IMG/VR virus record: IMGVR_UViG_3300037108_000012
Coordinates: 1 to 64,000 of that record
Reading direction: 5' to 3' (one strand)
DNA length: 64,000 nucleotides
Source: a virus
Shown here: positions 1 through 64,000 of the stretch, one piece after another
How positions within the stretch are numbered: the first letter of the stretch is position 1
Layout: every line of letters begins with the position of its first letter
Notes under the pieces: generated by a model
The model's input: the letters and a program-made list of their open reading frames with translations, nothing else
The model's database searches: none
Told to the model about the DNA's origin: nothing
Translations under genes and position numbers: made by a program

Positions 1-171
1 CCGCGCCACGACAGATGAGTTCCCCCACGCCTCGACAGATGAGTTCCCCCACGCCTCGACAGATGAGTTCTCCCGCGCCACGACAGATGAGTTCCCCCGC
101 GCCTCGACAGATGAGTTCCCCCACGCCACGACAGATGAGTTCTCCCACGCCACGACAGATGAGTTCTCCCG
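1..171. repeat. 24-bp coding tandem repeat (~7 copies visible)
   Basis: cgacagatgagttc[c/t]ccc[a/g]cgcc[a/t] repeated head to tail. Confidence 0.95.
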
Positions 172-288
172 CGAGATTTTCACCACGAGTTTACTCGTGG
201 TGTTTTTGATGAGAATTCGAGTATACTCATCAAAACTGTTTGGTAGAGCGTCAAACTCAATTTGAGTTGAAATGATGATTTCTTTCAT
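1..288 (-). CDS. Octapeptide-repeat (A[W/R][E/G]NSSV[V/E]) beta-helix-like protein, truncated by window edge
   Basis: Manual translation from ATG at 288, overlapping the upstream TGA: MKEIIISTQIEFDALPNSFDEYTRILIKNTTSKLVVKISRENSSVVAWENSSVVAWGNSSVE...; absent from the ORF track because its stop lies outside the window. Confidence 0.8.
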   Translation of the reverse strand, partial: MKEIIISTQIEFDALPNSFDEYTRILIKNTTSKLVVKISRENSSVVAWENSSVVAWGNSSVEARGNSSVVARENSSVEAWGNSSVEAWGNSSVVAR

Positions 289-665
289 CAGAATGTACCC
301 CAAACTTTCTTGGCTGGAAGCCAGTGTTGCCACGCAGAATCAAATTCGCAGTTATCAGGACTGTTCGCAAACATCGGAGCGATCTCGGAGTCGTGAAATC
401 CTGCGAGTCCACATCCTATTCGCGTTACCTGAAAAGTTATATCATGATGGTTATTCGCATAGGAGATAAAACGGTCTACGCTGTCCCAAACTTCTTCGAG
501 AGAGCGTGATTGGATATTTCTATCCTTTGTTGGAATAGCGTAGCATTGGCCTGTTGGTCCTTCTCCTACGCCCCACTCTGCGTCGAGAGACTTGTAGGCA
601 TAGGCGGCTGCTCCTGCGCCATGTCGCCCCGCAGAATTCGATCCGAAAACAAAGCATTTTTCCAT
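288..665 (-). CDS. A1S_2505-like phage protein (macrodomain-like)
   Basis: FVFGSNxAGRHGAGAA, YAIPTK and VTRIGCGLAG motifs. Confidence 0.75.
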   Translation of the reverse strand: MEKCFVFGSNSAGRHGAGAAAYAYKSLDAEWGVGEGPTGQCYAIPTKDRNIQSRSLEEVWDSVDRFISYANNHHDITFQVTRIGCGLAGFHDSEIAPMFANSPDNCEFDSAWQHWLPAKKVWGTF

Positions 666-884
666 GTTCCTTTACCGTCCTTCTGCTATCGCGCTAGGAT
701 GCAAAGAAGCATTGCGGATGAATCCATACTCTTCTCCTGCTCCGCTTTTGTCTGTGTGATCTTCCTTGAGGATGACGCGTTCTACGGTTAAAGGTTTCGG
801 GTTGGTCATGGGTTGAATGTTGAGGTTCTGGAAGTCGATCTTCATGGTTTTTTCTCCTAGTGAAATTGGTTTTCTATCAAACGG

Positions 885-1550
885 TTAGGCAACGTCACAG
901 TATTCCATTGCCAGTCGTAAAACTTCGTCGTAATTAGATGCCGCGAAAGCTTTTTCCGTAAAATCCTTCTCACTCAAAGGCATTCCAGCTTTACGGAGCG
1001 CTTTTGTTACGCGCCCAATGATGCTGAACACGTTTCCATCCTGTCCGGTCAGTTGGACGAATGGCTTAATCGTCTTTTCTGATAACGGTTTTCCAGTGGT
1101 TGATAGACCCTCAGTAATACGGTCACTCTCTCGGCATCCTATCAAAGAGTCTATTTCCGGTAGAGGAATTCCCTGCTCTTTCGCGGCGGCTAGGATGATC
1201 CGGTTGATTGCATCCTCAACGCGGTTGATGTTCTCTTGAGTCCACCATGATTCATCAAAGCCTTCATCTTCATCTTCTTCATCTTCTTCCCAACGGCTTC
1301 CTGTGTGTTCGCGGTAAGGACCATAGAATCCGAACACCTTTTCAAAGTCCTTAGCGCGGTTGCACAGCCCATTGTTGTACAAATCGTAGTAGCAGTTGGA
1401 TGCTACGCGGAAGGATTCGAGAGCCGGATTCCTGTCGGCGTTAGGAATTTCGCCTTCATCGGGAATCAACTTATCGAGAGCGTCCTGAATTTCAGGATAC
1501 TTACCTTTATGGCTCCAGTAGGTATTTTTGTAGAGCTTTGGATCTGTCAT
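885..1550 (-). CDS. Hypothetical phage protein (two-domain)
   Basis: 221-aa ORF with RBS; C-terminal VQLTGQDGNVFSIIGRV domain is common in phages. Confidence 0.75.
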   Translation of the reverse strand: MTDPKLYKNTYWSHKGKYPEIQDALDKLIPDEGEIPNADRNPALESFRVASNCYYDLYNNGLCNRAKDFEKVFGFYGPYREHTGSRWEEDEEDEDEGFDESWWTQENINRVEDAINRIILAAAKEQGIPLPEIDSLIGCRESDRITEGLSTTGKPLSEKTIKPFVQLTGQDGNVFSIIGRVTKALRKAGMPLSEKDFTEKAFAASNYDEVLRLAMEYCDVA

Positions 1551-1720
1551 TTTCTCTTCTCCTTTTTGACTGGGTATCGGCGTTCAAAAAACTCAGGAAT
1601 ATCCCATCCTTTAGATCGAAAGACAGCAACAACCTTTGCAGCGGCCTCATCGTATCCCAAGTGCTGCTCTGTGCGAACAGTGCGTATTGCTTCAATCAAA
1701 CCGTACTTTGGGATGGACAT
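1547..1720 (-). CDS. Small hypothetical protein (57 aa)
   Basis: Manual translation MSIPKYGLIEAIRTV...KKEKRK; GGAG RBS; ATGA overlap with next gene. Confidence 0.6.
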   Translation of the reverse strand: MSIPKYGLIEAIRTVRTEQHLGYDEAAAKVVAVFRSKGWDIPEFFERRYPVKKEKRK

Positions 1721-1734
1721 TTTCTCTCCTTCGG

Positions 1735-2118
1735 TTAAATCAAATTCAAAAGTCTTCTTGTCTTTTGCAAAGAAGTGATATATTGGTCAAAATCAGCAAG
1801 CACGGTTTTAACGGCAATCCTCGGATCGATATTCCGCTCAATAAATTGAGGAGTTACGTTTAGGTATGCGGTAAAACATCTTTCACCGCTAGGAGTTACA
1901 TTACACGGACCTTTGGACGCACCCCAAAACCAACCAAGATTTTCGAGAACGTATGGTTTCCATCCCTTGCCTAGCTTTTTTGCCAGAGCCTTTGATTTCT
2001 TTACGGCAAGATCGTACTTTGATTTGTCACAGATTCCTTTACCGCCACCGCAAGCGGGAGAACAGTAAACACCGTCTTTGAGTATTGGAGTCCAGTCGCG
2101 TTTCGTTTCCATTTTCAT
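1735..2118 (-). CDS. Hypothetical protein
   Basis: 127-aa ORF, AGGAG RBS, CSPACG motif. Confidence 0.7.
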   Translation of the reverse strand: MKMETKRDWTPILKDGVYCSPACGGGKGICDKSKYDLAVKKSKALAKKLGKGWKPYVLENLGWFWGASKGPCNVTPSGERCFTAYLNVTPQFIERNIDPRIAVKTVLADFDQYITSLQKTRRLLNLI

Positions 2119-2145
2119 TCTCCTGTTAAACTGTTTGGTTTCCTA

Positions 2146-2892
2146 TCAATTGTTGATAGTTACGATAACGGTGTTGACGTTGGTTCCTGATTCCGCAAAG
2201 GAATTGTCAGGCAGTGGTTCGATTGATCCTCCAGCCTCTACAGCGGCCCGTACCATCTTATTGAGCCTGTCTGTGCGGAAGGTGACGCTTGACGGCATGA
2301 CGGCCACAAGACGGCCTCCAGACTTGAGAAACGTCATAGCTTTTAGAAGATGAGAGGGCGCGGAATTGTGACCGAAAGGTGGATTCATGATAACGCGGTC
2401 AAACTTCTTCAAATGGTCACACGTAAGAAAATCGCCCAGCGTTAAATCCATCCCTCCGGTGATCTCACATTGCCGAAGCAGGACCGAGAAATTGTTTGGG
2501 TCGATCTCAACAGCGTGGACGTGTGCTCCAGCGTCAATCAACTCTCGTACAATGTTTCCCGTCCCGGCGCTAGGCTCCAAGACTTCCATTCCCAGTTCGA
2601 TCTCTGCCAGTTCCAAGAGCCGTTTTACTACGGCGATAGGAGTAGGAAAATATCCAAGTTCCTGTTTCTTATTAACGATTTTACCAGTGAGAATGATCTG
2701 GTCCATGATCTCGGCAGCATCACTCTCAAAGATGTGTGCCTGTGCTTTCTTATTCCACTTTCCTCCTGCGGTCTCAAGGACTTTGTTGGTTGCGACGTAG
2801 AGCGGTCGAGCAAGCTGTCCATTCAGTTTGAGGGAGTTTCCCTCTACTGTTGCGTTGCTTAACACGTCAAGAACTGCGTTGTCGATGTTCAC
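2146..2892 (-). CDS. N6-adenine DNA methyltransferase
   Basis: YFPTP, VLEPSAGTG (motif I), VIMNPPF (motif IV). Confidence 0.9.
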   Translation of the reverse strand: MNIDNAVLDVLSNATVEGNSLKLNGQLARPLYVATNKVLETAGGKWNKKAQAHIFESDAAEIMDQIILTGKIVNKKQELGYFPTPIAVVKRLLELAEIELGMEVLEPSAGTGNIVRELIDAGAHVHAVEIDPNNFSVLLRQCEITGGMDLTLGDFLTCDHLKKFDRVIMNPPFGHNSAPSHLLKAMTFLKSGGRLVAVMPSSVTFRTDRLNKMVRAAVEAGGSIEPLPDNSFAESGTNVNTVIVTINN

Positions 2893-3076
2893 GATTGATC
2901 TCCTATCAATTTAGGATTGTCGAATGATTCAGGATAGAAAGGCTCTGCGTAGTGTTGAGGATCGGGAGCAGGACCGTCATTACCACAGCGGTAACGGCGG
3001 GTTTCGATGTGAACCCAATCAAAACCACTCTTCTTGATTTCTTTACTGCAGTGTCGGCAATTCATTTGGTATCCTA

Positions 3077-4090
3077 TCAAGCGGCTATTGCCAGTTCTTC
3101 GTCTTCCTGTGGAGTCAAGGCGCGAATGTCGGCCCTGACGTTCTTTAAGTGTTCTGCCATGCGTTTGAGACGTGCGGAGTTGGTTTCCTCGTCTTCGTCA
3201 TCCCTATAGCGCAAGGAATCAGAGACGGTGTAAACCTGATCCTTTGGCCGTTTGGCAATCCAGTTTTCTTGCCAGTAGCCACCGTTTTCGAGTGAGTTCC
3301 ATTGCCGCCAGATTGGAGGATAAAGACTCTTGAATTGCTTTTCGAGTGTTCCGATCTGGTAGACGATGGAGGCATACCGTACAGCATTTTTCTGTGAGCG
3401 TAGGACTGTCTTCTGTCCGGTCATAACGCGGCGACGGCGAGCATAAGGACTGATACGCGGCTTTTCTTCGTACTCACGCTTCACCGTAACCAGTTTGGCT
3501 TTCTCCTCTTCCAACTTCTTGAGTTGCCAGCGAATAACAGAGCCGCGTTTCCTATTCGCTCTCTGGTTTTCAAAGGCCGCATAGGAATCAAGAACGTCTT
3601 GCCGTGCCTCAGCATCTACAGGAATCAGGACAGGGACAGCGTGCGATCTGGCATCGGCTAGGATAGCCTTCTCATCTTTTTGGGCTGCTATCAATTCAGC
3701 AACCCCGGCCTTCTCAGCGGCCTTGAGTTTGAGTGCGCGTTGCTCTTGCGCCGATAGGACACCCATCATGGCGACCTTGACGCGCTTGCGACGTTCCTTC
3801 TCTGACCAGTCGCTTAGCTCTCTCTGTGCATCCTCTTGCCGCATGGAAAGCAATTTACATGAAGTGTGAACATTACCATCACGCCCGGTAATCTTGAGAT
3901 AACGACTACCGGCGTGACCCAAACTCCCGATAATCACTTCTACGGTGTCAATGGTGACGCCTTTTAGGACACCGCATAGGAGTTTCCGGTTAAAGCACAG
4001 CGGCCTATGGTCCTTGACAGGGACCGCGACTATCGGAGCCGATGCACGCAGCGCCGCACGGATGGAATTTAGGTGATCCATGACTATCAA
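3077..4090 (-). CDS. Hypothetical protein
   Basis: 337-aa ORF in operon orientation; start codon uncertain. Confidence 0.7.
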   Translation of the reverse strand: MIVMDHLNSIRAALRASAPIVAVPVKDHRPLCFNRKLLCGVLKGVTIDTVEVIIGSLGHAGSRYLKITGRDGNVHTSCKLLSMRQEDAQRELSDWSEKERRKRVKVAMMGVLSAQEQRALKLKAAEKAGVAELIAAQKDEKAILADARSHAVPVLIPVDAEARQDVLDSYAAFENQRANRKRGSVIRWQLKKLEEEKAKLVTVKREYEEKPRISPYARRRRVMTGQKTVLRSQKNAVRYASIVYQIGTLEKQFKSLYPPIWRQWNSLENGGYWQENWIAKRPKDQVYTVSDSLRYRDDEDEETNSARLKRMAEHLKNVRADIRALTPQEDEELAIAA

Positions 4091-4681
4091 TCAACGATAA
4101 ATCGTTGCTCCTCTGCGGGCTTTGATTTTCAGGTTTGGGTTGCAACCGCTGGCATAGACGTAATTAGCCGCATCAGCCTTCAACTCAGTGAGAGCCGTGC
4201 AACCGCTGGCATCGACGGTCGTAGCCGCATCAGCCTTCAACTCAGTGAGAGCCGTGCAACCGCTGGCATAGACGTAATTAGCCGCATCAGCCTTCAACTC
4301 AGTGAGAGCCGTGCAACCGCTGGCATAGACGGTCGTAGCCGCATCAGCCTTCAACTCAGTGAGAGCCGTGCAACCGCTGGCATAGACGGTTTTGAATCCG
4401 GCCTTGAATCGGCGAAGTAAAGCTGCGCGTGTACGCTTTTCTATCTCTTCCGCGTCGAACCATTTTGGAAGTTCATCTTGATCCACAACAAACTTCCACG
4501 CCTTGAGACTAGGCCACTTCTTGATTTTGTCGGTTGGGGTAATCTCAACCTTAACCACGTTAGGCCCAAGTGATCCCCATTCATGGAGATTGTTTTGATT
4601 GATAATATCGCTGTGAGAGTCTCCGGTTTCAGACCAAAACTCACGATCTTTTGTCAGCACAAAACTAGCGAATTTGCACAT
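4091..4681 (-). CDS. LRR-like repeat protein (19-aa units xVYASGCTALTELKADAAx)
   Basis: 57-bp tandem repeat, 4 full copies plus a partial one, at ~4141-4391. Confidence 0.85.
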   Translation of the reverse strand: MCKFASFVLTKDREFWSETGDSHSDIINQNNLHEWGSLGPNVVKVEITPTDKIKKWPSLKAWKFVVDQDELPKWFDAEEIEKRTRAALLRRFKAGFKTVYASGCTALTELKADAATTVYASGCTALTELKADAANYVYASGCTALTELKADAATTVDASGCTALTELKADAANYVYASGCNPNLKIKARRGATIYR

Positions 4682-4735
4682 GGTAAAACCTCTTTTCAGA
4701 AGAAACAGATACGAAACTAGGATGTGAAAGCTGTT

Positions 4736-5734
4736 TTAGAATGCAGCGGGTGAGGTTCCGGCGTTAACCGGCCCACTATTAGTGAGCCGGTCAACGTAAT
4801 GGGATAAAACAAGGAGTTTCTCTGCGGACACTGAAACCTTCTCCACATCGGGATTGATAAGGTCGGCAATGTCCACTCCCTCCAAGAGTTCACTAAAGAG
4901 TTTTACAAACCCCTTTATCTGACTCTCTGTTTCTTTATCCTTGCGCTTGCCGGAAACCGGGGGCGCGATAGGAGTCTTCTCGTATTCAATCGTTACTGGA
5001 GTGTCCAGTACAGGATCAAACGATTCGCCTTCAGGCGGTGCGGCCTCTACGGTATGGACGGCAGGTGCCGGTTGAGACTTGGGTTTGACAACATCCTTGA
5101 CCTTGATTTTTCCAGGCTTGGCTACTACTTCCCGCTGCTGATCTTTGGTCATCTTGGCAAGGCCCACGGCGGCGGTGATTTCAGCGCGGCCTTCCCGGAC
5201 GGCCTCAATTGCTTCGGGGGCGAGTTCCTTCAGCGCAAGACGCTGCTTGACGTAGCGGAGAGCTTCGGCGAGTTCCGATTCCGTCACGGCCTCTGGAAAA
5301 TAGACCTTGGCAATGTCTTCGTGATTGTAGGAGAACTTGTTTTCCAGTGTTCTCATATTGGCGCAATCGTCAATAGGGGAAACATCTTTGCGGCAACGGT
5401 TTTCCCGAATCGCCATCTGGAAGGCTTCGGCGTCGGACGTGGCACTGGTATACGTGCATTTGATGTAACGCCGCTCTGCCGGATAGCGTTCATTGAGAAG
5501 CGTGATTGCACGCCAGCGCCGATGACCGTAAATCAAGAGCGGCAGACCTTGATCGTTCTTGCGGATACCGACAGGCTGAATTTGACCATTTGCCCGAATG
5601 TCGGCTGCAAGACCTTCAATGTCGGTATGCTCATGCCGTCCATTCAATTCTGGCATGATGGTAATGTTTTCAGGCCAATCGCGGTACTCTGCTCCAGCCC
5701 GCTTGGTTGTGTCATTTGCAAATTCAACTGCCAT
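4736..5734 (-). CDS. ParB/Srx N-terminal domain protein
   Basis: LAADIRANGQIQPV, LIYGHRRWRA, ENRCRKD motifs. Confidence 0.85.
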   Translation of the reverse strand: MAVEFANDTTKRAGAEYRDWPENITIMPELNGRHEHTDIEGLAADIRANGQIQPVGIRKNDQGLPLLIYGHRRWRAITLLNERYPAERRYIKCTYTSATSDAEAFQMAIRENRCRKDVSPIDDCANMRTLENKFSYNHEDIAKVYFPEAVTESELAEALRYVKQRLALKELAPEAIEAVREGRAEITAAVGLAKMTKDQQREVVAKPGKIKVKDVVKPKSQPAPAVHTVEAAPPEGESFDPVLDTPVTIEYEKTPIAPPVSGKRKDKETESQIKGFVKLFSELLEGVDIADLINPDVEKVSVSAEKLLVLSHYVDRLTNSGPVNAGTSPAAF

Positions 5735-5788
5735 GATGATTCCCCTCTCCCAAGTGGATTCAAATTTGAGTTTTTTCTTGGCTTCCGT

Positions 5789-6043
5789 TTAGGAAGGTTC
5801 CCGGTTAGGCCAGAATTTTGTTTCCGTGAGATTGAAAGTGGAGCCGTGCAGCCTCAATAAAAGCCTGCTGGCGATCTTGAGACCATTCGCGTAGGATGTT
5901 TCAGGTTCAAAAGCAACAGGAGTCAAAGCGATTCCCTGCTGCTTGTCAGTGAGTGAGCGAATGGCGAGAACTTCATTGCGGGTTGCATCGTCAACGACAA
6001 TGCTAAAACCTTCCTCATACTGCTTGCTAATGCTTACGTTCAT
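5789..6043 (-). CDS. Hypothetical protein
   Basis: 84-aa ORF with purine-rich RBS. Confidence 0.6.
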   Translation of the reverse strand: MNVSISKQYEEGFSIVVDDATRNEVLAIRSLTDKQQGIALTPVAFEPETSYANGLKIASRLLLRLHGSTFNLTETKFWPNREPS

Positions 6044-6056
6044 TTTGTTTCCCTTT

Positions 6057-6189
6057 GGATGCTTGTTACCATTCGTGCCGGTCTGAAGAGGAGTTGCGTA
6101 CCCAGTTCATTAGCTGGCAACCCGGCTTTCAATTCTCTGAAAACCTTGCTAGGCCCGTTCCCCGGCTCTCGAATGGTTTACTTGCATCC
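6057..6189 (-). ncRNA. Candidate structured leader RNA
   Basis: Nested complementary pairs ggatgc/gcatcc, accattcg/cgaatggt, gccgg/ccggc, gttgc/gcaac, ccag/ctgg; no credible ORF. Confidence 0.5.
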
Positions 6190-6251
6190 TCCCTTCCCTG
6201 AATTTTGTTTCCTTGCGTCATGCTTGCTTCGTGCTTGCTTCCACTCTCTAA

Positions 6252-6281
6252 ACTGTATTCGATCTCACATACGCTTGTCAA
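6252..6281 (-). promoter_or_regulatory. Sigma70-type promoter
   Basis: TTGACA-18nt-TACAGT; near-identical -10 region at 11670-11699. Confidence 0.7.
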
Positions 6282-6302
6282 GTTGAAAGTGAAAAGAGTT
6301 TA

Positions 6303-6554
6303 CTATTTTGGTTCCACGTCGGAGTACATCGGGCGATCCTCTTGAAAGTCTTCAGGATGCAAACGCCGCCATACATCCCGCTTATGTTCATCGTGCCAGT
6401 TGCGCCGCGCCTTAGCTCGGCCTGTTGCGCTCGGCATTGCCATGAGCCTATTCCATGCGCCGCAGGAACACCGTGCCGTGTTTCTCGGTTCATGTTTTTC
6501 GTGCAACTCCGGAGCCATTAAACGATGGCCGTGAATGATGATTGATCCCGCCAT
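6303..6554 (-). CDS. Hypothetical protein (Cys/His, possible Zn-binding)
   Basis: 83-aa ORF, CSCG...WHDEH, AGGGAG RBS. Confidence 0.6.
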   Translation of the reverse strand: MAGSIIIHGHRLMAPELHEKHEPRNTARCSCGAWNRLMAMPSATGRAKARRNWHDEHKRDVWRRLHPEDFQEDRPMYSDVEPK

Positions 6555-6903
6555 AAACGTATCTCCCTTTGGTTGAATTGGTTTGAAAACCTAGACGCGA
6601 CTAGGAGCCTGATACTTGTACGGTGAAACAAGTTTAAGAACGTTTGTAGGCCAGTCTCCAGCCGGACTCTCAATGTTAATCGTGCGGCTGTACTCTTCGC
6701 GTAACACATCAAAAGCCATTACACAAAGGCGCAAAGCGTTCACATCGCGTTCGTGCGTTTCTCCGAATCCGGTAGTATTTGCCCAGTCTGTAAGGCAAGG
6801 AATAGCGGCGGTCACGGCGTCTATCAGAGCGCAATGCGTTCTCATATCGCCAGTGTGCTGATAAGGTGGATTCCCAAGTTCAAGCATGATTTCTCCCGTA
6901 AAT

Positions 6904-7281
6904 CTATTGTGAGGACTTCCCGGCTTTCCATGCGGCCTCAAGAGCGGCTTTGACGTTCCACACAGACAAGCTGTGAAAGTCGAGTGAGTCTGAGTTTTGA
7001 ATCTCCAGCGTCTTGATTCCGAGGTAACGCTGTGCGATCTGTGCCAGTAGTTCGTCGGGCGGTGTTGGCTTGTTAGAGCCTTCGCAGCCGTACTCTGCCG
7101 CGTAGCGTTCCACGTTGGCTAAGAGTTCGGCCCTCGTTGCGTAATTCACGCCAACACAGTGCATATTGTTTTTGTTGCCGTCTTGCGCGTCTGACAGGTC
7201 AACGAAGCGCCAGAATCCCGGCTCAACCATCGTGAAACCTATCTCAGAGAAACGAGTTTTGTAGAGTATTCCGTCGATCAT
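6904..7281 (-). CDS. DUF6900-like domain protein
   Basis: C-terminal LGIKTLEIQNSDSLDFHSLSVWNVKAALEAAW. Confidence 0.7.
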   Translation of the reverse strand: MIDGILYKTRFSEIGFTMVEPGFWRFVDLSDAQDGNKNNMHCVGVNYATRAELLANVERYAAEYGCEGSNKPTPPDELLAQIAQRYLGIKTLEIQNSDSLDFHSLSVWNVKAALEAAWKAGKSSQ

Positions 7282-7505
7282 TTTTCCTCTCCCTCTGACA
7301 CTTTTTCAAAGTCGAGATAATCAACCCCGCCTTCGGTTTGGCAATCAACTACAGACCATTGCTCATAGGAGCCAGGACGTGTTACCCACCATTGACCATG
7401 TTCAAAGTCTGTCCTGTAGCATCCCGGCCCAAGGATGAATTTAGCGGCGCGTATGATCCGCTTCGACATTTCCGGCGTATTGGTTTCGGTCATCAGCATT
7501 TTCAT
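7278..7505 (-). CDS. Hypothetical protein
   Basis: 75-aa ORF, GGAG RBS, ATGA overlap. Confidence 0.65.
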   Translation of the reverse strand: MKMLMTETNTPEMSKRIIRAAKFILGPGCYRTDFEHGQWWVTRPGSYEQWSVVDCQTEGGVDYLDFEKVSEGEEK

Positions 7506-7532
7506 TCTCCCGGTAATCAGTTTGGTTGCCTA

Positions 7533-7748
7533 TCAAAGCAGGATGCGAACTAAATCAAGTGCATCCTTGCCCCATCTCCGCTCTACAGCTTGCGCCGTGC
7601 TTTCCCCGGCGCGTGGATAGACTAACTCTTCATCGAACTTCACAACGTCAAGGCGGAGCGGTCCAAGCCAAAACGGTGCTAGACGAACGCCGAATATCTC
7701 TCGGAACTGCTCTGCTTGACTTGCCAACACGCTAGAAGTCATTTTCAT
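7533..7748 (-). CDS. Hypothetical protein
   Basis: ATG at 7748 preceded by GGAG. Confidence 0.6.
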   Translation of the reverse strand: MKMTSSVLASQAEQFREIFGVRLAPFWLGPLRLDVVKFDEELVYPRAGESTAQAVERRWGKDALDLVRILL

Positions 7749-7768
7749 ATTCTCCAATTGGTTGCCTA

Positions 7769-7894
7769 TCAAAGTCCAAGGTCGTCAAGAATACCCTGTA
7801 CCATGCGTTCATTCATGCCGATCTCAGCCGCTATCTGGTGGGATGTGCGACCAGCAAGCCATAGCCGTTTGATCCTGCGCTCTGTCTGAGTCAC
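7769..7894 (-). CDS. Small helix-turn-helix protein (41 aa)
   Basis: Manual translation MTQTERRIKRLWLAGRTSHQIAAEIGMNERMVQGILDDLGL; GTG start after AGGAG. Confidence 0.65.
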   Translation of the reverse strand: MTQTERRIKRLWLAGRTSHQIAAEIGMNERMVQGILDDLGL

Positions 7895-8118
7895 TTTCGA
7901 TCTCCTATCAAATGCTTGCACGTTGCTTGCCAATGCTTACAGAATTCCATGGGCGCGTAGGAACCAAAGGACCGCGCCGATAAGCAGCAGGTCAATGGCG
8001 GTGAGAGTTCCAAGACCCAAAAACGTTTTCCAGTTTGGCACTCCGTAGACGGTTTCTCCAGGAATATCTTTCATAGATGTTTCTCCTATCGCACAAGGAA
8101 TCAAAAACAGGTTAACAG

Positions 8119-8457
8119 TTAATTCCACTTCTGGTGGTCGGACTCCATCGGTAGAATGACTTTGGTGATCTGGTACGGCGCATCATGCCTGATAGGTGCT
8201 TTGATGTGCCGTGACGGTTGAAGAGGATACGGTCGGTCGTCCAGCAGGTGTCCGGCCTCATGGAGAAATTCATCGGTCCATTGTGCGGCCAGGACTCCGG
8301 CAAATTCATCCAATTTTTCAGGAATCATTTTAGGTCGCGGCTTTTCGGCCTTGCGCTCGGCTTCATACTCCGCCCGTTCGTACCGGATGCGGATAGGAAG
8401 AAGAGCAAAAATGACAAGCAGTAAAACTGCGCCGATGATGTAATCAGGATGAACCAT
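8119..8457 (-). CDS. Membrane-anchored hypothetical protein
   Basis: N-terminal hydrophobic helix YIIGAVLLLVIFALLPI. Confidence 0.65.
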   Translation of the reverse strand: MVHPDYIIGAVLLLVIFALLPIRIRYERAEYEAERKAEKPRPKMIPEKLDEFAGVLAAQWTDEFLHEAGHLLDDRPYPLQPSRHIKAPIRHDAPYQITKVILPMESDHQKWN

Positions 8458-8524
8458 AAAGCACTCTCCAAGTGTTGAATTGGTTTCCTATCAAAGCGTG
8501 CCGGATGCGTCAGGGGCGGTTAGG

Positions 8525-8809
8525 CTACAATCCCCAAAACTCTCTGCGCTCGTCGCTCATGCTGCCGTTGCGCCCGACCTCTTCGCCATACGCCTCGATG
8601 GTGAGTAGCGCTGCGGCTAAATCCTCGTCATCCTGCTGCGCGGGATCAAAATCATACGGCCACTGATTGATCTCCCAGTTGTCGGCTGGAATGCGAGTAT
8701 ATTCGGCCAAGGTCTGTTCGTCGGCGCGAAATGCGCTGCGCACTACATCGTTGCTATCCACTAACAGAATTGAGTCGTATCCTCCATTGTGGGTCATCAC
8801 GAGTGTCAT
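8525..8809 (-). CDS. Small acidic hypothetical protein
   Basis: 94-aa ORF, GGAGG RBS. Confidence 0.65.
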   Translation of the reverse strand: MTLVMTHNGGYDSILLVDSNDVVRSAFRADEQTLAEYTRIPADNWEINQWPYDFDPAQQDDEDLAAALLTIEAYGEEVGRNGSMSDERREFWGL

Positions 8810-8900
8810 GTTGTTCCCTCCCAGGGCGTGTACCCTGCTTGCATTTTCCTATTCGCATAGGAATTAAAAACGGTTTGGTTCCCTATCAACTGAGAACGTG

Positions 8901-9125
8901 TTAAAGGTTAACGACCTCTCGGATTGTGTACCATCCCCAGGGACCGCGCCGATGGATAACGAACCTATCGGGAGCCAAGCAGCCGGACTCTGGGCCATTG
9001 ACAAGGTAATTCTGTGCGATCTCGCGGGCTTCGTCGATGGAGTCCACTGGTCCGATAATCTGGTAGTGGTCCCAAACTCCGATTCCTTCTACATCGGCTT
9101 CGACTACTAGTATTCCGTATTCCAT
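8901..9125 (-). CDS. Hypothetical protein
   Basis: 74-aa ORF, AGGAG RBS. Confidence 0.65.
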   Translation of the reverse strand: MEYGILVVEADVEGIGVWDHYQIIGPVDSIDEAREIAQNYLVNGPESGCLAPDRFVIHRRGPWGWYTIREVVNL

Positions 9126-9152
9126 AAAGCATTTCTCCTGAGAATTGAAAGG

Positions 9153-9521
9153 TTATGCCGCGTCAATTTGCAACTGCCATTTGATAGCGCGAACGCGGGA
9201 AATAATCGCGTTAATGCGTCCAGCTTCTCGCACTTCCCGCAAGTTGGAATAATCTTTCAGCATGGTAGGAACTTCGACAATAGCGGTGTTAGACCACTCA
9301 TCAAAATTCTTTTCAGTTCCCGGCTGCTCGTATTGAATTGCCTCTGCAATGGCCGCGCAAGGAACTGAGTTTCCCATCCTGAGAATGGCCGCGCAAATAG
9401 CTTGCACTTTGGATTCATTCTCTTCTGTGACCACTTTACAGGTCTTTGCGCGTCCGAGTAAACGAAATTCGGGCGGTGCAACCGTGCTGTACTCGTCGCC
9501 AGCCTTCGCAATAATAACCAT
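9153..9521 (-). CDS. Hypothetical protein
   Basis: 122-aa ORF, GGAGG RBS. Confidence 0.65.
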   Translation of the reverse strand: MVIIAKAGDEYSTVAPPEFRLLGRAKTCKVVTEENESKVQAICAAILRMGNSVPCAAIAEAIQYEQPGTEKNFDEWSNTAIVEVPTMLKDYSNLREVREAGRINAIISRVRAIKWQLQIDAA

Positions 9522-9563
9522 AAAGCAATTCCTCCGTGTTCCGTTTGGTTCGCTATCAAACGG

Positions 9564-10133
9564 TTATTCGAGTGATTCTTTGATTGACTCCAGTATTGAC
9601 TTTGGCAGGTCCATCAATTCTTCATCGTCCAAGCCGTTCCACCATGAGAGCCGCTGTGAATCGTCCAAGCCGTTCCACACTGAGAGCCGCTGTGAATCGT
9701 CCAAGCCGTTCCACACTGAGAGCCGCTGTGAATAGGTCAAGCCGTTCCACCATGAGAGCCGCTGTGAATCGTCCAAGCCGTTCCACACTGAGAGCCGCTG
9801 TGAATAGGTCAAGCCGTTCCACCATGAGAGCCGCTGTGAATCGTCCAAGCCGTTCCACCATGAGAGCCGCTGTGAATAGGTCAAGCCGTTCCACCATGAG
9901 AGCCGCTGTGAATCGTCCAAGCCGTTCCACCATGAGAGCCGCTGTGAATCGTCCAAGCCGTTCCACCATGAGAGCCGCTGTGAATCGTCCAAGCCGTTCC
10001 ACACTGAGAGCCGCTGTGAATAGGTCAAGCCGTTCCACACTGAGAGCCGCTGTGAATAGGTAAAGCCGTTCCACTTGCTTACTCGCTCGGCTAAGAGTGT
10101 TTTGATCTGTGCTACCAGTTCGCTTTTATTCAT
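9564..10133 (-). CDS. Trp-rich 12-aa tandem repeat protein ([V/W]WNGL[DD/TY]SQRLS)
   Basis: 12 full plus 1 partial 36-bp units between unique N- and C-caps; AGGAGG RBS. Confidence 0.85.
   Translation of the reverse strand: MNKSELVAQIKTLLAERVSKWNGFTYSQRLSVWNGLTYSQRLSVWNGLDDSQRLSWWNGLDDSQRLSWWNGLDDSQRLSWWNGLTYSQRLSWWNGLDDSQRLSWWNGLTYSQRLSVWNGLDDSQRLSWWNGLTYSQRLSVWNGLDDSQRLSVWNGLDDSQRLSWWNGLDDEELMDLPKSILESIKESLE
9625..10075. repeat. 36-bp coding tandem repeat
   Basis: caagccgttccac(cat/act)gagagccgctgtgaat(cgtc/aggt), contiguous, no spacers. Confidence 0.95.
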
Positions 10134-10183
10134 TGCTCGCGCCTCCTATGCGCGTAGGAATCAATTTGGTTTTCTATCAAAGG

Positions 10184-10351
10184 TTAGGCCGCTGCCGTTC
10201 TGCAAGGTTCGCAATAGTTCAGCATTCCCGGCCTATTTTCGGTTTCCTTGCCGCATCCAATACATATAACGGTAGGATGATCCTTCAGCGATTGCTTAAC
10301 GTAATCGTCCCATAACTGGAGTGGTTTAGTTGGTGGACGTGGAATTTTCAT
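10184..10351 (-). CDS. Small Zn-finger protein (55 aa)
   Basis: Manual translation MKIPRPPTKP...CIGCG...CEPCRTAAA. Confidence 0.55.
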   Translation of the reverse strand: MKIPRPPTKPLQLWDDYVKQSLKDHPTVICIGCGKETENRPGMLNYCEPCRTAAA

Positions 10352-10482
10352 TGCTTACGCTCTCCCATAGCGTTAGTAGATGATGCTTGCGTTATGCTTG
10401 CGTGATAGCCTTAGAACGAACTGGAAGGCCACTAGGAACGATTAACAGTGACGGGCAAGGGATTACCCTGCCCGCGTAGGAA

Positions 10483-11631
10483 TCAGCGATTCAAATAAAC
10501 CGTTTCGCCAAAGGGGGCGGTATTCTGTTCATCGGTTGAAAGCCATATTACCGGCACATTGCAATTCTCAGGGAACGGACCTTCAAGGTCAGTAATCATA
10601 ACGGCGCAGACCGCTGTACCTTCGTCTTCAATCGCCTTCAGTACCGGCCTAAAATCAGTTCCACCGAAGCCGGTAGGCTTCCACGTCAAAGTATCGCCTT
10701 TATCAAAGCGGTCAACACTGGACACTTCGGAATCAAAGTAATAGACGTTTACAGCAAGTGGCGAAAGTTCATCTATGATACTTTCCAGTGTTCCACGGGC
10801 AAAAGATAAAGACTCTGCCGATACGCTGCCGCTTGTATCAATGCCTATTGCAATCTCTCCGAGTTCCCTTGACTCAAGAGCGGGCAGGTACAATCCTTGC
10901 GCGATATACCGGGAGTTCGGCCTGCTCCAAGAGTAATCGGAATTGCAGCGTTCTGAAAAGAAGCGGAGTAACAGGGAACGAACGTCGATCTTAGCCTTGA
11001 GTGAATCCTTGACCGTTCTTGCGAGTCCACCGGGCAATTTGCCGCACATCTTAGCAGCGTTCATGGCTTGACTAGCCTTCTGTTTCCATTCCTGCTCAGT
11101 GGGAGCGGGTTCACCGTCACTGTCGGGACCAGTGGGAGCGTCCCTTACTTCTCCGAGCGGGTCCGGCTTGCTTTGCCCTTGCGCTGGATTATTGCCCTGC
11201 CCTTGACCGTTCCCATTGCCGTTAGGTTGCGGCTTGTCATTCTGTTGAACGCGGGCATAATGCCATTCCGCCGATTTTCCCGAAACACTAGGAAACAATG
11301 ATCCAGCGGGCAAAGTAAAGCCGGAATCACGTAATTCTGAATTTATGGAATAATCACAGGCGATATTCCAATTTTTAGAATCGCGAGCTTCTCTCCGCCA
11401 TGGGTGACCCATTGCACAGTGAAACACTTCATGCGCGACTAACGCGGTAATCCTATCATGCGGTAAGGAATCAATAAAAGCTGGATTGTAGCCTAGGGAC
11501 CGCCCGTCAGTCCATGCGGTCTCACAGCTTGTATCCTCTTTGAACTTCAAGGATAAGGCAAGGGAACCAAAAAAAGGTTGGTCTAAAACTAACGAAACGC
11601 GGGCAGCGGTCATTTTGCTTTGAGCGGTCAT
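10483..11631 (-). CDS. DUF2201-type metallopeptidase + VWA domain protein
   Basis: AHEVFH (HExxH), IDTSGS MIDAS, GGTDF, ITD; likely start at Met45 of the listed ORF, downstream of the promoter and RBS. Confidence 0.9.
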   Translation of the reverse strand: MTAQSKMTAARVSLVLDQPFFGSLALSLKFKEDTSCETAWTDGRSLGYNPAFIDSLPHDRITALVAHEVFHCAMGHPWRREARDSKNWNIACDYSINSELRDSGFTLPAGSLFPSVSGKSAEWHYARVQQNDKPQPNGNGNGQGQGNNPAQGQSKPDPLGEVRDAPTGPDSDGEPAPTEQEWKQKASQAMNAAKMCGKLPGGLARTVKDSLKAKIDVRSLLLRFFSERCNSDYSWSRPNSRYIAQGLYLPALESRELGEIAIGIDTSGSVSAESLSFARGTLESIIDELSPLAVNVYYFDSEVSSVDRFDKGDTLTWKPTGFGGTDFRPVLKAIEDEGTAVCAVMITDLEGPFPENCNVPVIWLSTDEQNTAPFGETVYLNR

Positions 11632-11669
11632 AGAATCCTTCCCGTAATGCTTGCGTCCATGCTTGCTAA

Positions 11670-11699
11670 ACTGTATTCGATACGGCAAACGATTGTCAA
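11670..11699 (-). promoter_or_regulatory. Sigma70-type promoter
   Basis: TTGACA-18nt-TACAGT. Confidence 0.7.
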
Positions 11700-11737
11700 A
11701 TGTGCCCGCATAACGGAGCGGGCAGGCCGATAGGAAT

Positions 11738-12607
11738 TTAGAAGATATTCCCATACGTTGCATTCATTGAATCGAGGATTGACTGCGCTTGCTTTGCGGT
11801 ATCATGCCGTACATCGGCATTGTCGCGCAAGGTCTGAGGTTCCGTGGAAGCGAGGAGTTCCGTTTGACGGCGGAGCGCTTCAAGTTGTGGATCTTCGGTG
11901 ACGTTCAAACGTGTAAGCACATCACACAATTCCCGCGCATTCCCGATAAGCGTATCGCGGAAAATTGCATCAGGAGAAGAGCATTTTTCGACTATCGCGG
12001 AAACTACTTTCCGCAAGCGGTCTACTGCTCCATCTTTGCCAGTCATCGCAGCGGTGAATGCTTGCGATACGCGGGCTTCAGTGCGGGCTGCAATGGTATC
12101 AATCTCAGATTGTGCAAGGGTAACGCGGAAGTCAGTACCTTGCGGAACTGGAGCGTATTCCACGGTCCATTCGTAGCGGTCTCGGATATTTGTAGGATAA
12201 TCGGAGTCCTGAAACATTCCGTTTAGAACGCGCTGCGCCTCAAGCCGATAGGATGGATACTCTGAAATGAAGTCAGACAAGAGACTATCGGCAGTGTGAA
12301 AGCCTTGCCGAATGGTATCAGTGTATGCCTGATAATTTTTCACCGGGAGCATTCTCCAACCGTCATCGGACCATGGCAGAGTTTGCGCATAGTTGAGCAC
12401 GCGCAAGTTGGCAATGTGCGAGACCAGCGCTTTGTAAGCTGGCGCATCGCCAGGTAACAGGCATTTATTGTACCTGCCCGCATCGAGAGTGGTTCCGTGA
12501 GCGGTTGCGGTATCCTGAGACACTTTGCGGTCATACTTGCGGGCGGACCATGCGCTGATACGCAAGCTAACGAGCATTGCGCGTGTATGAAGATCATTCG
12601 TGGTCAT
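11738..12607 (-). CDS. DUF3150-like protein
   Basis: MLVSLRISAWSARKYD...TLPWSDDGWRMLP; typical position between ATPase and VWA genes. Confidence 0.65.
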   Translation of the reverse strand: MTTNDLHTRAMLVSLRISAWSARKYDRKVSQDTATAHGTTLDAGRYNKCLLPGDAPAYKALVSHIANLRVLNYAQTLPWSDDGWRMLPVKNYQAYTDTIRQGFHTADSLLSDFISEYPSYRLEAQRVLNGMFQDSDYPTNIRDRYEWTVEYAPVPQGTDFRVTLAQSEIDTIAARTEARVSQAFTAAMTGKDGAVDRLRKVVSAIVEKCSSPDAIFRDTLIGNARELCDVLTRLNVTEDPQLEALRRQTELLASTEPQTLRDNADVRHDTAKQAQSILDSMNATYGNIF

Positions 12608-12666
12608 TTTCGTATTCTCCTGATAATCGGTTATGGTACGTTTACAGCATGGCGGAAGGATAAAAA

Positions 12667-13701
12667 TTACTCTCTGCCGCTTATCAATTGCCCGATAGGA
12701 CCGCTATTCAAACGAACGAAAGAATCGGTGTACTGAATTTTTTCGTCACGGCGGATAGCGTCACGGATAAGCAAGACAGCGAATTCTCCATGCTGCGCTT
12801 CGGTGTAGAGGCGAGTGGCGTAGGTTGCGATACGGTTGAAGTTCATATCGTTTGCGCGGGCGGCGAGTCCTACCGATACAGCATACAATTCGCTAGGCTT
12901 GCTAGGAATTGCGGCAGTATCGGGAGCTAACAGAATCGCGTCAAGGTTGACAAGTGACCGATACATTGACCGAAAAGACAGGTACTCTAGCGCTGCGCCT
13001 TCTCCCACTGCGCCGGAAAATGCGGCAGACTCAATATCAGCGGGCAAGTTGAGCGCTTCGAGTTTGGCAACGTGCGACCACGTTCTTGGAACAGGCGAGT
13101 TTGTTAGGTCTGCCGTTGCTTGAAAGTTGCACAGAAGATCGGAGCGGAAGCGCAAAAATGCAATGAGCATAGGACTAACGCTATGAGCGTATGCCCATGT
13201 ACTCCAGTCATCGATATTGGCTTCAAGGTCAACGATACAGGCAAACCGGGATTTTACCGGCTCTAAAATCCCTGATACTCCAGCGCGGTCACTGCGCCGA
13301 TTCGTCGCGGCAACAAAGGTAATGCAATCCGGCAGAATGTGCCCGTTTACCCGTCGCGCAAGGATAAGTTGCATAAAGCTAGCTTGCACAGCAGGAGTTG
13401 CTTGACCTAGATCGTCAAGCAGCCAAACAGTAGGACGAACGGCATTTATTGCCGTTGCCAGTTCGCCAAACGGCAGGAAAGTGGCGGTGTTTCCATCGGC
13501 TTTCGGCCATGGGAGACCTTTAGCATCGGTAGGATCTGCTACGGCAGGATGTGAGATTAGAAGGTCTGCTCCCGCACTAGCAGCCGCTTGTGCGATAATG
13601 TCGGACTTTCCTACTCCCGGAGCACCTGTAATCAGTAAAGGCAAACGGGCAGGAATCATGGCTGCAAGTAACGCGGTCAATTGTTTTGGCGATACGCTCA
13701 T
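12667..13701 (-). CDS. MoxR-like AAA+ ATPase
   Basis: Walker A GAPGVGKS, Walker B WLLDD, AATN sensor, PRTW. Confidence 0.9.
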   Translation of the reverse strand: MSVSPKQLTALLAAMIPARLPLLITGAPGVGKSDIIAQAAASAGADLLISHPAVADPTDAKGLPWPKADGNTATFLPFGELATAINAVRPTVWLLDDLGQATPAVQASFMQLILARRVNGHILPDCITFVAATNRRSDRAGVSGILEPVKSRFACIVDLEANIDDWSTWAYAHSVSPMLIAFLRFRSDLLCNFQATADLTNSPVPRTWSHVAKLEALNLPADIESAAFSGAVGEGAALEYLSFRSMYRSLVNLDAILLAPDTAAIPSKPSELYAVSVGLAARANDMNFNRIATYATRLYTEAQHGEFAVLLIRDAIRRDEKIQYTDSFVRLNSGPIGQLISGRE

Positions 13702-13758
13702 AAAATCACCTCGAAATGAATTACCGATATGCGCTTCGGCGGACGGTTAAACAAAGGT

Positions 13759-13941
13759 CTAGTGAATTTCAGCATCAGGCGCAAAGCGCTCGCCAGCGTG
13801 AATGCGTCCAAAACAATGGCAAGATACCTTTGTTTGATCGTGACCGCAAGACTCATACAAGCCATTCACGACCCAAGCCTGATGCGTGTAATCAAAGCCG
13901 TTCACGTTCAAAGGGTACTGGTTTGGATTCTCAAGTTTCAT
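13759..13941 (-). CDS. Small hypothetical protein, first gene of left arm
   Basis: 60-aa ORF, AGGAG RBS. Confidence 0.55.
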   Translation of the reverse strand: MKLENPNQYPLNVNGFDYTHQAWVVNGLYESCGHDQTKVSCHCFGRIHAGERFAPDAEIH

Positions 13942-13959
13942 CGGTTAATCTCCTGTACA

Positions 13960-14960
13960 ACACTCTATACTTAGCAAGCAACGTGCCAAACTCTATAAAC
14001 GTGTATATAGTTGATTTTAATGAGAGACGATTAAAAGCAGAGTGGTATTTATTTACCACTTCCCCAAGAAAAGAGAAAACATTTACCACTATTTAGGGAA
14101 GCATTTATTTATGTTGCGTAGAATCAACATCTTAGATTTTATAGGCGCGATAGGAATAAAGGGACACTGCCCGCGTGCATCTATATATAGGATAGCGGGA
14201 GCGGAACCCATAGGCCGATAGGAATTAAATACTACTTATCTGGTAGACACTATAAAGGGTAGACTATGGACGCGGTAGCGGCAGGGACCGCGCAGCGGTC
14301 TCGCACTCAGTCGCAAATAATCTTTATTCGAGCAGCCTGTATTTGTTCCATCGGACGCCGATTATTATTTCATCGCGCCGATTATTATTTGTTCCGCTCA
14401 ACTTTAATTAAATTACGTTTGTACACACTTAAACGCGGTATTTATTACAGGAGGAGTAACGCCTTTATTGCCACCAACGATCTTCGATTAAGCGCTATCA
14501 AGAAACAGGCGCAAGAAAACGCGGTCAAGGCGCATCGGCGAGCGCTGTGAGCCGGTACAGGCGCATCTATCGGCGCGGGAGCGCTCAACAGGCCGGTAAA
14601 GGCCATAAACAGGCTATTTAGGCGCATATTTAGGGATTATGGGTGCAATGGGATCGATACAGGGAGCGGAGCGGTAGAGCCGATTCTACCAAAAGAGGAT
14701 AAAAGTTACCTTTTGAGTACCATAATGGCAGTATTGTTACTATAATTGTCTTTATTGTGGCGTAAGAATTGCTAGTCGAGTTGTCCACCACCACGCCGAC
14801 CATCGAAGGCTACGACGCCTCAAGTCGTTGTAAGTAAACAACTTAGAAATCAAGAAGCGCAGAAAAATAATATAAAATTTATTGAGAATAGTGGCGCAGA
14901 AAAATAAAAAGAAAATAGTTGTAATAAGAATACAAGTGTGATAATATAACAACAAGTGAG
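13960..14960. other. ~1 kb divergent non-coding region (control region, origin or terminus candidate)
   Basis: Coding strand switches here; AT-rich tracts; IHF-consensus AATCAAcatcTTA at ~14122; no credible ORFs. Confidence 0.6.
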
Positions 14961-14968
14961 GTAAGAGT

Positions 14969-15121
14969 ATGAATTTGAAAGATTTGTTAGTAAAGTGTGG
15001 GCGGTGTGGTCATGAATGGCAAAAACGGATAGAGAAACCCGTTCACTGTCCGAAGTGTAAATCTCCGTATTGGAACAAGCCGAGGGTACGTGAAAAGAAA
15101 GTGGTGAGTGATGGGCGGTAG
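14969..15121 (+). CDS. Small Zn-finger protein (50 aa)
   Basis: Manual translation MNLKDLLVKCGRCGHEW...CPKCKSPYWNKPR; GAGG RBS. Confidence 0.75.
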   Translation: MNLKDLLVKCGRCGHEWQKRIEKPVHCPKCKSPYWNKPRVREKKVVSDGR

Positions 15122-15467
15122 AGATAAATTTGAATCAGTGTTTAGGATAGTTCGCAAACAGGTATTGGAGCGCGATGGAAACCGCTGCGTGAAGTGTGGT
15201 TTGGCGCTCGAACTTGAGGTTCATCATATTGACGGCTATACGCATAATGAAATGGGAGATTTGGTTACGCTTTGCTATCTTTGCCACGGAATAGCGCCGA
15301 TGGGCAAAGAGTTGTTCGATCAGTGGATGTTGATAGGAGAAGATGGAGTAGATGTGATTCGCAGACGGCTGGCGAAAAACGGGTTAAAAGGGATGAAGCG
15401 GGAACAGGTTATTATTTTCTGTTCTACGCTAGTTGAACTCAATTTTTATACGAAAAGGCGCAATTGA
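15108..15467 (+). CDS. HNH endonuclease
   Basis: RDGNRCVKCG...LEVHHID...NEMGDLVTLCYLCH. Confidence 0.85.
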   Translation: MMGGRDKFESVFRIVRKQVLERDGNRCVKCGLALELEVHHIDGYTHNEMGDLVTLCYLCHGIAPMGKELFDQWMLIGEDGVDVIRRRLAKNGLKGMKREQVIIFCSTLVELNFYTKRRN

Positions 15468-15841
15468 AAATGGCAAGGGATCGTATAAAGGCTAATACGG
15501 GACGCTGTGAGGGGATAAAACCGTATGGCTCCAAGGAAGGCGAAGAATATGTTTTAGAGAAAATAAAGGAACTGTATTTAGATGGAAAAAACTCAAAACA
15601 AATTGCACAACAGATCAACGCTGAAAAAATTTTGTCTAGGTATGGAAAGGAATGGATAGCACAATCTATAACGAAGATTTTGGTGCGCGAAGGATTTATA
15701 AAACAAAAAAGGCAAGCTAGAAAGATTCGTTTACCTTTTCCGCAAGATTTACCGAGCCGTACCTATATCGAGACTGACAGGGGGAGGTGTGTGGGTTCCG
15801 GTAATGATGGGCGGCGTAGAGCAGCGCAAAATTCTTCTTGA
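15464..15841 (+). CDS. Stand-alone serine-recombinase 'Recombinase' DNA-binding domain
   Basis: GRCEGIKPYG...IAQQINAE...SRYGKEW; no catalytic Ser domain. Confidence 0.6.
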   Translation: MKMARDRIKANTGRCEGIKPYGSKEGEEYVLEKIKELYLDGKNSKQIAQQINAEKILSRYGKEWIAQSITKILVREGFIKQKRQARKIRLPFPQDLPSRTYIETDRGRCVGSGNDGRRRAAQNSS

Positions 15842-15894
15842 CAGTGAGCGCAGCACATGATACAAATGTAGCATAGAGATCAGGAGATGGATAT

Positions 15895-16098
15895 ATGGCG
15901 GTTTTGAGTTTGCGTGATGTTCCGGAAGAAATGATGCGGTCTTTGAGGGTGGATGCGGCGGCGTCAGGGAAGACGCTACGTGAGTTGTGCATGGAGCGTC
16001 TGGTGCCTGATGGGGGCAAGGCGTGGATTCCGGTGACGGTCAATGGAGAACCTATTGCAGAGACGGCAGCGCGTAAGGCGCGAGATATAGAAGTGTAA
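15895..16098 (+). CDS. Ribbon-helix-helix (Arc/FitA-like) regulator
   Basis: VLSLRDVPEEMMRSLRVDAAASGKTLRELCMERL; TTGACA at 15838 upstream. Confidence 0.75.
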   Translation: MAVLSLRDVPEEMMRSLRVDAAASGKTLRELCMERLVPDGGKAWIPVTVNGEPIAETAARKARDIEV

Positions 16099-16317
16099 GC
16101 GGTACGACTGGGAGGTATTAGGAATGACTGAAACTGGCGGAGTTGGGGTTCTGGAGATTGAGGAGCCTGTGGTGAGGCATAAGGCTCAGGCGTCGTCAGG
16201 TAGGGTTGGCGGGAGTGGTGGCGGTAAAGTGGTGGCGACGGGTGAGGAGACGGATGGGGTAGAGGTAACAGGCGAGTCAATGAGCGAGAAGCGTCCGCAT
16301 AGGAAATGGGGAGAGAA

Positions 16318-16695
16318 ATGAAAATAAGAATTACCGGACTAATTTTGATTGTGATGTGTGGTTGCCACTCTATTCAAACTGCGGCACCCATATTGGACGC
16401 AAAAAAAGATACTTCGTCAACTGACATTATCCTAAAACAGGTGCGATGGAAAGTTGATTACGCGGATAAGTCTAGTATGTTTACTGAGCGTACATATCAA
16501 TGTATCTCTGAGATGTATTCTCTTGCTTATACCCCTGTAGATAACGGACCAGTGTGTCGAGAGTCATGTAAACTGTTCGCAGAGGTTAATTCTTTTGTGG
16601 ACAGTGCTCCAATTTACATAGAGAATCCACAACGATACAGTCTTAAAGGAAAAGGTGGTATATGTGAAAAGAAGTATAGAAAATGGAAACAATAA
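16318..16695 (+). CDS. Putative lipoprotein
   Basis: MKIRITGLILIVMCG-C signal with lipobox-like site. Confidence 0.5.
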   Translation: MKIRITGLILIVMCGCHSIQTAAPILDAKKDTSSTDIILKQVRWKVDYADKSSMFTERTYQCISEMYSLAYTPVDNGPVCRESCKLFAEVNSFVDSAPIYIENPQRYSLKGKGGICEKKYRKWKQ

Positions 16696-17126
16696 AAGAT
16701 AGCGCCCATTGCCCACGATGCTTTCACCTTATTGGAGAACATCTGTATTGTAAGGATCACGGTGGCGACTTTGAAAACGAGAAGGTGAGCAAGTTGCCGA
16801 CCAGAAAAATTGATCCGTGCCCACCAGAAGCGGTATATGATTTTGACCACAGGTGGTGGGACTTTCTTGATTTTACTGGGAGTGTAAAGTGAAACGCTTT
16901 TTGTGCTGGCTCAGGTTCGGTCACGTATGGAAAGAACTAGGAGACATGGACGTGCGGGGCAGGAAGTGTACAATGTGGCAATGCACTCACTGTGCGCTGA
17001 CTGAATTGTTTGATGTGTTGACGGGAGAGAGACGATGATGGATAAGATGTTTTATGGTTTAGCTTATTCAGTTCTAGTGGTTTTAGGATTGATGGTTTTT
17101 GAGGCAATTTTGAAGGGGATGGATAA

Positions 17127-17474
17127 ATGACCGTATCCGATGAGCGTCTATACCAGTTGGCCTACGATCCGATGATGTGCAACATCTCAGAAGAGGTACA
17201 GGAGTGCTTGGCTGAATTAGTTGTGTATAGGAATGCCGGAAAACATGAATCGCTTAGGAAGACGAAAACACCAGAGTATAATCATGATACCGGAGAAGAA
17301 TTAGAAGAAGGATGCTATATGATGGTTAAATCAGAGGACGGTCTATGTGATCCGATTACCGGCTGTCCGGGATGCGCACAGGAAAGACGAAGACGTAATA
17401 AATCTCTACAGGATAACACAGTAGTTTGGAACAAAGGCTGTAAGGCAACAGAGAAAGGGTTGGTAAAGAAATGA
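17127..17474 (+). CDS. Hypothetical protein
   Basis: 115-aa ORF in operon orientation. Confidence 0.55.
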   Translation: MTVSDERLYQLAYDPMMCNISEEVQECLAELVVYRNAGKHESLRKTKTPEYNHDTGEELEEGCYMMVKSEDGLCDPITGCPGCAQERRRRNKSLQDNTVVWNKGCKATEKGLVKK

Positions 17475-17834
17475 AGAACATTGTTGCAGGAGTTCTTATT
17501 GTAGTTGTTTTATTGCAATATGGAATTCTAATATACAAAGGTTTCACGGATGGATGGCCTAAATGGGGGAGAAAATTAGGGAATGCCAAAGATAGTAAAC
17601 AGTAGGTTTCTTGAGCGAGTGGACGATGTTTTGGGGATGGTTGAGTACAGGAAGACTTTGATGGCGTTGAAGTTTCTGCGGTGGGAGTTGGAGGGAAAAC
17701 GATGAGCGACCGCGATTGGGTTAGACGACGTTTCCCCGAGGCAATTGAGTGCCATGCGTGGATTCAGTGGGATGGAGTTTACTACGCGATCATCGGAATA
17801 CCGGGGTTCAGGATAATTTCATACCTCGGTTTAG

Positions 17835-18485
17835 ATGAGACATGGAAGGCCGCGCGGGTTTTTATTGAAACCGGAGTTCAGTGGGCGTGCGGAAGGAAGG
17901 TTAGCGATGAGCGACAAGATTCCTTCGATTAGCCTGGAAGATTTTACGAGGAGGAAATACGGGATGAGCGACAAGATTGTTGTACCAGAAGGGATGCTGA
18001 TGGCGGCAAAAGACGCCACTGCAACGATGCGTCTGAATATTGAACAATACCTGTTTGACACTCAGACCAAAATGGCCCTAGAAGCGGCTCTGCGCTGGCT
18101 GTCGGAGCACCCGATTCTTCCAACGAAAGAGCAAATAGAACATTTTAATCAGATACCATCTACTCAATACACAACGGATATAATCGTCGAATGGCAAAGG
18201 ATAGAATTCCTAGCGCCGGATACGGAAGTATGTCCTATTGAGAAAGCTTTACTTGACAGCGGTGTAACGGTTAATAACGATTGGCTTTGCCCTGAATGCG
18301 AGGGAGTACATCGGGCGATAATCCCAAAGCCGGAAGATATTCAATCCGAAAGAGAAATTATAGACCAATGGCTTCGTAAACACCAGCCGAACGGGAGTCG
18401 TGTTTCACTTGTAGGAGATAAGATGGCTCAAGAATTATTGAATGAACTCGAAGCCTACCGGCGCGGCCAGGAGTTAGGTAAGTAA
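17835..18485 (+). CDS. Hypothetical protein
   Basis: True start probably internal (MSDKI..., a sequence that occurs twice). Confidence 0.55.
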   Translation: MRHGRPRGFLLKPEFSGRAEGRLAMSDKIPSISLEDFTRRKYGMSDKIVVPEGMLMAAKDATATMRLNIEQYLFDTQTKMALEAALRWLSEHPILPTKEQIEHFNQIPSTQYTTDIIVEWQRIEFLAPDTEVCPIEKALLDSGVTVNNDWLCPECEGVHRAIIPKPEDIQSEREIIDQWLRKHQPNGSRVSLVGDKMAQELLNELEAYRRGQELGK

Positions 18486-18756
18486 TGGACGACCGGTGCG
18501 GAGAGTACGCGGCAAGTTTCATCCCTCGTTGGGGAGCGTACTTTTCGTGTGTGTTACAAAAAGGACACGATGGGGAGCATAGGGCTGGTGGAGAGTGTGT
18601 GAAGCACGGAAAGTACGTGATGGAGCATACAGGGCAAGTACCGCAGTGCCCCAAGTGGCCTGATTGCGTGAAAATAGGCGCAGAAAAACCTTGACATTCT
18701 CCTGCGCTTATGAGAGAGTATGGAAGTGAAACCTTACTACGAAATAAGGAGAATAA

Positions 18757-19668
18757 ATGAACGTTCCGCTTAAATCTCCATTTCCGTATTTTGGAGGTAA
18801 GTCGAGAGTATCTTCTATAGTATGGGATAGATTTGGGGATGTTGCGAATTATGTAGAACCATTTGCAGGTTCCCTTGCAGTGTTGTTAGGTCGGCCTACG
18901 GAGCCAAAGATAGAAACAGTAAACGATCTTGATTGTTTATTGGCAAATTTTTGGAGGTCTCTACAGAACGATCCTGATGCGGTAGCGGACGCGGCTGATA
19001 GACCAGTAAACGAGGCAGATCAACACGCAATTCATTTATGGTTGGTGACACGAGAAGAGTTTCGTGAGCGAATGAAAACAGACATTGACTACTATGATCC
19101 ATTGATAGCAGGAAGATGGGTATATGGTCAGTGTACATGGATTGGATCGGGATGGTGCGCGGCAAAGCTACCGCATCTTGGGAACGCGGGACGCGGGGTG
19201 AACAGGCAGCTACCGCACCTTGGGGACGCGGGTGGAGAAACACGAGAGTACTTATTGCAATACATGAATGAACTAGCGGAACGCTTACGCCGAGTGCGTG
19301 TATGTTGCGGAGATTGGTCAAGAGTAACTACTCCTTCTGTAACATTCAGGCATGGGACTACTGGTGTTTTTCTTGACCCTCCTTATGAAACAGGAAATTT
19401 ACAATATGCGGCAGGAGGAATTGGAGAAGGGATATGTAAAGATGTTAGAGAGTGGGCTATTGATAACGGAAATAATAAGGATATGAGAATAGCCTTATGT
19501 GGATATGAAGGAGAATATGAAATGCCGGAATCTTGGGATTGTTTCGCGTGGAAGGCGCAATCTGGTTATGCAGCGACTGGAGGCATAGCAGAGGAAAATT
19601 CTAAGCGCGAAAGGATTTGGTTTAGTCCACACTGTTTAAGCGGTAAACAAATGGGTTTGTTTAGTTGA
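18757..19668 (+). CDS. dam: DNA adenine methyltransferase (D12/Dam class)
   Basis: PFPYFGGK, YVEPFAGS, VND, FLDPPY. Confidence 0.9.
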   Translation: MNVPLKSPFPYFGGKSRVSSIVWDRFGDVANYVEPFAGSLAVLLGRPTEPKIETVNDLDCLLANFWRSLQNDPDAVADAADRPVNEADQHAIHLWLVTREEFRERMKTDIDYYDPLIAGRWVYGQCTWIGSGWCAAKLPHLGNAGRGVNRQLPHLGDAGGETREYLLQYMNELAERLRRVRVCCGDWSRVTTPSVTFRHGTTGVFLDPPYETGNLQYAAGGIGEGICKDVREWAIDNGNNKDMRIALCGYEGEYEMPESWDCFAWKAQSGYAATGGIAEENSKRERIWFSPHCLSGKQMGLFS

Positions 19669-20207
19669 ATTTATATCGGGATAGGAAAGAAAATGCACAC
19701 AAAACACACTACTTTGACGACGGAAGAGGATAGTTTTCTATGAGACGATGGATCGAAAACGAGGATGACGATATAGTGGAGACTACTGCAAAGTGGTCTC
19801 CAGAGGCAAAGTGTTCCTGTCATAACAACGGAGAGCCTTACGATTTGCAAGGGATCATGGTAACGTCTTTGGACCCAAATTGCCGAGTTCATAAGAAGAC
19901 TCTCAGTACGTACCCTATCGCTGCGAGTGTGGAACGTGTAGTGGGAAACTGGAATGGAATAGAAAAGTAAACATGGCGGCTATCTGCTCAGAGTGTCATA
20001 GATTCCGGTTAGATGGCAGGACGCTTTGCAAGTGCGGGGAGAGTAAACACACATACGCGATGATAACTTTGAATCTCAGATGTACATGGTGCTTCAAGTT
20101 ATTTACGTGGAAAGTTCGTGAAATGAATAGGATGCCAGAAGGTATCCGCAGATGTTGTTCAAACTCATGTGCTGCGAAGTTGAGGCACTGGGAAGAGGAG
20201 AGGAAAA

Positions 20208-20603
20208 TTGAGCGAACTTCAGGAATGGTGCAAGGAAAACAATGTGAAGGTATCACCGCAAGTTAAACGTGCGGCTGATTTCCTTGAGAGCAAAGGATAC
20301 GATTTTCTAGTAGACTTCGGGTATGAGAACGCAGAGAAAATAGCGAGGGAAAAGTACAACTTCAATGCTGTAGAGCCGAGTCGCAAGACGTTGAACGGTA
20401 TGGTACTTCGGATCATGCACGGTAATAGATGGATGACTCCTTGGGCTATCCAGACTAAGATTATACAGGGCGGTCATTTTGTCTGTGATTCCTCTGTGAA
20501 GAGCCGTATTCGTGATCTTCGGTTGCCGGAGTACGGATGCCATTTGATTGATAAGCGCAAGATTGTGGACTCTAATGCCTATGAATATCGTTTGGTGAGG
20601 TAA
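20208..20603 (+). CDS. Hypothetical protein with possible winged-helix domain
   Basis: WMTPWAIQ...SVKSRIRDLR...YEYRL pattern. Confidence 0.55.
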   Translation: MSELQEWCKENNVKVSPQVKRAADFLESKGYDFLVDFGYENAEKIAREKYNFNAVEPSRKTLNGMVLRIMHGNRWMTPWAIQTKIIQGGHFVCDSSVKSRIRDLRLPEYGCHLIDKRKIVDSNAYEYRLVR

Positions 20604-20606
20604 TAA

Positions 20607-20993
20607 ATGACCAATATTTCGACTGAAAACATATTTGATCTTGCGTCGTCTACAACTCGAACTGAAATAGAACGCCTATTATGCGGAACAGGACTACATA
20701 ACTGGATGAATGATTGGGATGAGGCTGCTGGTGATGTGAAATGTTTTGCGTGTGGTAAGAAGTCAGGTAGACCTTGGGTATACATACTATCTTTAGATGC
20801 AAGTGTAGCTATATGGAAAATCGTCATGAACATCTACCCGGAGATACGGAAAGAGAAGATAGAGCAAGAAAAGAAAGATGAGTCTGATTATAAAGAAAGA
20901 TTGGAAAGGCGAACTCTTGCAGATTTAGAGATTATGCTATCTTTGAATCAGACCATGAATGATTTTTATATTGCATCAATCAAATCTAGTTAA
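20607..20993 (+). CDS. Hypothetical protein
   Basis: 128-aa ORF. Confidence 0.6.
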   Translation: MTNISTENIFDLASSTTRTEIERLLCGTGLHNWMNDWDEAAGDVKCFACGKKSGRPWVYILSLDASVAIWKIVMNIYPEIRKEKIEQEKKDESDYKERLERRTLADLEIMLSLNQTMNDFYIASIKSS

Positions 20994-21007
20994 CGGGAGA
21001 GGATCAA

Positions 21008-21631
21008 ATGACAGACGAAAAAGTTGTGATGTATGACAGCGACGAAGCAGCGACTCGTGTTGATATGCCGGGTTGGAAATCACGTCTTGGACACTTCTAT
21101 CCTGGTGACAATTCAAACAGTGAGCATGGGGCGCGGTGGTCTGGCTGTACGCATCAGAAGTGTTCTTGCGGAGCGATAATGTGGCGAGGAGAAACACGCT
21201 GCCGGTCGTGCCAATCGAAGATAGATAGCGAAAAGTATTATGCTTTGCCAATCGCCAATTGGGATGGTGTAACTCCTACTTGTGACGATAAGAAAGATAA
21301 GTATTATTGGAGCAAAGACGAACTATTAGACGATATGTACTGGCAACTCGAAGAGGCACAGAAGCGTGGCGAGGAACCAGAGATGCACGTAGTAATAGCA
21401 GAGCCTCATTATCTTCATGAATTAGATGGTAGTGAATGGGATGATGATCTTCCAGATAACGGAGACTATGATGGGATTCCTAGTGAAGTAGGAAAAGCGA
21501 TAGATGCGCTCAATGAGGTTATCAAGGCGCAAGGACCGTCCTGTTGGTATCCGGGTAAGCATAGGATCGACATGGAGCCATTGTGGGCGCAGTTGAAAGA
21601 GGAACTGGCAAAGGAAAAGAAAGATGCCTAA
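21008..21631 (+). CDS. Hypothetical phage protein (Zn-ribbon)
   Basis: GCTHQKCSCG...CRSC. Confidence 0.7.
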   Translation: MTDEKVVMYDSDEAATRVDMPGWKSRLGHFYPGDNSNSEHGARWSGCTHQKCSCGAIMWRGETRCRSCQSKIDSEKYYALPIANWDGVTPTCDDKKDKYYWSKDELLDDMYWQLEEAQKRGEEPEMHVVIAEPHYLHELDGSEWDDDLPDNGDYDGIPSEVGKAIDALNEVIKAQGPSCWYPGKHRIDMEPLWAQLKEELAKEKKDA

Positions 21632-21989
21632 AGCAAATAAACCAGTCAAAAAGTGGACCAATGCCTACCTAATGCAAGAGTTTCTAAGGTTGGACAAGAA
21701 GTTCTTTAGTGGTAAACTACCTATTCCTTTATCTTTAAGGTTTTGTCCGATAGACGGACTAGGGCATACGTTTAGGTATCGAACGGTAGGGAAACGGCGC
21801 AGCAATAATGATCGTTTTGGGATACAGATCAGTCCTAAACTACGGTTTTCAAAGAAATTATGGTATTCAACCCTTGTACACGAGATGGTACATCTTGAGC
21901 AACGTCTCAAGTATAGTTGCTATGGGAAGCGGTTCGATGATCGGATGAAAGAACTTGCGGCGGCAGGAATCTTCAAAGGAATCTGGTAG
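21624..21989 (+). CDS. SprT-like zinc metalloprotease
   Basis: FFSGKLP...TLVHEMVH. Confidence 0.8.
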   Translation: MPKANKPVKKWTNAYLMQEFLRLDKKFFSGKLPIPLSLRFCPIDGLGHTFRYRTVGKRRSNNDRFGIQISPKLRFSKKLWYSTLVHEMVHLEQRLKYSCYGKRFDDRMKELAAAGIFKGIW

Positions 21990-22041
21990 TAGGGCTTGAC
22001 ATTTGCAAGCAGGGCGCATATAAACGATAAGAGAGGCAAGC

Positions 22042-22332
22042 ATGGGGCGGAACAAGAGAGTGATGGATACTGAAATAAAGGGAGAAATGCAGTCTATTTC
22101 GGCTCAATGGAAGCAGCTTAGATTGGATCATGCTCTTACGCAGAAGTTCTTATCGGAGATTGTTGGGGTGAGCCGTAGGACGATCCAAAGTATTGAAAGC
22201 GGAGGAATTATACCCCAAGAGGGAACAATTGCGAAGTTTGAGGAATTGCGGAAGAAGTACGAGAAAAACAGGAAAATAAGCCGCAAAAGCCTACGGAAAC
22301 CCAAAGACGAAGAGGACGAATACGAATTCTAA
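22042..22332 (+). CDS. XRE-family HTH regulator
   Basis: LTQKFLSEIVGVSRRTIQSIESG; TTGACA-17-TATAAA at 21996. Confidence 0.85.
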   Translation: MGRNKRVMDTEIKGEMQSISAQWKQLRLDHALTQKFLSEIVGVSRRTIQSIESGGIIPQEGTIAKFEELRKKYEKNRKISRKSLRKPKDEEDEYEF

Positions 22333-22373
22333 CGGTATAATCACCAAACAGCAGGTTCAAAAAGGAGAAGTTC

Positions 22374-22850
22374 ATGGCAGAAGTAAACATTGAAGGTCTT
22401 TCTGGGACTGAAATTATCGAAGATGTTCTCGATCAAATTCGTCGTAAACTCAAGTATTCATGTAATTTGAGGGACACAGACAGTTACGGTCAAGGGTACT
22501 CAGGAACGGTTACAATCAACCTAAAAATGTATGCGATGGATACGACAGAAGACAATTTTACCGTCAATATCACTCCCAAGGGAGAGATTCCTTCGTCTAC
22601 AGAGTCAGTTATTGTTACTCCGTTCGATGTGGATGAGAAGCTGGAGATTCCGCAGGAGCTTGACCTTGAGGCTGTTCGAGAGCGTAGCAAGGTTCCTGAG
22701 CCACTGCCAGAGCCTAGCGAGGCTGATGGAGATTCCAGAATGCCAGCGCGACTCAAGAGAAAATACACGAGGCGCACAGGAGTCGCCTCGTTGGAGCAGA
22801 CCGTAATCGGTGGTGGGGCGGTCGATCTAGAGAACGAACCGAATTTCTGA
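22374..22850 (+). CDS. Hypothetical protein
   Basis: 158-aa ORF, AAGGAG RBS. Confidence 0.7.
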   Translation: MAEVNIEGLSGTEIIEDVLDQIRRKLKYSCNLRDTDSYGQGYSGTVTINLKMYAMDTTEDNFTVNITPKGEIPSSTESVIVTPFDVDEKLEIPQELDLEAVRERSKVPEPLPEPSEADGDSRMPARLKRKYTRRTGVASLEQTVIGGGAVDLENEPNF

Positions 22851-22872
22851 TGTATCCGACCATCAGAGAAAA

Positions 22873-22965
22873 TCCTGCGGCTCCTCGAAAGAGGGACAGA
22901 TGCTCCGCCCGTACACGAGGCGCTCACATCGCAGCTAACAGTCCGATAAACGGGCAGCCGCAGGA
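22873..22965 (+). ncRNA. Candidate multi-branch structured RNA
   Basis: 10-bp closing stem tcctgcggct/agccgcagga enclosing cctc-GAAA-gagg and two more hairpins. Confidence 0.5.
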
Positions 22966-22994
22966 ATTGAATTAATGGACCACCGGGAGAGATA

Positions 22995-23792
22995 ATGTCT
23001 GAAAGCGTAAGAGGATCGAACGGCGGGAACGCTCGTAAGGAAAAATTAACACCGGAGCAGCGTTCATCTATCGCCAAACTTGCTGCTCAAAAGCGGTGGG
23101 GGAAAACAAAAGAAGAGCCAGAAGATTTAGGATATTCTTATGTAAATTCAAAGACAGGAGAAACATCCGAACCATCTCCTACACCTATCGTAATCAATGA
23201 ATCTCCAAAACCTATTCCTTCTTCGTTTATCTACAAAGAAGATATAAAACCCATTACAGAGCATATTCCTGCGGCTCCACAGGCGCTACGTGTAACTCCT
23301 TCGGAAAAGGGAAGGAAACGTGCCTCAAAGGAAAACCAAACAGTATCTAAAGTCTATAGACAAGCTCTTTCTACAGCAGAAAAAGAGTACGAAGAAACAG
23401 CGGAAAAACTAGCGTATCATGATGAGATGGCTGCACGTCTAAAGGCTAGAATGCCAAGGCTGATTCAAACCGTAGAGGCGCTACGAGGAACAATTGATCC
23501 TCAAGTAGCGATGCAATCGTATCCGATGCAATCATTTAATACGCCGATGCAAGATTTTTCCGATCCGGCTAGGATGAATCAACCGTACCAACCAATGCCG
23601 ACAATAGAACAGAATCCTATTGATCCTGCTTTGTACATGACAAACTCTAATCCATTACCAGGGTTAGTACCTGCGGCTCAAAATGCTCCTATGGTTCCTA
23701 ATACGTCAGTAGGGGGAGCGATAGACTTGGATTATTCTCCAGTGGAAGATGAAGGACCAAAGTTGGCGAACATGGGCGGAGGATGGGTGTAA
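22995..23792 (+). CDS. Hypothetical protein with N-terminal GGxARxxxLTPEQRSxIAxxAAxxRW motif
   Basis: Motif as in P63C-associated/small nucleic-acid-binding proteins, followed by coiled coil and low-complexity tail. Confidence 0.7.
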   Translation: MSESVRGSNGGNARKEKLTPEQRSSIAKLAAQKRWGKTKEEPEDLGYSYVNSKTGETSEPSPTPIVINESPKPIPSSFIYKEDIKPITEHIPAAPQALRVTPSEKGRKRASKENQTVSKVYRQALSTAEKEYEETAEKLAYHDEMAARLKARMPRLIQTVEALRGTIDPQVAMQSYPMQSFNTPMQDFSDPARMNQPYQPMPTIEQNPIDPALYMTNSNPLPGLVPAAQNAPMVPNTSVGGAIDLDYSPVEDEGPKLANMGGGWV

Positions 23793-24142
23793 AATGACCG
23801 AACAAGAGAAGAAAGCCGAATGTGAGCGTATTTGCGGAGAGTCTGGTAAGCGTGGGATGCACCAGATTGCTCCAGTGATGTGTCCTATTAAAGAGGACGA
23901 ATGGAAGCATCCTAAGCGCAAGAACGACTATCAGGGGGTAAATTGAAGACCAAACTTGAGACGATGATCGAGCTTGAGGATACTGTGCGTGCCGAGGTAA
24001 CGGCGCGTTATCCAGATATGGACGCTGATTGGGCCGTAAAGCACTACATGGATCGGTTCTACGACAATAACAAGAAATTATCTGGAATCATAGCGGCGAT
24101 GGTTCCTGAGATCATTAGGTCGCAGATGGAGCCAAAGGAGGC

Positions 24143-24604
24143 GTGATGAGTGGAAACGAAGAGCGTCTTGCGTATGCTTTTGAACGAATAGCTACAGCGT
24201 TGGAAGGGTTCAATGAAGAATTTAAGCAAGCAGGAACTCGATACTGGCCTAGACCAGGACAGCAAAAAGAAGCCGTCCTTAGCAGAGTCCCAACCGAAGA
24301 GGATAAAATCCGAGAGCGGCAAGGAACAGGAGATAATATCCCAATTGACGAATGGCTCACCGATATTGGAGACCCAGAGGGAGAAGCAGGAATCGTCGGA
24401 GAACGAAGCCGACAGTGGATTATCGACCATCACCCTGAAAAAGAAAAAGTCGTTGATGCCAGTCCCAAAGCTGTCAGCGTTGGAGAGCAGGACACTTCAA
24501 GCGTTGAAGAGGTTGAAGGTAAAGCCGGAAGCGTTGCAGTCATTACCACAGATAACCCCCATGTTGAAAAAAAGTCTCAAAGGCGGACTAAGAACCGCTC
24601 TTGA
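24143..24604 (+). CDS. Hypothetical protein, overlapping next ORF
   Basis: AAGGAGG RBS; coupled to upstream stop. Confidence 0.55.
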   Translation: MMSGNEERLAYAFERIATALEGFNEEFKQAGTRYWPRPGQQKEAVLSRVPTEEDKIRERQGTGDNIPIDEWLTDIGDPEGEAGIVGERSRQWIIDHHPEKEKVVDASPKAVSVGEQDTSSVEEVEGKAGSVAVITTDNPHVEKKSQRRTKNRS

Positions 24605-25103
24605 GGCTATGCGTTTTGCAACGAACGATGAAGTGGTAGCGGATTTTCTGAGGGTTTACGATAAGATTCCTATTGGCGATAGGGACAGATTGCCATGGGA
24701 AGCTATAATGATAAAAGCCAAAGTGAATCCGATATACTTACTTGGTGCTATTCAGATGGCGGTGCAGACCTACAGTTGGAATAAGAGTAGGTTTCTAGCG
24801 GTATCGAGTCATCCTGAGATCACAAAGAATAGAATCAAGTTCGCAAAGATGGCTGGAGGCGTAAAGGACAGAGAGGCGTTGGATATAGTCAACGGATTTT
24901 TGCAATCGCCGAAAGGACCAACGTTTATTGGCAAGCAGGTTGCAGTATTTGGCGGTAATGGTGGTGGTCAGAGTAACAATGGTGGCGGTAATGTAGTGGA
25001 CGCGGAAGTAGATAATGATGATGGGTTTGAGAATCTGTTTCCTAGTCCGAATGAGATTCAGGACAAACTTGTGCCAATCAGACAACGGTTGCTGGAGGGG
25101 TGA
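24213..25103 (+). CDS. Hypothetical protein, possible terminase small subunit
   Basis: 296-aa ORF close upstream of TerL; assignment positional only; start uncertain. Confidence 0.5.
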   Translation: MKNLSKQELDTGLDQDSKKKPSLAESQPKRIKSESGKEQEIISQLTNGSPILETQREKQESSENEADSGLSTITLKKKKSLMPVPKLSALESRTLQALKRLKVKPEALQSLPQITPMLKKSLKGGLRTALEAMRFATNDEVVADFLRVYDKIPIGDRDRLPWEAIMIKAKVNPIYLLGAIQMAVQTYSWNKSRFLAVSSHPEITKNRIKFAKMAGGVKDREALDIVNGFLQSPKGPTFIGKQVAVFGGNGGGQSNNGGGNVVDAEVDNDDGFENLFPSPNEIQDKLVPIRQRLLEG

Positions 25104-25596
25104 TGGCTAATAGATCATTTGATGAGGATACTTCGTGGAGTAGGTCGGGTAAGAGTAAATTTGGTACTCATACTACGTATTACTCTAGGGCGGTAATCGT
25201 AGAGAATGGAAAGAAGTGTGGATTTTGCGCGTATGGAAATACCGTATTGGAAGCCAATGAACTCCTAAATTCTTTCCTGAGCGATAAATGTAATTGTTGG
25301 ACTCCCAAGACAAAAGAAATATGTCCAGTGCATAGAAAGGATAACGATTGATACGATTCATAGATTTAGGAAAACAGATAGCAACAGACCCGCATGATCT
25401 TGAATGGTCGCGGGAGTTTTGCTTTTATGACACGTTGGAAGCTCATTTTGTTTCTTTTGATAACCGGCAAATCTTTGATTCGGTTGATGATTTGAAAGAC
25501 TGTCTGGACGAAAATGAGGTTGCATACGGGAGACGGATACTAGGGTTGCTTCCGTCGTGGGTTCCCAAGAGCACTAGGAGTTTAGCGAGGTAGATT

Positions 25597-28500
25597 TTGT
25601 ATAGCGAAAAGATTATCGAAGCCAATCTTGACCTTTTTGAATCGAAAGAAGGTTGGCGACCAGTGCGCCATACCTTAGATCAAGTAAACGAGTTTAAGTC
25701 ATACGTAGATTCTGTAGTGAAAATAGGAAGTAACAGCAAAGGTTCATGGATTGAATCTGTCGCACCTATGACAGAGAAAAGAAGAAAAGAAATATCCCAT
25801 TGGGTAGAAAACGAGCAGGTTCTTTGTGGCTTGGACAGCCTTTATTGGGAACTAAACTATGCGTATGTGTGTTGTCCAGCAGAAGCACCAATATGGATGT
25901 CTGACTTTTCTTTTAAGCCTATCGGTGAAATAATACCAGGAGATGAAATTATAGGTTTTGAAAGAAAACCTTTGAAGAACACGCCTAATGCCACGTTGAA
26001 TTCGCGTGGTCGTCAACGCACCACGAAATTAGAGCACATTGTAAGAACTAAAGTTACATCGGTTCATAAATGTATACGTCCAATAATTAAAGTAACGATG
26101 GAATCGGGAGATGTTATAAGATGCACACCAGATCATTTATGGTCTAGTGGAGAACATGACCGAAGTTTATATCCTTGGATAAAAGCTAGGATAGGTAAAA
26201 CACTCAGAAAAATAGTTGATGTTTATCCAAACGATCCGCCTGATCCATGGACCGCTGCGTGGTTGGGAGGTATGTACGACGGAGAAGGATCACGAGGAAT
26301 GATTTCGCAGTATAAGAGTCATAACCCAGAAGTTCACGCTAAACTCGTTGAATCAATGAAGATGTTCGACTTCAAACAAAAATTTAAGAGCGGTAAAAGT
26401 CACATCGTACAAGAGTATGTAGGGTGGAACGATTACTGTGTTCGCATCAATGGTGAATTAACAGGTAAAGCTAAATTCTTGTGCTGGTGCAAACCTGTAA
26501 GAGCATGGTCGATGGAGAAGCTAATATTTAAGTCAATGAGAGCTTTTGGAGATAAGGTTGTGAATATAGAACCAGATGGAGAAGGTGAAGTTTTTGCACT
26601 TACAACAGAAACAGGAAATTATATAGTATACGGATATGCAAGTCGAAATTGTGACGAAAAAGGGCAGATTTATAAATTTGCACCACGTATGTCTCAAAGG
26701 ATATATAATTCCGTCATTGCGGATTTTGATGAGAAACAAGTGTCTATTGAACTCCTTATACTTAAAGGAAGGCAATTAGGGATCACTACCCAAACTGCTT
26801 TGAAGTTTCTTCACAGAATGCTTTTCCTTCCACATACTCAGGCTATTATGGCCTCAGTTAAAGCGGAAGCATCGCAACTTATCTCAAGGATTATTGATAC
26901 AGCGTATGAAAGGTGTCCATTTTGGTTAGTTCCGTACAGAACCCCAAAAAAGGGATTCTCTAATGGTTCGATTCTTTCTGTACAGTCAGGTATGCAAGCT
27001 ACGGGACTAGCTCAAGGATGGACACCAAGTTGTTTAACACCAGATTCACTTATTCGTGTTGCTGATGGGTTTGTTAAGCCAATCTCCAGCATCACCGAAG
27101 ATGATACTGTAATTACGCACACAGGGAAACTTGTGAAAGTAAAGGCAGCATTCAAAACGAAGCGTGAACCAGATGTGGCACGGTCAATTAAATTATGGGG
27201 ACATCACAGTAGTCTAAAATGTACACCTGAACACCTAATTAAAACTCCTGATGGGTGGGTAGAGGCCGCAGAGATAAGCGTTGGAGATTACGTTGTTCAC
27301 CCGTTACGAAAAATTACAGACGAAATAAAATCGTTTGAAACCTACCTTTATAGAAGAGGTAAAATACGAGAAGATAAGAAAATACGTTTTAACGTCAACC
27401 TTACATCAGGGTTAGGGTATCTGTGTGGTTTTTACCTAGCTGAAGGTACGTGCCACGGAACGACCACCGTGAATAAGAAGTATCTGTCAGAGGTCGTGTT
27501 TAGTATTCATGCAAACGAAATGGAAGACAGAGAAAGGTGTCTACGTAAGTATTTTGGAGAAAAACAAAATATCAATTCCAAAAAGAAGAATAAAGGAAAC
27601 GGGGCAAGCATTACCGTAAGCTGTGCATGGTTCGCTAGATGGATAGCGGAAAACTTCGGCAGGACAGATAAGAAGACAATCCCTGATTGGGTATGGAATG
27701 CCGGGAGAGAGTTTTGCCTTGGATTAGTGAATGGATATTTAGAAGGAGATGGATCAACCTGCGAAGATCGTAATATAGTTATTGCTCCTTCTATTTGTCA
27801 GCAGTTGATTCTTCAAATGCGAGATATGGTAGCGTCTCTTGGTATAGGATGGTCTTCAGTATACTTTAATCCGAAGGAGAAATCTAAGCACGATAAATCT
27901 GTTCGTAAGGACGTATGGAGATTAGCTCTTACTGGACCTACTGCTTATCACTATCGTTCAATGTTTGGATACTTTACTCAACCGCTAAAAAACGGAGAAG
28001 CACGTCATTGGCGCTATGGTGCAGATGGAGAAAGTGTAGAGATTATGGTTGAGTCGGCATTAAATGATTATGCCGATGAGTATTGGGATATAGAAGTAGA
28101 AGACGAGGATCACTCATTCACCACAGATCAATGTGCAGTACATAACTGCGTTCACCTTTCTGAGATAGCGGACATCCCAGACCCTATAAAAACAATCGAA
28201 GAGGGATTATTCCGAGCCGCTCACTCATCCAAGAACCTATTCATGGCTCTTGAGGGAACAGGAGGAGGGAGTACAGGGTGGCTTGCTGACACATGGAGAG
28301 CAGCTAAAGAAGATTGGCCTAAAGGACAATCAAGACTGTTCCCGATGTTTATTCCTTGGCCTATGTGTCCAGAGATTTATCCTCAAGAAGATTGGATTAG
28401 GAAATTTCCTTTAGAAAACAGTTGGAGACCAAGCGAAGTAACGCGAAGACATATTACACGCTGCGAGTCGTATATACGCAACACTCCGTACTTAGCGAGA

Positions 28501-29631
28501 GTGGCTGGTTACGATTATAGAATGCCGATTGAGCAGCAGTGGTTTTGGGAGTTCAATTATAATCAGGCTTGCAAGAATCATACGCAGAAGACATGGGCAT
28601 CGCAAATGCCAGCGGATGACCATGAATCTCTGACAGGAAAACACGATTCTATCTTTGAGCCGGAAGTTATTGGAGAAATAGAAGAAAATATATATGAAAT
28701 TAAAGGAGACGTTAAGAAAAGGATAAACCCTGTACTTGAATATGCTGTGATCGGTCATGACATTGACGAAATATTCTATCCAGACCCTTCAATGATAGAT
28801 AAACATCAACAAGTTATAAATGTAGAATGGAAATCTCACAGAGGTCAGAAGTACGAATGGGAAATGATACCACTTCTACCATTAGACGAGGAGGTGGAAC
28901 GTAATACTATGGACCGTATTCTTATTTATGAGGAGCCAATAAAAGGACAGTATTACTCATGTGGAATTGATACCGCTGATGGTTTAGGAAAAGAGGATGA
29001 GGATAGGACTATCTTATCTGTGGCGAATAACAGGTTTCACGGAGAAGCAGATAAGCAGGTCTGTGAGTTTACTTCTAATAAAGTGAACGCAGCCCAAGTT
29101 GTAGCTTTTGCGGCTTGTTTAGGTGCGCTATATGGACCGTGCTGCCCTGATAGTAGGGGTATGAAGTATGTTATTGAGCAGATCGGAAGGCCGGGAGAAA
29201 CTTGCCAGCATCAGTTAAAGATGATGGGTTTTATGAACCATCACAAGCCAAGGAGATATGATTCAAAGAAAATCAAGCAAGATATGGGAAGTCACGAAGG
29301 ATGGTGGTCTAGTTCGTGGAGTGTTCCTATTCTCATGACACGATTTGTAGAAGCCGTAAACGGTGGATGGTATATTCCGTCGTCTAGGTGGTTGATAGAG
29401 GAACTGAAGACATTAGAGCGTCACGCTACGAGTGGTAAATCGAAGATGGAGCATAGGTCTGGACAACATGACGACAGAGTTAGGGCGGCTGCACAGTCAT
29501 ATTTTACTGCTCATGATATGGATATTTTGACTGAACGCGCTAAGAAGAGGTATGATGTTCCTATTAAGAAGAAGTCGGACCCAAACAAGGGTAGGTGCAT
29601 GAGCAACGCGTTTTCAGTGGGAGAATGGTGA
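25597..29631 (+). CDS. terL: Terminase large subunit with two inteins
   Basis: Walker A ILKGRQLGITT, Walker B VHLSE, EGTG coupling motif, nuclease GIDTADG and HDDRV. Confidence 0.92.
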   Translation: MYSEKIIEANLDLFESKEGWRPVRHTLDQVNEFKSYVDSVVKIGSNSKGSWIESVAPMTEKRRKEISHWVENEQVLCGLDSLYWELNYAYVCCPAEAPIWMSDFSFKPIGEIIPGDEIIGFERKPLKNTPNATLNSRGRQRTTKLEHIVRTKVTSVHKCIRPIIKVTMESGDVIRCTPDHLWSSGEHDRSLYPWIKARIGKTLRKIVDVYPNDPPDPWTAAWLGGMYDGEGSRGMISQYKSHNPEVHAKLVESMKMFDFKQKFKSGKSHIVQEYVGWNDYCVRINGELTGKAKFLCWCKPVRAWSMEKLIFKSMRAFGDKVVNIEPDGEGEVFALTTETGNYIVYGYASRNCDEKGQIYKFAPRMSQRIYNSVIADFDEKQVSIELLILKGRQLGITTQTALKFLHRMLFLPHTQAIMASVKAEASQLISRIIDTAYERCPFWLVPYRTPKKGFSNGSILSVQSGMQATGLAQGWTPSCLTPDSLIRVADGFVKPISSITEDDTVITHTGKLVKVKAAFKTKREPDVARSIKLWGHHSSLKCTPEHLIKTPDGWVEAAEISVGDYVVHPLRKITDEIKSFETYLYRRGKIREDKKIRFNVNLTSGLGYLCGFYLAEGTCHGTTTVNKKYLSEVVFSIHANEMEDRERCLRKYFGEKQNINSKKKNKGNGASITVSCAWFARWIAENFGRTDKKTIPDWVWNAGREFCLGLVNGYLEGDGSTCEDRNIVIAPSICQQLILQMRDMVASLGIGWSSVYFNPKEKSKHDKSVRKDVWRLALTGPTAYHYRSMFGYFTQPLKNGEARHWRYGADGESVEIMVESALNDYADEYWDIEVEDEDHSFTTDQCAVHNCVHLSEIADIPDPIKTIEEGLFRAAHSSKNLFMALEGTGGGSTGWLADTWRAAKEDWPKGQSRLFPMFIPWPMCPEIYPQEDWIRKFPLENSWRPSEVTRRHITRCESYIRNTPYLARVAGYDYRMPIEQQWFWEFNYNQACKNHTQKTWASQMPADDHESLTGKHDSIFEPEVIGEIEENIYEIKGDVKKRINPVLEYAVIGHDIDEIFYPDPSMIDKHQQVINVEWKSHRGQKYEWEMIPLLPLDEEVERNTMDRILIYEEPIKGQYYSCGIDTADGLGKEDEDRTILSVANNRFHGEADKQVCEFTSNKVNAAQVVAFAACLGALYGPCCPDSRGMKYVIEQIGRPGETCQHQLKMMGFMNHHKPRRYDSKKIKQDMGSHEGWWSSSWSVPILMTRFVEAVNGGWYIPSSRWLIEELKTLERHATSGKSKMEHRSGQHDDRVRAAAQSYFTAHDMDILTERAKKRYDVPIKKKSDPNKGRCMSNAFSVGEW
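25870..26649 (+). mobile_element. Intein 1 in TerL (260 aa, one LAGLIDADG-like motif)
   Basis: Begins CCPAEAPIWMSD, block B CTPDH, WLGGMYDGEG, ends YASRN|C. Confidence 0.85.
27031..28146 (+). mobile_element. Intein 2 in TerL (372 aa, LAGLIDADG endonuclease)
   Basis: Begins CLTPDSLIRVADG, CTPEH, LCGFYLAEG, LVNGYLEGDG, ends AVHN|C just before Walker B. Confidence 0.92.
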
Positions 29632-30184
29632 TGGATACAGCCACAGAGATAGAACAATGGCTCCGCAAAGAAGCGCATGAGAAGACGAAGTACGCTGAAT
29701 CTCGCAAGAGTTATACACAAGCGCCTTCTTCCGACGCAGATCGTAAATCGGCTCATCAACTGGCACAGCAAATGATGGGACGGAAGTTCCCGATGCAGAG
29801 CAGGGTAGAGGAAGAAAAAAGCAATCGTATTCAGATACGGATCGCAGCAAAGCTAGAGCAAGAGGCGGCAATGCTTTTGCGGTTTGCAGATTTTGTAGCG
29901 GGGAGGAACAATGGGAATCATCCAGTGGTGGAACGACAGGAAGCGTAGTGACGAGCCTGTAGAGATAGCGGCTAAACCATCTGAGATAGTGCAGGAACAG
30001 ACTACACAGAGCGATTACGACCGTGTATCCAAGTACGGAGCAGACGGAGGACACATCGTAGATTTGACCAATAAGCCAAGGAAAGAAAACGATGGTTTTG
30101 CTCCAGACCACGAACTATTGACTTCGTACAATCGAGCGCATCAAGGAACGCGAGACGGAATCAACTCGCTGATGAGGAGATAAT

Positions 30185-30415
30185 ATGATCGAAAATAAGA
30201 TTGAACATGGAATACCAATCCCTCCAATAAAAATAACACCTCTTGAGGAGAGATTCCCTCAATTTCTATCTCTTGAGATTAACGACTCATTTGTGATCCT
30301 AGATAAAGAGTTTCCAATGCACTTCGTAATTGGAGAATGGGGTCGTAATAACAATCGTAGACATGAAGTCAGGAAACTAGATAACGGAGATTATAGAGTG
30401 TGGAGAGTGAAATGA
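30185..30415 (+). CDS. Small phage DNA-binding-like hypothetical protein
   Basis: IEHGIPIPP...LEINDSF...YRVWRVK pattern. Confidence 0.65.
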   Translation: MIENKIEHGIPIPPIKITPLEERFPQFLSLEINDSFVILDKEFPMHFVIGEWGRNNNRRHEVRKLDNGDYRVWRVK

Positions 30416-31089
30416 AGTATTTTAAACTCACTAAGCGTCTTAATGAACACGAGAACTGTTTCATCCTCTGGACACAGTGGACAACGTTAGTGTGGGACCG
30501 TGGTTCTATTCAATGCAGAGGAACGGACGAGTTTGAACTGGTAATCAAATATAAGGCTTGGGGTCCATTATTCTATTGGGGTAATAGAGATATTGAAAAA
30601 CTAGGAGAGCGGTCAAAGTTTGATAAACTCCAGTGGACTAGGATTCAACCTCGTTATGCGGAGCTTCGTAAGCGTAAGATAGACGAACGGGACTTCTACG
30701 AACATCGTGAGCAACAGGTAAGGCAGGGGAGAAAGAAAAATCCTGCGGATATGACTTATCCAGAGCGTCATGCGGCGACACTTGAGTCCATTAAGAAAAT
30801 GAAGTTTAGTGATAACTTTATGCACTTGATGACCACGCCGTATGGTAAACTTGCACTGGAACGTGGAGAAAAGTGCAGAGACGATGTAACAGGAGAACTT
30901 CTAACAGAAGAAATGTTCCAGCGCGACAAGGAAAAGTACAAGCGTATAGCTCCGCCGAACATAGGTATTCTAGGATTTAAGAGGGCGGAGAGCGGTGAAG
31001 GGTACGATGCAATAAAGGTCAAGGGATTTGAAAAAGTGCAGATTGAGAGTAGCGTAGGACAGAAACTACAGTTGGAGGATGGACGATGA
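30400..31089 (+). CDS. Hypothetical protein
   Basis: 229-aa ORF. Confidence 0.65.
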   Translation: MESEMKYFKLTKRLNEHENCFILWTQWTTLVWDRGSIQCRGTDEFELVIKYKAWGPLFYWGNRDIEKLGERSKFDKLQWTRIQPRYAELRKRKIDERDFYEHREQQVRQGRKKNPADMTYPERHAATLESIKKMKFSDNFMHLMTTPYGKLALERGEKCRDDVTGELLTEEMFQRDKEKYKRIAPPNIGILGFKRAESGEGYDAIKVKGFEKVQIESSVGQKLQLEDGR

Positions 31090-31390
31090 GATGGCTAAGA
31101 ACTAATCTAAGAGAAAACGTCTTTTATGTAGACACCAGAGACGATGCGCCTGAAGAAGGGAATGAGGGTGACTTTATGTCATTTCTCACCGCAATTCGAG
31201 ATGATGGGCAGATGTTTGTATCCTTTGCTCCTACAGGGTGTGAGGATGCAAAGCCGAAGAATCTGAGAAAGTTTCTAGATTCCATGCTAAACGACCCTGC
31301 AAAAAGTGAAGTAGTGAGGGCTGATAGAAAATCAAGGGAACGTATGGCTGGTAGCAATAAGGGGCAACCCGGATGGATAGAGGAGGCATC

Positions 31391-31828
31391 ATGAACCGCA
31401 GATCATTTTTCAAGTTCTTAGGTATTGGAGCGGCCACGGCAGTGGTTGCGCCAAAGTTGTTGAACAATATGGTGCCGGAATACTATCCAGAATCCAATAG
31501 TCCAATCGCACTGGAAAAAATTCAAAAGGTTTATAATGAGCAAAAATTTACTTCTGGTGGTAGTTACAAGTATGTTCGCGTAGCCCCGACAACTGTTCCT
31601 TTTCGTACAGGCGATCTAGTACGCTACAAGATCGAAAAGAGAGGCGGTACAATCGCGTATAGAGTACCAAAATCACCTAAATGGACAAAAGAAGAATATT
31701 ATGGAATAGCGATAAACAATGCTTTACCGGGAAACTACACATTTATTCAAGTAAACTCTGATGCAATAACACCTTACAAGAACTGCACGCCTCATGCGTT
31801 CGCATGGATGAAAGGAACAAATGCCTAG
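31391..31828 (+). CDS. Protein with twin-arginine-like signal
   Basis: MNRRSFFKFLGIGAATAVVAP; GGAGG RBS. Confidence 0.7.
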   Translation: MNRRSFFKFLGIGAATAVVAPKLLNNMVPEYYPESNSPIALEKIQKVYNEQKFTSGGSYKYVRVAPTTVPFRTGDLVRYKIEKRGGTIAYRVPKSPKWTKEEYYGIAINNALPGNYTFIQVNSDAITPYKNCTPHAFAWMKGTNA

Positions 31829-32627
31829 AGCACAAGGAATCATAGAACTACGGGCGTTGAAACTCAAGGCGGAACTGGAAGATCTAAAGCAAGAGCGCAA
31901 GGAACAGGCGCGTGCTTTGAAGGCGTCTAAGGTTTGGGTGAGTGTCAAGAAACGTGTACCCGCGCAGGATTCTCAAAAAGTAATTGTTTGGCATGAAGGT
32001 AGGATGGAGTGTTGCTGGTTTCAGAACGGGAAGTGGTTTGTATACAACGGAACGTATTTCCTAGAGAACAAGGACGTAATCGAAGATGTGAGTCACTGGT
32101 GCGGTATAGATTGGATGACTTCAAGAGATTATCCTATGCGCGGACCAGGATTCAAAAACGCTATCCTCTATATATGGATGAGGATTTCCAATCGAGCGTC
32201 GGATATGGCGTATGATCTGAGGCCGAAGTCTTGGAGTCGAGGGGCGGCGCAACTGGGTAGGAAACCTGTTTTTTATCGTGACTCTTCTGGAAAAGTAATG
32301 AGCGGGATGCCTGAGAATTGTCCTGCGCCGAGAGGATACGAGAAAATCGTTTGCAATAATGTTCACGAGGCTGAGAGGTACTCGGAACTTCAGAGGCGTC
32401 AGGAGAGGGTCGATCATAATCGTCAACAGGCCGAGCGTGGTGCGATTGAAAATGAGTTTGCAAGCGAGATCAGATCAGAGATGAGGACGAAATACGCAAA
32501 CGCTAGGAACAATACAAATCGGGAGTTCATGAGACGCGCATTGGAACGTAACGCAAACAGGACAGACCCAACAGCTTTTGAGCGGGAATCGTACCTTCAC
32601 GCCGAGGCTTTTGAACAAGTCCGGTAG
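31821..32627 (+). CDS. DUF551-like domain protein
   Basis: WVSVKKRVP...VSHW N-terminal domain plus unrelated C-terminal region. Confidence 0.6.
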   Translation: MPRAQGIIELRALKLKAELEDLKQERKEQARALKASKVWVSVKKRVPAQDSQKVIVWHEGRMECCWFQNGKWFVYNGTYFLENKDVIEDVSHWCGIDWMTSRDYPMRGPGFKNAILYIWMRISNRASDMAYDLRPKSWSRGAAQLGRKPVFYRDSSGKVMSGMPENCPAPRGYEKIVCNNVHEAERYSELQRRQERVDHNRQQAERGAIENEFASEIRSEMRTKYANARNNTNREFMRRALERNANRTDPTAFERESYLHAEAFEQVR

Positions 32628-32995
32628 ACGGGAGAGAAAATGCAACCAATAGATTTGGGACCGATGCAAGAACTGAAACCGTGGGAACCTCCAACATTTG
32701 AGGAGTACGCTTCTACGTACTCAGGGGCAACTTTAGATGACTATAATAAAGCGTGGCCTCAGACTGAAGGATGGAAAGAGGAAGTTGACGATCTGGCGAA
32801 GTTTCTGTTTGAAAACAAGAATGAGATTCTGAGATTGAGTCCAGAAGACGCAAACAAATGGGTATACGAGAACTACCACGGGATATACAAAAGAAAACAG
32901 TAGACAGTAGACAAAATTTAGTATATCATGCGTTTAGTCATGTTTCGGCTTGGGAACCGGAACTCAACAGTGTACCGGGAGGATTGTGAGATTAT

Positions 32996-35089
32996 GTGGC
33001 GAACGATGTAGAGACAGTTTCGTGGCAATGCCCGCCATGGGAAGCTCCCGCGAGCGTAAAAATAGCATGGGTAGAAGAATGTATTTCGGAGGGTGAGGGT
33101 TATTTATCTGGCTCCTCAGCCTATAGGAATCTGAATAGAAATCTGCGTGTGTTTGATGGAGTTTTTAACGATAAAACAAAAAGTACGCTAGTCACAAATC
33201 AGTTAAAATACAACATTCGGAAATTCTGCGAAACCCTTGCGGAAGTACGTGAAATTGCGGGGTTTAGCTCAGACGTACCTGCCTATAAAGCAATGGCAGA
33301 GATGCTTACAAAGGTAAGCAAATGTGTTTATTTAGAGTCAGATTTTCCCTACCAAATCCTAAAAGTTTTGCAGTACGCAACAGTTTGCGGCATTGGATAT
33401 TTATGGCCTAAAGTTCGTCCGACAGAGTACGGATTTGGACCAAGAGAAATGACATTTGATGCGCTAGGGCTATTAGATGTAGTTCCAGTCCAGATACCTG
33501 GGTCAAACGATATTCAAGATTGTTATGCTTGCACGGTTTATGATTATATGCCCATTGCAGAGGCGAGTGCGAAATTTCCTCTATTCCAAGGCCAACTTCA
33601 AACAGTTGGAAGAAATAATTACAAAACTTTAATTCAGGCACAGCGGCAGGATTTTGCTGCTACGTTTCGTTATGGAATGGTTGGGGATGTACAGAGCCGG
33701 AGTTTTGGAAACCTGTACACAGAGATAAGATACACATTTATTAGAGACATACGGATCAACACTACGGGAAAAGAGATGCAGATGGGTGATCCGGGAACGT
33801 CCTGGTTCTATAAAGTCCCGTCTATGGGACAGCCTATTTTTGGAGGGATGAGGGATGGAAAACCATACAGTCGTCCAGCGATGCCTGAAGATTGTAGAAT
33901 CTACCCTAACCTACGGCTCATCATTACGTCTTCAGGACTGGACAGGCCGATGTATGACGGTACTTCCTTCGATTGGGACTCCAAAATACCAGTCATTCAG
34001 TATACAGTGGATGATTGGGCATGGGAACCGCTAGGACGGTCATTAGTAGGGGATGTAGCGTCAATTGAGAACACGATTAGGAAGCATGAAAGGCTGATGG
34101 ATCAGGTTCTTACGGCAGGGATGAATCCTCCAATGGGGTACGATTTGGATACAAACGGAGGATCGGAGATTGAGCATTTTGATATATTTGAGCCTGATGT
34201 AAGACTAGGATTAGCGGGTGGAGAGCCGACAAAGACATTCCAATCGCTACTCCCAGATTCAGTGAGAGTGACTGGAATTAACGAAACGTACCTTAAATAC
34301 TTAGGAGATAAAGAGTTAGCGCAGCTTGGGTTGAATGATGTTGGGAACCTTGCCAACTTAAAAATCAACATGAACGGGGATTCTGCGGACAAACAATTAG
34401 AGGCAATCGGTCCTATCGCCAAGGGGATTGCGATGAGGATTGAAAAAGCCAATAAGCGCATAGGAGAGAGGATGAAGAGCCTCATTCCTCAATGGATGGA
34501 TGCTGCGCGTCTTATCGAATATGTAGGACCAGACCATATTGCTAAGGAAATGTTTGATTATAATCCAGACGATATGGTTCCTAGTCACTTGCCAGACGAA
34601 TTGTTTAGTGGACAATTCCCTACTACTCCATCCATGTACGACCGTCTGACCAGAGCGAAGTTCTTTGTAAAGAAGCTCCGACTTGTTTCTGTTCCTAGCA
34701 CACTTCTTAAAATCACACAGGCGCAAGAGCAATTGAAGTTTCTTCAACTGAAACGCACTCCCGGATGCCCGATCAGTTGGCTAACTGTCTTTAAAAAGTT
34801 AGACATAGCCAACCCTGAGCAGGAAATTGAGAAGAGTTTCAAAGAGCAAGCCCAACTTAAAAAGATGGAAATTATGAGCCAGATTGAGGTAATGAAAGCC
34901 CTTAAAGCGGCAGGAATCGATCCTTCTATTTTGATGGGTGGAGGACAAGAGGGTGGTCATGGAGGTAGTGGAGGAAAGAGCGGTGGACAGCATGGTGGTG
35001 GTCGTCCTCCATCGGGACAACGCCAACCTCGCATATCCCAAAAAGGAGCAGCGGGTGGAGTTCCACGTCAGGTCGTAAAAGAGAGCTAA
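32996..35089 (+). CDS. Portal protein
   Basis: 697 aa between TerL and scaffold/capsid; NQLKYNI, CGIGY, GRSLV segments; low-complexity tail. Confidence 0.75.
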   Translation: MANDVETVSWQCPPWEAPASVKIAWVEECISEGEGYLSGSSAYRNLNRNLRVFDGVFNDKTKSTLVTNQLKYNIRKFCETLAEVREIAGFSSDVPAYKAMAEMLTKVSKCVYLESDFPYQILKVLQYATVCGIGYLWPKVRPTEYGFGPREMTFDALGLLDVVPVQIPGSNDIQDCYACTVYDYMPIAEASAKFPLFQGQLQTVGRNNYKTLIQAQRQDFAATFRYGMVGDVQSRSFGNLYTEIRYTFIRDIRINTTGKEMQMGDPGTSWFYKVPSMGQPIFGGMRDGKPYSRPAMPEDCRIYPNLRLIITSSGLDRPMYDGTSFDWDSKIPVIQYTVDDWAWEPLGRSLVGDVASIENTIRKHERLMDQVLTAGMNPPMGYDLDTNGGSEIEHFDIFEPDVRLGLAGGEPTKTFQSLLPDSVRVTGINETYLKYLGDKELAQLGLNDVGNLANLKINMNGDSADKQLEAIGPIAKGIAMRIEKANKRIGERMKSLIPQWMDAARLIEYVGPDHIAKEMFDYNPDDMVPSHLPDELFSGQFPTTPSMYDRLTRAKFFVKKLRLVSVPSTLLKITQAQEQLKFLQLKRTPGCPISWLTVFKKLDIANPEQEIEKSFKEQAQLKKMEIMSQIEVMKALKAAGIDPSILMGGGQEGGHGGSGGKSGGQHGGGRPPSGQRQPRISQKGAAGGVPRQVVKES

Positions 35090-35355
35090 GTAGTACAAAC
35101 CAAACACATTAGGAGAGAAAATGGCAATCAAAGTTAAGATACAAAAAGATTACCTTCTTACCGAGTTTTCCGTAGAAGGTAGCGTTTCAGAGATAGATGA
35201 TGTTTTAAAGTCGATCAAAGCCAATGGTAAGTCAGTAACCTTGTACAATAACGGATCAATCCAAGGCATAAACGTAGAGCAAAGGACAAAGCTGACAACA
35301 GATCAATCCACTGAAATACGTAAAATGATAGGAGTGGGAGACAAGGAACTGTAGG

Positions 35356-36023
35356 CTATCCGAAGTCGAACACTTCTTGAGAAAGACGTTTAGCGGCGAG
35401 TTCGGCATAATCTTCGCGGATTTCGATACCGATTGCTTTTCGTCCTAGTTTCTTGGCTGCTACCAGTGTCGTACCACTTCCACAAAACGGATCAATGATT
35501 GTTTGCCCCTCTCCGCTTGCAACTGATACTAGCCGTAGCATAACGGAGAGGGGTTTTACTGTCGGGTGTCCCATCCATCCGTTTTGCTCTGCTGGACAAA
35601 TAATATATCTGCTACGTGATTCGTATCCTCCAAAGAGGCAGGATGAATCCTCGAAGGAATGGACGATATACTCTGTGTCTGGAAGGTAGTTCGCATTGAC
35701 CAAAGGCGTAGGATTCGGTTTATTCCAAGTCAAGAGCATCCATCTTCTTTGAGAGGCAAGGGAAAGCATTTCTTGAAGTTGCTGTTTAGCGCAGAAGACC
35801 ATCCAATTCTTGAATGGCATTAGAATACTTGTATCGAACCCGTCGTCAAGCTCACCATCTATAGAGGCAAGGTACTCTCGTTTAGCTCCTATGCCCCCCC
35901 GGAGGCGACCAGTTTGTACGGTGGGTCTGTCAGAAGCAGGTCGCACTTGGGTAGTGTTGGAATGACTTCTTTGCAATTTCCGAGGTAAATTTCGATTCCA
36001 GCATGAGAATAATACGGTTTCAT
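35356..36023 (-). pseudogene. N4-C/N6-A DNA methyltransferase (beta class), frameshifted at G7 tract
   Basis: N-part MKPYYSHAGIEIYLGNC...LTDPPY from ATG 36023 is out of frame with the HPTVKP...IDPFCGSGTT part; shift at 35894-35900. Confidence 0.85.
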
Positions 36024-36053
36024 TTTCTCTCCAATTCGATTATAATCCTGCGC

Positions 36054-36518
36054 CTACAGGCCGTCAAATAGAGACGGCTGGTTTGGTATCGGAGGTTTTG
36101 GTTTCAGTATGGACTTTACTGGAAGTATATCGCCAATTCCGTCAGATTTTGCCATATTTGCAGCCATAGAGATCACCCGAACATTTCCTGACAAATACCC
36201 TACAGATGGAATTATCCTGTCGATACTAGCCCAGCAACGACGTTCTCCTTTTCCGTCGTAAATCAATTTTATTCCCAATATAGGGCAAAACTCAGGTAGT
36301 GGTAATATATCTTCCTTCGTAAATCCGAATGGAATATCCTCATTTTTAGAGCGTAGTTTGCATCTCGAAACAGCAGTTGTCGCCCAATACTTCACCCTAG
36401 ACGATTTCTTTGAAGAAATTCTTCTTTCAGGGTGACGCTTCCTAAAACTCCTAGAATTTATCCTATTTCTTACATCTGGTACAAATCTTATGGTGGAGTT
36501 CAGCATCGTTATCTTCAA
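36054..36518 (-). CDS. HNH-like (His-Me finger) endonuclease
   Basis: CPILGIKL...SIDRIIPSVGYLSGNVRVISMAANMAK. Confidence 0.75.
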   Translation of the reverse strand: MKITMLNSTIRFVPDVRNRINSRSFRKRHPERRISSKKSSRVKYWATTAVSRCKLRSKNEDIPFGFTKEDILPLPEFCPILGIKLIYDGKGERRCWASIDRIIPSVGYLSGNVRVISMAANMAKSDGIGDILPVKSILKPKPPIPNQPSLFDGL

Positions 36519-36804
36519 GTATTTCTCTTATTGAAGGCAAAGATTCCCGATTGTCATCATCAATAAAATCTTCGTCTAATTCAAAACCATCAGAATCAAA
36601 CGAAAAATTAACAATGGACCATTCTGGAAGAATAGGATTTTCGGCGTATAATGGAACAGATAGGGGTGTCATGGTCGTCCTCCTTTGACGGCTTAGGCTT
36701 TGCCGGGGCAGCAACCCCGACACCTCTATTATACCAAACTTTAGAGAAAAAGTGACGAAGTAAAATTATTTTGAAGAAAAGTTCACTAAACACGTAAAAA
36801 AGAC

Positions 36805-36833
36805 TTGACAAACGTCTCGATATGCTCTACTTT
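36805..36833 (+). promoter_or_regulatory. Sigma70-type promoter for head genes
   Basis: TTGACA-17nt-TACTTT. Confidence 0.55.
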
Positions 36834-36903
36834 TTATAAAGACGCAAGAAGTTAAGGCGTCGAGACATTAGCACGCGGCCCCCTCCTTATAAAGGGAACA
36901 ACT

Positions 36904-36938
36904 GGCGACTAGGCGAATTTGGCCTAGCCGCCTTTTTC
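36904..36938 (+). terminator. Terminator-like hairpin in head-operon leader
   Basis: ggcgactaggc-loop-gcctagccgcc followed by TTTTT. Confidence 0.55.
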
Positions 36939-36979
36939 GTTTGTTCCAAACAATCCAACCAGTTTCAAAGGAGAACATC

Positions 36980-37084
36980 ATGGCAAAGCGTCACGTAGGT
37001 GGAAAGAAAGCACACGTTAAGAAGGCTGCACACAAGGGCCGTGGCCGCAAGCGCACCAGCAAGAAGCTCGCAATCAAGGCGTAG
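36980..37084 (+). CDS. Tiny basic protamine/histone-like protein (34 aa)
   Basis: MAKRHVGGKKAHVKKAAHKGRGRKRTSKKLAIKA; AAGGAG RBS. Confidence 0.75.
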   Translation: MAKRHVGGKKAHVKKAAHKGRGRKRTSKKLAIKA

Positions 37085-37108
37085 TCTAACCATCTAACGG
37101 AGAGATTC

Positions 37109-37411
37109 ATGGCTACGAATTCTATGCCAGTTACGGATCAACAGGGCGGCGCTCCTCCTCAAGGAGCGGGTGCTGCCCCTCCTCCCCCACCTCCTGATGG
37201 TGGGGGTCAGCAAGGCCCACCGTCTCAGGGTCCAGCAAATCAAATCCAAATGCTTTTAGGTAAATGGAGCCAAGTAGCGCAAGAGATCGCGCAAGCCTAT
37301 CCACAGATCGCTGCCGAATTGAACAAAATCGTGCAGGCGATAGGTGAGGCGCAGACGAAGATGGTAGCACCGCCACAGCCAACGCCTACAAGCCAACAGC
37401 CACCATATTAA
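37109..37411 (+). CDS. Pro/Gln-rich head-associated protein
   Basis: 100-aa ORF with GGAG RBS preceding scaffold. Confidence 0.7.
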   Translation: MATNSMPVTDQQGGAPPQGAGAAPPPPPPDGGGQQGPPSQGPANQIQMLLGKWSQVAQEIAQAYPQIAAELNKIVQAIGEAQTKMVAPPQPTPTSQQPPY

Positions 37412-37443
37412 GGCAACAAGGAAATCCGGGAGAATAGTGAACC

Positions 37444-38427
37444 ATGACAATCGCAGAAGTGTTGAAGCAATCCGGTTGGAGCCAAGAGCAAATTGATGCT
37501 CTTGACGCGAAAGCTCTAAATGGGCTTAACGGTTATGTAACGGGTGTACAAACAGAAGCGGAACAAAAGCATAAAGCGGCGGTAGAAGCGGCAGCGAAGG
37601 CCGAGGCGGATAGGAAAGCACAAGAGGAATTAACGACCGCAGCGAAGGCCGCACAGGATGCCGCAGAGCTTAACGTAAGGAACTACCAAGATTTTTGGAA
37701 TAATGTTTATCCTGCGGCTAACGCAGAATCGGAAGCAGAGAAAGTAAGATTGGCGAAAGAAGCATCGGACGCAAAAGCTGAGGCTGCTTACTATAAAGCT
37801 CAAAGAGAAAGTTACCTTGGGACGCTGGGAATAGAACCATCCAACGCTCCAGTGTTTACCCCTCCCTCCTCTCCAGTAGTAGACCCAGTAAAGACTCCCG
37901 GAACTCCTACATTCTCAGAAGATGCTTTTATGAAGCGTGTGGATAAAGGTGTGTTTACCATTCAGGATATTGGCTGGAAGTATCAGCAACTTTATGGAAC
38001 TCCGATTCCTATTTCTCCTAGCGACTTAGTGGCGAAGGCTGATGCGATTAAACTTAGCCCGATGGAGTATGCGGCTAGGACGTATCGTTTTGCGGAGAAG
38101 GAAGCTGAGCATCGTGCGGCGGAAGCAAAGAAGCATGATGACGAGATTGCAGCCGCAGCTAAGAGTGCTTCGGATGCTGACTGGAAGGCGAAGTTGGATG
38201 CTCGTGAGGCTGAGTTTGCAGCGAAAGATCGTCAAAGAGCCGAGCAAATGAGCAGCAATCCTGATACAAAGTTGCCTCCTGGGTCGGCAAAGTTTACAGA
38301 GTTGAAGCGGGCAGTAGCTCAGGGTGAGCGTCCTGATCCAACGAAGATGAGCGCAAATGAGCGCAGACAGTTGACCTTGAATAACATCCACAAGGCAATT
38401 GAAGAGCGCGAATCAGTTGTAGCGTAG
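37444..38427 (+). CDS. Capsid scaffolding protein (putative)
   Basis: Ala/Glu/Lys-rich coiled coil upstream of MCP. Confidence 0.7.
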   Translation: MTIAEVLKQSGWSQEQIDALDAKALNGLNGYVTGVQTEAEQKHKAAVEAAAKAEADRKAQEELTTAAKAAQDAAELNVRNYQDFWNNVYPAANAESEAEKVRLAKEASDAKAEAAYYKAQRESYLGTLGIEPSNAPVFTPPSSPVVDPVKTPGTPTFSEDAFMKRVDKGVFTIQDIGWKYQQLYGTPIPISPSDLVAKADAIKLSPMEYAARTYRFAEKEAEHRAAEAKKHDDEIAAAAKSASDADWKAKLDAREAEFAAKDRQRAEQMSSNPDTKLPPGSAKFTELKRAVAQGERPDPTKMSANERRQLTLNNIHKAIEERESVVA

Positions 38428-38470
38428 TACCTAAGTTGCTAGTATAATAGGACTTAGGAGGAAACAAAGA

Positions 38471-39115
38471 ATGAAGCGTGACTACAAAATCGTAAAGAAG
38501 GACCGTGAAGGTCTTGATGCCGTCAGACGGCCTACAGCTATTGAAGTTGCGTGGGCCGCAGGTATCTACGAGGGCGAAGGAAGTTGCGTAACGAATCACA
38601 ACGGAAAAGGCAGTATGTCATTTTCTGTTACGGTTGCACAGAAAGACCCGGAATTGCTTTACCGAATGCGCGATTTATTCGGTGGAACAATAAGTCACTA
38701 CGAGAGAATTTTTAATAAGAAAGTCTGTCCGATTTTTCATTGGAAGATTTGCGGTGACAGAGCAAGAACCTTTATTGGTGTCATCTACCCATTTCTAACT
38801 GCGAGAAGGAAACAGCAAGTAGAAGCGACACCGGCAGGACATTTTATCGAACTTGCCCAAGATTTAATTCAATTTGATTTAACTCTTGGTAAGTCTCAAG
38901 TTTACGAAAGCCTTTGGAATAAGATTGACGAGTACGATGCACAACAACGTGTAAAAGCGCACGAACACAAAAATCAATACCAGAAAGAATACTGGGCTAA
39001 GCAATCTGCCGATCCAGAATACAGGGAACGGAAACGCCTCGCACAACAAGAACGCAGAAAAATCAAAAAGGAACAGTTACAAGCAGGAGTTATTAAGTTA
39101 GTAGCTGCTGCTTAA
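38471..39115 (+). CDS. Free-standing LAGLIDADG homing endonuclease
   Basis: AWAAGIYEGEGS...VAQKDPELL...IYPFL. Confidence 0.85.
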   Translation: MKRDYKIVKKDREGLDAVRRPTAIEVAWAAGIYEGEGSCVTNHNGKGSMSFSVTVAQKDPELLYRMRDLFGGTISHYERIFNKKVCPIFHWKICGDRARTFIGVIYPFLTARRKQQVEATPAGHFIELAQDLIQFDLTLGKSQVYESLWNKIDEYDAQQRVKAHEHKNQYQKEYWAKQSADPEYRERKRLAQQERRKIKKEQLQAGVIKLVAAA

Positions 39116-39132
39116 CTGAAAGGAACCCCATC

Positions 39133-40404
39133 ATGGCATTCACCCCGCAAGATCCACTGTTTAATGAGATCGATTCTACCAACCTGGAGAGCGTTCGGAA
39201 AGAATGTGTCTGGAATAATTTCTTTGTTGGAACTCCATTTCTCGAAGAGTTGCGCCGTTCCGGTGTAGCTGACCCGTATCTTGGTGGCGCAGGCATGACG
39301 GAAGTCTTCCTGTATGGTCGTCCACAGGGTGCTGGTGTTAACCCAGGCCAGACGATCACAGTGACTCGTCAGCAGATCACTGACAAGCTGAAGTTCTACG
39401 AGAAGGGATATGCTTCTTGGTTCCCGATGGATGATTGGGAAATGGACGATGGGTCCAAGCAGGGTGGTGTTATTAACTCTGGTCCTGCGCGGATTGCTGA
39501 TCTGTACGCTATCTTTATGGAAGCGTTGGTCATGCAGATCAACACCATGCTCGAAATGGATAGTTTCCGTCACGGACAGGTATCGTCTTCGACAGTTTCC
39601 GATAACCGTTATAAGGTAAGTAATGGTTTGGACGAAGCATTGAATAACGGTATTGATACGTCAGTGTATGGAAACCGTTATACGTCCTACGGCTCTCAGG
39701 CCCGCAACGGTGCGGTTGGTGCTTCGATCAACGTGACTCCGCTGTATCTTGGACAGCAGGTAACGACTGGTACGACGGCGGCTCCTGCAACGAGTGGACC
39801 AGGACAGATTAATTTTGGCGCATTGATGCAGCTTTGGTCTCAGTGCAAGATCACTGGTGGCAAGCCTAAGTTAGGAATCACAAACGTATTTGGATTCAAG
39901 GCAATTGCTGTGGCTTTGGATGCTTATCGAAGAGACATTTCCAATATCAAGCATGACATCACTTGGGATGCTCTGGACTTTAACGGTACGCAGATTTATT
40001 CCGATCCTCTTTCTCCATCTGCACAGGCACAGTATTACATTCCTCTCGCATCAGGTGGAGCGTCTGGCAACACGAGCTTGGTTGACGGCGTAGGATCGAA
40101 CACGGCAACGGTTGCTTACCAGACTCCTCAGTTCTTGAATGCGGCTGGTGGAAACTCTCTGTTGTCTCCAACGAACTCTGGATTGCCATCGAACGCGATC
40201 ATTCAGCCTTCAGAAGTTATTTACTTCTTGACTCCTGAGACGTTCAAGTTGCGGACGACTGACAAGCCCGGATGGAACTTTGGAGTGCGCAGAACTAGCC
40301 AATGGAATAACGTGAGCGTGGATACAATCTTCATGCGCTTGGCAACGAACCTATATTGCGCCCAGCCAAGGCAAAACGCACTAGGATTCGGATTCACCGC
40401 CTAA
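39133..40404 (+). CDS. Major capsid protein
   Basis: 423 aa after scaffold, strong codon bias, C-terminal LYCAQPRQNA; hairpin follows at ~40412-40443. Confidence 0.8.
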   Translation: MAFTPQDPLFNEIDSTNLESVRKECVWNNFFVGTPFLEELRRSGVADPYLGGAGMTEVFLYGRPQGAGVNPGQTITVTRQQITDKLKFYEKGYASWFPMDDWEMDDGSKQGGVINSGPARIADLYAIFMEALVMQINTMLEMDSFRHGQVSSSTVSDNRYKVSNGLDEALNNGIDTSVYGNRYTSYGSQARNGAVGASINVTPLYLGQQVTTGTTAAPATSGPGQINFGALMQLWSQCKITGGKPKLGITNVFGFKAIAVALDAYRRDISNIKHDITWDALDFNGTQIYSDPLSPSAQAQYYIPLASGGASGNTSLVDGVGSNTATVAYQTPQFLNAAGGNSLLSPTNSGLPSNAIIQPSEVIYFLTPETFKLRTTDKPGWNFGVRRTSQWNNVSVDTIFMRLATNLYCAQPRQNALGFGFTA

Positions 40405-40487
40405 GATTAACGCCTGACTGTTTGAGTAATTAGGCAGTCAGGCTGACAACAAGTTTGATTTCGAGAATGTAGTCAAGGAGATTTACG

Positions 40488-41333
40488 ATGCCACTTCAAC
40501 AAGCATTGCCAACATTTGGTCCTCTTAACAACGTGAATAGCGTGTCGCAGTCAGGCGTGAGCGATCCGATCACTGGCCTCCAGTATGCGGGTGGTGGATT
40601 GAATCTTGGTGACTACTTCGATCTGACAGAGCAGGAAGCTAATCAACTGTCCTATCCGACAAATGGACTGTTGCACGCTGGTCGGTATCGTTATGTGTAT
40701 GTAGCATCGAACGCTACCGCTGCTAACGTCAAGGCTGGTACGGTTGGCTATATTCAACCAGGTCAGTTTGTCCAGAACATTGTGCAGCTTGTAGCTGGTT
40801 CCGGTATGACAGTAGGAACCTCTGTTACAGGAACCACATCAGGCGGTGGTGCTACGACTCAGGCAACATACCAAGTTGTTGTGCTGACTGCAACGACTGT
40901 AGCAATCACATTGTTGACTCCGGGTGTTGGATTTACCTCACTCCCAACTGCAACGATTACTGGAACTGGCGGAACTCCTCCTACTCTTAATGTTCAGATG
41001 GGGTACGCAGTCAATCAAGTTACCAGCGCAGATATTGCGTCTTCAAATGGTGTGCTAGTTCGCCCTGTGGTGTTCTTGAACTCAATTACACCGGGCAACT
41101 ATGGATTTGTGCAGGAACTTGGAATTGCTACTGTGTTGGATGCTGCGACAGTACTTCAAACCGCAGGTACATTTGCTATCGCGGCTTCATCATCCCCAAT
41201 TGGATTGATGACAACTTCGAGCACTACTTTCACCCAATACGCAATTGGATACGTCCTTGACGGAGTGGCCGTTACAAATACGGCAATCACGCCATTCAAG
41301 GTTCTTCTTAACGGTCCAACGGTCCAAGACTAA
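40488..41333 (+). CDS. Capsid decoration/cement-like protein
   Basis: Follows MCP; GRYRYV...TPGNYGFVQELG. Confidence 0.65.
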   Translation: MPLQQALPTFGPLNNVNSVSQSGVSDPITGLQYAGGGLNLGDYFDLTEQEANQLSYPTNGLLHAGRYRYVYVASNATAANVKAGTVGYIQPGQFVQNIVQLVAGSGMTVGTSVTGTTSGGGATTQATYQVVVLTATTVAITLLTPGVGFTSLPTATITGTGGTPPTLNVQMGYAVNQVTSADIASSNGVLVRPVVFLNSITPGNYGFVQELGIATVLDAATVLQTAGTFAIAASSSPIGLMTTSSTTFTQYAIGYVLDGVAVTNTAITPFKVLLNGPTVQD

Positions 41334-41345
41334 TCATTAATGGAT

Positions 41346-41376
41346 GGGGCGGTGAAATACCGCCCCGCAAGTTTTG
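41346..41376 (+). terminator. Hairpin/terminator
   Basis: ggggcggt-gaaat-accgcccc followed by a short T run. Confidence 0.55.
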
Positions 41377-41391
41377 CAGTAAGGAGAAATC

Positions 41392-41946
41392 ATGCTGATA
41401 ACACTAATTCCTGGTTACCCAGATTTGATTGGTCGGAGATTCGCGTGGGTAGGGTACGGTAACGGACCTGCGTCTTATGTTTTAGGAGGCGATCCATCGC
41501 AACTCTCGCCTTCTCACACATACATTGATACGATTACGTCTGATGTGTTATCTCTTAGCGGAAACTACGCTGTTGTTCCTGCACAAAGTTCACCTGGAGT
41601 ACGACCAACTTGGAAACTTAAGTGGGTCTATGCGGGTAATCAACTTGGCGTGGATGGTGTTAGTTCTTCGGGCGGTTCTGGAATGACTGCTGGAACTTAT
41701 GCGCTCACGTTCTCTACTGGAAACGCGACAGGTACTATCACGGTTTCGACTTCTGCTGTGACTGCTATTAATATAACATCGTCTGGTTCAGGGTATTTGT
41801 CTGTTCCCACAGTGAGCGCTGCCACTGGTGGAACTCCTCCAACGCTTACCGCAACGATTGGCATAGTAAACGGTATTGAAGTTCCAGCAGGAACCAACCT
41901 ATCGGCTGAAACTATACAGCTTGCAGGTTTTGGTGGTGAATACTAA
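41392..41946 (+). CDS. Virion structural protein
   Basis: G/S/T-rich; GPASYVLGG...EVPAGTNLS. Confidence 0.7.
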   Translation: MLITLIPGYPDLIGRRFAWVGYGNGPASYVLGGDPSQLSPSHTYIDTITSDVLSLSGNYAVVPAQSSPGVRPTWKLKWVYAGNQLGVDGVSSSGGSGMTAGTYALTFSTGNATGTITVSTSAVTAINITSSGSGYLSVPTVSAATGGTPPTLTATIGIVNGIEVPAGTNLSAETIQLAGFGGEY

Positions 41947-42085
41947 GTTTTAACACAAGGTCTGATTCTATCCTCTCCCGGTGGACAGACACTTACGCCC
42001 TCTGTGGTCCCGGAAGGGTAATCGCAGGGGGCGTTTTCGGTAAGACAAGGATTTTGAGAAGTACCAAACGAAAAGGAGAAACACA

Positions 42086-42256
42086 ATGCCCACGAAATCT
42101 AAGATTCACAAGACACCATCGCCAAGCCACGCAAAGCACACAGTGAAGGCCAACCACCATATCAAAGGTCATTCGACGATCCATGTTCACAAAGGAACAG
42201 GAAAAGTGAAGGTTGGTGGCAAGAAGGCTACGAGTAAGAATACGGTACTCAAGTAA
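42086..42256 (+). CDS. Small basic Lys/His-rich protein (56 aa)
   Basis: Manual translation MPTKSKIHKTPSPSHAKH...KVGGKKATSKNTVLK; AAGGAG RBS. Confidence 0.7.
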   Translation: MPTKSKIHKTPSPSHAKHTVKANHHIKGHSTIHVHKGTGKVKVGGKKATSKNTVLK

Positions 42257-42265
42257 CTAGGAGCA

Positions 42266-42448
42266 ATGATGGCGACCAAGAGCACCTACAACACGTATGG
42301 CGGAGGTTCTGCTGCGAAAATTACGACGACAAATTATGTCGTTGGCGGAACCAAAGCATCAGGCGAAATTGATCTCGCTAGGAAGACTAACGAGGAGTTC
42401 CCGAAGTATTACAGACAGGGAGTTCCAGCCAACGAAAAAGAAGATTAG
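42266..42448 (+). CDS. Small hypothetical protein
   Basis: 60-aa ORF, AGGAG RBS. Confidence 0.6.
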   Translation: MMATKSTYNTYGGGSAAKITTTNYVVGGTKASGEIDLARKTNEEFPKYYRQGVPANEKED

Positions 42449-42461
42449 GACGGAGGAAAAC

Positions 42462-42710
42462 ATGGCAACCAAAAAGAAAGCAACAAAGAGTAAGGCATGG
42501 ATGGATGATGGGGATGACGCGCATTTTCCTGATAATCCAGCGGTAGCTCATAAGGTTCACAACCGCAAGAAGAATGGGAAGAAACACGCCACGGTCAAGG
42601 GTGGTACAGAGGGTAGCAAGAAGATTGTTGGCGGATTGGCAAAGGTTGTGATTGCAGCGAAGAAACCAGCGAACCACAAGAAGACGCATAAACGCGTTGC
42701 AGGCAAGTAG
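42462..42710 (+). CDS. Small basic Lys-rich protein ending KRVAGK
   Basis: ATG at 42462 after GGAGG. Confidence 0.7.
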   Translation: MATKKKATKSKAWMDDGDDAHFPDNPAVAHKVHNRKKNGKKHATVKGGTEGSKKIVGGLAKVVIAAKKPANHKKTHKRVAGK

Positions 42711-42723
42711 GGAGCAATGAGAC

Positions 42724-43194
42724 GTGGAGTTTGAGCATATTACACCTGCTGAATGGGCTTACTTCGCTGGCATTATAGATGGCGAGGGATGTATAAATAT
42801 CCACGCCCAAAAATCAAGAAAAGGAGAAAAAGTATTTGTATATTACACCCTTTTCTTGGTTGTGGGTAACACATCATACTCAATGCTTAAATGGTTGCAT
42901 GATAGATTTGGAGGAAGTTTCGTCCCAAGAGGAAATACTGTAACTCAAAAACAGATATGGCATTGGGGTGTGGCGTCTCAACAAGCAGAGAATCTGCTCA
43001 GGAATATATTGCCATATCTTGTTGCTAAAGTGGATCAAGCTGAATTGGCTCTTCAATTCCGCGACTCCTACAAAGGTCTAAAACCATGTGGGAGGAGACC
43101 ACTTCCGATAGAAATATCTGAATTTCGAGGAAAATGCAAAATTGAATTAAGCAGAATAAAGAATCCAAACGAATCGAAGGAGGATGTAGCGTGA
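42724..43194 (+). CDS. Free-standing LAGLIDADG homing endonuclease
   Basis: WAYFAGIIDGEGCI...ILPYLVAK. Confidence 0.88.
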   Translation: MEFEHITPAEWAYFAGIIDGEGCINIHAQKSRKGEKVFVYYTLFLVVGNTSYSMLKWLHDRFGGSFVPRGNTVTQKQIWHWGVASQQAENLLRNILPYLVAKVDQAELALQFRDSYKGLKPCGRRPLPIEISEFRGKCKIELSRIKNPNESKEDVA

Positions 43195-44429
43195 GCTTCC
43201 AGACGATGATCCAAGATGTATTAGGAACATTCTCAGGCATGAACCGTGGGCTTGCCGCTACGCGGATCAATGAAGCGTACACGAAGATACAGATGGAGAA
43301 CGTCTGGTCGTTCCAAAACATCACAGGGGGTTGGTTAACGCCTTCGCTTCTTGGTGGACTAAACGCCGGAACGAATTTCTTGAGTCCGGGAACAATTACA
43401 GTAACCCCATTCACGAACACTATTACAGGTGATGCAGTAGCGACGGCGGCATGGACGCAAACTGTTCCTTTCCCTCCGCTGTTGACGCAGATGCAGATTC
43501 GTGTTCCTTCGTACTCGCTTTACAATATCATCGAGCTAGGAAACAACGGGACAGTGGCCTATGCGACAGTGTTGACTCCCGGTTCTGGACAGAACCCCGG
43601 TACATATACTGTGCCAGTCCTTGACCCTTCTGTGGGAACGGGAGGAACAGTTTTAATTACAGTCAATGCGAATGGGACTATAACTATTCCCCCTATTACC
43701 TTGACCGCAGGAACTGGTTATACAACTCCGTACATCACATTCTCTCAGGGTGGAACGCCTGCGACATTCTCTATCTCTTTGATTGCGACTTTAACGATTG
43801 ACAGATTGTGGACAGAACCTCCTCAGTGGAACGGACAATATTGCGTGTACCAGGCTTATTATCCTTGTCCTGTTGGATTCCGTAAATGGATGGATATTCG
43901 CGATACGCAAAATAATGAGCAGATGGACTGGTGGAGTTGGACGCAGATCGACCTCTCCGTAGAAGACGCCCAGCGCGAAATATTCGATCAGCCAACTGCC
44001 GTAGTTCCGTATGGAACTGATACGAGGCCAGGAAGCGCAACATATGGTCAGCTTTTGGTGGAATTATGGCCGCACCCAATTTCGATTTTAAGCTACACAT
44101 TCCAATGCCAATGCAACTTACCACCGCTAGTAAATCCGAACGACACGATTGCTTATCCTTTAAGTGAAGAATTGGTAAGACAAAGGACTTACGAAATGTG
44201 CTGTCTTTGGAAGGAAGGTTCCAAAGGCGACGATATGGAACGCGGGTCTGGCGCAAACTGGCAGTTTTTGGCAAAGGCCTATCACGAAGAGTATAAGGAT
44301 TTGTTGAGACAAGCACGTATCGCGGATAGAAATTTGATGGAACTTTACTTCACCAAGGCCCGCATGAACGCTCCGTGTGACGGGCAACCAGATTCATACA
44401 CAGGGAACCAAGCCAACGTAGGTTGGTAG
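43191..44429 (+). CDS. Head-tail adaptor-like structural protein
   Basis: RINEAY...WSF N-terminus, ELWPHP motif; position in structural operon. Confidence 0.6.
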   Translation: MSFQTMIQDVLGTFSGMNRGLAATRINEAYTKIQMENVWSFQNITGGWLTPSLLGGLNAGTNFLSPGTITVTPFTNTITGDAVATAAWTQTVPFPPLLTQMQIRVPSYSLYNIIELGNNGTVAYATVLTPGSGQNPGTYTVPVLDPSVGTGGTVLITVNANGTITIPPITLTAGTGYTTPYITFSQGGTPATFSISLIATLTIDRLWTEPPQWNGQYCVYQAYYPCPVGFRKWMDIRDTQNNEQMDWWSWTQIDLSVEDAQREIFDQPTAVVPYGTDTRPGSATYGQLLVELWPHPISILSYTFQCQCNLPPLVNPNDTIAYPLSEELVRQRTYEMCCLWKEGSKGDDMERGSGANWQFLAKAYHEEYKDLLRQARIADRNLMELYFTKARMNAPCDGQPDSYTGNQANVGW

Positions 44430-44440
44430 GAGGAAACAAA

Positions 44441-44827
44441 ATGGCACAATATTCAGGTCCAGGAACAGCGACGTTAATACGCCAAGGAGAACAGAAATAC
44501 TTATTCCTCAACGATACTGTATTTGTTGGGGAGTCTAGTTTGGCCTATATGATTGAGCGTAATCCGGGAATTTTCTATCCGTGGGGAATGTCGTTTGATA
44601 TGGCGTTTAGCGGAGCACCAGGGACGTTTGAGATTGATATTCAAACTGCGGATATAGACCAAGATTCTCACTATGTGACGCTCAACAGTTTGACGACGGG
44701 GAGTTTGAATACTTCGAATGTTGGAAGGGTTGAGTTGCCTAATTTCTGGGCGAAGTATGTTCGTGTAAAGGTAGTATCCTTTGCGAATTATGCAACGGTA
44801 AATTTGACAGTTTTGTTGACGAGGTAG
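44441..44827 (+). CDS. Structural protein (beta-rich)
   Basis: IDIQTAD...AKYVRV pattern; GGAGG RBS. Confidence 0.65.
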   Translation: MAQYSGPGTATLIRQGEQKYLFLNDTVFVGESSLAYMIERNPGIFYPWGMSFDMAFSGAPGTFEIDIQTADIDQDSHYVTLNSLTTGSLNTSNVGRVELPNFWAKYVRVKVVSFANYATVNLTVLLTR

Positions 44828-44831
44828 GACA

Positions 44832-46748
44832 ATGAAAAGGATTTTTGTTTTTCTTTCGACGATACTAATGTTTGGTGCTGCGTCTTTGGCATTAAACGGG
44901 CAGACTGTTGTCGGAAACTTTATAGCGACTTCTTTTTCATCTGGGAGTGTTCTTCCATCTACATGTTACGGAAGTTCTGTGTTTACGCTGACTACGACAT
45001 GGCTCCCGTATTATTGCAATGGTGGAGTTTATGTAGCGTTTGGGACTGGAGCACCAGCAACTACTGCTGCAAATTTAACTAATGGTTCTGTAGGAGCACA
45101 GCCCTATCAGACCGCAGCCAGCACAACAGCATTTGTCTATCCAGCTACCGATCTTCAGATGCTTACGCTGGACTTGAACCGCACAGATAGTTATACGGAA
45201 GATGGTACGATTGAGCGCCCATACAAAAACCTTCCTACTTTGGTTATACCAAGTACAGGGTTAGCTTCGATCTTTGCGAGTCCTAATGCCTCTTATTCCA
45301 CGTCAACAGCGACAACTCTTCCTGCTATCCCGCTCACGATTTACGGTAATAACTCTACGTGGACTTTCTCTGGTGGGCTGACAGTCAACTCTCTTCCGAC
45401 TACGATCTACGACCTTAATACTGTGGGAAATACGACTTACTCAACCTGCGGAAGCACAATTCGTAGCGAGCGACATGGGGGTAGTTATAGCGGTGGAAAC
45501 ATAACCCTAGGCGCGGGCTGCTACACGCATTTCTACGGCGTGAATCTGAGCGGGAACAGCTACAACCTTACAGCAAACGGGCTGCTTTACGGCGAAGCAC
45601 TAACCGGCAGTATGGGAATTAAGTCTGAAGGGTCAAGCGCAGTCCTTGCGCTTTATAACCCAAACATAACGAAGACAAGCGGCTACAACATTGACATGAC
45701 TTCAGGGGGGCAGCTACTTTTTAACGGTGGGATTCTGAATACAGTAGCGGGAACCGCAAACGTCTACCTACCAGTCGCCAATACCTCATCTACGGCACAC
45801 TTGATTTCAGGTTTGATTACCGGAACGGGAAATGGCGTAAACTGCGTCAACGGTACAACTACCTACGTTGTTTACGGGTTCAATCTCGCGCCGATTACGA
45901 ACTGCACTTTAGTTCCCGGCTATCAGGGATCGACTAATTTTCTTGGGCCAGTTACTGCAAACTCGGTTACGTCCTCTACGGCAACGCAACTCACTGTTCA
46001 GTCCGGGACGACCGGCGCGGCAACCTTCGATAGTGGCACAACTGGTGCGGTCAACATAGCAACAGGAGCAGGCTCAAAAGTCGCCACGCTTGGGAACTCG
46101 TCTAATAGCTCCACTCAGATTTTAGGGTCGTATGTGTACATAGGAAGTGGTCAGACGTCTGGTTCGATAAACATTGGAGGGAGCGCGGCTGCGACCGGAG
46201 GAGTTAACATTGCTCCTGGAACGGGGGCGCAAACTGTTTCTATCGCAACCACAGCGACAGGCGTAAAAACCGTAAATGTCGGCAATACGGTAAGTGGCTC
46301 AAAGGTCAACATAGCCGGTGAAATCGATGGTGTAGCGGCGGGAGCGGGGTACGTCGGGGAAGTTTTGTCATCCTGCATCGTGCGTGGCAGTGGCACGGCG
46401 CTGACTTCGGCATCCACCATCAACTTTCTTACGCTATCGTTAACGGCTGGCGATTGGGACGTGATGGGAAACGTGAATCTTGTTGGGGCGGCATTAACAG
46501 CATCCAATGGAAACTTTGCTAACAGCATCACCACTACGAGCGCAACAGTTAGCTCAGATGGTTCTGAGGTTCTTGCACCCACTTTGACCATGACGACGTG
46601 GACGGGATACAACTCAGTTGTGCTCCCCCGCAAGGTGGTCAACGTCTCGGCAACGACTTCCACTTATTTGGTAGTCAACTTTCAAGGCACCATCACATCT
46701 GGCACAGGCACGTTGTGGGGCTGCATGACGGCGCGTAGAGTTCACTAA
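44832..46748 (+). CDS. Fibre/spike-like beta-helix protein with Sec signal peptide
   Basis: MKRIFVFLSTILMFGAASLALNG|Q; DGTIERPYK; AAGAGYVGE; SLTAGDWDV. Confidence 0.75.
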   Translation: MKRIFVFLSTILMFGAASLALNGQTVVGNFIATSFSSGSVLPSTCYGSSVFTLTTTWLPYYCNGGVYVAFGTGAPATTAANLTNGSVGAQPYQTAASTTAFVYPATDLQMLTLDLNRTDSYTEDGTIERPYKNLPTLVIPSTGLASIFASPNASYSTSTATTLPAIPLTIYGNNSTWTFSGGLTVNSLPTTIYDLNTVGNTTYSTCGSTIRSERHGGSYSGGNITLGAGCYTHFYGVNLSGNSYNLTANGLLYGEALTGSMGIKSEGSSAVLALYNPNITKTSGYNIDMTSGGQLLFNGGILNTVAGTANVYLPVANTSSTAHLISGLITGTGNGVNCVNGTTTYVVYGFNLAPITNCTLVPGYQGSTNFLGPVTANSVTSSTATQLTVQSGTTGAATFDSGTTGAVNIATGAGSKVATLGNSSNSSTQILGSYVYIGSGQTSGSINIGGSAAATGGVNIAPGTGAQTVSIATTATGVKTVNVGNTVSGSKVNIAGEIDGVAAGAGYVGEVLSSCIVRGSGTALTSASTINFLTLSLTAGDWDVMGNVNLVGAALTASNGNFANSITTTSATVSSDGSEVLAPTLTMTTWTGYNSVVLPRKVVNVSATTSTYLVVNFQGTITSGTGTLWGCMTARRVH

Positions 46749-46767
46749 GGACATAGGAGAGAACAGA

Positions 46768-49700
46768 ATGAAAAAGATTATCGCGCTAGGATTTTTATTT
46801 GTCGCGTCTTTGGCTTATAGCCAGACAGCGGTTCTACCTGTCTACGATTGCGTCCAGAATGGGGTTCAAGCAGTTACTAGCGGGTTGAAGTCTAGCAACT
46901 ACCAGCTTGGAGTAGTGCCATATTGCCAGGTTACCGTGTTTCTAACAGGAACGACCACGATAGCAACGACGAATCCTCAAACTCCATTACAAGCAAAATC
47001 TGATGGTTCTATTCCTCCGATCTATGCAACTACGGGAGTTGGATATGATGTAAAGTTTAGTGGAGGAATATATCCAAATGTTTATACGACGCCTGTCACG
47101 TTGACAGATGTACAGGTTGGGGGAAGTGGTCTTACTGCCCCAGTGCTCATTTCCCAAGGCGGCACGGGTCAGACCACGCTGCCAGCGGCGCAAGCGGCTC
47201 TCGGCATCATTGGGCCGACTTACAATGTGATGGACCCGAAATACGGAGCGTGCGGCAACTGGAATGGCTCGACCGGCTGCGATGATACCGCAGCAATCCA
47301 AGCGGCTTTTAATGATTGCTATAATAATGCAAACTCTCCACAAGGCGGCATAGTCGAGTTCCCTGGCCAGCATAATTACAAAATAACTTCGACCATCAAT
47401 GGACTAGACGGATGCCGCATTGAAGGGACCATTGGCAATATAAACGGCGGTTATGGTCCTCCTGAAATCGTTGAAGTGTTTCCATCGCAAGGTGTGACTG
47501 CCACGGTTACTGGTTTTACCGTCACCCGAAACTGCACCACGGGCGGCTCCGGTTGCACATACACGGCAGCTTTCCCGTCTGATCGGGGAGGCATTGGAGT
47601 TCAGAACAGACTCGCTCCGTATGTGGTTTCTTTCACCGGAACAAACTCATACACGGCAAATCAGTGGGTGGAAATAAGTGGTTGCTCGACAGCGGGAGGA
47701 CTCGGCCTGAATAGATCGGTGTTGCAAGTCGCCTCCTCTACGGGTACGGGTTTTGTGGCAGTCGCTCCCGAATCTGGAATATCGCTTGGAACTTTCGCTG
47801 ATAACTGCACAGTCACTTCGCGCAACGTGGTGCTTGCATTTGACGGGAGTGCCCGGTATGAGCAAGAAGTAAAAGACATTGAAGTCGCAACCTACGATGC
47901 GAATACCATTGGAATCCTCTTTGGTAGCCGCGTTGATACAGGGACACGAGTTTATAACACATGGGTTGCCGGAACATCGGAATACAGTTATTATTTCGCA
48001 CAGGGAGGAATCAACGTAGATTTTGACAAAGGGTGGCGTGCGGATAGAGCGCAACAAGGAGGGATTTACTGGCGTATTGGTGGCGGCGACGATTTATCTC
48101 TGCTCAATGGAACGGAGGATAATACAAGTACAGCATCCGCATCGGGGCCAATGATTGTTTTGGACGGGGAAGCCAGTTGTGGACTTATGCTTTTGCATGT
48201 GGAAAACGTCAAAATGGAGATCAATACCTCAATTCAACCAGGCGAGGGTGTTGTTACCATGTATGATTGCCCTCTTGGTGCTAATTATCCGCAATTTCGC
48301 ATCAGTTTTGATGAGGTGTTTCTTGCTCCATCCACAACGTCCACGGCAGGTTTTAACTTCACAACTCTGTCGATGATTCCTGCCAGTGGGAATAGTCTGA
48401 AGTTTACTGCTATAAATACCGATTTGCAGTCTGGTACGGGGGCCAACACGACACAGCCGTTCATCGGAATTCCGGAATTAACAGCGCACTCAATTGCAGG
48501 GAGTCATGGAAACACCCCTCTGCTGGCATACGGGAACTCGAATATATCGAGTGGTCAGTCCGTAATGGACGCTGCACCAAACGAATTATTCGGTGACACG
48601 AACATAGATCAGTTATGGCAATATGGCATCAATGCCTCTGATTTTCTGTACACTGACACAGCATTTACAGCATTGGCAACAGGCACCACTTTGTATAAGG
48701 GGCAGATTATTGCACCACCCACATACTGGGATGTGGCGTCTCCTACGCGCTATGCGTTACAAGTGGTTAAAGCCACAGGTACGACAGGCACCCCAAACAG
48801 CGGGTCTACAACCTGCTCCGCTCCAGGGTCAACAAATGTGCTGACATGCACAAGCGCTACAGACCTTACAGTGGGGCAGGTGCTTTCAGCCGGGACCTGC
48901 GGGAGCAGAACGATTAACCTGATAGATGCAACCAATCCAAGCTCGGTGAATATCTATGGTGCAGGCAACTGGAATGCCTGCACTGGGCAAACCCTTGGAT
49001 TTTTAGCGCCTACATTGGGTCCAGAGATACAACTGCTCACCAAGAGGTCAGCAGCGCCTACGACCGGCACATGGGTGGCAGGGGATGAGGTGCAGAACGA
49101 CGGCAGTATCACAAACGTATCTACGACGAGTGGCTGGCAATGCACGGTCAGTGGAACCCCTGGCACATGGATTGCGCAAGCGGCGGGTGGCGTGTCCTCA
49201 ATTACAGCCGCAGATGGCACGATGACCGTCACGCCTACGACGGGACCGGCCACTGTAGCTGTAAACCTGGCGGGCGCATTTACGTGGACTGGCAGTCAGG
49301 TATTGGGTAACACGAGCAGCCTGCTCATTGGTTCAGGCGCATCAGTCATCTCTAATGCTAATTTTGTGCTTCGTCCCTACACCCCAGCAATCAGCGGCAC
49401 AAACGTTAACGGGCCGAACTTGTCTTTTATCGCAGCCGGATACCCGACAGGCGGACCGAGTGCTTTTGCATCGATCAACTGCTCCGCAGTGATAACAAAC
49501 ACGGTGCAGACCCCAATTACCACGCTAAAATGTACAGGAACCAATAGCGGGAGTTTGGCTTCAACATTCGGCGCTGACTTTAGTTTATTGACAGCGGGAT
49601 TCGTTGTACCAAGCACGTTCTCTATGAGCGGGTGCGGTGCTAGCCAGTACGTGAAGGGGGATGGGACAGGATGCGGAACACCTAGTGGGGCCGGTACTGT

Positions 49701-50586
49701 GATTACGAGCGGCTCCCCGGCCAGCGGGAACATCGCAGTGTTCTCCAGCAGCACGGCGATTACCGCAGCCACGGCGGCGCAAGTGGGAGCGCTGCTCAAT
49801 TTGACCCAGTACGGCATTGTCTACAGCACGGGGTCGAGCGGCGCTCCGGGAACCATTCTGCCTAGCTCGTGGACAACAGGACACACGTTCGTCCCTGCAT
49901 GGCAGCCGAGCGGGTCCGCGCTGGCTCCGGTAGTCGTGGATATGACATACGCGGCGGCGCTCTCGTACACGCCAGCGAATCAGTCCACCACGATCAATGG
50001 TCACCCGCTGAGCAGCAATGTGACGGTGAGCGCATCGGACCTTACTACTGGCACGCTACCGCACGCGCAGTTGCCCACATTGCTCAGTGGAGACATTCCC
50101 AACAATGCAGCGAACACGAGCGGCACAGCGGCGAATCTGAGTGGCACCCCAGCGCTTCCGAATGGCGTTACAGCCACAACGCAGAGCGCTGGCGATAACA
50201 GCACGAAGCTGGCGACTACGGCCTATATCGATGGGACGTTTGGAGCAGGCCACAGACCATGGGCGTGCGATACCGGCGTCGGCGACGGATTAAATGCGAT
50301 CACGGCAGGAACCTATCTTCAGACCATGTGCCAAAACACAACTGGCGTTTCAGTGACGCTGACGGGACTCAGTTGCTACATCGACAGCGGCTCTAGTTCC
50401 ACCATGAATGCGGCAGGCAACACGTTGGGAGCGCTGTTGACAGGTGCGGTGACGTGCAGCACGTCGTTTTCGGCGGGAACACAAAGTGCAAACGTGACGC
50501 TCACGAACGGCGACTACATCAAATTCACCTTTGTGGCAGATGGCACAGCCAAACAGACAACCTGGGTTGTGAAAGGAACTTACTAA
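46768..50586 (+). CDS. Tailspike/fibre-like protein (pectate-lyase-3-like beta-helix) with Sec signal peptide
   Basis: MKKIIALGFLFVASLAYS|Q; YNVMDPKYGA...DDTAAIQAA; ISQGGTG; DNSTKLATTAY. Confidence 0.8.
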   Translation: MKKIIALGFLFVASLAYSQTAVLPVYDCVQNGVQAVTSGLKSSNYQLGVVPYCQVTVFLTGTTTIATTNPQTPLQAKSDGSIPPIYATTGVGYDVKFSGGIYPNVYTTPVTLTDVQVGGSGLTAPVLISQGGTGQTTLPAAQAALGIIGPTYNVMDPKYGACGNWNGSTGCDDTAAIQAAFNDCYNNANSPQGGIVEFPGQHNYKITSTINGLDGCRIEGTIGNINGGYGPPEIVEVFPSQGVTATVTGFTVTRNCTTGGSGCTYTAAFPSDRGGIGVQNRLAPYVVSFTGTNSYTANQWVEISGCSTAGGLGLNRSVLQVASSTGTGFVAVAPESGISLGTFADNCTVTSRNVVLAFDGSARYEQEVKDIEVATYDANTIGILFGSRVDTGTRVYNTWVAGTSEYSYYFAQGGINVDFDKGWRADRAQQGGIYWRIGGGDDLSLLNGTEDNTSTASASGPMIVLDGEASCGLMLLHVENVKMEINTSIQPGEGVVTMYDCPLGANYPQFRISFDEVFLAPSTTSTAGFNFTTLSMIPASGNSLKFTAINTDLQSGTGANTTQPFIGIPELTAHSIAGSHGNTPLLAYGNSNISSGQSVMDAAPNELFGDTNIDQLWQYGINASDFLYTDTAFTALATGTTLYKGQIIAPPTYWDVASPTRYALQVVKATGTTGTPNSGSTTCSAPGSTNVLTCTSATDLTVGQVLSAGTCGSRTINLIDATNPSSVNIYGAGNWNACTGQTLGFLAPTLGPEIQLLTKRSAAPTTGTWVAGDEVQNDGSITNVSTTSGWQCTVSGTPGTWIAQAAGGVSSITAADGTMTVTPTTGPATVAVNLAGAFTWTGSQVLGNTSSLLIGSGASVISNANFVLRPYTPAISGTNVNGPNLSFIAAGYPTGGPSAFASINCSAVITNTVQTPITTLKCTGTNSGSLASTFGADFSLLTAGFVVPSTFSMSGCGASQYVKGDGTGCGTPSGAGTVITSGSPASGNIAVFSSSTAITAATAAQVGALLNLTQYGIVYSTGSSGAPGTILPSSWTTGHTFVPAWQPSGSALAPVVVDMTYAAALSYTPANQSTTINGHPLSSNVTVSASDLTTGTLPHAQLPTLLSGDIPNNAANTSGTAANLSGTPALPNGVTATTQSAGDNSTKLATTAYIDGTFGAGHRPWACDTGVGDGLNAITAGTYLQTMCQNTTGVSVTLTGLSCYIDSGSSSTMNAAGNTLGALLTGAVTCSTSFSAGTQSANVTLTNGDYIKFTFVADGTAKQTTWVVKGTY

Positions 50587-51374
50587 TGAAAAAGCTAACA
50601 TCTATCCTTCTTCTTTGGATGCTGCTCTTCGTGCAGCAGGCTGCGTTCGGTCAGCAGATTATTTCCGGGCGGCATCGGAAGATATTTACGGCCACCGGCA
50701 GCCCAACTTACGTCGGCTACACCTACTGCCCCAGAACATATAGCGGCTCAACGGCCACGTCCACGGCTACCTGTGGTGGCGGAGGTACTTTGACTGTTGC
50801 TGTTGGGGATGTAATTGTAATGGAGTGCGGAACTGACACTTATAGTGTAGGGCAGTCGGTTGTAAACCTATCGGACAGCAACGCCAATAGCTACACACTA
50901 GGAGGAGATACCAGCAGCGCGTCTTATTACAGGGAATATAGCCGAGGCGGGTGGGCGGTTGCTTCTACGGCAGGAGCTACAAACTTTATTTGTACGATGA
51001 CCAATGCGACAGGCGATGTCAACTTTGCGGTGGTTGTTTACAGAGGGCTTCTTGGCACCGTCGATACATCTTTGGCCAGCAATCTTTACCCTAATTCAGG
51101 GTCATTCTTGACATCATCTTTTACCACGACGGTCAAAGACCTTGTAATAGTTTGCGCTTCTTCGGGAGATGCAAACGCAGGTGGTATCTGGATGGCAGGA
51201 CTCATACAAGGGTCAACTGGTTCCGTTGTAGGCGTAAGTGGAGCAACACTAAGTACTAGCTCATTAACAGGATGCGAGGCCCGACTGAATAGTAGTTTTG
51301 GCAGCGGCACAGCAGCAATGACATACGGAGGGCGTGGAGATTATGGGTACCAAGTACTCGCCTTCAAGTATTAG
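50586..51374 (+). CDS. Secreted beta-rich fibre-associated protein
   Basis: Start at TAATG overlap; MKKLTSILLLWMLLFVQQAAFG|Q. Confidence 0.7.
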   Translation: MKKLTSILLLWMLLFVQQAAFGQQIISGRHRKIFTATGSPTYVGYTYCPRTYSGSTATSTATCGGGGTLTVAVGDVIVMECGTDTYSVGQSVVNLSDSNANSYTLGGDTSSASYYREYSRGGWAVASTAGATNFICTMTNATGDVNFAVVVYRGLLGTVDTSLASNLYPNSGSFLTSSFTTTVKDLVIVCASSGDANAGGIWMAGLIQGSTGSVVGVSGATLSTSSLTGCEARLNSSFGSGTAAMTYGGRGDYGYQVLAFKY

Positions 51375-51598
51375 TTGACAGCGGGGCAAATTACAACGGC
51401 TTGCGGAACAGCGCTATAGGGCAAGCAGAGCATGGACGTGGGATGGGATATTCACACAGAGTGTCCCAACGCTCGGAACCACGGTAGTATTGGCAGGAAC
51501 AAACTTTGCCGCTGTTGGCGGCGTTTCTGTGCAGATGTTTGTGATTAAGTAGCACCCGTTAGAGTCCAGTTGGAGATTTTCAGGAATGGGGTAAGCGA

Positions 51599-51880
51599 AT
51601 GTCGGAAACGACGATAGCGGAATTGGCAAAAGAGGCGCGCGAAGACGACCGGGCATGGAAGCGTCAGATCGAAGGGACAATCGAGGGCGTGCGCAACACC
51701 ATCAATGAACACGGTCAGACACTTGCGGAAATCAAAGCCAATACATCACCGTTGCCAGATTTACACCGTCGCCTCCGAGACACCGAAAGCTCCACGAGTA
51801 ATTTGTGGACAGTGCTCAGAGTCACATGGGCTGTGATTGTGGCTCTTGTCGGCGCAACATGGCTTTGGACCAAGCATTAA
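51599..51880 (+). CDS. Coiled-coil + C-terminal TM protein (holin/XhlA-like)
   Basis: Architecture and position at start of lysis region. Confidence 0.55.
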   Translation: MSETTIAELAKEAREDDRAWKRQIEGTIEGVRNTINEHGQTLAEIKANTSPLPDLHRRLRDTESSTSNLWTVLRVTWAVIVALVGATWLWTKH

Positions 51881-52154
51881 AGGAGACCCACTGTGACCGT
51901 AACCGTGACCGTGATGGAACCAGCTTGCAAGGCGGATGCAGTTGAGGCCCAACGCGCCTCCAGAATCATCAACGGACTCTACAACGCCTGCCACATCAAA
52001 GCCATGCGTGCCATCCTGAAAGAGATTGGTAGACCTGCCTGGATATGGGCCAGCCGGAACCAGTTATTCGCGGCAATCATCACCGCGCGGCAGGACGCTT
52101 CCATGTTGAACCCGAAGCGCGACGCGGAGCTGGCAGAAAACCTGAAAAAGGCTA

Positions 52155-52184
52155 TTGACAGATGGGTGTGATTGTGCTTACAAT
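52155..52184 (+). promoter_or_regulatory. Sigma70-type promoter with inverted repeat over -10
   Basis: TTGACA-18nt-TACAAT; ATTGT-gctt-ACAAT at 52171-52184. Confidence 0.7.
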
Positions 52185-52191
52185 TGCATAC

Positions 52192-52326
52192 ATGGCTGAC
52201 GATTGCATGGTGCGAGTGCCCCGGCACCTGTTCGAGGAGATCAGGCGATTGGCCCACCCTGCGACAGCGGCGGCGTATTTGCGCCATGTGATCGAGCAGC
52301 ATATCGAGCAAGCACGGAAGAAGTGA
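52192..52326 (+). CDS. Small ribbon-helix-helix-like protein (44 aa), probably leaderless
   Basis: MADDCMVRVPRHLFEEIRRLAHPATAAAYLRHVIEQHIEQARKK; ATG 7 nt after the -10 box. Confidence 0.6.
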   Translation: MADDCMVRVPRHLFEEIRRLAHPATAAAYLRHVIEQHIEQARKK

Positions 52327-52331
52327 GACGG

Positions 52332-52432
52332 TCACGCAAGACGGGCAAACTTTCCATAGTGCGCAGTTGCCGCTTCGCAGTAGAGTTTGTAGGCTTCAAC
52401 AGCGGTGGAACGATGGCCCAAACGAAAACTTT
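52332..52432 (-). pseudogene. AP2-domain C-terminal remnant of an HNH-AP2 endonuclease
   Basis: FRLGHRSTAVEAYKLYCEAATAHYGKFARLA resembles the C-terminus of 54396-54866. Confidence 0.6.
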
Positions 52433-52465
52433 GTCGCCCCCCACGCGGGGGGCGTGGATTGAAAC
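52433..52465 (+). CRISPR. Solitary type I-C CRISPR repeat (no array, no cas genes)
   Basis: GTCGCCCCCCACGCGGGGGGCGTGGATTGAAAC: GTCGC 5' end, GC hairpin, GTGGATTGAAAC 3' end. Confidence 0.85.
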
Positions 52466-52717
52466 AATCATCGGCAGGGCGGTGAAAGGCCGTCTGACAG
52501 CATGGAAAGACAGCAACTTGCGCGGGAGCGCCCGGACTCCGAACAGGACATCGGGATCGGAACTCACCAAATGCGGCCCGCGCAAAGAGATTGAGTCGCT
52601 GGCGTGGATGTGCTTGCAGGCTGCGGCGAAAGCCGGATACCGACCACGACGGTAGCCTGGAAATTAAGCGGCGGTGAGCAGCGATGCAAGCCGCCGCAAA
52701 GCAAAGGAGCAAGCATC

Positions 52718-52939
52718 ATGAAGAACTGGAAAACAACTACGGCGGGGCTGCTAGTGGCATTAGCATACGGCCTGCAAAACTATAACGGAGCAAACACTTG
52801 GCAGGGATATGCTGTATGTTTCTTCCTTGCTGCCGGTGGATTCTTCTCCAAGGATTACAACACGCATTCAACGGAGGCCCAAGTGCAAACGGCCACGGAT
52901 GATGCCAAGGTTGCCACGCTGGCTGCTGTCAACAAGTGA
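52718..52939 (+). CDS. Holin (putative)
   Basis: MKNWKTTTAG..., two hydrophobic segments, SKD motif; AAGGAG RBS. Confidence 0.65.
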   Translation: MKNWKTTTAGLLVALAYGLQNYNGANTWQGYAVCFFLAAGGFFSKDYNTHSTEAQVQTATDDAKVATLAAVNK

Positions 52940-53350
52940 GGCCGCAATGACCAGTACATCATCGTGCATTATCATCTACCCATGCACCGCAGCATTAGGG
53001 ATGCTTGCCCTTCTTAATGCTGGCTTCAAGCAACGGGGCAAGCAGTGAGGCCGCGATGAGACATATTCTCTCTATGGTCCTACAATTGCTTTGCTTTGCG
53101 ACTATCATGGGGCTTTGTGGGTTTTCGCTATGGCGCGATTTTTTGCGTTTCCGCAATATGTGGCGTGAAATTAAGGAATACCGAGATTCGGACCAGTAAC
53201 CAGAAGCAAAGGAAGTGAGGCCGAGATGAATCGCAAATCAGTCTACCTGCTTGTCGGCATCACGTATTGGCTCTGCGTCATTGTCGCATTTGCGAAGATG
53301 ATGCAGGGTATCGGAAACCAGTAACGCAGCACAACCCGCAAAGGAGACCT

Positions 53351-53863
53351 ATGAAGCGAATCTCTGTATTTACCATCATCATGCTGGCAGCTTTCGCTAT
53401 GCACGCGCAGACCACCACCCCATCATTATCCGCGACTACTGACGCCGTGGGCATCCACGAAGCGGGCGCGTGGGCCGCTGCCACGCATATTACTGAGTCG
53501 CTGGACTTGGTTGATTTCGGCGCGAAGAAGACGAACCATTTCTATGTCGATGGTCATGAGATTTTGGCCGAAGCGTCCAACTTCACGCTCTATACTGGGG
53601 GAGGTTCCATTCAACCGGACTTGAGCGCCTTATGGAAAAAGACAAACATTTCCTCAGACAACATCAGCATTTTGTTTTCCGTTTCTGCCGGCGACAAGAT
53701 TCCGACCGGGATAGGATCGGCTCACATTGCTGGTTTGTTCAGCGGGTCTTTCCGCTATCGAGCATCCAGCACTTTGACGTGGAACACGCTGCAAGCCGGG
53801 GCGATCCTGAGCGCTGGCAAGGTAAGCCCGTTCGTTTCCACGGGCCTCGTCAAGTATTTTTAG
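53351..53863 (+). CDS. Secreted, possibly outer-membrane beta-barrel protein
   Basis: MKRISVFTIIMLAAFAMHA|Q; amphipathic strands; C-terminal ...GLVKYF. Confidence 0.6.
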   Translation: MKRISVFTIIMLAAFAMHAQTTTPSLSATTDAVGIHEAGAWAAATHITESLDLVDFGAKKTNHFYVDGHEILAEASNFTLYTGGGSIQPDLSALWKKTNISSDNISILFSVSAGDKIPTGIGSAHIAGLFSGSFRYRASSTLTWNTLQAGAILSAGKVSPFVSTGLVKYF

Positions 53864-53871
53864 GAGGCACC

Positions 53872-54099
53872 ATGGCAATTCTCACAGAACTGGCTGGTTT
53901 GGTCACTGATGCCCGCGCTCTTGTTCAGGCGTGGACGCTAGTGGCTCCCAGCGTCAAAGCGGCTGCGGACGCGGCAACGACCGACATAATCAAACTCGGC
54001 ACGACCGAAGACACTATCACTGCGGAGATTCCTCAAGCCCAGGCCAGCGTGCAAGAGGTTGCGGACGCGGCGAAGAACTTCAAAATCAAGGTGCTTTGA
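53872..54099 (+). CDS. Small helical hypothetical protein
   Basis: ATG at 53872 after AGGAGG. Confidence 0.6.
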   Translation: MAILTELAGLVTDARALVQAWTLVAPSVKAAADAATTDIIKLGTTEDTITAEIPQAQASVQEVADAAKNFKIKVL

Positions 54100-54259
54100 T
54101 GGCACCCACAGAGGTCCCAAGATGAAGTGGTGGCAGCGTATAGGATGGCTGATTACCTGGCCAATCGGCAAGCTGACAGGAATCAGCAGGATCAACAAAC
54201 CATAGGGGCTGCTGCATGAGGCATGGGGCCCGGCCCCGAATAAGTTGCGCGGTTGATAT

Positions 54260-54344
54260 GGTGGGTTGCCAGAGAGGTTTAATGGCGTGACGTGCAAAGG
54301 TTAAATCCTGTCACGATTCGTTGGTCCGAATCCAACACCCACCA
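54260..54344 (+). tRNA. tRNA-like element (GCA at anticodon position) with anticodon-loop insertion
   Basis: Acceptor GGTGGGT/ACCCACC, D arm GCCA/TGGC, anticodon stem GTGAC/GTCAC, T arm GTTGG-TCCGAAT-CCAAC. Confidence 0.6.
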
Positions 54345-54363
54345 GAGAACCGCGCATTTTCAC

Positions 54364-54397
54364 AGCCGCCTGTTCTCATGTGCAGGCGGCTTTTGTT
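54364..54397 (+). terminator. Rho-independent terminator
   Basis: agccgcctg-loop-caggcggct-tttgtt. Confidence 0.7.
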
Positions 54398-54866
54398 ATT
54401 CAAAACAAGCAAATTCTCCAAACAACTCTTTGGCCTTCTCGCAATATCTGAGATGAGCCTCTAGCTCAGAAGAGAAAGTTCCGAGACTGATTGCTTTACC
54501 ATTATGAAAAATGGTTGACCAATATCTTTTACCTTGCCTGTATGCCCCTTTTAGTGATCCGTCGTTTCTCTTTCCTTTAGAGTTTCTGTTATTTTGTGAT
54601 ACTGTTGCAATACGAAGATTAAATCTCCTATTATCTAAGGTATTATGATTTATATGATCCCCTTTGAGGGGAGAATCTTTTTCTATCCCAAGGATTATTC
54701 TGTGCATACGAATAGATGGACTATACCCTCCGTTTCTTTTATCGTTTCTCACGGCATAAAATAAGCCCCTTCTTGAATGCGCGTACCATTTCCACTGCAT
54801 CAGCCAATCGTAATCAGCGGCATCAACAATGGCAACCTTTATAACAAGGAGATGAGATGAATTCAA
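54396..54866 (-). CDS. HNH-AP2 homing endonuclease (N-terminus possibly truncated)
   Basis: VAIVDAADY, DHINHNTLDNRRFNLR, AP2 LGTFSSELEAH...FGEFA. Confidence 0.8.
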   Translation of the reverse strand: MNSSHLLVIKVAIVDAADYDWLMQWKWYAHSRRGLFYAVRNDKRNGGYSPSIRMHRIILGIEKDSPLKGDHINHNTLDNRRFNLRIATVSQNNRNSKGKRNDGSLKGAYRQGKRYWSTIFHNGKAISLGTFSSELEAHLRYCEKAKELFGEFACFE

Positions 54867-55288
54867 GCCAAAACTGCCGGAATCAGATAATGCAATGGGA
54901 AGGCACCAAATTGTCTATCTATTCAGATGCAAATGGTTTTCCAACAGTGGGGATAGGCCACAAACTCACGCCCGCAGAGATTGCCACGCACGCCTATGCG
55001 AATGGCATCACAACCGGGCAGGCTGTGATTCTCTTCGACGATGACATTGCGAGCTTCGATGCGCAGATCAATTCGCTCTTCGACGATAGACATTTGACGC
55101 AGGGGCAGTTCGATGCTCTTGTAAGTTTCTGCTACAACAATGGGTTTGGGCGACTGCGCACGATGCTCTCGCATGGGCTGGCGAATGTGCCGAACGAGTT
55201 GCCGCGTTGGGTGTACGCCGGGACGGTAAAGCTCCCCGGCCTGGTCACGCGGCGTGCGCAAGAGGTTGCGTGGTGGAATCAGAAGTAA
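54857..55288 (+). CDS. Endolysin, GH24 lysozyme
   Basis: WEG..LSIYSDANGFPTVGIGH, QFDALVSFCYN, GLVTRRAQE. Confidence 0.92.
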   Translation: MNSSQNCRNQIMQWEGTKLSIYSDANGFPTVGIGHKLTPAEIATHAYANGITTGQAVILFDDDIASFDAQINSLFDDRHLTQGQFDALVSFCYNNGFGRLRTMLSHGLANVPNELPRWVYAGTVKLPGLVTRRAQEVAWWNQK

Positions 55289-55423
55289 AATCCAAAAAAG
55301 AGACATGGTGTAGCGCCATAGCAGCGGAATAAAAACTTGCATTTTGATTGAAAGTTTGTGTTAAACTGATTCCATCGGGAGAGGAGAGCGCGGGCTTGTC
55401 TCTATTTTTGTTTGGAGGTTGAG

Positions 55424-55624
55424 ATGCCATCAAGCGTTGTTATGGAAGAATTTCGGGAAGGAAAACTTCACTCTGGAAAGAAAGTGAAGGGGAAGAAACG
55501 TAAGTTAGTTCATAATAAAAAGCAAGCTAAGGCTATTCTTCTCTCGTATCTCCGTAAAGAGGGGAAAATAGTACCGCGCAAAGGAAATAACACAAATCAA
55601 AAGAAACGTGTGGCTGGAAAATGA
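55424..55624 (+). CDS. Small basic DUF6496-like protein ending KRVAGK
   Basis: VMEEFREGKLHSG...NKKQAKAI. Confidence 0.7.
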   Translation: MPSSVVMEEFREGKLHSGKKVKGKKRKLVHNKKQAKAILLSYLRKEGKIVPRKGNNTNQKKRVAGK

Positions 55625-55782
55625 GTGAAATCGAATCATGCACACTTGAGAGCGTAGGAAAAGGACGCAAGAGGGTTGCGGGGAAAATGAAGACGAGAAT
55701 GCCTTACGCGAAAAAAGGAAGTAAATTTGAGTTTGCAAAGAAAAGCGGAAAAGGTAAGCGTTTTTCTACGAAGAAAGGTTAA
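55621..55782 (+). CDS. Small basic protein (53 aa) containing KRVAGK
   Basis: Manual translation MSEIESCTLESVGKGRKRVAGKMKTRMPYAKKGSKFEFAKKSGKGKRFSTKKG; ATGA overlap. Confidence 0.65.
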   Translation: MSEIESCTLESVGKGRKRVAGKMKTRMPYAKKGSKFEFAKKSGKGKRFSTKKG

Positions 55783-55784
55783 AG

Positions 55785-56654
55785 ATGAAGAGATTTTTGT
55801 TGATTTCTCTCCTTTTGGTATGCGGGTTAGTTGCACACGGACAAGCCTGCTCGCCTGTGAACGGAATGACTTGCACCCCGAACCTCAACTTGTACCTTCC
55901 TCCGCTCAACTATCAGAACTGGAACATCGCTCTCAATGCAAACTTCAACTTGCTCGATACCTCGTCGGCTAATTGGGTAAAGTTGAACGCCTTAAACACG
56001 TTTACCCAAATTCAGACTATGCCAGGTCTGGTTATTACTGGAGCGCCGTCAGGAACTTACGCCAAAGCGGATGGTACAGGCTACGGGACTCCTGCGGGAA
56101 ACACCCCATGTACTATAGGACAGTTAGCTTACTATGCATCTGGTGGAGCGGTACAAGCCTGCTTGAATCTAGGGACAGGATTAACTATCACAAGTGGAAC
56201 GCTCAATGCGGCAGGAGGTAGCGGGGGCATCACCCAACTGACAGGAGATGTTAACGCAACCGGACCTAACATTGCAACGGCAACATTGACGGCGAGTGGA
56301 GTGACAGCGGGAAGCTATACCGGGGCAACAATCACGGTAGACGCAAAGGGACGAGTGACGGCTGCGGCAACAGGGTTCACTTCGGGAAGTAATACTAACG
56401 GTTACTGGGAAAAAAGCCCGACAGGGCACATCCATCAATGGGGATTAACCACTGTTTCCAGCTCTACAACAACAATCACATTTCCGACACCGTTTACAAT
56501 TTTGGCCTCAATAATTCCTAGCGGTAGTCCATTAGGAACCACATCGCAACCATCAGCAGATAATCCTCCGTTGTTTTGGAATGTGGGGTTGAATGGTATG
56601 TCAATAAACACCAATAGCTCGACGGGGGCTAGTTGGACAGCCGACGGATATTAG
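55785..56654 (+). CDS. Short tail-fibre-like protein with Sec signal peptide and gp53-like C-terminal domain
   Basis: MKRFLLISLLLVCGLVAHG|Q; TPNLNLYLP...ALNANF; ITVDAKGRVTAA; HIHQWG...TITFPTPF. Confidence 0.8.
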   Translation: MKRFLLISLLLVCGLVAHGQACSPVNGMTCTPNLNLYLPPLNYQNWNIALNANFNLLDTSSANWVKLNALNTFTQIQTMPGLVITGAPSGTYAKADGTGYGTPAGNTPCTIGQLAYYASGGAVQACLNLGTGLTITSGTLNAAGGSGGITQLTGDVNATGPNIATATLTASGVTAGSYTGATITVDAKGRVTAAATGFTSGSNTNGYWEKSPTGHIHQWGLTTVSSSTTTITFPTPFTILASIIPSGSPLGTTSQPSADNPPLFWNVGLNGMSINTNSSTGASWTADGY

Positions 56655-56661
56655 GAGAAAA

Positions 56662-58053
56662 ATGGCTGGATCATACACATGGCTTCGACTTTCTGATGCT
56701 ATTTCTCAGTTAGGACAGAGGCTTAATATAACACCATCCGCAACGTCCTTCTGGACGATAGATGAGTTGCAAGTGTACATTTCGACAGCATTACGCCAAT
56801 TCAACTCTTTAACGGGAATGTGGAGACAGGACTTTAATTTTCAATCCACACAGGTCTGGAATTCGTTGGGTTCTATTCTCGGAAGTCCTAGACAAAGAAC
56901 TCTGTTAGATACGTACTGCTACACAGAGATGGAGATGATGCTGTTGGAGCCTCCGACAGGACAAGTTTGGACTGGAACAAACCAATTCCAGATTTCCGAT
57001 CTTTCACAGGCATTACAGAGACGGCGTGATGAGATGATCCAGATAGGTAATCTCAATCAGCAGCTAATTCCAGAAATAGATTTAACTCCCAACGAGATTA
57101 GGACAGAACTTCCCGATAATGTGATAGACGTTGCTCGTGTCCGTTACATTCCGGGAGGCCAATTATCGGGGGGGTACGGTACGGGTGGATACGGACAGGG
57201 AGGTTATGGAGTAGGGAATTTTACGAACGGTCCTAGCCCTGTAACTCTTTATCGAGACGATACAGTAGCTAACGAATTTTTCAATGCACCTCTTTACCAA
57301 CTTTCATCAGGAACTCCACAAACATTTTCTTTGTCGTCAGAGCCTCCGTTATCTTTTCAGGTAGACATTCCCCCCGCACAACCAGGAACATACGAGGCGA
57401 TAGTTTTACAGTCAGGATCACCGTTTAATCCTCCTACTCCTACGCTACTGAACATCCCAGATGATATGGCGTGGGTATTGGAGTATGGCGCATTGGCAGA
57501 CCTTCTAGGACGCGAGAGCGAGGCTACTGATAGGGAGAGGGCCGCATACGCTCAGAAGCGTTACATGGACGGCTTACAGTTGATGCTCAAGACTCCGTGG
57601 ATCGAACTAGGACGAGTAAACGGAGTGGCGGTAAGCTGCGATTCTATAAAAGACACTGATTCGTATGATCCTGAGTGGGACTCAAATCCTACGGGCTTTG
57701 GTCCTGTGATTGTGACGGGAGGAATAGACTTCATAGGCGCTCCCTTGAACGCCAACATCGGTTTAACCTGTCTCGGCAATGCGCCCGTGCCAACTTTTGG
57801 AAAGGATTTTATCCAGATAAGCCGCTCGGATGCAGAAATCATGTTTAATTTAGCACAATCTAGGGCGCTTTTTAAGTGCGGAGGAGCAGAATTTAAGGCT
57901 TCGCTCGATCTAGAGAAGCAAGCAATACAGACATGTGCAGCAGAAAATTCACGTCTAAGAAGCTGTGGAGCTTACTCTGACGTGCTCGTGCAAAGAGGAC
58001 AGGCGCAGGAGCGTTCAATGAACAGGTACAATGTGAAGGGGGATAAGGGATAA
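56662..58053 (+). CDS. Adaptor/tail structural protein
   Basis: FWTIDELQVYI...; IPDDMAWVLEYGALADLL. Confidence 0.65.
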   Translation: MAGSYTWLRLSDAISQLGQRLNITPSATSFWTIDELQVYISTALRQFNSLTGMWRQDFNFQSTQVWNSLGSILGSPRQRTLLDTYCYTEMEMMLLEPPTGQVWTGTNQFQISDLSQALQRRRDEMIQIGNLNQQLIPEIDLTPNEIRTELPDNVIDVARVRYIPGGQLSGGYGTGGYGQGGYGVGNFTNGPSPVTLYRDDTVANEFFNAPLYQLSSGTPQTFSLSSEPPLSFQVDIPPAQPGTYEAIVLQSGSPFNPPTPTLLNIPDDMAWVLEYGALADLLGRESEATDRERAAYAQKRYMDGLQLMLKTPWIELGRVNGVAVSCDSIKDTDSYDPEWDSNPTGFGPVIVTGGIDFIGAPLNANIGLTCLGNAPVPTFGKDFIQISRSDAEIMFNLAQSRALFKCGGAEFKASLDLEKQAIQTCAAENSRLRSCGAYSDVLVQRGQAQERSMNRYNVKGDKG

Positions 58054-58367
58054 TGGGAGCAAAGATACATCAGATGGACGCTAACCACTACGCTTTCAAT
58101 TGTCCCGGCTGCGAGGGCGGACACATGGTACGAGTGTCAGGAGATCACCCTTGTTGGGGATGGAATGGAAGCGTAGAGGCTCCTACGTTCACGCCTTCAA
58201 TCCTAGTCACATATCCTGCGAATCCTAATGCGCTAGATGAATTCAAGGAATGGAGAACAGAGAGAAAATGTCACAGTTTCGTCACTGACGGGAAAATACA
58301 GTTTTTGGGAGATTGTTTTCATAAACTGGCGAATTCGACGGTTGAACTACCAGATTGGGACGAGTGA
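58053..58367 (+). CDS. DUF6527-like protein
   Basis: CPGC...WGWNGS..APTFTPSIL...CHSFVTDGKIQFLGDC. Confidence 0.8.
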   Translation: MGAKIHQMDANHYAFNCPGCEGGHMVRVSGDHPCWGWNGSVEAPTFTPSILVTYPANPNALDEFKEWRTERKCHSFVTDGKIQFLGDCFHKLANSTVELPDWDE

Positions 58368-58391
58368 ATAATGCTTGCATAATCATGCGCT

Positions 58392-59000
58392 TTGTGTGAG
58401 AATAGTGGTATCGGGGGGGATATGGGACAACGAATAGAAGAACTTGCTGCTCTATCTTTAGGCATGGAAGGATTAAGTTATTTGCATTCTCAACACAAAG
58501 ACGCAGGGCCGATCAAAGAATGCTCATGTGAGTATGCAAAAGCGTTTCGAGTAGTATCTGCACTGCGCTGCAAAGATTCATATGAGGAGTTAAAGGCTAA
58601 AATACGCCGTGAGGCAAGGAATCGTTGCTTAGATGAAATTGAGTCACTTGCGAATGGCGAATCAATCGAACATGGAATTGGGCTAGACGTAGAAAGAGTT
58701 TATTCTTTGTCTGTGTTAAAGACAAAACAAACCAATGGTGTGAAAATTAAAGACTTTATAGAATACGAAAAGGAACTCTACGGACACTGTACAAAATGTG
58801 GAGCGGACATTGCTCAGCCAGATATTCCGTATGCGCACAAGTCAGTGGCAGGAAACATTATGCCGGGACACACGGATACGGAAGTTCCAAAAGAGATCAA
58901 GGATTTGCTCTGGCATGACGATGAATATGAGAGTAAAGATAAACAGGTAAACAAAAGATTGATTGAAGCGTTCCGTCGCGGAAAGGACAGCACATTATGA
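58392..59000 (+). CDS. Hypothetical protein
   Basis: 202-aa ORF; start probably at MGQR. Confidence 0.55.
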   Translation: MCENSGIGGDMGQRIEELAALSLGMEGLSYLHSQHKDAGPIKECSCEYAKAFRVVSALRCKDSYEELKAKIRREARNRCLDEIESLANGESIEHGIGLDVERVYSLSVLKTKQTNGVKIKDFIEYEKELYGHCTKCGADIAQPDIPYAHKSVAGNIMPGHTDTEVPKEIKDLLWHDDEYESKDKQVNKRLIEAFRRGKDSTL

Positions 59001-59314
59001 CTCTTCTCTATGTACTAGACTGGATAACGTTTATACTTTTCATTGGCGCATTTGTTCTTGCAATGTATGTAGGATATTGCGTGATGTTTAGGAAGAGGAT
59101 ATGGATACTAGACGTTAAACCGAAGGCGATAATGGGATTCCGTGTAGCTTCTGGAATAAAAATGAGAAGCGATATGGTGGTTATTCCTTGCGACAAATGC
59201 GGAGATGATATGTGGATCACTCCAGAGGGGATGGACGTTAAAGAGAAGTTTTGCTCTGGCTGTGTATATAAAGCCGGTATTAGCATCGAGGAGATATTGA
59301 TTGGACAACTGTAG
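58997..59314 (+). CDS. Membrane-anchored Zn-ribbon protein
   Basis: N-terminal TM, CDKC...CSGC. Confidence 0.55.
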   Translation: MTLLYVLDWITFILFIGAFVLAMYVGYCVMFRKRIWILDVKPKAIMGFRVASGIKMRSDMVVIPCDKCGDDMWITPEGMDVKEKFCSGCVYKAGISIEEILIGQL

Positions 59315-59506
59315 AGTATGTCATAATCCGAGAGAATCCCATCATCAGGACAAAGATGGAGTATGGTGGTGCTGTGATAACATTTCTGTGAGGGCTTCTT
59401 TTAAGATCAAATCCTGCTTGTATCAAAAGTAGGAGATATTGAGTAATTTGTAGTACAATGTTAGTATCCTACCGCAACGGGAGAGGCGTAGGATTTAAGG
59501 TGAACT

Positions 59507-62500
59507 ATGGCTCCCGGACCATTTGACCACAGAGGAATCGATTTAACTTCCGCCTTGAACCGTATCCGTTCAGGGTTTACCTCAGTTTCTGTCAATATAA
59601 GAAATTATACCAAGGGTGGCGTCACCTTCCGTAATCTCCTAACGGGAGCGATGTATACGTTATCAGCAGCAGTACACAGCTTAAAAAGGCTTAATGACAG
59701 CACGCCAAACGCACCCTCTAGCGGTTTCTCAATCATTAACGGTGCGGGAACTGTCCTATCCGCATGGAACTCGACAATAGGAGTAAAGAATGTAGCCACA
59801 GGACAGAGTGGGAATCCTGTTTCGATGGTTCCTTTTCGTCCTAACGCATCTGTCGAAGATTGGATGTACGTTGCAGATTCGGCTTCTCAAGGATCAACAA
59901 CCCTTCATACTCAGTATCTCGGTCTAAATAGTTTTGGACCTTCCGGTACGCCTGTAGATTTCGTTTCCAATGGAATGATGAAAGTTTCCTGTAATGAAGG
60001 ATATACGGGAACTCCTACGCCTACCGCAGTGTGCTGGAAAATGGGAATCAAGGAGCCGCAACTGGCACCTATTGTATCCACTTCTAATTCAACCGTACCT
60101 TTTGGTGGAGGAACAGGAAACCTTCTAGCCACGGCAATTCCATGGACTAACAATCCTACAGGAACAAATTCTAGTTTCAATTATGGAGAAACTGAGGGTC
60201 ATCCACACACTGATCCAACGACACCAAAAGACGGCACAATATGGTACAGCGTAAATGTTCTAAATGCTTCGTATGTAACGATTAGCAGTTTGGTGCCAAA
60301 TGGGACCGTAGTTATAAACGGAACAAGCATAACAACTCAGGCTGAACTTGAGGTTACTTCAACCACACGAGTTAGGGCAGACGTACCAGGGTATCCAGGA
60401 CAATTCCTGCAAACTTTAGGATCGCCAACTCCTCCAAGCGTAGCATCGTATGTGATAGGAGCATTTGTTGATTCATCCGGTGCTGTTATGGATAAGGGAG
60501 TTGCAATCCTTTACGTTCCTAGTGTAGTTGATATTGGAGCAAACATTGGAGTGGAAATTACAGTTCCTTATGGAGCGTCCTCTCTCCAAATTGGTATGAA
60601 TTCATTAGGAAATACATATTCCTCAAACTCTGGTTCTATCGGAGGAGGACAACTTACTATTTCTGGCACTGTCACAACAAACGCTCTTCCATCTGTAACT
60701 TCTATACTAGGAAATCTTACAGCTTATTACTGGGGAGATTCTCCTGCGGCTGCGGGTGCCAATGATGCCTCCTTTTATATATGGAAAAATCCTAGCGATC
60801 CAAGTGGAAGTGGACCAGTAAGAACCACATCTAATGCGGACGGGAGTACGACAGGAAATTCCTTTATATTTGATGCAACGATTGGACCAACTCCAGCAGG
60901 AATGCCTCAACTTCCAGGACTCGGACCTCCAGATAGTCCAGATAGTCAGACAGTCCCGATGATTTGGTATACTCTTAATCCAGAGAGCGTTATTACTGGA
61001 CAAAGCAGTGTATTTGCCGCGCCAATTACAACAACCTACAAGACAAATACGAGTTACAATAACTTCAACTTCTGTCTAACTGGAAACATTTATTTCCCGT
61101 CTGGTGGACCAGGAGTTTACTATACTCTTGTTTTAACCAGTAAGGATGATTGTATTTGGGGTATAGGAGGAGGGGTAAAATTAGTTTCCGGATCAGTGTC
61201 CATATCAGGAAATAATGAGGGAAGCTCAGCATCTATATCTGGATGGGGTCAGACCATCACAGTTGTAGGAGGATACTCGCTTCTTCCACGACAAAACTAT
61301 ACTCATGGGGATGATAATACTTATGCACTAACAACATTGCAAGTAAATCCTCCGGCAGCGGGAATCTATCCAATTGAAATAGATTATGACTATTGGTATC
61401 GCAATGAGCGTATCTTGTTACTGATGGCTTCTCCGACAGCGGGAGCTAGTCCAACTATTATACCTCCTCTTCAAAAAGATATTAGGCAAGATGTACAGTA
61501 CCGTTACTGCTATAGGAGTTCCGCAACAGGAGCGCAATCGAATCCATCTCCTGAGTCTACATCTGAATCTATTCCAGTAAAAGCAAATACAATCACATCT
61601 CTATGGTCGAATGATCCTCAAGTAGATGTGGTGGATTATTATCGGATAGATTCGACAACCTCAGAATTTACCTATGTGGCGACAGGACCGAATGATAATC
61701 TTGGGGGAAATGGATACAACACCGCAATCTCCGATTCATTAACCGACACAGAATTAGGGACTAAGACACTTGATTACGACAATTACGAGCCTTTCCCCTC
61801 TATAGATTTGCCTCAAAAGGGAGTATGCAATGTAATAGGCGGTGTGATTACTTGGGTTTCTGGTGGAGCGATAGGAGGATCAGGTTTAGGATTTAGTCCT
61901 AGATGGTTATCGGGAACGGAGATATTGATTGGTTCTCCTACGTCTTTGGCATACACGTTTATTTCTCGTCCTATAGCATCTTCATTTCAAACTAATTACC
62001 TGTATCCATTGAACTTCATGATTCTTGATCCTTCCAATCACTACCAGTTAGTGACTGTATCAGGAACATCCGGGGTCGTTGATCCAACATTTAACGATGC
62101 GGGTGGTACCACAGTCAGCGGAGGAGTAACTTTTACAGACAAAGGAATTTATATTCCTACGGGGTATGTTACTGAGATTGAGATTTCTGGAGTTCCAGAC
62201 GGATCGAGTGTAGCTTACCAAATACCAGAGCCTATTCTTGCAGCACAGCCGTTGCCGTATTTGTGGGGGCCAACGGACAATGTGAATTACTGCTTTGGTG
62301 TAGGAGACCCGCTAAGACCAGGAACGCTGTATTGGTGCAAAGGATCAAACTTAGACTCGTCTCCTGACACCAATCAGCAGGAAGTATGTGACCCAGGAGA
62401 ACCGCTAGTCAACGGAGCAATTGCTGGTGGTTTAGGTGTTCTATTCTCAATCAAGCGTGGATGGTTGATTATGCCTAACTTCAGTAGTGCTAAGGCTACG

Positions 62501-63364
62501 GCCGAAGGAACTACGGGTTCTACTTGGACATTGCAGGAATCATCTATTCCGAGAGGATTATATATTCCTCGATGCGTCTGTGTTTCTGGGGGAGGTAACA
62601 TATTCTTTCGTGTAGATGACGGTATTCACGTATCGCCTTACGGATCAGCGAGCCAGTCTATCACAGACCAAAATTTGTATCCTTTATTTTCTCACGAGAA
62701 CTCAGATAACACTGGTACTCAACCACAACCAATAACTAGGAACGGAATCACTATCTATCCTCCAGATGATTCACTTCCTAATCTGCAACGGTTTTCTTAT
62801 AATTCCGGTTATATGTACTGGGACTACCAAGGAACGGATGGATACCCCCACACGCTAGTATTTGATGAAAAAGCGGAGGGATGGATTTATGATCTATACA
62901 ACCCTGCTGCGACGATACACGCATCTAATGAAGGACAGAGCAAACAAGGAATATTGGTAGGATGCTCAGATGGAAGTGTCCGTCAATTAACCAGTGTGGG
63001 AACGGAAACCATTACTGGGACAATTGCAACACCGGCATTCGGTGGCAAAGGATATATGCACGTCGGTCAAGCTGTAGTTGAATACTCTTCAACATCTACG
63101 GTAACTCTTAGTTTCTATGTAGCGGACGAAGGAAATAATTCCTATGCTCCTCAGACAATTACGTTACCGAGTACAGGTGGAGTTTTGACAAAGTATTTCT
63201 TCCGTCCTAGCGCGGCTAAGTGGAAGTTGTTGGTTGCACAGTTCTCGTCGAGTGTCAATTTTGTTTTGAACCTTCAGGGGGCGATTTTCTATCTTAGAGT
63301 CTGGGGTTCATCTGGAGTCTATCAGCCAACACCTATATTTGGTGATGCAGGAGGAGAGGGATAA
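59507..63364 (+). CDS. Tail nozzle/tubular-B-like protein with inserted PA14-like domain
   Basis: 1285 aa; propeller-like segments; SKDDC...GIYPIEIDY; QYRYCYRSS..G.QSNPSP. Confidence 0.6.
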   Translation: MAPGPFDHRGIDLTSALNRIRSGFTSVSVNIRNYTKGGVTFRNLLTGAMYTLSAAVHSLKRLNDSTPNAPSSGFSIINGAGTVLSAWNSTIGVKNVATGQSGNPVSMVPFRPNASVEDWMYVADSASQGSTTLHTQYLGLNSFGPSGTPVDFVSNGMMKVSCNEGYTGTPTPTAVCWKMGIKEPQLAPIVSTSNSTVPFGGGTGNLLATAIPWTNNPTGTNSSFNYGETEGHPHTDPTTPKDGTIWYSVNVLNASYVTISSLVPNGTVVINGTSITTQAELEVTSTTRVRADVPGYPGQFLQTLGSPTPPSVASYVIGAFVDSSGAVMDKGVAILYVPSVVDIGANIGVEITVPYGASSLQIGMNSLGNTYSSNSGSIGGGQLTISGTVTTNALPSVTSILGNLTAYYWGDSPAAAGANDASFYIWKNPSDPSGSGPVRTTSNADGSTTGNSFIFDATIGPTPAGMPQLPGLGPPDSPDSQTVPMIWYTLNPESVITGQSSVFAAPITTTYKTNTSYNNFNFCLTGNIYFPSGGPGVYYTLVLTSKDDCIWGIGGGVKLVSGSVSISGNNEGSSASISGWGQTITVVGGYSLLPRQNYTHGDDNTYALTTLQVNPPAAGIYPIEIDYDYWYRNERILLLMASPTAGASPTIIPPLQKDIRQDVQYRYCYRSSATGAQSNPSPESTSESIPVKANTITSLWSNDPQVDVVDYYRIDSTTSEFTYVATGPNDNLGGNGYNTAISDSLTDTELGTKTLDYDNYEPFPSIDLPQKGVCNVIGGVITWVSGGAIGGSGLGFSPRWLSGTEILIGSPTSLAYTFISRPIASSFQTNYLYPLNFMILDPSNHYQLVTVSGTSGVVDPTFNDAGGTTVSGGVTFTDKGIYIPTGYVTEIEISGVPDGSSVAYQIPEPILAAQPLPYLWGPTDNVNYCFGVGDPLRPGTLYWCKGSNLDSSPDTNQQEVCDPGEPLVNGAIAGGLGVLFSIKRGWLIMPNFSSAKATAEGTTGSTWTLQESSIPRGLYIPRCVCVSGGGNIFFRVDDGIHVSPYGSASQSITDQNLYPLFSHENSDNTGTQPQPITRNGITIYPPDDSLPNLQRFSYNSGYMYWDYQGTDGYPHTLVFDEKAEGWIYDLYNPAATIHASNEGQSKQGILVGCSDGSVRQLTSVGTETITGTIATPAFGGKGYMHVGQAVVEYSSTSTVTLSFYVADEGNNSYAPQTITLPSTGGVLTKYFFRPSAAKWKLLVAQFSSSVNFVLNLQGAIFYLRVWGSSGVYQPTPIFGDAGGEG

Positions 63365-63483
63365 TGAAGAACCCAGTCACACCAAGACGATGCACCCGAT
63401 GCGGGACGATAGCACATAATCCTCATCCGAATGGATTATGTACGTCATGCGATAAATGGCAAGCCAAACAGGAGAATAAGTAG

Positions 63484-64000
63484 ATGGCAACTTCAACAAA
63501 CTCTCGTTTTCCGTTTGAAAGCCATATCTCTGATATGGCTCCTCAACATCAGTATGTCATTAAAAATTTGTGGAACGCAATATCTGACGTACAAGAATCG
63601 GTTCCTATACTAAAGTCTCAGATAAACGATAATAAAAGCACTATTTCCACAGTGAGCAAAACTGTGAATAATAATATATCAACAGAGAACGTAACAACTT
63701 CATCATCAACTTCTTCTACAAGTGGATCTGTGAATAAACAAACAGGAGTCACGTCCTATTCGATATTGCCTTCTGATAATAGTTCGTTCCTAGTTTTTAA
63801 TGATGCTTCTCCTGTCGCGCTCACGCTGAATACAGGTCCGTCAATTCAGTTGCCGTACTATTTTTGGATTTATAACGAAAATACTGGTATAGTTACGGCT
63901 ACTCCAATGTCAGGTACGATCTCATTTCCGGGAAGCATTGGTGCATCAGCTATGACTATCCCTCAATTTTTCGGAGCAGTTATATTTTATGATGGTTCAA
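63484..64000 (+). CDS. Tail-associated protein, truncated by window edge
   Basis: Manual translation MATSTNSRFPFESHISDM...VNKQTGVTSYSILPSD..., open to the end of the window. Confidence 0.7.
   Translation, partial: MATSTNSRFPFESHISDMAPQHQYVIKNLWNAISDVQESVPILKSQINDNKSTISTVSKTVNNNISTENVTTSSSTSSTSGSVNKQTGVTSYSILPSDNSSFLVFNDASPVALTLNTGPSIQLPYYFWIYNENTGIVTATPMSGTISFPGSIGASAMTIPQFFGAVIFYDGS

What the first reader, a model, noticed from the sequence alone, without database searches (positions are those of the whole stretch)
44832..56654. Tail fibre/spike-like proteins that all carry Sec signal peptides (periplasmic folding of virion appendages?)
Seen: four fibre/spike-like proteins (44832, 46768, 50586, 55785) start with classic n-h-c signal peptides, each with Gln at the predicted +1. 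Three of them contain tail-fibre hallmarks (DDTAAIQAA beta-helix entry, GGTG, DNSTKLATTAY, TVDAKGRVTAA, gp53-like QWG..FP..F), and they carry many scattered Cys. Capsid, adaptor and nozzle proteins lack such signals. Established: tailed phages assemble in the cytoplasm, where disulfides are disfavoured; +1 Gln can be cyclised to pyroglutamate. Inference: these receptor-binding parts are exported, oxidatively folded and attached at or after lysis, or they serve as secreted depolymerases or receptor-masking decoys.
Basis: partly seen in the sequence, partly recalled or inferred. Interest (0 to 1): 0.85.

Follow-up and report, generated by a model that had tools for sequence, protein, structure and literature searches.

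The report
Phage tail spikes carrying export signals
A soil phage of Acidobacteria, and hundreds of its uncultured relatives, make their host-recognising tail spikes with a classic bacterial export signal, which suggests that these parts mature outside the cytoplasm where the rest of the virus particle is built.

Summary
Five proteins (starts 44832, 46768, 50586, 53351, 55785) begin with Sec-type signal peptides behind Shine-Dalgarno-like motifs. The window is a 72.9-kb podovirus record, distantly related to the isolated Tunturiibacter (Acidobacteriota) phages Tunturi 1/2. Tunturi 1's syntenic gp12, 13, 14, 16 and 17 carry such signals too; Tunturi 3 and 4, from Tunturiibacter hosts (Tunturi 3 from Tunturi 1's own strain), have none. 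In the 1272-aa spike, the signal is followed by a ~110-residue domain. That domain is conserved (57-86% identity) in relatives whose distal parts are unrelated. Its predicted fold and profile point, weakly but concordantly, to the N-terminal domain of podophage Pan3's tail spike, solved within the tail complex. In 1.84 billion representative proteins it has 554 relatives. Of the best 150, 138 have a signal peptide by my rule, with Gln at +1 in 135 and a small residue at -1 in 135. Best reading (about 0.5): true receptor-binding spikes that are exported, cleaved, folded in the periplasm and docked on spikeless particles once the holin opens the inner membrane. Main rival: exported proteins that never join virions. 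No proteomics exists, and I found no paper describing this.

The parts
43191..44429 (+). 412-aa adaptor-like tail protein without signal peptide; always the gene just upstream of the spike genes
   Evidence: ESM Atlas: 17 of 30 feature hits are SU10_adaptor (PF24175) clusters at score 0.93; by structure TM 0.56/0.71 to such a cluster. hmmscan against Pfam found nothing at E<=0.01. 64-91% identical in 13 related loci.
44441..44827 (+). 128-aa jelly-roll protein, probably a capsid cement or decoration protein
   Evidence: AF2 pLDDT 78. Weak Foldseek matches (E 1e-3 to 4e-3) to YomS, PirA, the phage KHP40 cement protein and a Carin-1 capsid chain.
44832..46748 (+). Spike/fibre 1, 638 aa. Signal peptide is residues 1-20 (nt 44832-44891; alternative site after residue 23). 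C-terminal half is tail-fibre-like.
   Evidence: PHROG 11393 tail fiber, aa 380-637, E 5e-8. Only the first ~100 aa resemble the corresponding protein of relative L001 (37% identity); the rest is unrelated.
46768..46821 (+). Signal peptide of spike 2 (residues 1-18, cleavage ..AYS|Q)
   Evidence: AF2 predicts a helix at residues 3-18.
46822..47160 (+). Conserved mature N-terminal beta-sandwich domain of spike 2 (residues 19-131), with Cys28 and Cys53; proposed particle-binding anchor
   Evidence: 57-86% identity in relatives whose distal parts are unrelated. 554 database relatives. Foldseek top hits are the Pan3 and Pam1 tail complexes. The profile finds only Pan3 'Tail spike protein' chains. 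BFVD hits are spike/fibre proteins.
47161..50586 (+). Variable distal part of spike 2: GGTG collar, right-handed beta-helix with the DDTAAIQAA motif (about residues 150-540), fibre repeats, C-terminal domain
   Evidence: Homologues at 40-50% identity carry PF12708 and are secreted proteins of Terracidiphilus/Acidobacteriaceae. No Pfam hit on the window protein itself.
50586..51374 (+). 262-aa exported protein of unknown fold (signal residues 1-22, ..AFG|QQ); accessory, absent from relative G001
51599..52939 (+). Small membrane proteins of the lysis region (93 aa with a C-terminal helix; 73 aa with two helices, holin-like)
   Evidence: The 75-aa homologue in G001 sits next to a lipoprotein and the endolysin.
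53351..53863 (+). 170-aa exported protein (signal residues 1-19, ..MHA|QTT) ending in ..LVKYF; possible small outer-membrane barrel
   Evidence: It takes the position of a lipoprotein gene in G001. No family hit.
54857..55288 (+). Endolysin without any signal or anchor, so lysis needs a hole-forming holin
   Evidence: Pfam Phage_lysozyme, E 3e-27. N-terminus.
55785..56654 (+). Fibre 4, 289 aa: signal residues 1-19 (..AHG|QAC), fibre-type N-terminus, TVDAKGRVT repeat, Gp53-like C-terminal tip (residues 210-289)
   Evidence: Pfam PF21882. PDB 4mtm 'putative tail fiber protein', E 0.01. 4 close homologues share the signal peptide; 110 of 120 homologues of the tip lack one.
56662..58053 (+). 463-aa conserved structural protein without signal
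   Evidence: Syntenic with Tunturi 1 gp30 'structural protein'. Conserved in L012 and G001.
59507..63364 (+). 1285-aa conserved tail protein without signal (nozzle/muzzle-like; identity uncertain)
   Evidence: Identity 95% (G001), 77% (G002), 72% and 82% for the two matched pieces in G004, and 50%, 65% and 46% for the three pieces in G003. Atlas gives only leads (crAss muzzle, 0.77-0.81). Syntenic with Tunturi 1 gp31.

Best explanation
The proteins at 44832, 46768 and 55785 are the phage's receptor-binding tail spikes or fibres. The proteins at 50586 and 53351 are accessory exported proteins.

Proposed mechanism:
1. The spikes are made late, from the structural operon, as Sec preproteins.
2. 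They are threaded unfolded across the inner membrane of the diderm acidobacterial host.
3. Host signal peptidase I cuts them at a small -3/-1 site. In spike 2 this exposes a near-invariant Gln that starts the conserved N-terminal domain.
4. They fold and trimerise in the periplasm, where Cys28-Cys53 and other pairs can oxidise.
5. Heads with portal, adaptor and the large tail protein are built spikeless in the cytoplasm.
6. When the holin opens the inner membrane, which it must do because the endolysin has no signal, the two compartments mix.
7. The spikes dock through their N-terminal domain on the adaptor/tail.

Before that moment, the periplasmic beta-helix enzyme may already trim the cell's own polysaccharide receptor.

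Shown here: the signals, their conservation, the mosaic architecture and the variable-cassette position.
Inferred: export, cleavage, disulfides, docking and its timing.
For: 1. Textbook signals behind SD-like motifs.

2. They are conserved as a property, not as a sequence. Against five related phage loci (L001, L003, L010-L012), the leader is 24-61% identical, the next ~107 residues 46-86% (57-86% in the four closest) and the rest 10-29%.

3. In the 150 best of 554 database relatives of residues 1-140:
- 138 are signal-like by my rule, 8 are N-truncated and 4 fall below threshold (3 of those 4 look like signals by eye).
- Among the 138, +1 is Gln in 135 and -1 is A/G/S in 135.
- The two Cys are present in 141 of 142.
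A mere hydrophobic helix would not need a peptidase site.

4. These genes are the host-range cassette. Against relative G001, DNA matches at 67-99.6% identity over most of the shared length. There is no match in 44843-54926 except the N-domain (46772-47185, 74.5%), and none in 55429-56968. The 1285-aa tail protein stays 95% identical.

5. The N-domain looks like a particle-bound spike N-terminus:
- Foldseek top hits are Pan3 tail-complex chains (prob 0.99, E 0.016) and the Pam1 tail machine (prob 0.90).
- The P22 head-binding domain appears further down.
- An independent profile search of PDB sequences finds only Pan3 'Tail spike protein' chains (E 0.35). The motif sits at chain residues 27-64, which leaves no room for a leader.
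- The best 30 BFVD hits include many annotated pectate-lyase-superfamily, tail-spike or tail-fibre proteins of phages.

6. Proteins with this N-domain sit on phage-sized contigs: 28 of 28 have a longest contig of at most 82 kb. Homologues of the beta-helix alone reach contigs of 996 kb.

7. The isolated podovirus Tunturi 1 has the same arrangement: gp12, 13, 14, 16 and 17 carry signals, and four of these have 10-32 Cys.

8. The trait belongs to the lineage, not the host. No signals were seen among 24 proteins of Tunturi 3 (same host strain as Tunturi 1) or 21 proteins of Tunturi 4 (another Tunturiibacter species), by reading the printed N-termini. 110 of 120 homologues of the gp53-like fibre tip lack one.

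9. The endolysin lacks a signal. From established knowledge of lambda-type lysis, this implies large holin lesions.

Recalled, not from a call: P22 tailspikes and T7 fibres can be added to spikeless particles in vitro.
Against: - No virion proteomics exists for any member.
- No tailed phage is known to me to assemble in two compartments.
- Signal prediction rests on my own crude rules, not on SignalP.
- The structural and profile matches to Pan3 are weak (E 0.016 and 0.35).
- The beta-helix part is 40-50% identical to secreted host proteins, which fits a free-enzyme role equally well.
- Bdellovibrio MAT fibres have the same plan, with a signal peptide followed by a conserved ~130-aa beta-rich domain and a mosaic trimeric fibre. 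They work on a cell surface, not on a virion.
- Cys content in this window is not clearly higher than in the other structural proteins.
- Dilution at lysis could make late docking inefficient.
Confidence: 0.5

Rival explanations
1. The proteins are exported but never join virions. They act as free periplasmic or surface glycanases and adhesin-like fibres. They could strip or mask the infected cell's receptors, which would give superinfection exclusion and stop progeny being trapped on debris. They could loosen the exopolysaccharide for release, or decorate the cell surface as Bdellovibrio MAT fibres do. The virion's real receptor binder would then be one of the conserved tail proteins.
For: - Beta-helix homologues are signal-bearing proteins of Acidobacteriaceae. 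Two lie in cellular neighbourhoods on contigs of 318-526 kb.
- Pantoea WceF is an exported (Tat) tailspike-like glycanase that trims its own cell's polysaccharide.
- MAT fibres share the plan of signal, conserved N-domain and mosaic fibre.
- P. gingivalis phages encode Q-rule signal proteins that their authors read as envelope modifiers.
- Variable 'moron' cassettes also sit near lysis genes.
Against: - The N-domain occurs on phage-sized contigs only (28 of 28), directly behind the adaptor gene.
- It resembles spike N-termini solved inside tail complexes.
- A free enzyme has no evident need for a conserved N-terminal module with swapped distal parts.
- In relatives such as L010 this protein is the only fibre-like gene seen in the stretch fetched. 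The large conserved tail protein does not vary like a host-range determinant.
Confidence: 0.27
2. The leader is not used for export during infection. The spikes fold in the cytoplasm and assemble there. The N-terminal helix is either kept inside the tail or removed by another protease. The signal-like look would then be a relic of genes captured from secreted host enzymes.
For: - Signal predictors are known to flag capsid proteins that are cut by prohead proteases (passage).
- The beta-helix is shared with secreted host proteins.
- AF2 draws the leader as a helix.
Against: - A relic would decay. Instead 138 of the 142 non-truncated relatives keep n/h/c character, 135 of those 138 keep a small -1 residue and 135 of 138 keep Gln at +1.
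- The leader sequence itself drifts, which argues against specific packing contacts.
- The leader is fused to a phage-specific N-domain, not to the host-like part.
- A chimera joins the leader of spike 1 to the N-domain of spike 2 (P0004), so leaders behave as interchangeable modules.
Confidence: 0.1
3. Two pools are made from one gene. One is an exported pool that acts as an enzyme or decoy. The other is a cytoplasmic pool that arms the virions, arising by inefficient export or by an internal start.
For: Soluble and virion-bound forms of phage depolymerases are known in other phages (recalled, not from a call). Sec capacity may saturate late in infection.
Against: - There is no plausible internal start with an SD motif in the first 110 nt of 46768.
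- The near-invariant Gln19-Thr-Ala at the processed end argues that the cleaved form is the functional one.
Confidence: 0.08

Closest known systems
Tunturiibacter phages Tunturi 1 and 2 (isolated podoviruses of Acidobacteriota; PMC11924767, passages read)
   Same: They are the only hits of the capsid protein among 50,697 phage records (26% identity, E 4e-23). The gene order is the same: tail protein, large signal-bearing proteins, lysis genes, ~450-aa and ~1300-aa structural proteins. gp12 shares the signal plus N-domain.
   Different: The relationship is distant, and the distal spike parts are unrelated. The paper does not mention the signals (0 hits).
Tail spikes of podophages Pan3, Pam1 and P22, with N-terminal particle-binding domains
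   Same: The predicted fold of residues 20-116 matches these best. The profile motif ..Y.TGT..(10-20)..NP..A...G.. matches Pan3 'Tail spike protein'. The mosaic of a conserved N-terminus and a swapped distal part is the same.
   Different: Pan3's domain starts within about 26 residues of the chain's first residue, so it has no leader. Those spikes are taken to fold in the cytoplasm (established knowledge).
Bdellovibrio MAT (mosaic adhesive trimer) fibres (PMC10769870, passages read)
   Same: [quoted passage not shown]
   Different: They are chromosomal genes of a predator cell and act on its surface or vesicle. Homology of the two N-domains was not tested.
Pantoea stewartii WceF (PMC7949094, passages read)
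   Same: An exported trimeric beta-helix glycanase with a tailspike fold.
   Different: It has a Tat signal rather than a Sec signal, it is a bacterial gene in a polysaccharide cluster, and it has no phage anchor domain.
Q-rule signal proteins of Porphyromonas gingivalis phages (PMC10367356, passages read) and the Bacteroidetes Q-rule (PMC5837995, abstract passage)
   Same: Phage proteins with host-style SPase I signals that expose Gln.
   Different: Those are five genes of unknown function in temperate phages of Bacteroidota, not tail spikes. The rule is described as specific to Bacteroidetes.

Membership tests
Sec / signal peptidase I (type I) signal peptide | Positively charged n-region, uncharged hydrophobic h-region of about 10-15 residues, c-region with small residues at -3 and -1 | tested here: met
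   Met by my own heuristic and by eye for all five proteins. In the spike-2 family 138 of 150 pass, with -1 = A/G/S in 135 of 138. SignalP was not available.
Sec / signal peptidase I (type I) signal peptide | Actual translocation and cleavage | not testable with these tools
   Needs PhoA fusions, fractionation or N-terminal proteomics.
Q-rule substrates (Gln at +1, cyclised to pyroglutamate) | Gln immediately after the cleavage site | tested here: met
   Met in 4 of the 5 window proteins (44832 probably has Leu). Met in 135 of 138 family members.
Q-rule substrates (Gln at +1, cyclised to pyroglutamate) | Host has a glutaminyl cyclase | tested here: inconclusive
   PF05096 is absent from 3 of 3 Acidobacteriaceae MAGs. 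The same model also misses Bacteroides thetaiotaomicron in the control set, so the M28-type cyclase is not covered.
Podophage tail spike with N-terminal particle-binding domain | N-terminal domain homologous to one seen bound in a tail complex | tested here: inconclusive
   Foldseek: Pan3 E 0.016 with prob 0.99; Pam1 E 0.042. hmmsearch: Pan3 tail spike E 0.35. The two agree, but both are below usual thresholds.
Podophage tail spike with N-terminal particle-binding domain | Conserved N-terminus with exchanged distal receptor-binding parts among close relatives | tested here: met
Podophage tail spike with N-terminal particle-binding domain | Presence in the virion | not testable with these tools
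   No proteomics in print for Tunturi 1/2.
Pectate_lyase_3 (PF12708) beta-helix glycanases | Pfam model match over the gathering score | tested here: not met
   hmmscan of 46768 gave 0 families at E<=0.01. Homologues at 40-50% identity do carry precomputed PF12708, and the D172-D173-T174..A176-I177 motif is invariant in 16 aligned sequences. So it works like one, but membership is unproven.
Gp53-like_C (PF21882) tail-fibre tip | Pfam model match over the gathering score | tested here: met
   55785 protein residues 210-289: 28.6 bits against a cut-off of 24.9.
SU10_adaptor (PF24175), for the 412-aa protein | Pfam model match | tested here: not met
   hmmscan gave 0 families. Only Atlas look-alikes (features 0.93; structure TM 0.56/0.71).
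Bdellovibrio MAT fibres | Homology of the conserved post-signal beta-rich domain | not tested
   No MAT sequence was at hand. The resemblance is architectural only.

The most novel reading that the evidence does not exclude
A large, mostly uncultured clade of soil podophages (at least 554 protein clusters at the 50% level) finishes its virions across two compartments. Spikeless particles are built in the cytoplasm. The receptor-binding spikes are Sec-exported, cut by the host's signal peptidase to a near-invariant, possibly cyclised, N-terminal Gln, and disulfide-bonded in the periplasm. They dock only when the holin breaches the inner membrane. This would be an assembly route not described for tailed phages. 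It would also let the same protein destroy receptors on the dying cell before arming the progeny.
Probability: 0.45. Interest if true: 0.9.

Novelty: new variant of a known kind. Interest (0 to 1): 0.8.

Why it matters
The absence of signal peptides is routinely used as a mark of phage virion proteins; the Hankyphage paper argues exactly this. Tailed-phage assembly is taught as a cytoplasmic process. Here a whole lineage, which includes two culturable phages of a non-pathogenic soil bacterium, breaks that rule in the proteins that set host range.

If the spikes are virion parts, three things follow:
- It opens a testable new assembly step.
- It explains how Cys-rich, extracellularly robust spikes can be made.
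- Annotation pipelines and host-range predictors that discard signal-bearing proteins will miss the receptor binders of many soil phages.

If they are not virion parts, the lineage still shows phages exporting a variable battery of spike-like proteins, and its true receptor binder is unknown.

The side observation also matters for signal-peptide prediction and for phage-host matching: Acidobacteriaceae appear to favour Gln at +1, a rule so far described as specific to Bacteroidetes.

Tried and rejected
Bacteroidota host. I first suspected this from the ..A|Q sites. I dropped it for two reasons. All 7 organism-named homologues are Terracidiphilus, and 10 of the 12 genome loci are Acidobacteriaceae or Terracidiphilus MAGs. 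The only related isolates infect Tunturiibacter.

Starts downstream of the leaders. I found no SD-backed internal start in 46768, and the SD-like motifs sit before the leader ATGs.

Lipoprotein signals. No lipobox precedes the Cys near +3 in 55785 or in Tunturi gp17.

A general requirement of acidobacterial hosts. Rejected by the controls Tunturi 3 (none of 24 proteins) and Tunturi 4 (none of 21).

Searches that found nothing:
- Megablast of 39000-59000 against phages.
- tblastn of spike 2 and of its N-domain at E<=10 against phages. These found nothing even for Tunturi gp12, so they are not evidence of absence.
- phmmer of spikes 1 and 2 and of the 1285-aa protein against PDB.
- Pfam on 50586, 53351 and the small lysis proteins.

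Other checks:
- 53351 and the positional analogue in L010 are not homologous.
- The complex prediction of adaptor plus three N-domains returned 'no answer' with score 0.00. It is neither for nor against binding.
- The 128-aa neighbour turned out to be a cement-like jelly roll, not a docking protein.
- My first two site-picking rules for the host Q test were too crude. Only the enrichment count is used.
- The stricter signal rule missed spikes 1 and 2, because their mature N-termini are fairly hydrophobic. It was replaced by the rule.

Literature searches for a precedent gave none. The four term sets were:
- signal peptide + tail fiber + bacteriophage + Bacteroidetes.
- tailspike + signal peptide + periplasm + phage.
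- receptor binding protein / signal peptide / phage / virion / Sec translocon.
- phage depolymerase / signal peptide / SignalP / tail spike.
I read only listings and the passages cited. Supplements were closed, and the annotation tables of the Tunturi paper might bear on this.

Full report
WHAT THE WINDOW IS

The window is the first 64 kb of a 72,887-bp linear IMG/VR virus record that CheckV rates 64% complete. It has no tRNA and no near-identical phage in GenBank.

Genes on the + strand from about 14 kb onward include:
- an intein-bearing large terminase (25597), a portal (32996) and a capsid protein (39133);
- a 412-aa protein (43191) whose Atlas look-alikes are SU10-type adaptors;
- a 128-aa jelly-roll protein;
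- the signal-bearing genes of the finding, interleaved with a lysis region (endolysin at 54857);
- conserved structural proteins of 463 and 1285 aa.

The capsid protein hits only 2 of 50,697 phage records, Tunturiibacter phages Tunturi 1 and 2 (26% identity, E 4e-23). These are isolated podoviruses of Acidobacteriota (PMC11924767, passages). All 7 organism-named homologues of the big spike are from Terracidiphilus. 10 of the 12 genome loci found with its alignment lie in Acidobacteriaceae or Terracidiphilus MAGs. The host is therefore most likely an acidobacterium, which is a diderm.

THE OBSERVATION

A fifth exists at 53351. Each leader ATG is preceded by an SD-like motif.

A crude n/h/c-plus-SD rule picks 9 of 197 ORFs in the whole record. 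Six of them lie between 44.8 and 56.7 kb: the five signal proteins and a 73-aa holin-like protein. One is a lipoprotein-like protein at 16318, and two look like false positives.

For 44832 the cleavage site homologous to its relative's ..SYA|QNGQ is ..SLA|LNGQ, so Gln at +1 holds for four of five, not for all.

Fibre hallmarks are real for three proteins:
- 44832: PHROG tail fiber, E 5e-8.
- 46768: beta-helix motif and fibre repeats; homologues carry PF12708.
- 55785: Gp53-like_C over the Pfam cut-off and PDB 4mtm.

The protein at 50586 has none.

CONSERVATION IN RELATIVES

13 related IMG/VR loci were found with the adaptor-like protein. Ten extend past it, and in all ten the next large gene starts with a signal peptide.

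In Tunturi 1 the syntenic gp12, gp13, gp14 ('tail spike'), gp16 and gp17 ('virion structural protein') all do so. Four of them have 10-32 Cys, against 0-7 in the other structural proteins I translated.

Two controls from Tunturiibacter hosts show none: 24 proteins of podovirus Tunturi 3, which infects Tunturi 1's own strain, and 21 proteins of siphovirus Tunturi 4, which infects another Tunturiibacter species.

Of the 120 listed homologues of the 55785 fibre, only 10 are signal-like. These include four proteins that share its N-terminus and its leader, plus a fifth whose leader is cut short by the gene call. The rest have ordinary fibre N-termini.

So the signal is a trait of this phage lineage. 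It is not a trait of the host or of the fibre domains.

ANATOMY OF THE MAIN SPIKE (46768)

Aligned with five related phage loci, the three closest database homologues, one more distant one and Tunturi gp12, the picture for the five phage loci (L001, L003, L010-L012) is:
- the leader is 24-61% identical;
- residues 19-125 are 46-86% identical (57-86% in the four closest);
- everything after about residue 130 is 10-29% identical, that is, unrelated.

Gln19, Thr20, Ala21, Cys28 and Cys53 are invariant in the six phage sequences aligned.

Against relative G001, DNA matches at 67-99.6% identity over most of the shared length. There is no match in 44843-54926 apart from the N-domain (74.5% identity), and none in 55429-56968. 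The 1285-aa tail protein is 95% identical.

G001 has two signal-bearing spikes and lacks the 50586, 53351 and 55785 genes. Spike 1 shows the same mosaic in weaker form.

This is the signature of receptor-binding proteins with a conserved attachment module.

HOW WIDESPREAD IT IS

phmmer of residues 1-140 against 1.84 billion representative proteins gave 554 hits at E<=1e-3 and 267 at E<=1e-10.

Among the best 150:
- 138 are signal-like by my rule, 8 are truncated at the N-terminus and 4 fall just under the threshold or carry odd extensions.
- Among the 138, +1 is Gln in 135, -1 is A/G/S in 135 and the leader median is 19 residues.
- The two Cys are present in 141 of 142.

Total lengths run from 104 to more than 1,800 residues. 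All 28 such proteins for which contig data were returned sit on contigs of at most 82 kb.

WHAT THE N-DOMAIN IS

AF2 with 37 sequences gives pLDDT 77, with a helix at residues 3-18 and then a beta-sandwich at 20-116.

- Foldseek against PDB ranks Pan3 tail-complex chains first (E 0.016, prob 0.99), then the Pam1 tail machine. P22 tailspike head-binding domains appear lower down.
- A profile search of PDB sequences finds only the three Pan3 chains named 'Tail spike protein' (E 0.35). The shared motif sits at chain residues 27-64, which leaves no room for a leader there.
- BFVD hits are overwhelmingly phage spike, fibre and depolymerase proteins.

Each match is weak. Together they point one way.

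MECHANISM

The peptidase-site pattern, the drifting leader and the near-invariant processed end make real export and cleavage the most economical reading.

The spikes' position, mosaicism, phage-only distribution and N-domain fold make them the likely receptor binders. Taken together, the spikes should mature in the periplasm and meet the cytoplasmic particles only after the holin acts. The endolysin's lack of a signal implies a hole-forming holin, from established knowledge of lambda-type lysis. That tailspikes can be added to finished heads in vitro is recalled knowledge (P22, T7), not a result from a call.

I put this reading at about 0.5.

The strongest rival (0.27) is export without virion incorporation. 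It is supported by:
- secreted host homologues of the beta-helix;
- WceF;
- the strikingly similar plan of Bdellovibrio MAT fibres;
- the reading given to Q-rule proteins of P. gingivalis phages.

The complex prediction gave no verdict.

GLN AT +1

The Q-rule is described as specific to Bacteroidetes (abstract passage). The paper does not mention Acidobacteria (0 hits).

In 200 kb of one Acidobacteriaceae MAG, 15 of 59 ORFs with n+h regions have a peptidase-type site followed by Gln. This is the highest enrichment over background among the common residues: 5.4x, against 5.0x for the rare Cys and 0.6-3.2x for the others. Many secreted homologues read ..A|Q as well.

This is suggestive only, because my predictor is crude. 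PF05096 cyclase is absent from 3 of 3 MAGs, but that model also misses Bacteroides in the control set.

NOVELTY

Four literature searches and the Tunturi paper gave no description of signal-bearing tail spikes. One paper uses the absence of signals as a sign of phage origin.

The parts are of known kinds. Their combination, and what it implies for assembly, is new as far as I could search.

Noticed in passing
L038-L047 (one Acidobacteriaceae MAG, 200 kb) and the proteins: Secreted proteins of Acidobacteriaceae seem to favour Gln right after the signal-peptidase site. 15 of 59 candidate signals do so, a 5.4x enrichment that is the highest among the common residues (the rare Cys reaches 5.0x). 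This habit has been published as specific to Bacteroidetes.
   Followed up: partly
window 53351-53863: A 170-aa exported protein ends in ..GLVKYF, which resembles an outer-membrane barrel signal. It sits where relative G001 has a lipoprotein gene in the lysis cassette, so it may be an outer-membrane lysis or exclusion factor. No family hit; not homologous to the analogue in L010.
   Followed up: partly
window 31373-31828: A 151-aa protein just upstream of the portal region has a twin-arginine-like leader (..NRRSFFKF..). The Pfam TAT_signal match scores 16.9 bits, below the cut-off of 22.7.
   Followed up: no
window 16318-16695: A small early-region protein has a lipoprotein-like leader (hydrophobic run ending ..CGC). 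It may be an exclusion lipoprotein.
   Followed up: no
window 25597-29631: The 1344-aa large-terminase-like ORF carries Hint/intein and LAGLIDADG matches (Intein_splicing at 34.2 bits, just under its cut-off of 35.8). This suggests an intein inside the terminase.
   Followed up: no
window 42724-43194 (+), 54396-54866 (-), 38471-39115 (+): Homing-endonuclease-type genes sit between structural and lysis genes: LAGLIDADG_1 (E 8e-4, under its cut-off), HNH_3 (over its cut-off, on the opposite strand), and a 214-aa ORF that is also present in some relatives.
   Followed up: partly
protein P0004: A database relative joins a leader matching the first 20 residues of spike 1 (44832) to the N-domain of spike 2. 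Recombination can therefore occur within or at the end of the signal peptide.
   Followed up: no
window 40488-41333 and 41392-41946: Two neighbouring proteins after the capsid gene share Ig-like stretches (..GGTPPTL..). They give only faint PHROG hits to 'head closure Hc2' and may be decoration proteins.
   Followed up: no
window 9564-10133 (- strand): A 189-aa ORF contains a tandem peptide repeat (..WNG.TYSQRLSV.. repeated). It was seen in the ORF listing only.
   Followed up: no
L015, L016, L022 (Acidobacteriaceae / Terracidiphilus MAGs): Giant signal-bearing beta-helix proteins of 2400-3270 aa lie next to conserved genes that might be phage- or GTA-like. The context was not analysed.
   Followed up: no

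What the first reader, a model, noticed from the sequence alone, without database searches (positions are those of the whole stretch)
52155..52717. Promoter + RHH gene + solitary type I-C CRISPR repeat + structured RNA, placed upstream of the holin
Seen: a near-consensus promoter (TTGACA-18-TACAAT) has an inverted repeat across its -10 box. A 44-aa RHH-like gene starts at the predicted TSS. A single 33-nt I-C-type repeat follows in the transcribed orientation (52433-52465), with no second full repeat and no cas genes in the window. Established: solitary repeat units in mobile elements can act as RNA anti-CRISPRs (Racrs); Aca10, which regulates acrIC operons, is an RHH protein; type I-C repeats are cut by Cas5c at the hairpin base. 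Inference: this is either an autoregulated racrIC locus, or a Cas5c-cleavable sensor that links host CRISPR status to processing of the holin mRNA. The second reading would be novel.
Basis: partly seen in the sequence, partly recalled or inferred. Interest (0 to 1): 0.9.

Follow-up and report, generated by a model that had tools for sequence, protein, structure and literature searches.

The report
Lone host CRISPR repeat in phage
A soil/peat phage carries one exact copy of its likely host's type I-C CRISPR repeat in the RNA leader between a small regulator gene and its putative lysis genes. This is most likely a decoy RNA against CRISPR immunity, a kind of element already known.

Summary
The core observation holds. 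At 52433-52465 (+) an IMG/VR phage contig has one 33-nt sequence that is 33/33 identical to the repeat of CRISPR arrays in Acidobacteriaceae MAGs. One such array sits beside a full type I-C operon (cas3-cas5c-cas8c-cas7-cas4-cas1-cas2) on the same strand. The phage record has no second full repeat and no Cas5c, Cas7 or Cas8c.

The promoter is real as a pattern, and its -35 box recurs in relatives. The 44-aa ORF is plausibly ribbon-helix-helix (RHH). Two details fail or weaken: the "inverted repeat over the -10" is only CAATTG, and the downstream "structured RNA" is weak (z -1.85).

New here:
- A very stable, strand-specific 106-nt RNA hairpin (52195-52300, z -5.1) overlies the RHH ORF.
- A tandem 14-nt operator-like repeat flanks the -10 box and the predicted start.
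- A hairpin-less partial repeat lies at 52595-52609.

None of five relatives' contigs has the repeat, yet one keeps the promoter-RHH-holin layout. So the RHH is not a dedicated Aca. Aca10 is HTH, not RHH.

Best reading (~0.45): a RacrIC-like decoy, a new member of a known kind. A neutral recombination scar is the main rival. The Cas5c "lysis sensor" idea is untested and unlikely. The scan has noted lone-repeat units on other DNA before.

The parts
51893..52171 (+). 92-aa orphan gene whose 3' end overlaps the promoter
   Evidence: ORF list. No Pfam or PHROG hit. Only its own cluster in the 5.8-billion protein search. None of 20 pattern-matching stretches in viral contigs encodes a relative. In variant contigs of runs X5 and X6 the sequence left of 52168 is different.
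52155..52184 (+). Sigma-70-type promoter TTGACA-18-TACAAT; start of transcription predicted near 52191 (inference)
   Evidence: 11 of 12. It is one of only 2 such sites in the window on both strands, against 1.2 expected by chance. A TTGACA box at the matching place occurs in L041 (4224-4229) and in the loose ends of X5 and X6 contigs that join at 52168.
52176..52208 (+). Two 14-nt direct repeats (52176-52189 over the -10 box; 52195-52208 just after the predicted start): candidate operator
   Evidence: Family D1. 12 of 14 identical, 19 nt apart. 6 of 2000 shuffles of the 81-nt region reach this.
52192..52326 (+). 44-aa ORF, probably a ribbon-helix-helix DNA-binding protein
   Evidence: AF2 single sequence: pLDDT 88, coil 1-10, helices 11-19 and 23-43. 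Homodimer model: score 0.52 against best control 0.00, with symmetric contacts 7:7, 6:6 and 9:5 plus helix 2 to helix 2. 31% identity to the positional homologue in L041, whose two best PDB hits are RHH proteins, E 0.041 and 0.43. Against: no Pfam or PHROG hit, BLASTP to L041 finds nothing, Foldseek finds nothing, codon score -0.10.
52195..52300 (+). 106-nt RNA hairpin overlying the ORF. A 20-bp stem pairs 52200-52219 with 52275-52294; the fold as a whole has 7 G-U pairs
   Evidence: -55.8 kcal/mol, z -5.06, 0 of 200 shuffles as stable. The opposite strand gives -42.6 kcal/mol and, for the 140-nt stretch, z +0.19. More stable than all 2,412 sampled 106-nt windows of the window (best -52.0; mean -22.6, sd 6.8).
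52433..52465 (+). Solitary type I-C CRISPR repeat. 8-bp stem 52435-52442 with 52447-52454, loop ACGC, 11-nt tail 52455-52465
   Evidence: The hairpin forms in isolation (z -2.51) and inside the 391-nt context fold.
52595..52609 (+). Hairpin-less partial repeat: GTCGC, one T, then GGCGTGGAT
   Evidence: Seen by eye. 6 of 20,000 shuffles of 52466-52717 give such a pair; this is a post-hoc test. The 9-mer is part of family D8/D9.
52466..52667 (+). Non-coding leader. An 18-nt block at 52578-52595 is shared with relative L042
   Evidence: Alignment. The fold of 52466-52717 has z -1.85. The 80-aa ORF that overlaps it and the repeat (52413-52655) has only its own record as a hit and a codon score of 0.004.
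52668..52697 (+). GC-rich hairpin 20 nt before the putative holin start. The surrounding 40-nt block is identical in L042
   Evidence: -23.7 kcal/mol, z -3.96, 0 of 200 shuffles as stable. A 40-nt identical block appears. Other contigs in X5 and X6 share only 52667-52737. No U-tract follows, and it is not called a terminator.
52718..52939 (+). 73-aa putative holin, with AAAGGAG at 52703-52709
   Evidence: Homologues stand before small membrane proteins and the endolysin in L041 and L042. No family hit. Holin families appear only as leads at 0.84-0.85. The endolysin is at 54857-55288 (PF00959, 2.8e-27).

Best explanation
The repeat is a phage-borne solitary repeat unit that acts as an RNA decoy for the host's type I-C CRISPR machinery, like RacrIC1.

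Proposed course:
1. Host RNA polymerase fires the promoter at 52155-52184. This rests on a pattern match plus a conserved -35 box.
2. The transcript starts near 52191 and opens with a very stable 106-nt hairpin that embeds the small RHH gene. It then runs through the repeat. No terminator-like site is predicted before 54364, so it probably continues into the putative holin genes (inferred).
3. The RHH dimer binds the tandem 14-nt repeats over the -10 box and the start site and shuts the promoter after a burst (inferred by analogy with Aca proteins and P22 Arc; the Arc comparison is recalled).
4. Host Cas5c recognises the intact repeat hairpin and binds it, or cuts after G52454. This leaves the 11-nt handle UGGAUUGAAAC on an RNA with no proper spacer or 3' hairpin. 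Cas5c, Cas7 and Cas8c are drawn into useless complexes and interference drops (inferred; the cut position is recalled from published I-C work).

Shown here: the identity, solitariness, orientation and intergenic place of the repeat; the I-C nature of the matching host arrays; and the targeting of a related phage by one such array.
For: - 33/33 identity to array repeats in 25 genome stretches, 22 of them Acidobacteriota.
- The G001 array lies next to a complete I-C operon on the same strand.
- Single copy in the window and in the whole record; no cas5c, csd2 or csd1.
- Same strand as the promoter and all flanking genes.
- The repeat hairpin survives in the context fold.
- The overlapping ORF has no relatives and no coding signal.
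- One spacer of an array with the identical repeat (9th of the 26 spacers parsed from L016) matches relative phage L042 at 28 of 32. The best match in each of 5 control sets of reversed or shuffled spacers was 24-26.
- Contigs from two further DNA runs of other studies carry both flanks of the repeat with no differences and at equal depth on each side (27.3 vs 26.6; 13.8 vs 14.5).
- Precedent: RacrIC1, a type I-C solitary repeat co-transcribed with a small protein gene, inhibits I-C interference. 2,103 viral solitary repeats were reported, 83% matching the host subtype (PMC10651486, passages and section 9).
Against: - None of 5 relatives' contigs (27-82% complete) has even the 10-mer GGATTGAAAC. 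No conservation therefore argues for selection.
- The promoter-RHH module stands before the holin homologue in L041 without any repeat. The regulator is not tied to the repeat.
- No known acr gene is nearby; the neighbours are orphans.
- The unit lies in the leader of putative lysis genes, so its timing may be late, which suits a decoy poorly.
- A hairpin-less partial repeat and a weak 67-nt periodic likeness to the repeat (1.0% of a GC-matched null reaches it) suggest capture from an array. That would also fit a scar.
- Transcription is not shown. All sequencing runs were available only as contigs.
Confidence: 0.45

Rival explanations
1. Neutral scar. The repeat, and perhaps the partial copy at 52595-52609, was captured recently by recombination with a host CRISPR array or from a decayed phage mini-array. 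It has no function of its own and is intact only because it is young.
For: - Absent from 5 of 5 relatives' contigs.
- All population copies seen are near-identical genomes, so there is no evolutionary depth.
- Partial hairpin-less repeat 129 nt downstream (6 of 20,000 shuffles, post hoc).
- Weak repeat-likeness at a 67-nt period on both sides (fraction of the null reaching the observed value 0.010).
- This part of the genome is mosaic, with breakpoints at 52168 and 52667 in other contigs.
Against: - If the flanks are old array remains, they have decayed to near-random while one repeat stayed 33/33. That pattern looks like selection.
- No host spacer among about 390 post-repeat 36-mers resembles the flank: best 13 of 21, and 17% of shuffles do as well.
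- No locus hit the window outside the repeat.
- Sense orientation behind a strong promoter is what functional units show (PMC10651486).
Confidence: 0.3
2. Guide-type unit. The repeat supplies a 5' handle, and the adjoining phage sequence then serves as a guide. This could be a Cracr/crlRNA that silences host cas or toxin promoters, or a one-repeat weapon against sibling phages that lack the insert.
For: - A perfect repeat gives a correct 5' handle to the sequence from 52466 on.
- Viral Cracrs exist for type I-C (preprint 10.1101/2024.10.29.618823, abstract, section 7 and passages).
- Earlier notes of this scan describe one-repeat cassettes on other phages (unchecked leads).
- A degenerate repeat-like stretch starts exactly 67 nt upstream (52366), with a 32-nt gap to the repeat (about the top 3% of the background).
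Against: - No TTC plus 9 or more PAM-proximal matches for either candidate spacer in the five host cas loci of about 17 kb each that I fetched.
- The 12-mer TTC+9 occurs at 5 places in 2 of 5 host genomes. None lies on the array's contig except one in G004, which is about 261 kb from that array.
- No exact 24-mer of either flank elsewhere in viral contigs, and none of the left flank in metagenome contigs.
- No joint skipping the repeat in 4 runs.
- The 3 nt before the repeat are TTT, not TTC.
- There is no second hairpin-bearing repeat to define a 3' end.
Confidence: 0.1
3. Phage gene control through host Cas5c. The repeat makes the operon leader a Cas5c substrate. Cleavage or Cascade loading then uncouples the regulator from the lysis genes, or tunes holin expression according to host I-C activity.
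For: - No terminator-like site on the + strand between 52155 and 54364, so the repeat and the putative holin are probably on one transcript.
- The leader is long and has two strong hairpins.
- A regulator gene precedes the holin homologue in all three related phages compared.
Against: - Relatives run the same operon without a repeat.
- Nothing links cleavage to translation of the holin: the conserved hairpin and ribosome-binding site lie 200 nt further on.
- The holin identity itself is unproven.
Confidence: 0.07
4. Assembly artefact. The two flanks were joined wrongly through a repeat shared with abundant host arrays, or a real multi-repeat array was collapsed to one repeat.
For: In all four runs laid, k=31 contigs break at the repeat and none bridges it. 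Depth at the repeat reaches 1303 because of host arrays.
Against: - Both flanks are phage sequence in gene order shared with relatives.
- The flanks have equal depth in two independent runs.
- A 33-nt repeat is spanned by ordinary reads and by larger k-mers (inference about the original assembly).
Confidence: 0.03

Closest known systems
RacrIC1 and other viral solitary repeat units / RNA anti-CRISPRs (Camara-Wilpert et al. 2023, PMC10651486; passages and section 9 read)
   Same: A single copy of a host-type CRISPR repeat on a phage. It is intergenic, has no cas genes, lies downstream of a predicted promoter, is probably co-transcribed with a small protein gene just upstream, and matches the subtype of the likely host.
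   Different: No known acr gene is adjacent. Here the repeat is 106 nt after the small gene, against 11 nt after acrIC5 for RacrIC1. The small gene looks like a regulator, not an Acr. The unit sits in the leader of putative lysis genes. Activity is untested. I could not check whether this contig is in that paper's supplementary lists, because supplements were closed.
Viral Cracr / crRNA-like regulatory RNAs (Liu et al., preprint 10.1101/2024.10.29.618823; abstract, section 7 and passages read)
   Same: Repeat-derived RNA on a phage that engages host type I Cas proteins. Type I-C examples exist.
   Different: Cracrs have degenerate repeats on both sides of a short spacer that matches a cas or creT promoter by at least 9 PAM-proximal bases. 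Here there is one perfect repeat, and no such match in five host cas loci.
Aca14, the ribbon-helix-helix anti-CRISPR-associated repressor (preprint 10.64898/2026.07.27.740549; passages read), and P22 Arc at Pant (recalled)
   Same: A small RHH-type protein encoded first behind a strong promoter, with repeats overlapping the -10 box. Autorepression is expected.
   Different: There is no detectable sequence relationship (one search found only the protein itself). The operator here is a direct repeat, not the inverted repeat described for Aca14. The same module occurs in a relative without any anti-CRISPR candidate.
Virus-borne mini-CRISPR arrays (Medvedeva et al. 2019; recalled, and named in earlier scan notes)
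   Same: CRISPR repeats on a virus without cas genes.
   Different: Those have at least two repeats and a spacer that matches rival viruses. Here there is one intact repeat and no target was found.

Membership tests
Solitary repeat unit / Racr candidate (criteria as in PMC10651486) | Sequence matches a known CRISPR repeat | tested here: met
   33/33 identity to array repeats in 25 genome stretches. Rfam CRISPR-DR9 26.8 bits, below the gathering score of 45.
Solitary repeat unit / Racr candidate | Not associated with other full or partial repeats | tested here: inconclusive
   No second full repeat. However, a hairpin-less partial copy lies at 52595-52609 (6 of 20,000 shuffles, post hoc), and there is a weak 67-nt periodic likeness (0.010).
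Solitary repeat unit / Racr candidate | On a virus or plasmid, with no cas genes beside it | tested here: met
   IMG/VR viral record with tail-fibre-sized ORFs, an endolysin and an HNH gene. No Cas5c, Csd2 or Csd1 (control).
Solitary repeat unit / Racr candidate | Intergenic, in sense behind a promoter | tested here: met
   The overlapping 80-aa ORF has only its own record as a hit and a codon score of 0.004, against 0.04-0.23 for the training genes. The promoter lies 250 nt upstream on the same strand. Transcription itself is not shown.
Solitary repeat unit / Racr candidate | Host carries the matching CRISPR-Cas subtype | tested here: inconclusive
   The true host is unknown. 8 of 401 sampled genomes of the G001 family have arrays with this repeat. 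G001 has a full I-C operon. One such array holds a spacer matching relative L042 at 28 of 32.
Solitary repeat unit / Racr candidate | Inhibits CRISPR interference; binds Cas proteins | not testable with these tools
   Needs a reconstituted cognate I-C system.
Aca (anti-CRISPR-associated regulator) | Small DNA-binding protein that represses its own acr promoter through repeats in it | tested here: inconclusive
   RHH-like fold is supported. There is a tandem direct repeat over the -10 box and start site. No binding test was possible.
Aca (anti-CRISPR-associated regulator) | Recurrent association with acr or racr genes across homologues | tested here: not met
   The only homologue found (L041) stands before the holin homologue with no repeat or acr. 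No other homologue was found among 1.84 billion representatives.
Cracr / crlRNA | Spacer portion matches a cas or creT promoter by at least 9 PAM-proximal bases | tested here: not met
   No TTC-flanked match of 9 or more in five host cas loci for either flank.
CRISPR array | At least two repeats separated by a spacer of regular length | tested here: not met
   One intact repeat only.

The most novel reading that the evidence does not exclude
The phage has placed a perfect host I-C repeat inside the long, structured leader of its regulator-plus-lysis operon. Host Cas5c/Cascade would then process or coat that mRNA, which would let the phage read or exploit the host's CRISPR activity to set expression of its lysis genes. 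The very stable 5' hairpin and the conserved pre-holin hairpin would be parts of the same RNA switch.
Probability: 0.06. Interest if true: 0.8.

Novelty: new member of a known kind. Interest (0 to 1): 0.38.

Why it matters
If active, this would be an RNA anti-CRISPR in phages of Acidobacteriaceae. These are abundant but poorly cultivable soil and peat bacteria, and almost nothing is known about their phage-defence conflicts. It would also be a second natural type I-C Racr, paired with an RHH-controlled promoter instead of an Acr protein. The exact repeat match gives a host-family prediction for an uncultivated phage. A spacer match to a sister phage ties this phage group to I-C-bearing Acidobacteriaceae. 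The kind of element itself is already described.

Tried and rejected
- **RNA evidence.** Six RNA-library runs hold part of the stretch, and two were laid. All are contigs, so starts, ends, strand and level cannot be read, and DNA may be present in such libraries. RNA-library contigs lie on 51600-51704, 51899-52091, 52680-53071 and 53089-53200 (X15), and on 51621-51956, 52533-52690 and 52854-53001 (X16). None lies on 52140-52409. I draw no conclusion from cover or from its absence. Contigs of the form repeat-spacer-repeat with other spacers, meaning host arrays, are in both RNA libraries.
- **Relatives with the same flanks.**
  - The exact repeat found 0 other viral contigs.
  - Exact 24-mers of the two flanks found 0.
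  - The left flank found 0 in metagenome contigs.
  - The pre-holin hairpin core found 1 unrelated GC-rich contig, which is a chance hit, and in viral contigs only L042's contig.
- **Prophage search.** The 1.6-kb locus matched 401 genomes of the G001 family only through the repeat, in 8 genomes.
- **A different repeat in the relative's leader.** L042:4380-4845 gave 2 single weak hits in 401 genomes and no Rfam hit in L041 or L042.
- **Junction homology.** The idea that the repeat's 3' edge coincides with a homology breakpoint to L041 or L042 was not supported. Local alignments of both flanks were no better than shuffles (fractions 0.18-0.90), and MAFFT gave a conflicting alignment.
- **Host spacer equal to the flank.** The best was 13 of 21, at chance level.
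- **Two spacers of another array.** Two G136 spacers (that array's repeat has 2 differences from the phage copy) resemble window 13224-13259 at 26-27 of 35-36 with a gap and no PAM. This is close to the control maximum, so it is not used.
- **Other negatives.** Foldseek on the monomer model found nothing at E <= 0.001. Codon-usage scoring could not settle the 44-aa ORF. Supplementary files of papers were closed, so I could not check whether this contig is already listed among the published solitary repeats.
Full report
**What the window is.** The window is the first 64 kb of a 72,887-base linear IMG/VR viral record, estimated 64% complete. Around the finding lie a 1,272-aa tail-fibre-sized ORF, several small ORFs, an HNH endonuclease gene on the minus strand, and a phage lysozyme (PF00959, 2.8e-27).

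**The repeat.** GTCGCCCCCCACGCGGGGGGCGTGGATTGAAAC at 52433-52465 (+) is the only match in the window at up to 3 mismatches, and 0 of 100 shuffles gave one. It is also the only match in the whole record. Rfam's only hit in 50000-56000 is CRISPR-DR9 on exactly these bases (26.8 bits, below the gathering score of 45, E 0.0089).

The exact 33-mer occurs in 25 stretches of the species-representative genome collection. 22 have Acidobacteriota titles (Acidobacteriaceae, Terracidiphilus, Granulicella, Edaphobacter). The other three are a Kiritimatiellia, a Desulfurivibrio and a Desulfatirhabdium record. Most are arrays of up to 31 copies with about 67-nt start-to-start spacing. It occurs in no other IMG/VR contig.

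In G001 the 60-repeat array follows genes that match NCBIfam models for Cas3 domains, Cas5c (1.4e-52), Cas8c/Csd1 (1e-134), Cas7/Csd2 (2.1e-103), Cas4, Cas1c (1.1e-145) and Cas2. All lie on the strand that reads GTCGC...GAAAC. Type I-C and the sense orientation are therefore confirmed. The phage record has no Cas5c, Csd2 or Csd1, and the Cas5c search does find the G001 gene.

The repeat folds as an 8-bp stem (52435-52442 with 52447-52454), a 4-nt loop and an 11-nt tail. This holds both alone and inside the 391-nt context fold. That Cas5 processes I-C repeats is stated in PMC10651486. The exact cut after the stem, leaving an 11-nt handle, is recalled.

**Is it solitary?** Local alignment of the repeat to 52101-52800 on both strands gives at best 18 outside the repeat itself, against a shuffle mean of 16.4 and maximum of 28. 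Two weaker traces exist:
- At 52595-52609 the two ends of the repeat stand together without the hairpin (GTCGC, T, GGCGTGGAT). 6 of 20,000 shuffles produce such a pair; this test is post hoc.
- Summed likeness to the repeat at 67-nt steps (-1, +1, +2, +3) is reached by 1.0% of 17,042 GC-matched null positions. The individual alignments are poor.

These traces hint that the unit came from an array fragment. They do not make it an array.

**Promoter and regulator.** TTGACA-18-TACAAT at 52155-52184 scores 11 of 12. Only two such sites occur in the window on both strands, but 1.2 +/- 1.1 are expected by chance. Better support comes from conservation:
- Relative L041 has TTGACA at the matching place before its small gene.
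- In runs X5 and X6, contigs that differ from the window left of 52168 still bring a TTGACA box at the same distance (loose ends).

The reported inverted repeat over the -10 box is only CAATTG. The non-random feature is a 14-nt direct repeat (12 of 14) at 52176-52189 and 52195-52208, which 6 of 2000 shuffles reach.

The 44-aa ORF (52192-52326) has no Pfam or PHROG hit. Among 1.84 billion representatives the only hits at E <= 0.001 are the protein itself and a repetitive 1,369-aa protein. Evidence for an RHH fold is as follows:
- AlphaFold2 on the single sequence gives an extended N-terminus and two helices, pLDDT 88. Foldseek finds nothing significant.
- A two-copy ESMFold2 model scored 0.52 against a best control of 0.00. 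That mark was reached by 21 of 30 proteins solved as pairs of one chain and by 0 of 23 solved as single chains. The runs agree in at least 97% of contacts, and the partner pLDDT is at least 82.
- The contacts are 7:7, 6:6 and 9:5 plus helix 2 to helix 2, which is the RHH dimer pattern. Because RHH dimers are solved structures, this pass shows likeness, not binding.
- The positional homologue in L041 (53-54 aa) aligns at 31% identity, sharing V7, P10, L13, E16, LAH20-22 and a QARK tail. BLASTP sees nothing.
- Its two best PDB sequence hits are a CopG-family RHH protein (E 0.041) and ORF56 (E 0.43). That ORF56 is an RHH protein is recalled, not from a call.
- Atlas feature look-alikes include RHH_1 clusters at 0.92, as leads only.

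I take the RHH reading as likely.

Bases 52195-52300 (+) fold into one long hairpin of -55.8 kcal/mol, z -5.06, with 0 of 200 shuffles as stable. Its 20-bp stem pairs 52200-52219 with 52275-52294, and the fold has 7 G-U pairs in all. The opposite strand folds at -42.6 kcal/mol, and the 140-nt stretch on that strand has z +0.19. No sampled 106-nt window of the whole window, out of 2,412 on both strands, is as stable (best -52.0).

The hairpin starts 4 nt after the predicted start of transcription. It contains the second operator-like repeat and most of the ORF. Its role is unknown. Possibilities are a 5' stabiliser, a brake on translation of the regulator, an RNase III site, or an RNA mimic of the operator.

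**The region after the repeat.** The claimed structured RNA at 52466-52717 has z -1.85, with 6 of 200 shuffles as good; the minus strand has z -0.70. Its one strong element is the hairpin 52668-52697 (z -3.96), 20 nt before the putative holin start. The 80-aa ORF across the repeat has only its own record as a hit and no coding signal.

**Relatives.** Endolysin and 93-aa-protein queries found five related IMG/VR contigs.
- L041 has tail fibre, a 149-aa gene, TTGACA promoter, RHH-like gene, 82 nt, holin homologue, small membrane proteins and endolysin.
- L042 has a Fis-type HTH gene (PF02954, 1.9e-08), a 91-aa gene, about 450 nt without ORF support, and then the holin homologue.
- The window shares with L042 an 18-nt block (52578-52595) and a 40-nt identical block that holds the pre-holin hairpin.
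- None of the five contigs has GGATTGAAAC. One-mismatch hits number 6, against 3 for the reversed control.
- The L042 leader holds no array-type sequence of 401 Acidobacteriaceae-family genomes and no Rfam family.

A small DNA-binding regulator before the holin operon is therefore the group's common plan. The repeat is an addition in one lineage.

**Host link.** 364 spacers were parsed from the fetched arrays. One, from an array with the identical repeat (L016, the 9th of 26 parsed), matches L042:3934-3965 at 28 of 32, with TTC one base out of register. Five control sets of reversed or shuffled spacers reached at most 24-26. No spacer hits the window convincingly.

**Population.** Among DNA runs not flagged as possible sources, X5 and X6 (two studies) hold contigs with 52168-52465 and 52436-52814 (to 53200 in X6) without differences. 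Depth is equal on both sides of the repeat. The k=31 contigs break at the repeat, so none bridges it.

**Tests of rival mechanisms.**
- Cracr-type guides need at least 9 PAM-proximal matches to a cas or creT promoter (preprint 10.1101/2024.10.29.618823, section 7). Neither flank has a TTC-flanked match of 9 or more in five host cas loci. Genome-wide 12-mer hits are few and lie away from the cas loci.
- A one-repeat weapon against siblings, an idea taken from earlier scan notes, finds no repeat-less sibling. The base triplet before the repeat is TTT.
- The sensor idea has only the absence of a predicted terminator before 54364.

**Literature.**
- RacrIC1 lies 11 nt behind an AcrIC5 homologue, is bicistronic with it, and inhibits I-C interference on its own. 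2,103 viral solitary repeats were found, often just downstream of a promoter (PMC10651486).
- Aca10 is an HTH dimer (PMC9410881).
- The RHH Aca is Aca14, with an inverted repeat over the -10 box (preprint 10.64898/2026.07.27.740549).

**Verdict.** This is a genuine solitary type I-C repeat on an Acidobacteriaceae-type phage. It is most likely a Racr-like decoy (0.45), with a neutral capture scar as the main rival (0.30). It is a new member of a known kind, and the scan has noted lone-repeat units on many other genomes. The RHH-promoter module is real but is not an Aca in the strict sense. The 106-nt hairpin is the most unusual unexplained item.

Noticed in passing
52304-52327; L041:4403-4422; L042:3971-3993: Three different regulator genes end in nearly the same ~20-23 nt, encoding QARKK, QARKQ and QARNK before the stop. 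They are the window's RHH, L041's RHH-like gene and L042's Fis-type HTH gene. This looks like a conserved module boundary for recombination.
   Followed up: partly
54396-54866 (-): The HNH endonuclease gene (phrog_99, 1.2e-27) lies in a low-GC patch (34-39%) between a terminator-like site and the endolysin. It is missing at that place in L041 and L042, so it looks like a homing-endonuclease insertion.
   Followed up: partly
52930-52950 and 53039-53059: Consecutive small genes are joined by the same motif, (A/G)AGTGAGGCCGC(A/G)ATGA, which holds a stop, 7 nt and a start (family D5). The RHH gene ends in a similar AAGTGAG.
   Followed up: no
53058-53086: A second promoter-like site (GAGACA-17-TACAAT) carries a third copy of the 14-nt operator-like motif (53078-53091, 11 of 14) inside a 47-aa ORF.
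   Followed up: no
left of 52168 (runs X5, X6): A variant phage in two peat or permafrost runs has different, L041-like sequence up to a breakpoint inside the promoter spacer. It has the same RHH gene and repeat to the right of that point.
   Followed up: partly
L025:707-739: A lone exact copy of the same repeat lies in a Desulfatirhabdium MAG contig, flanked by AT-rich repetitive DNA with no second repeat within 220 nt.
   Followed up: no
13224-13259 (-): Two related spacers of one Acidobacteriaceae array (G136) resemble the same site in the phage's phrog_1297 ATPase gene at 26-27 of 35-36, with a gap and no PAM. They probably target relatives.
   Followed up: partly
54260-54344: An earlier scan note calls this a tRNA-Cys-like gene with an insert. 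ARAGORN finds no tRNA in 50000-56000. A terminator-like hairpin follows at 54364-54391.
   Followed up: partly
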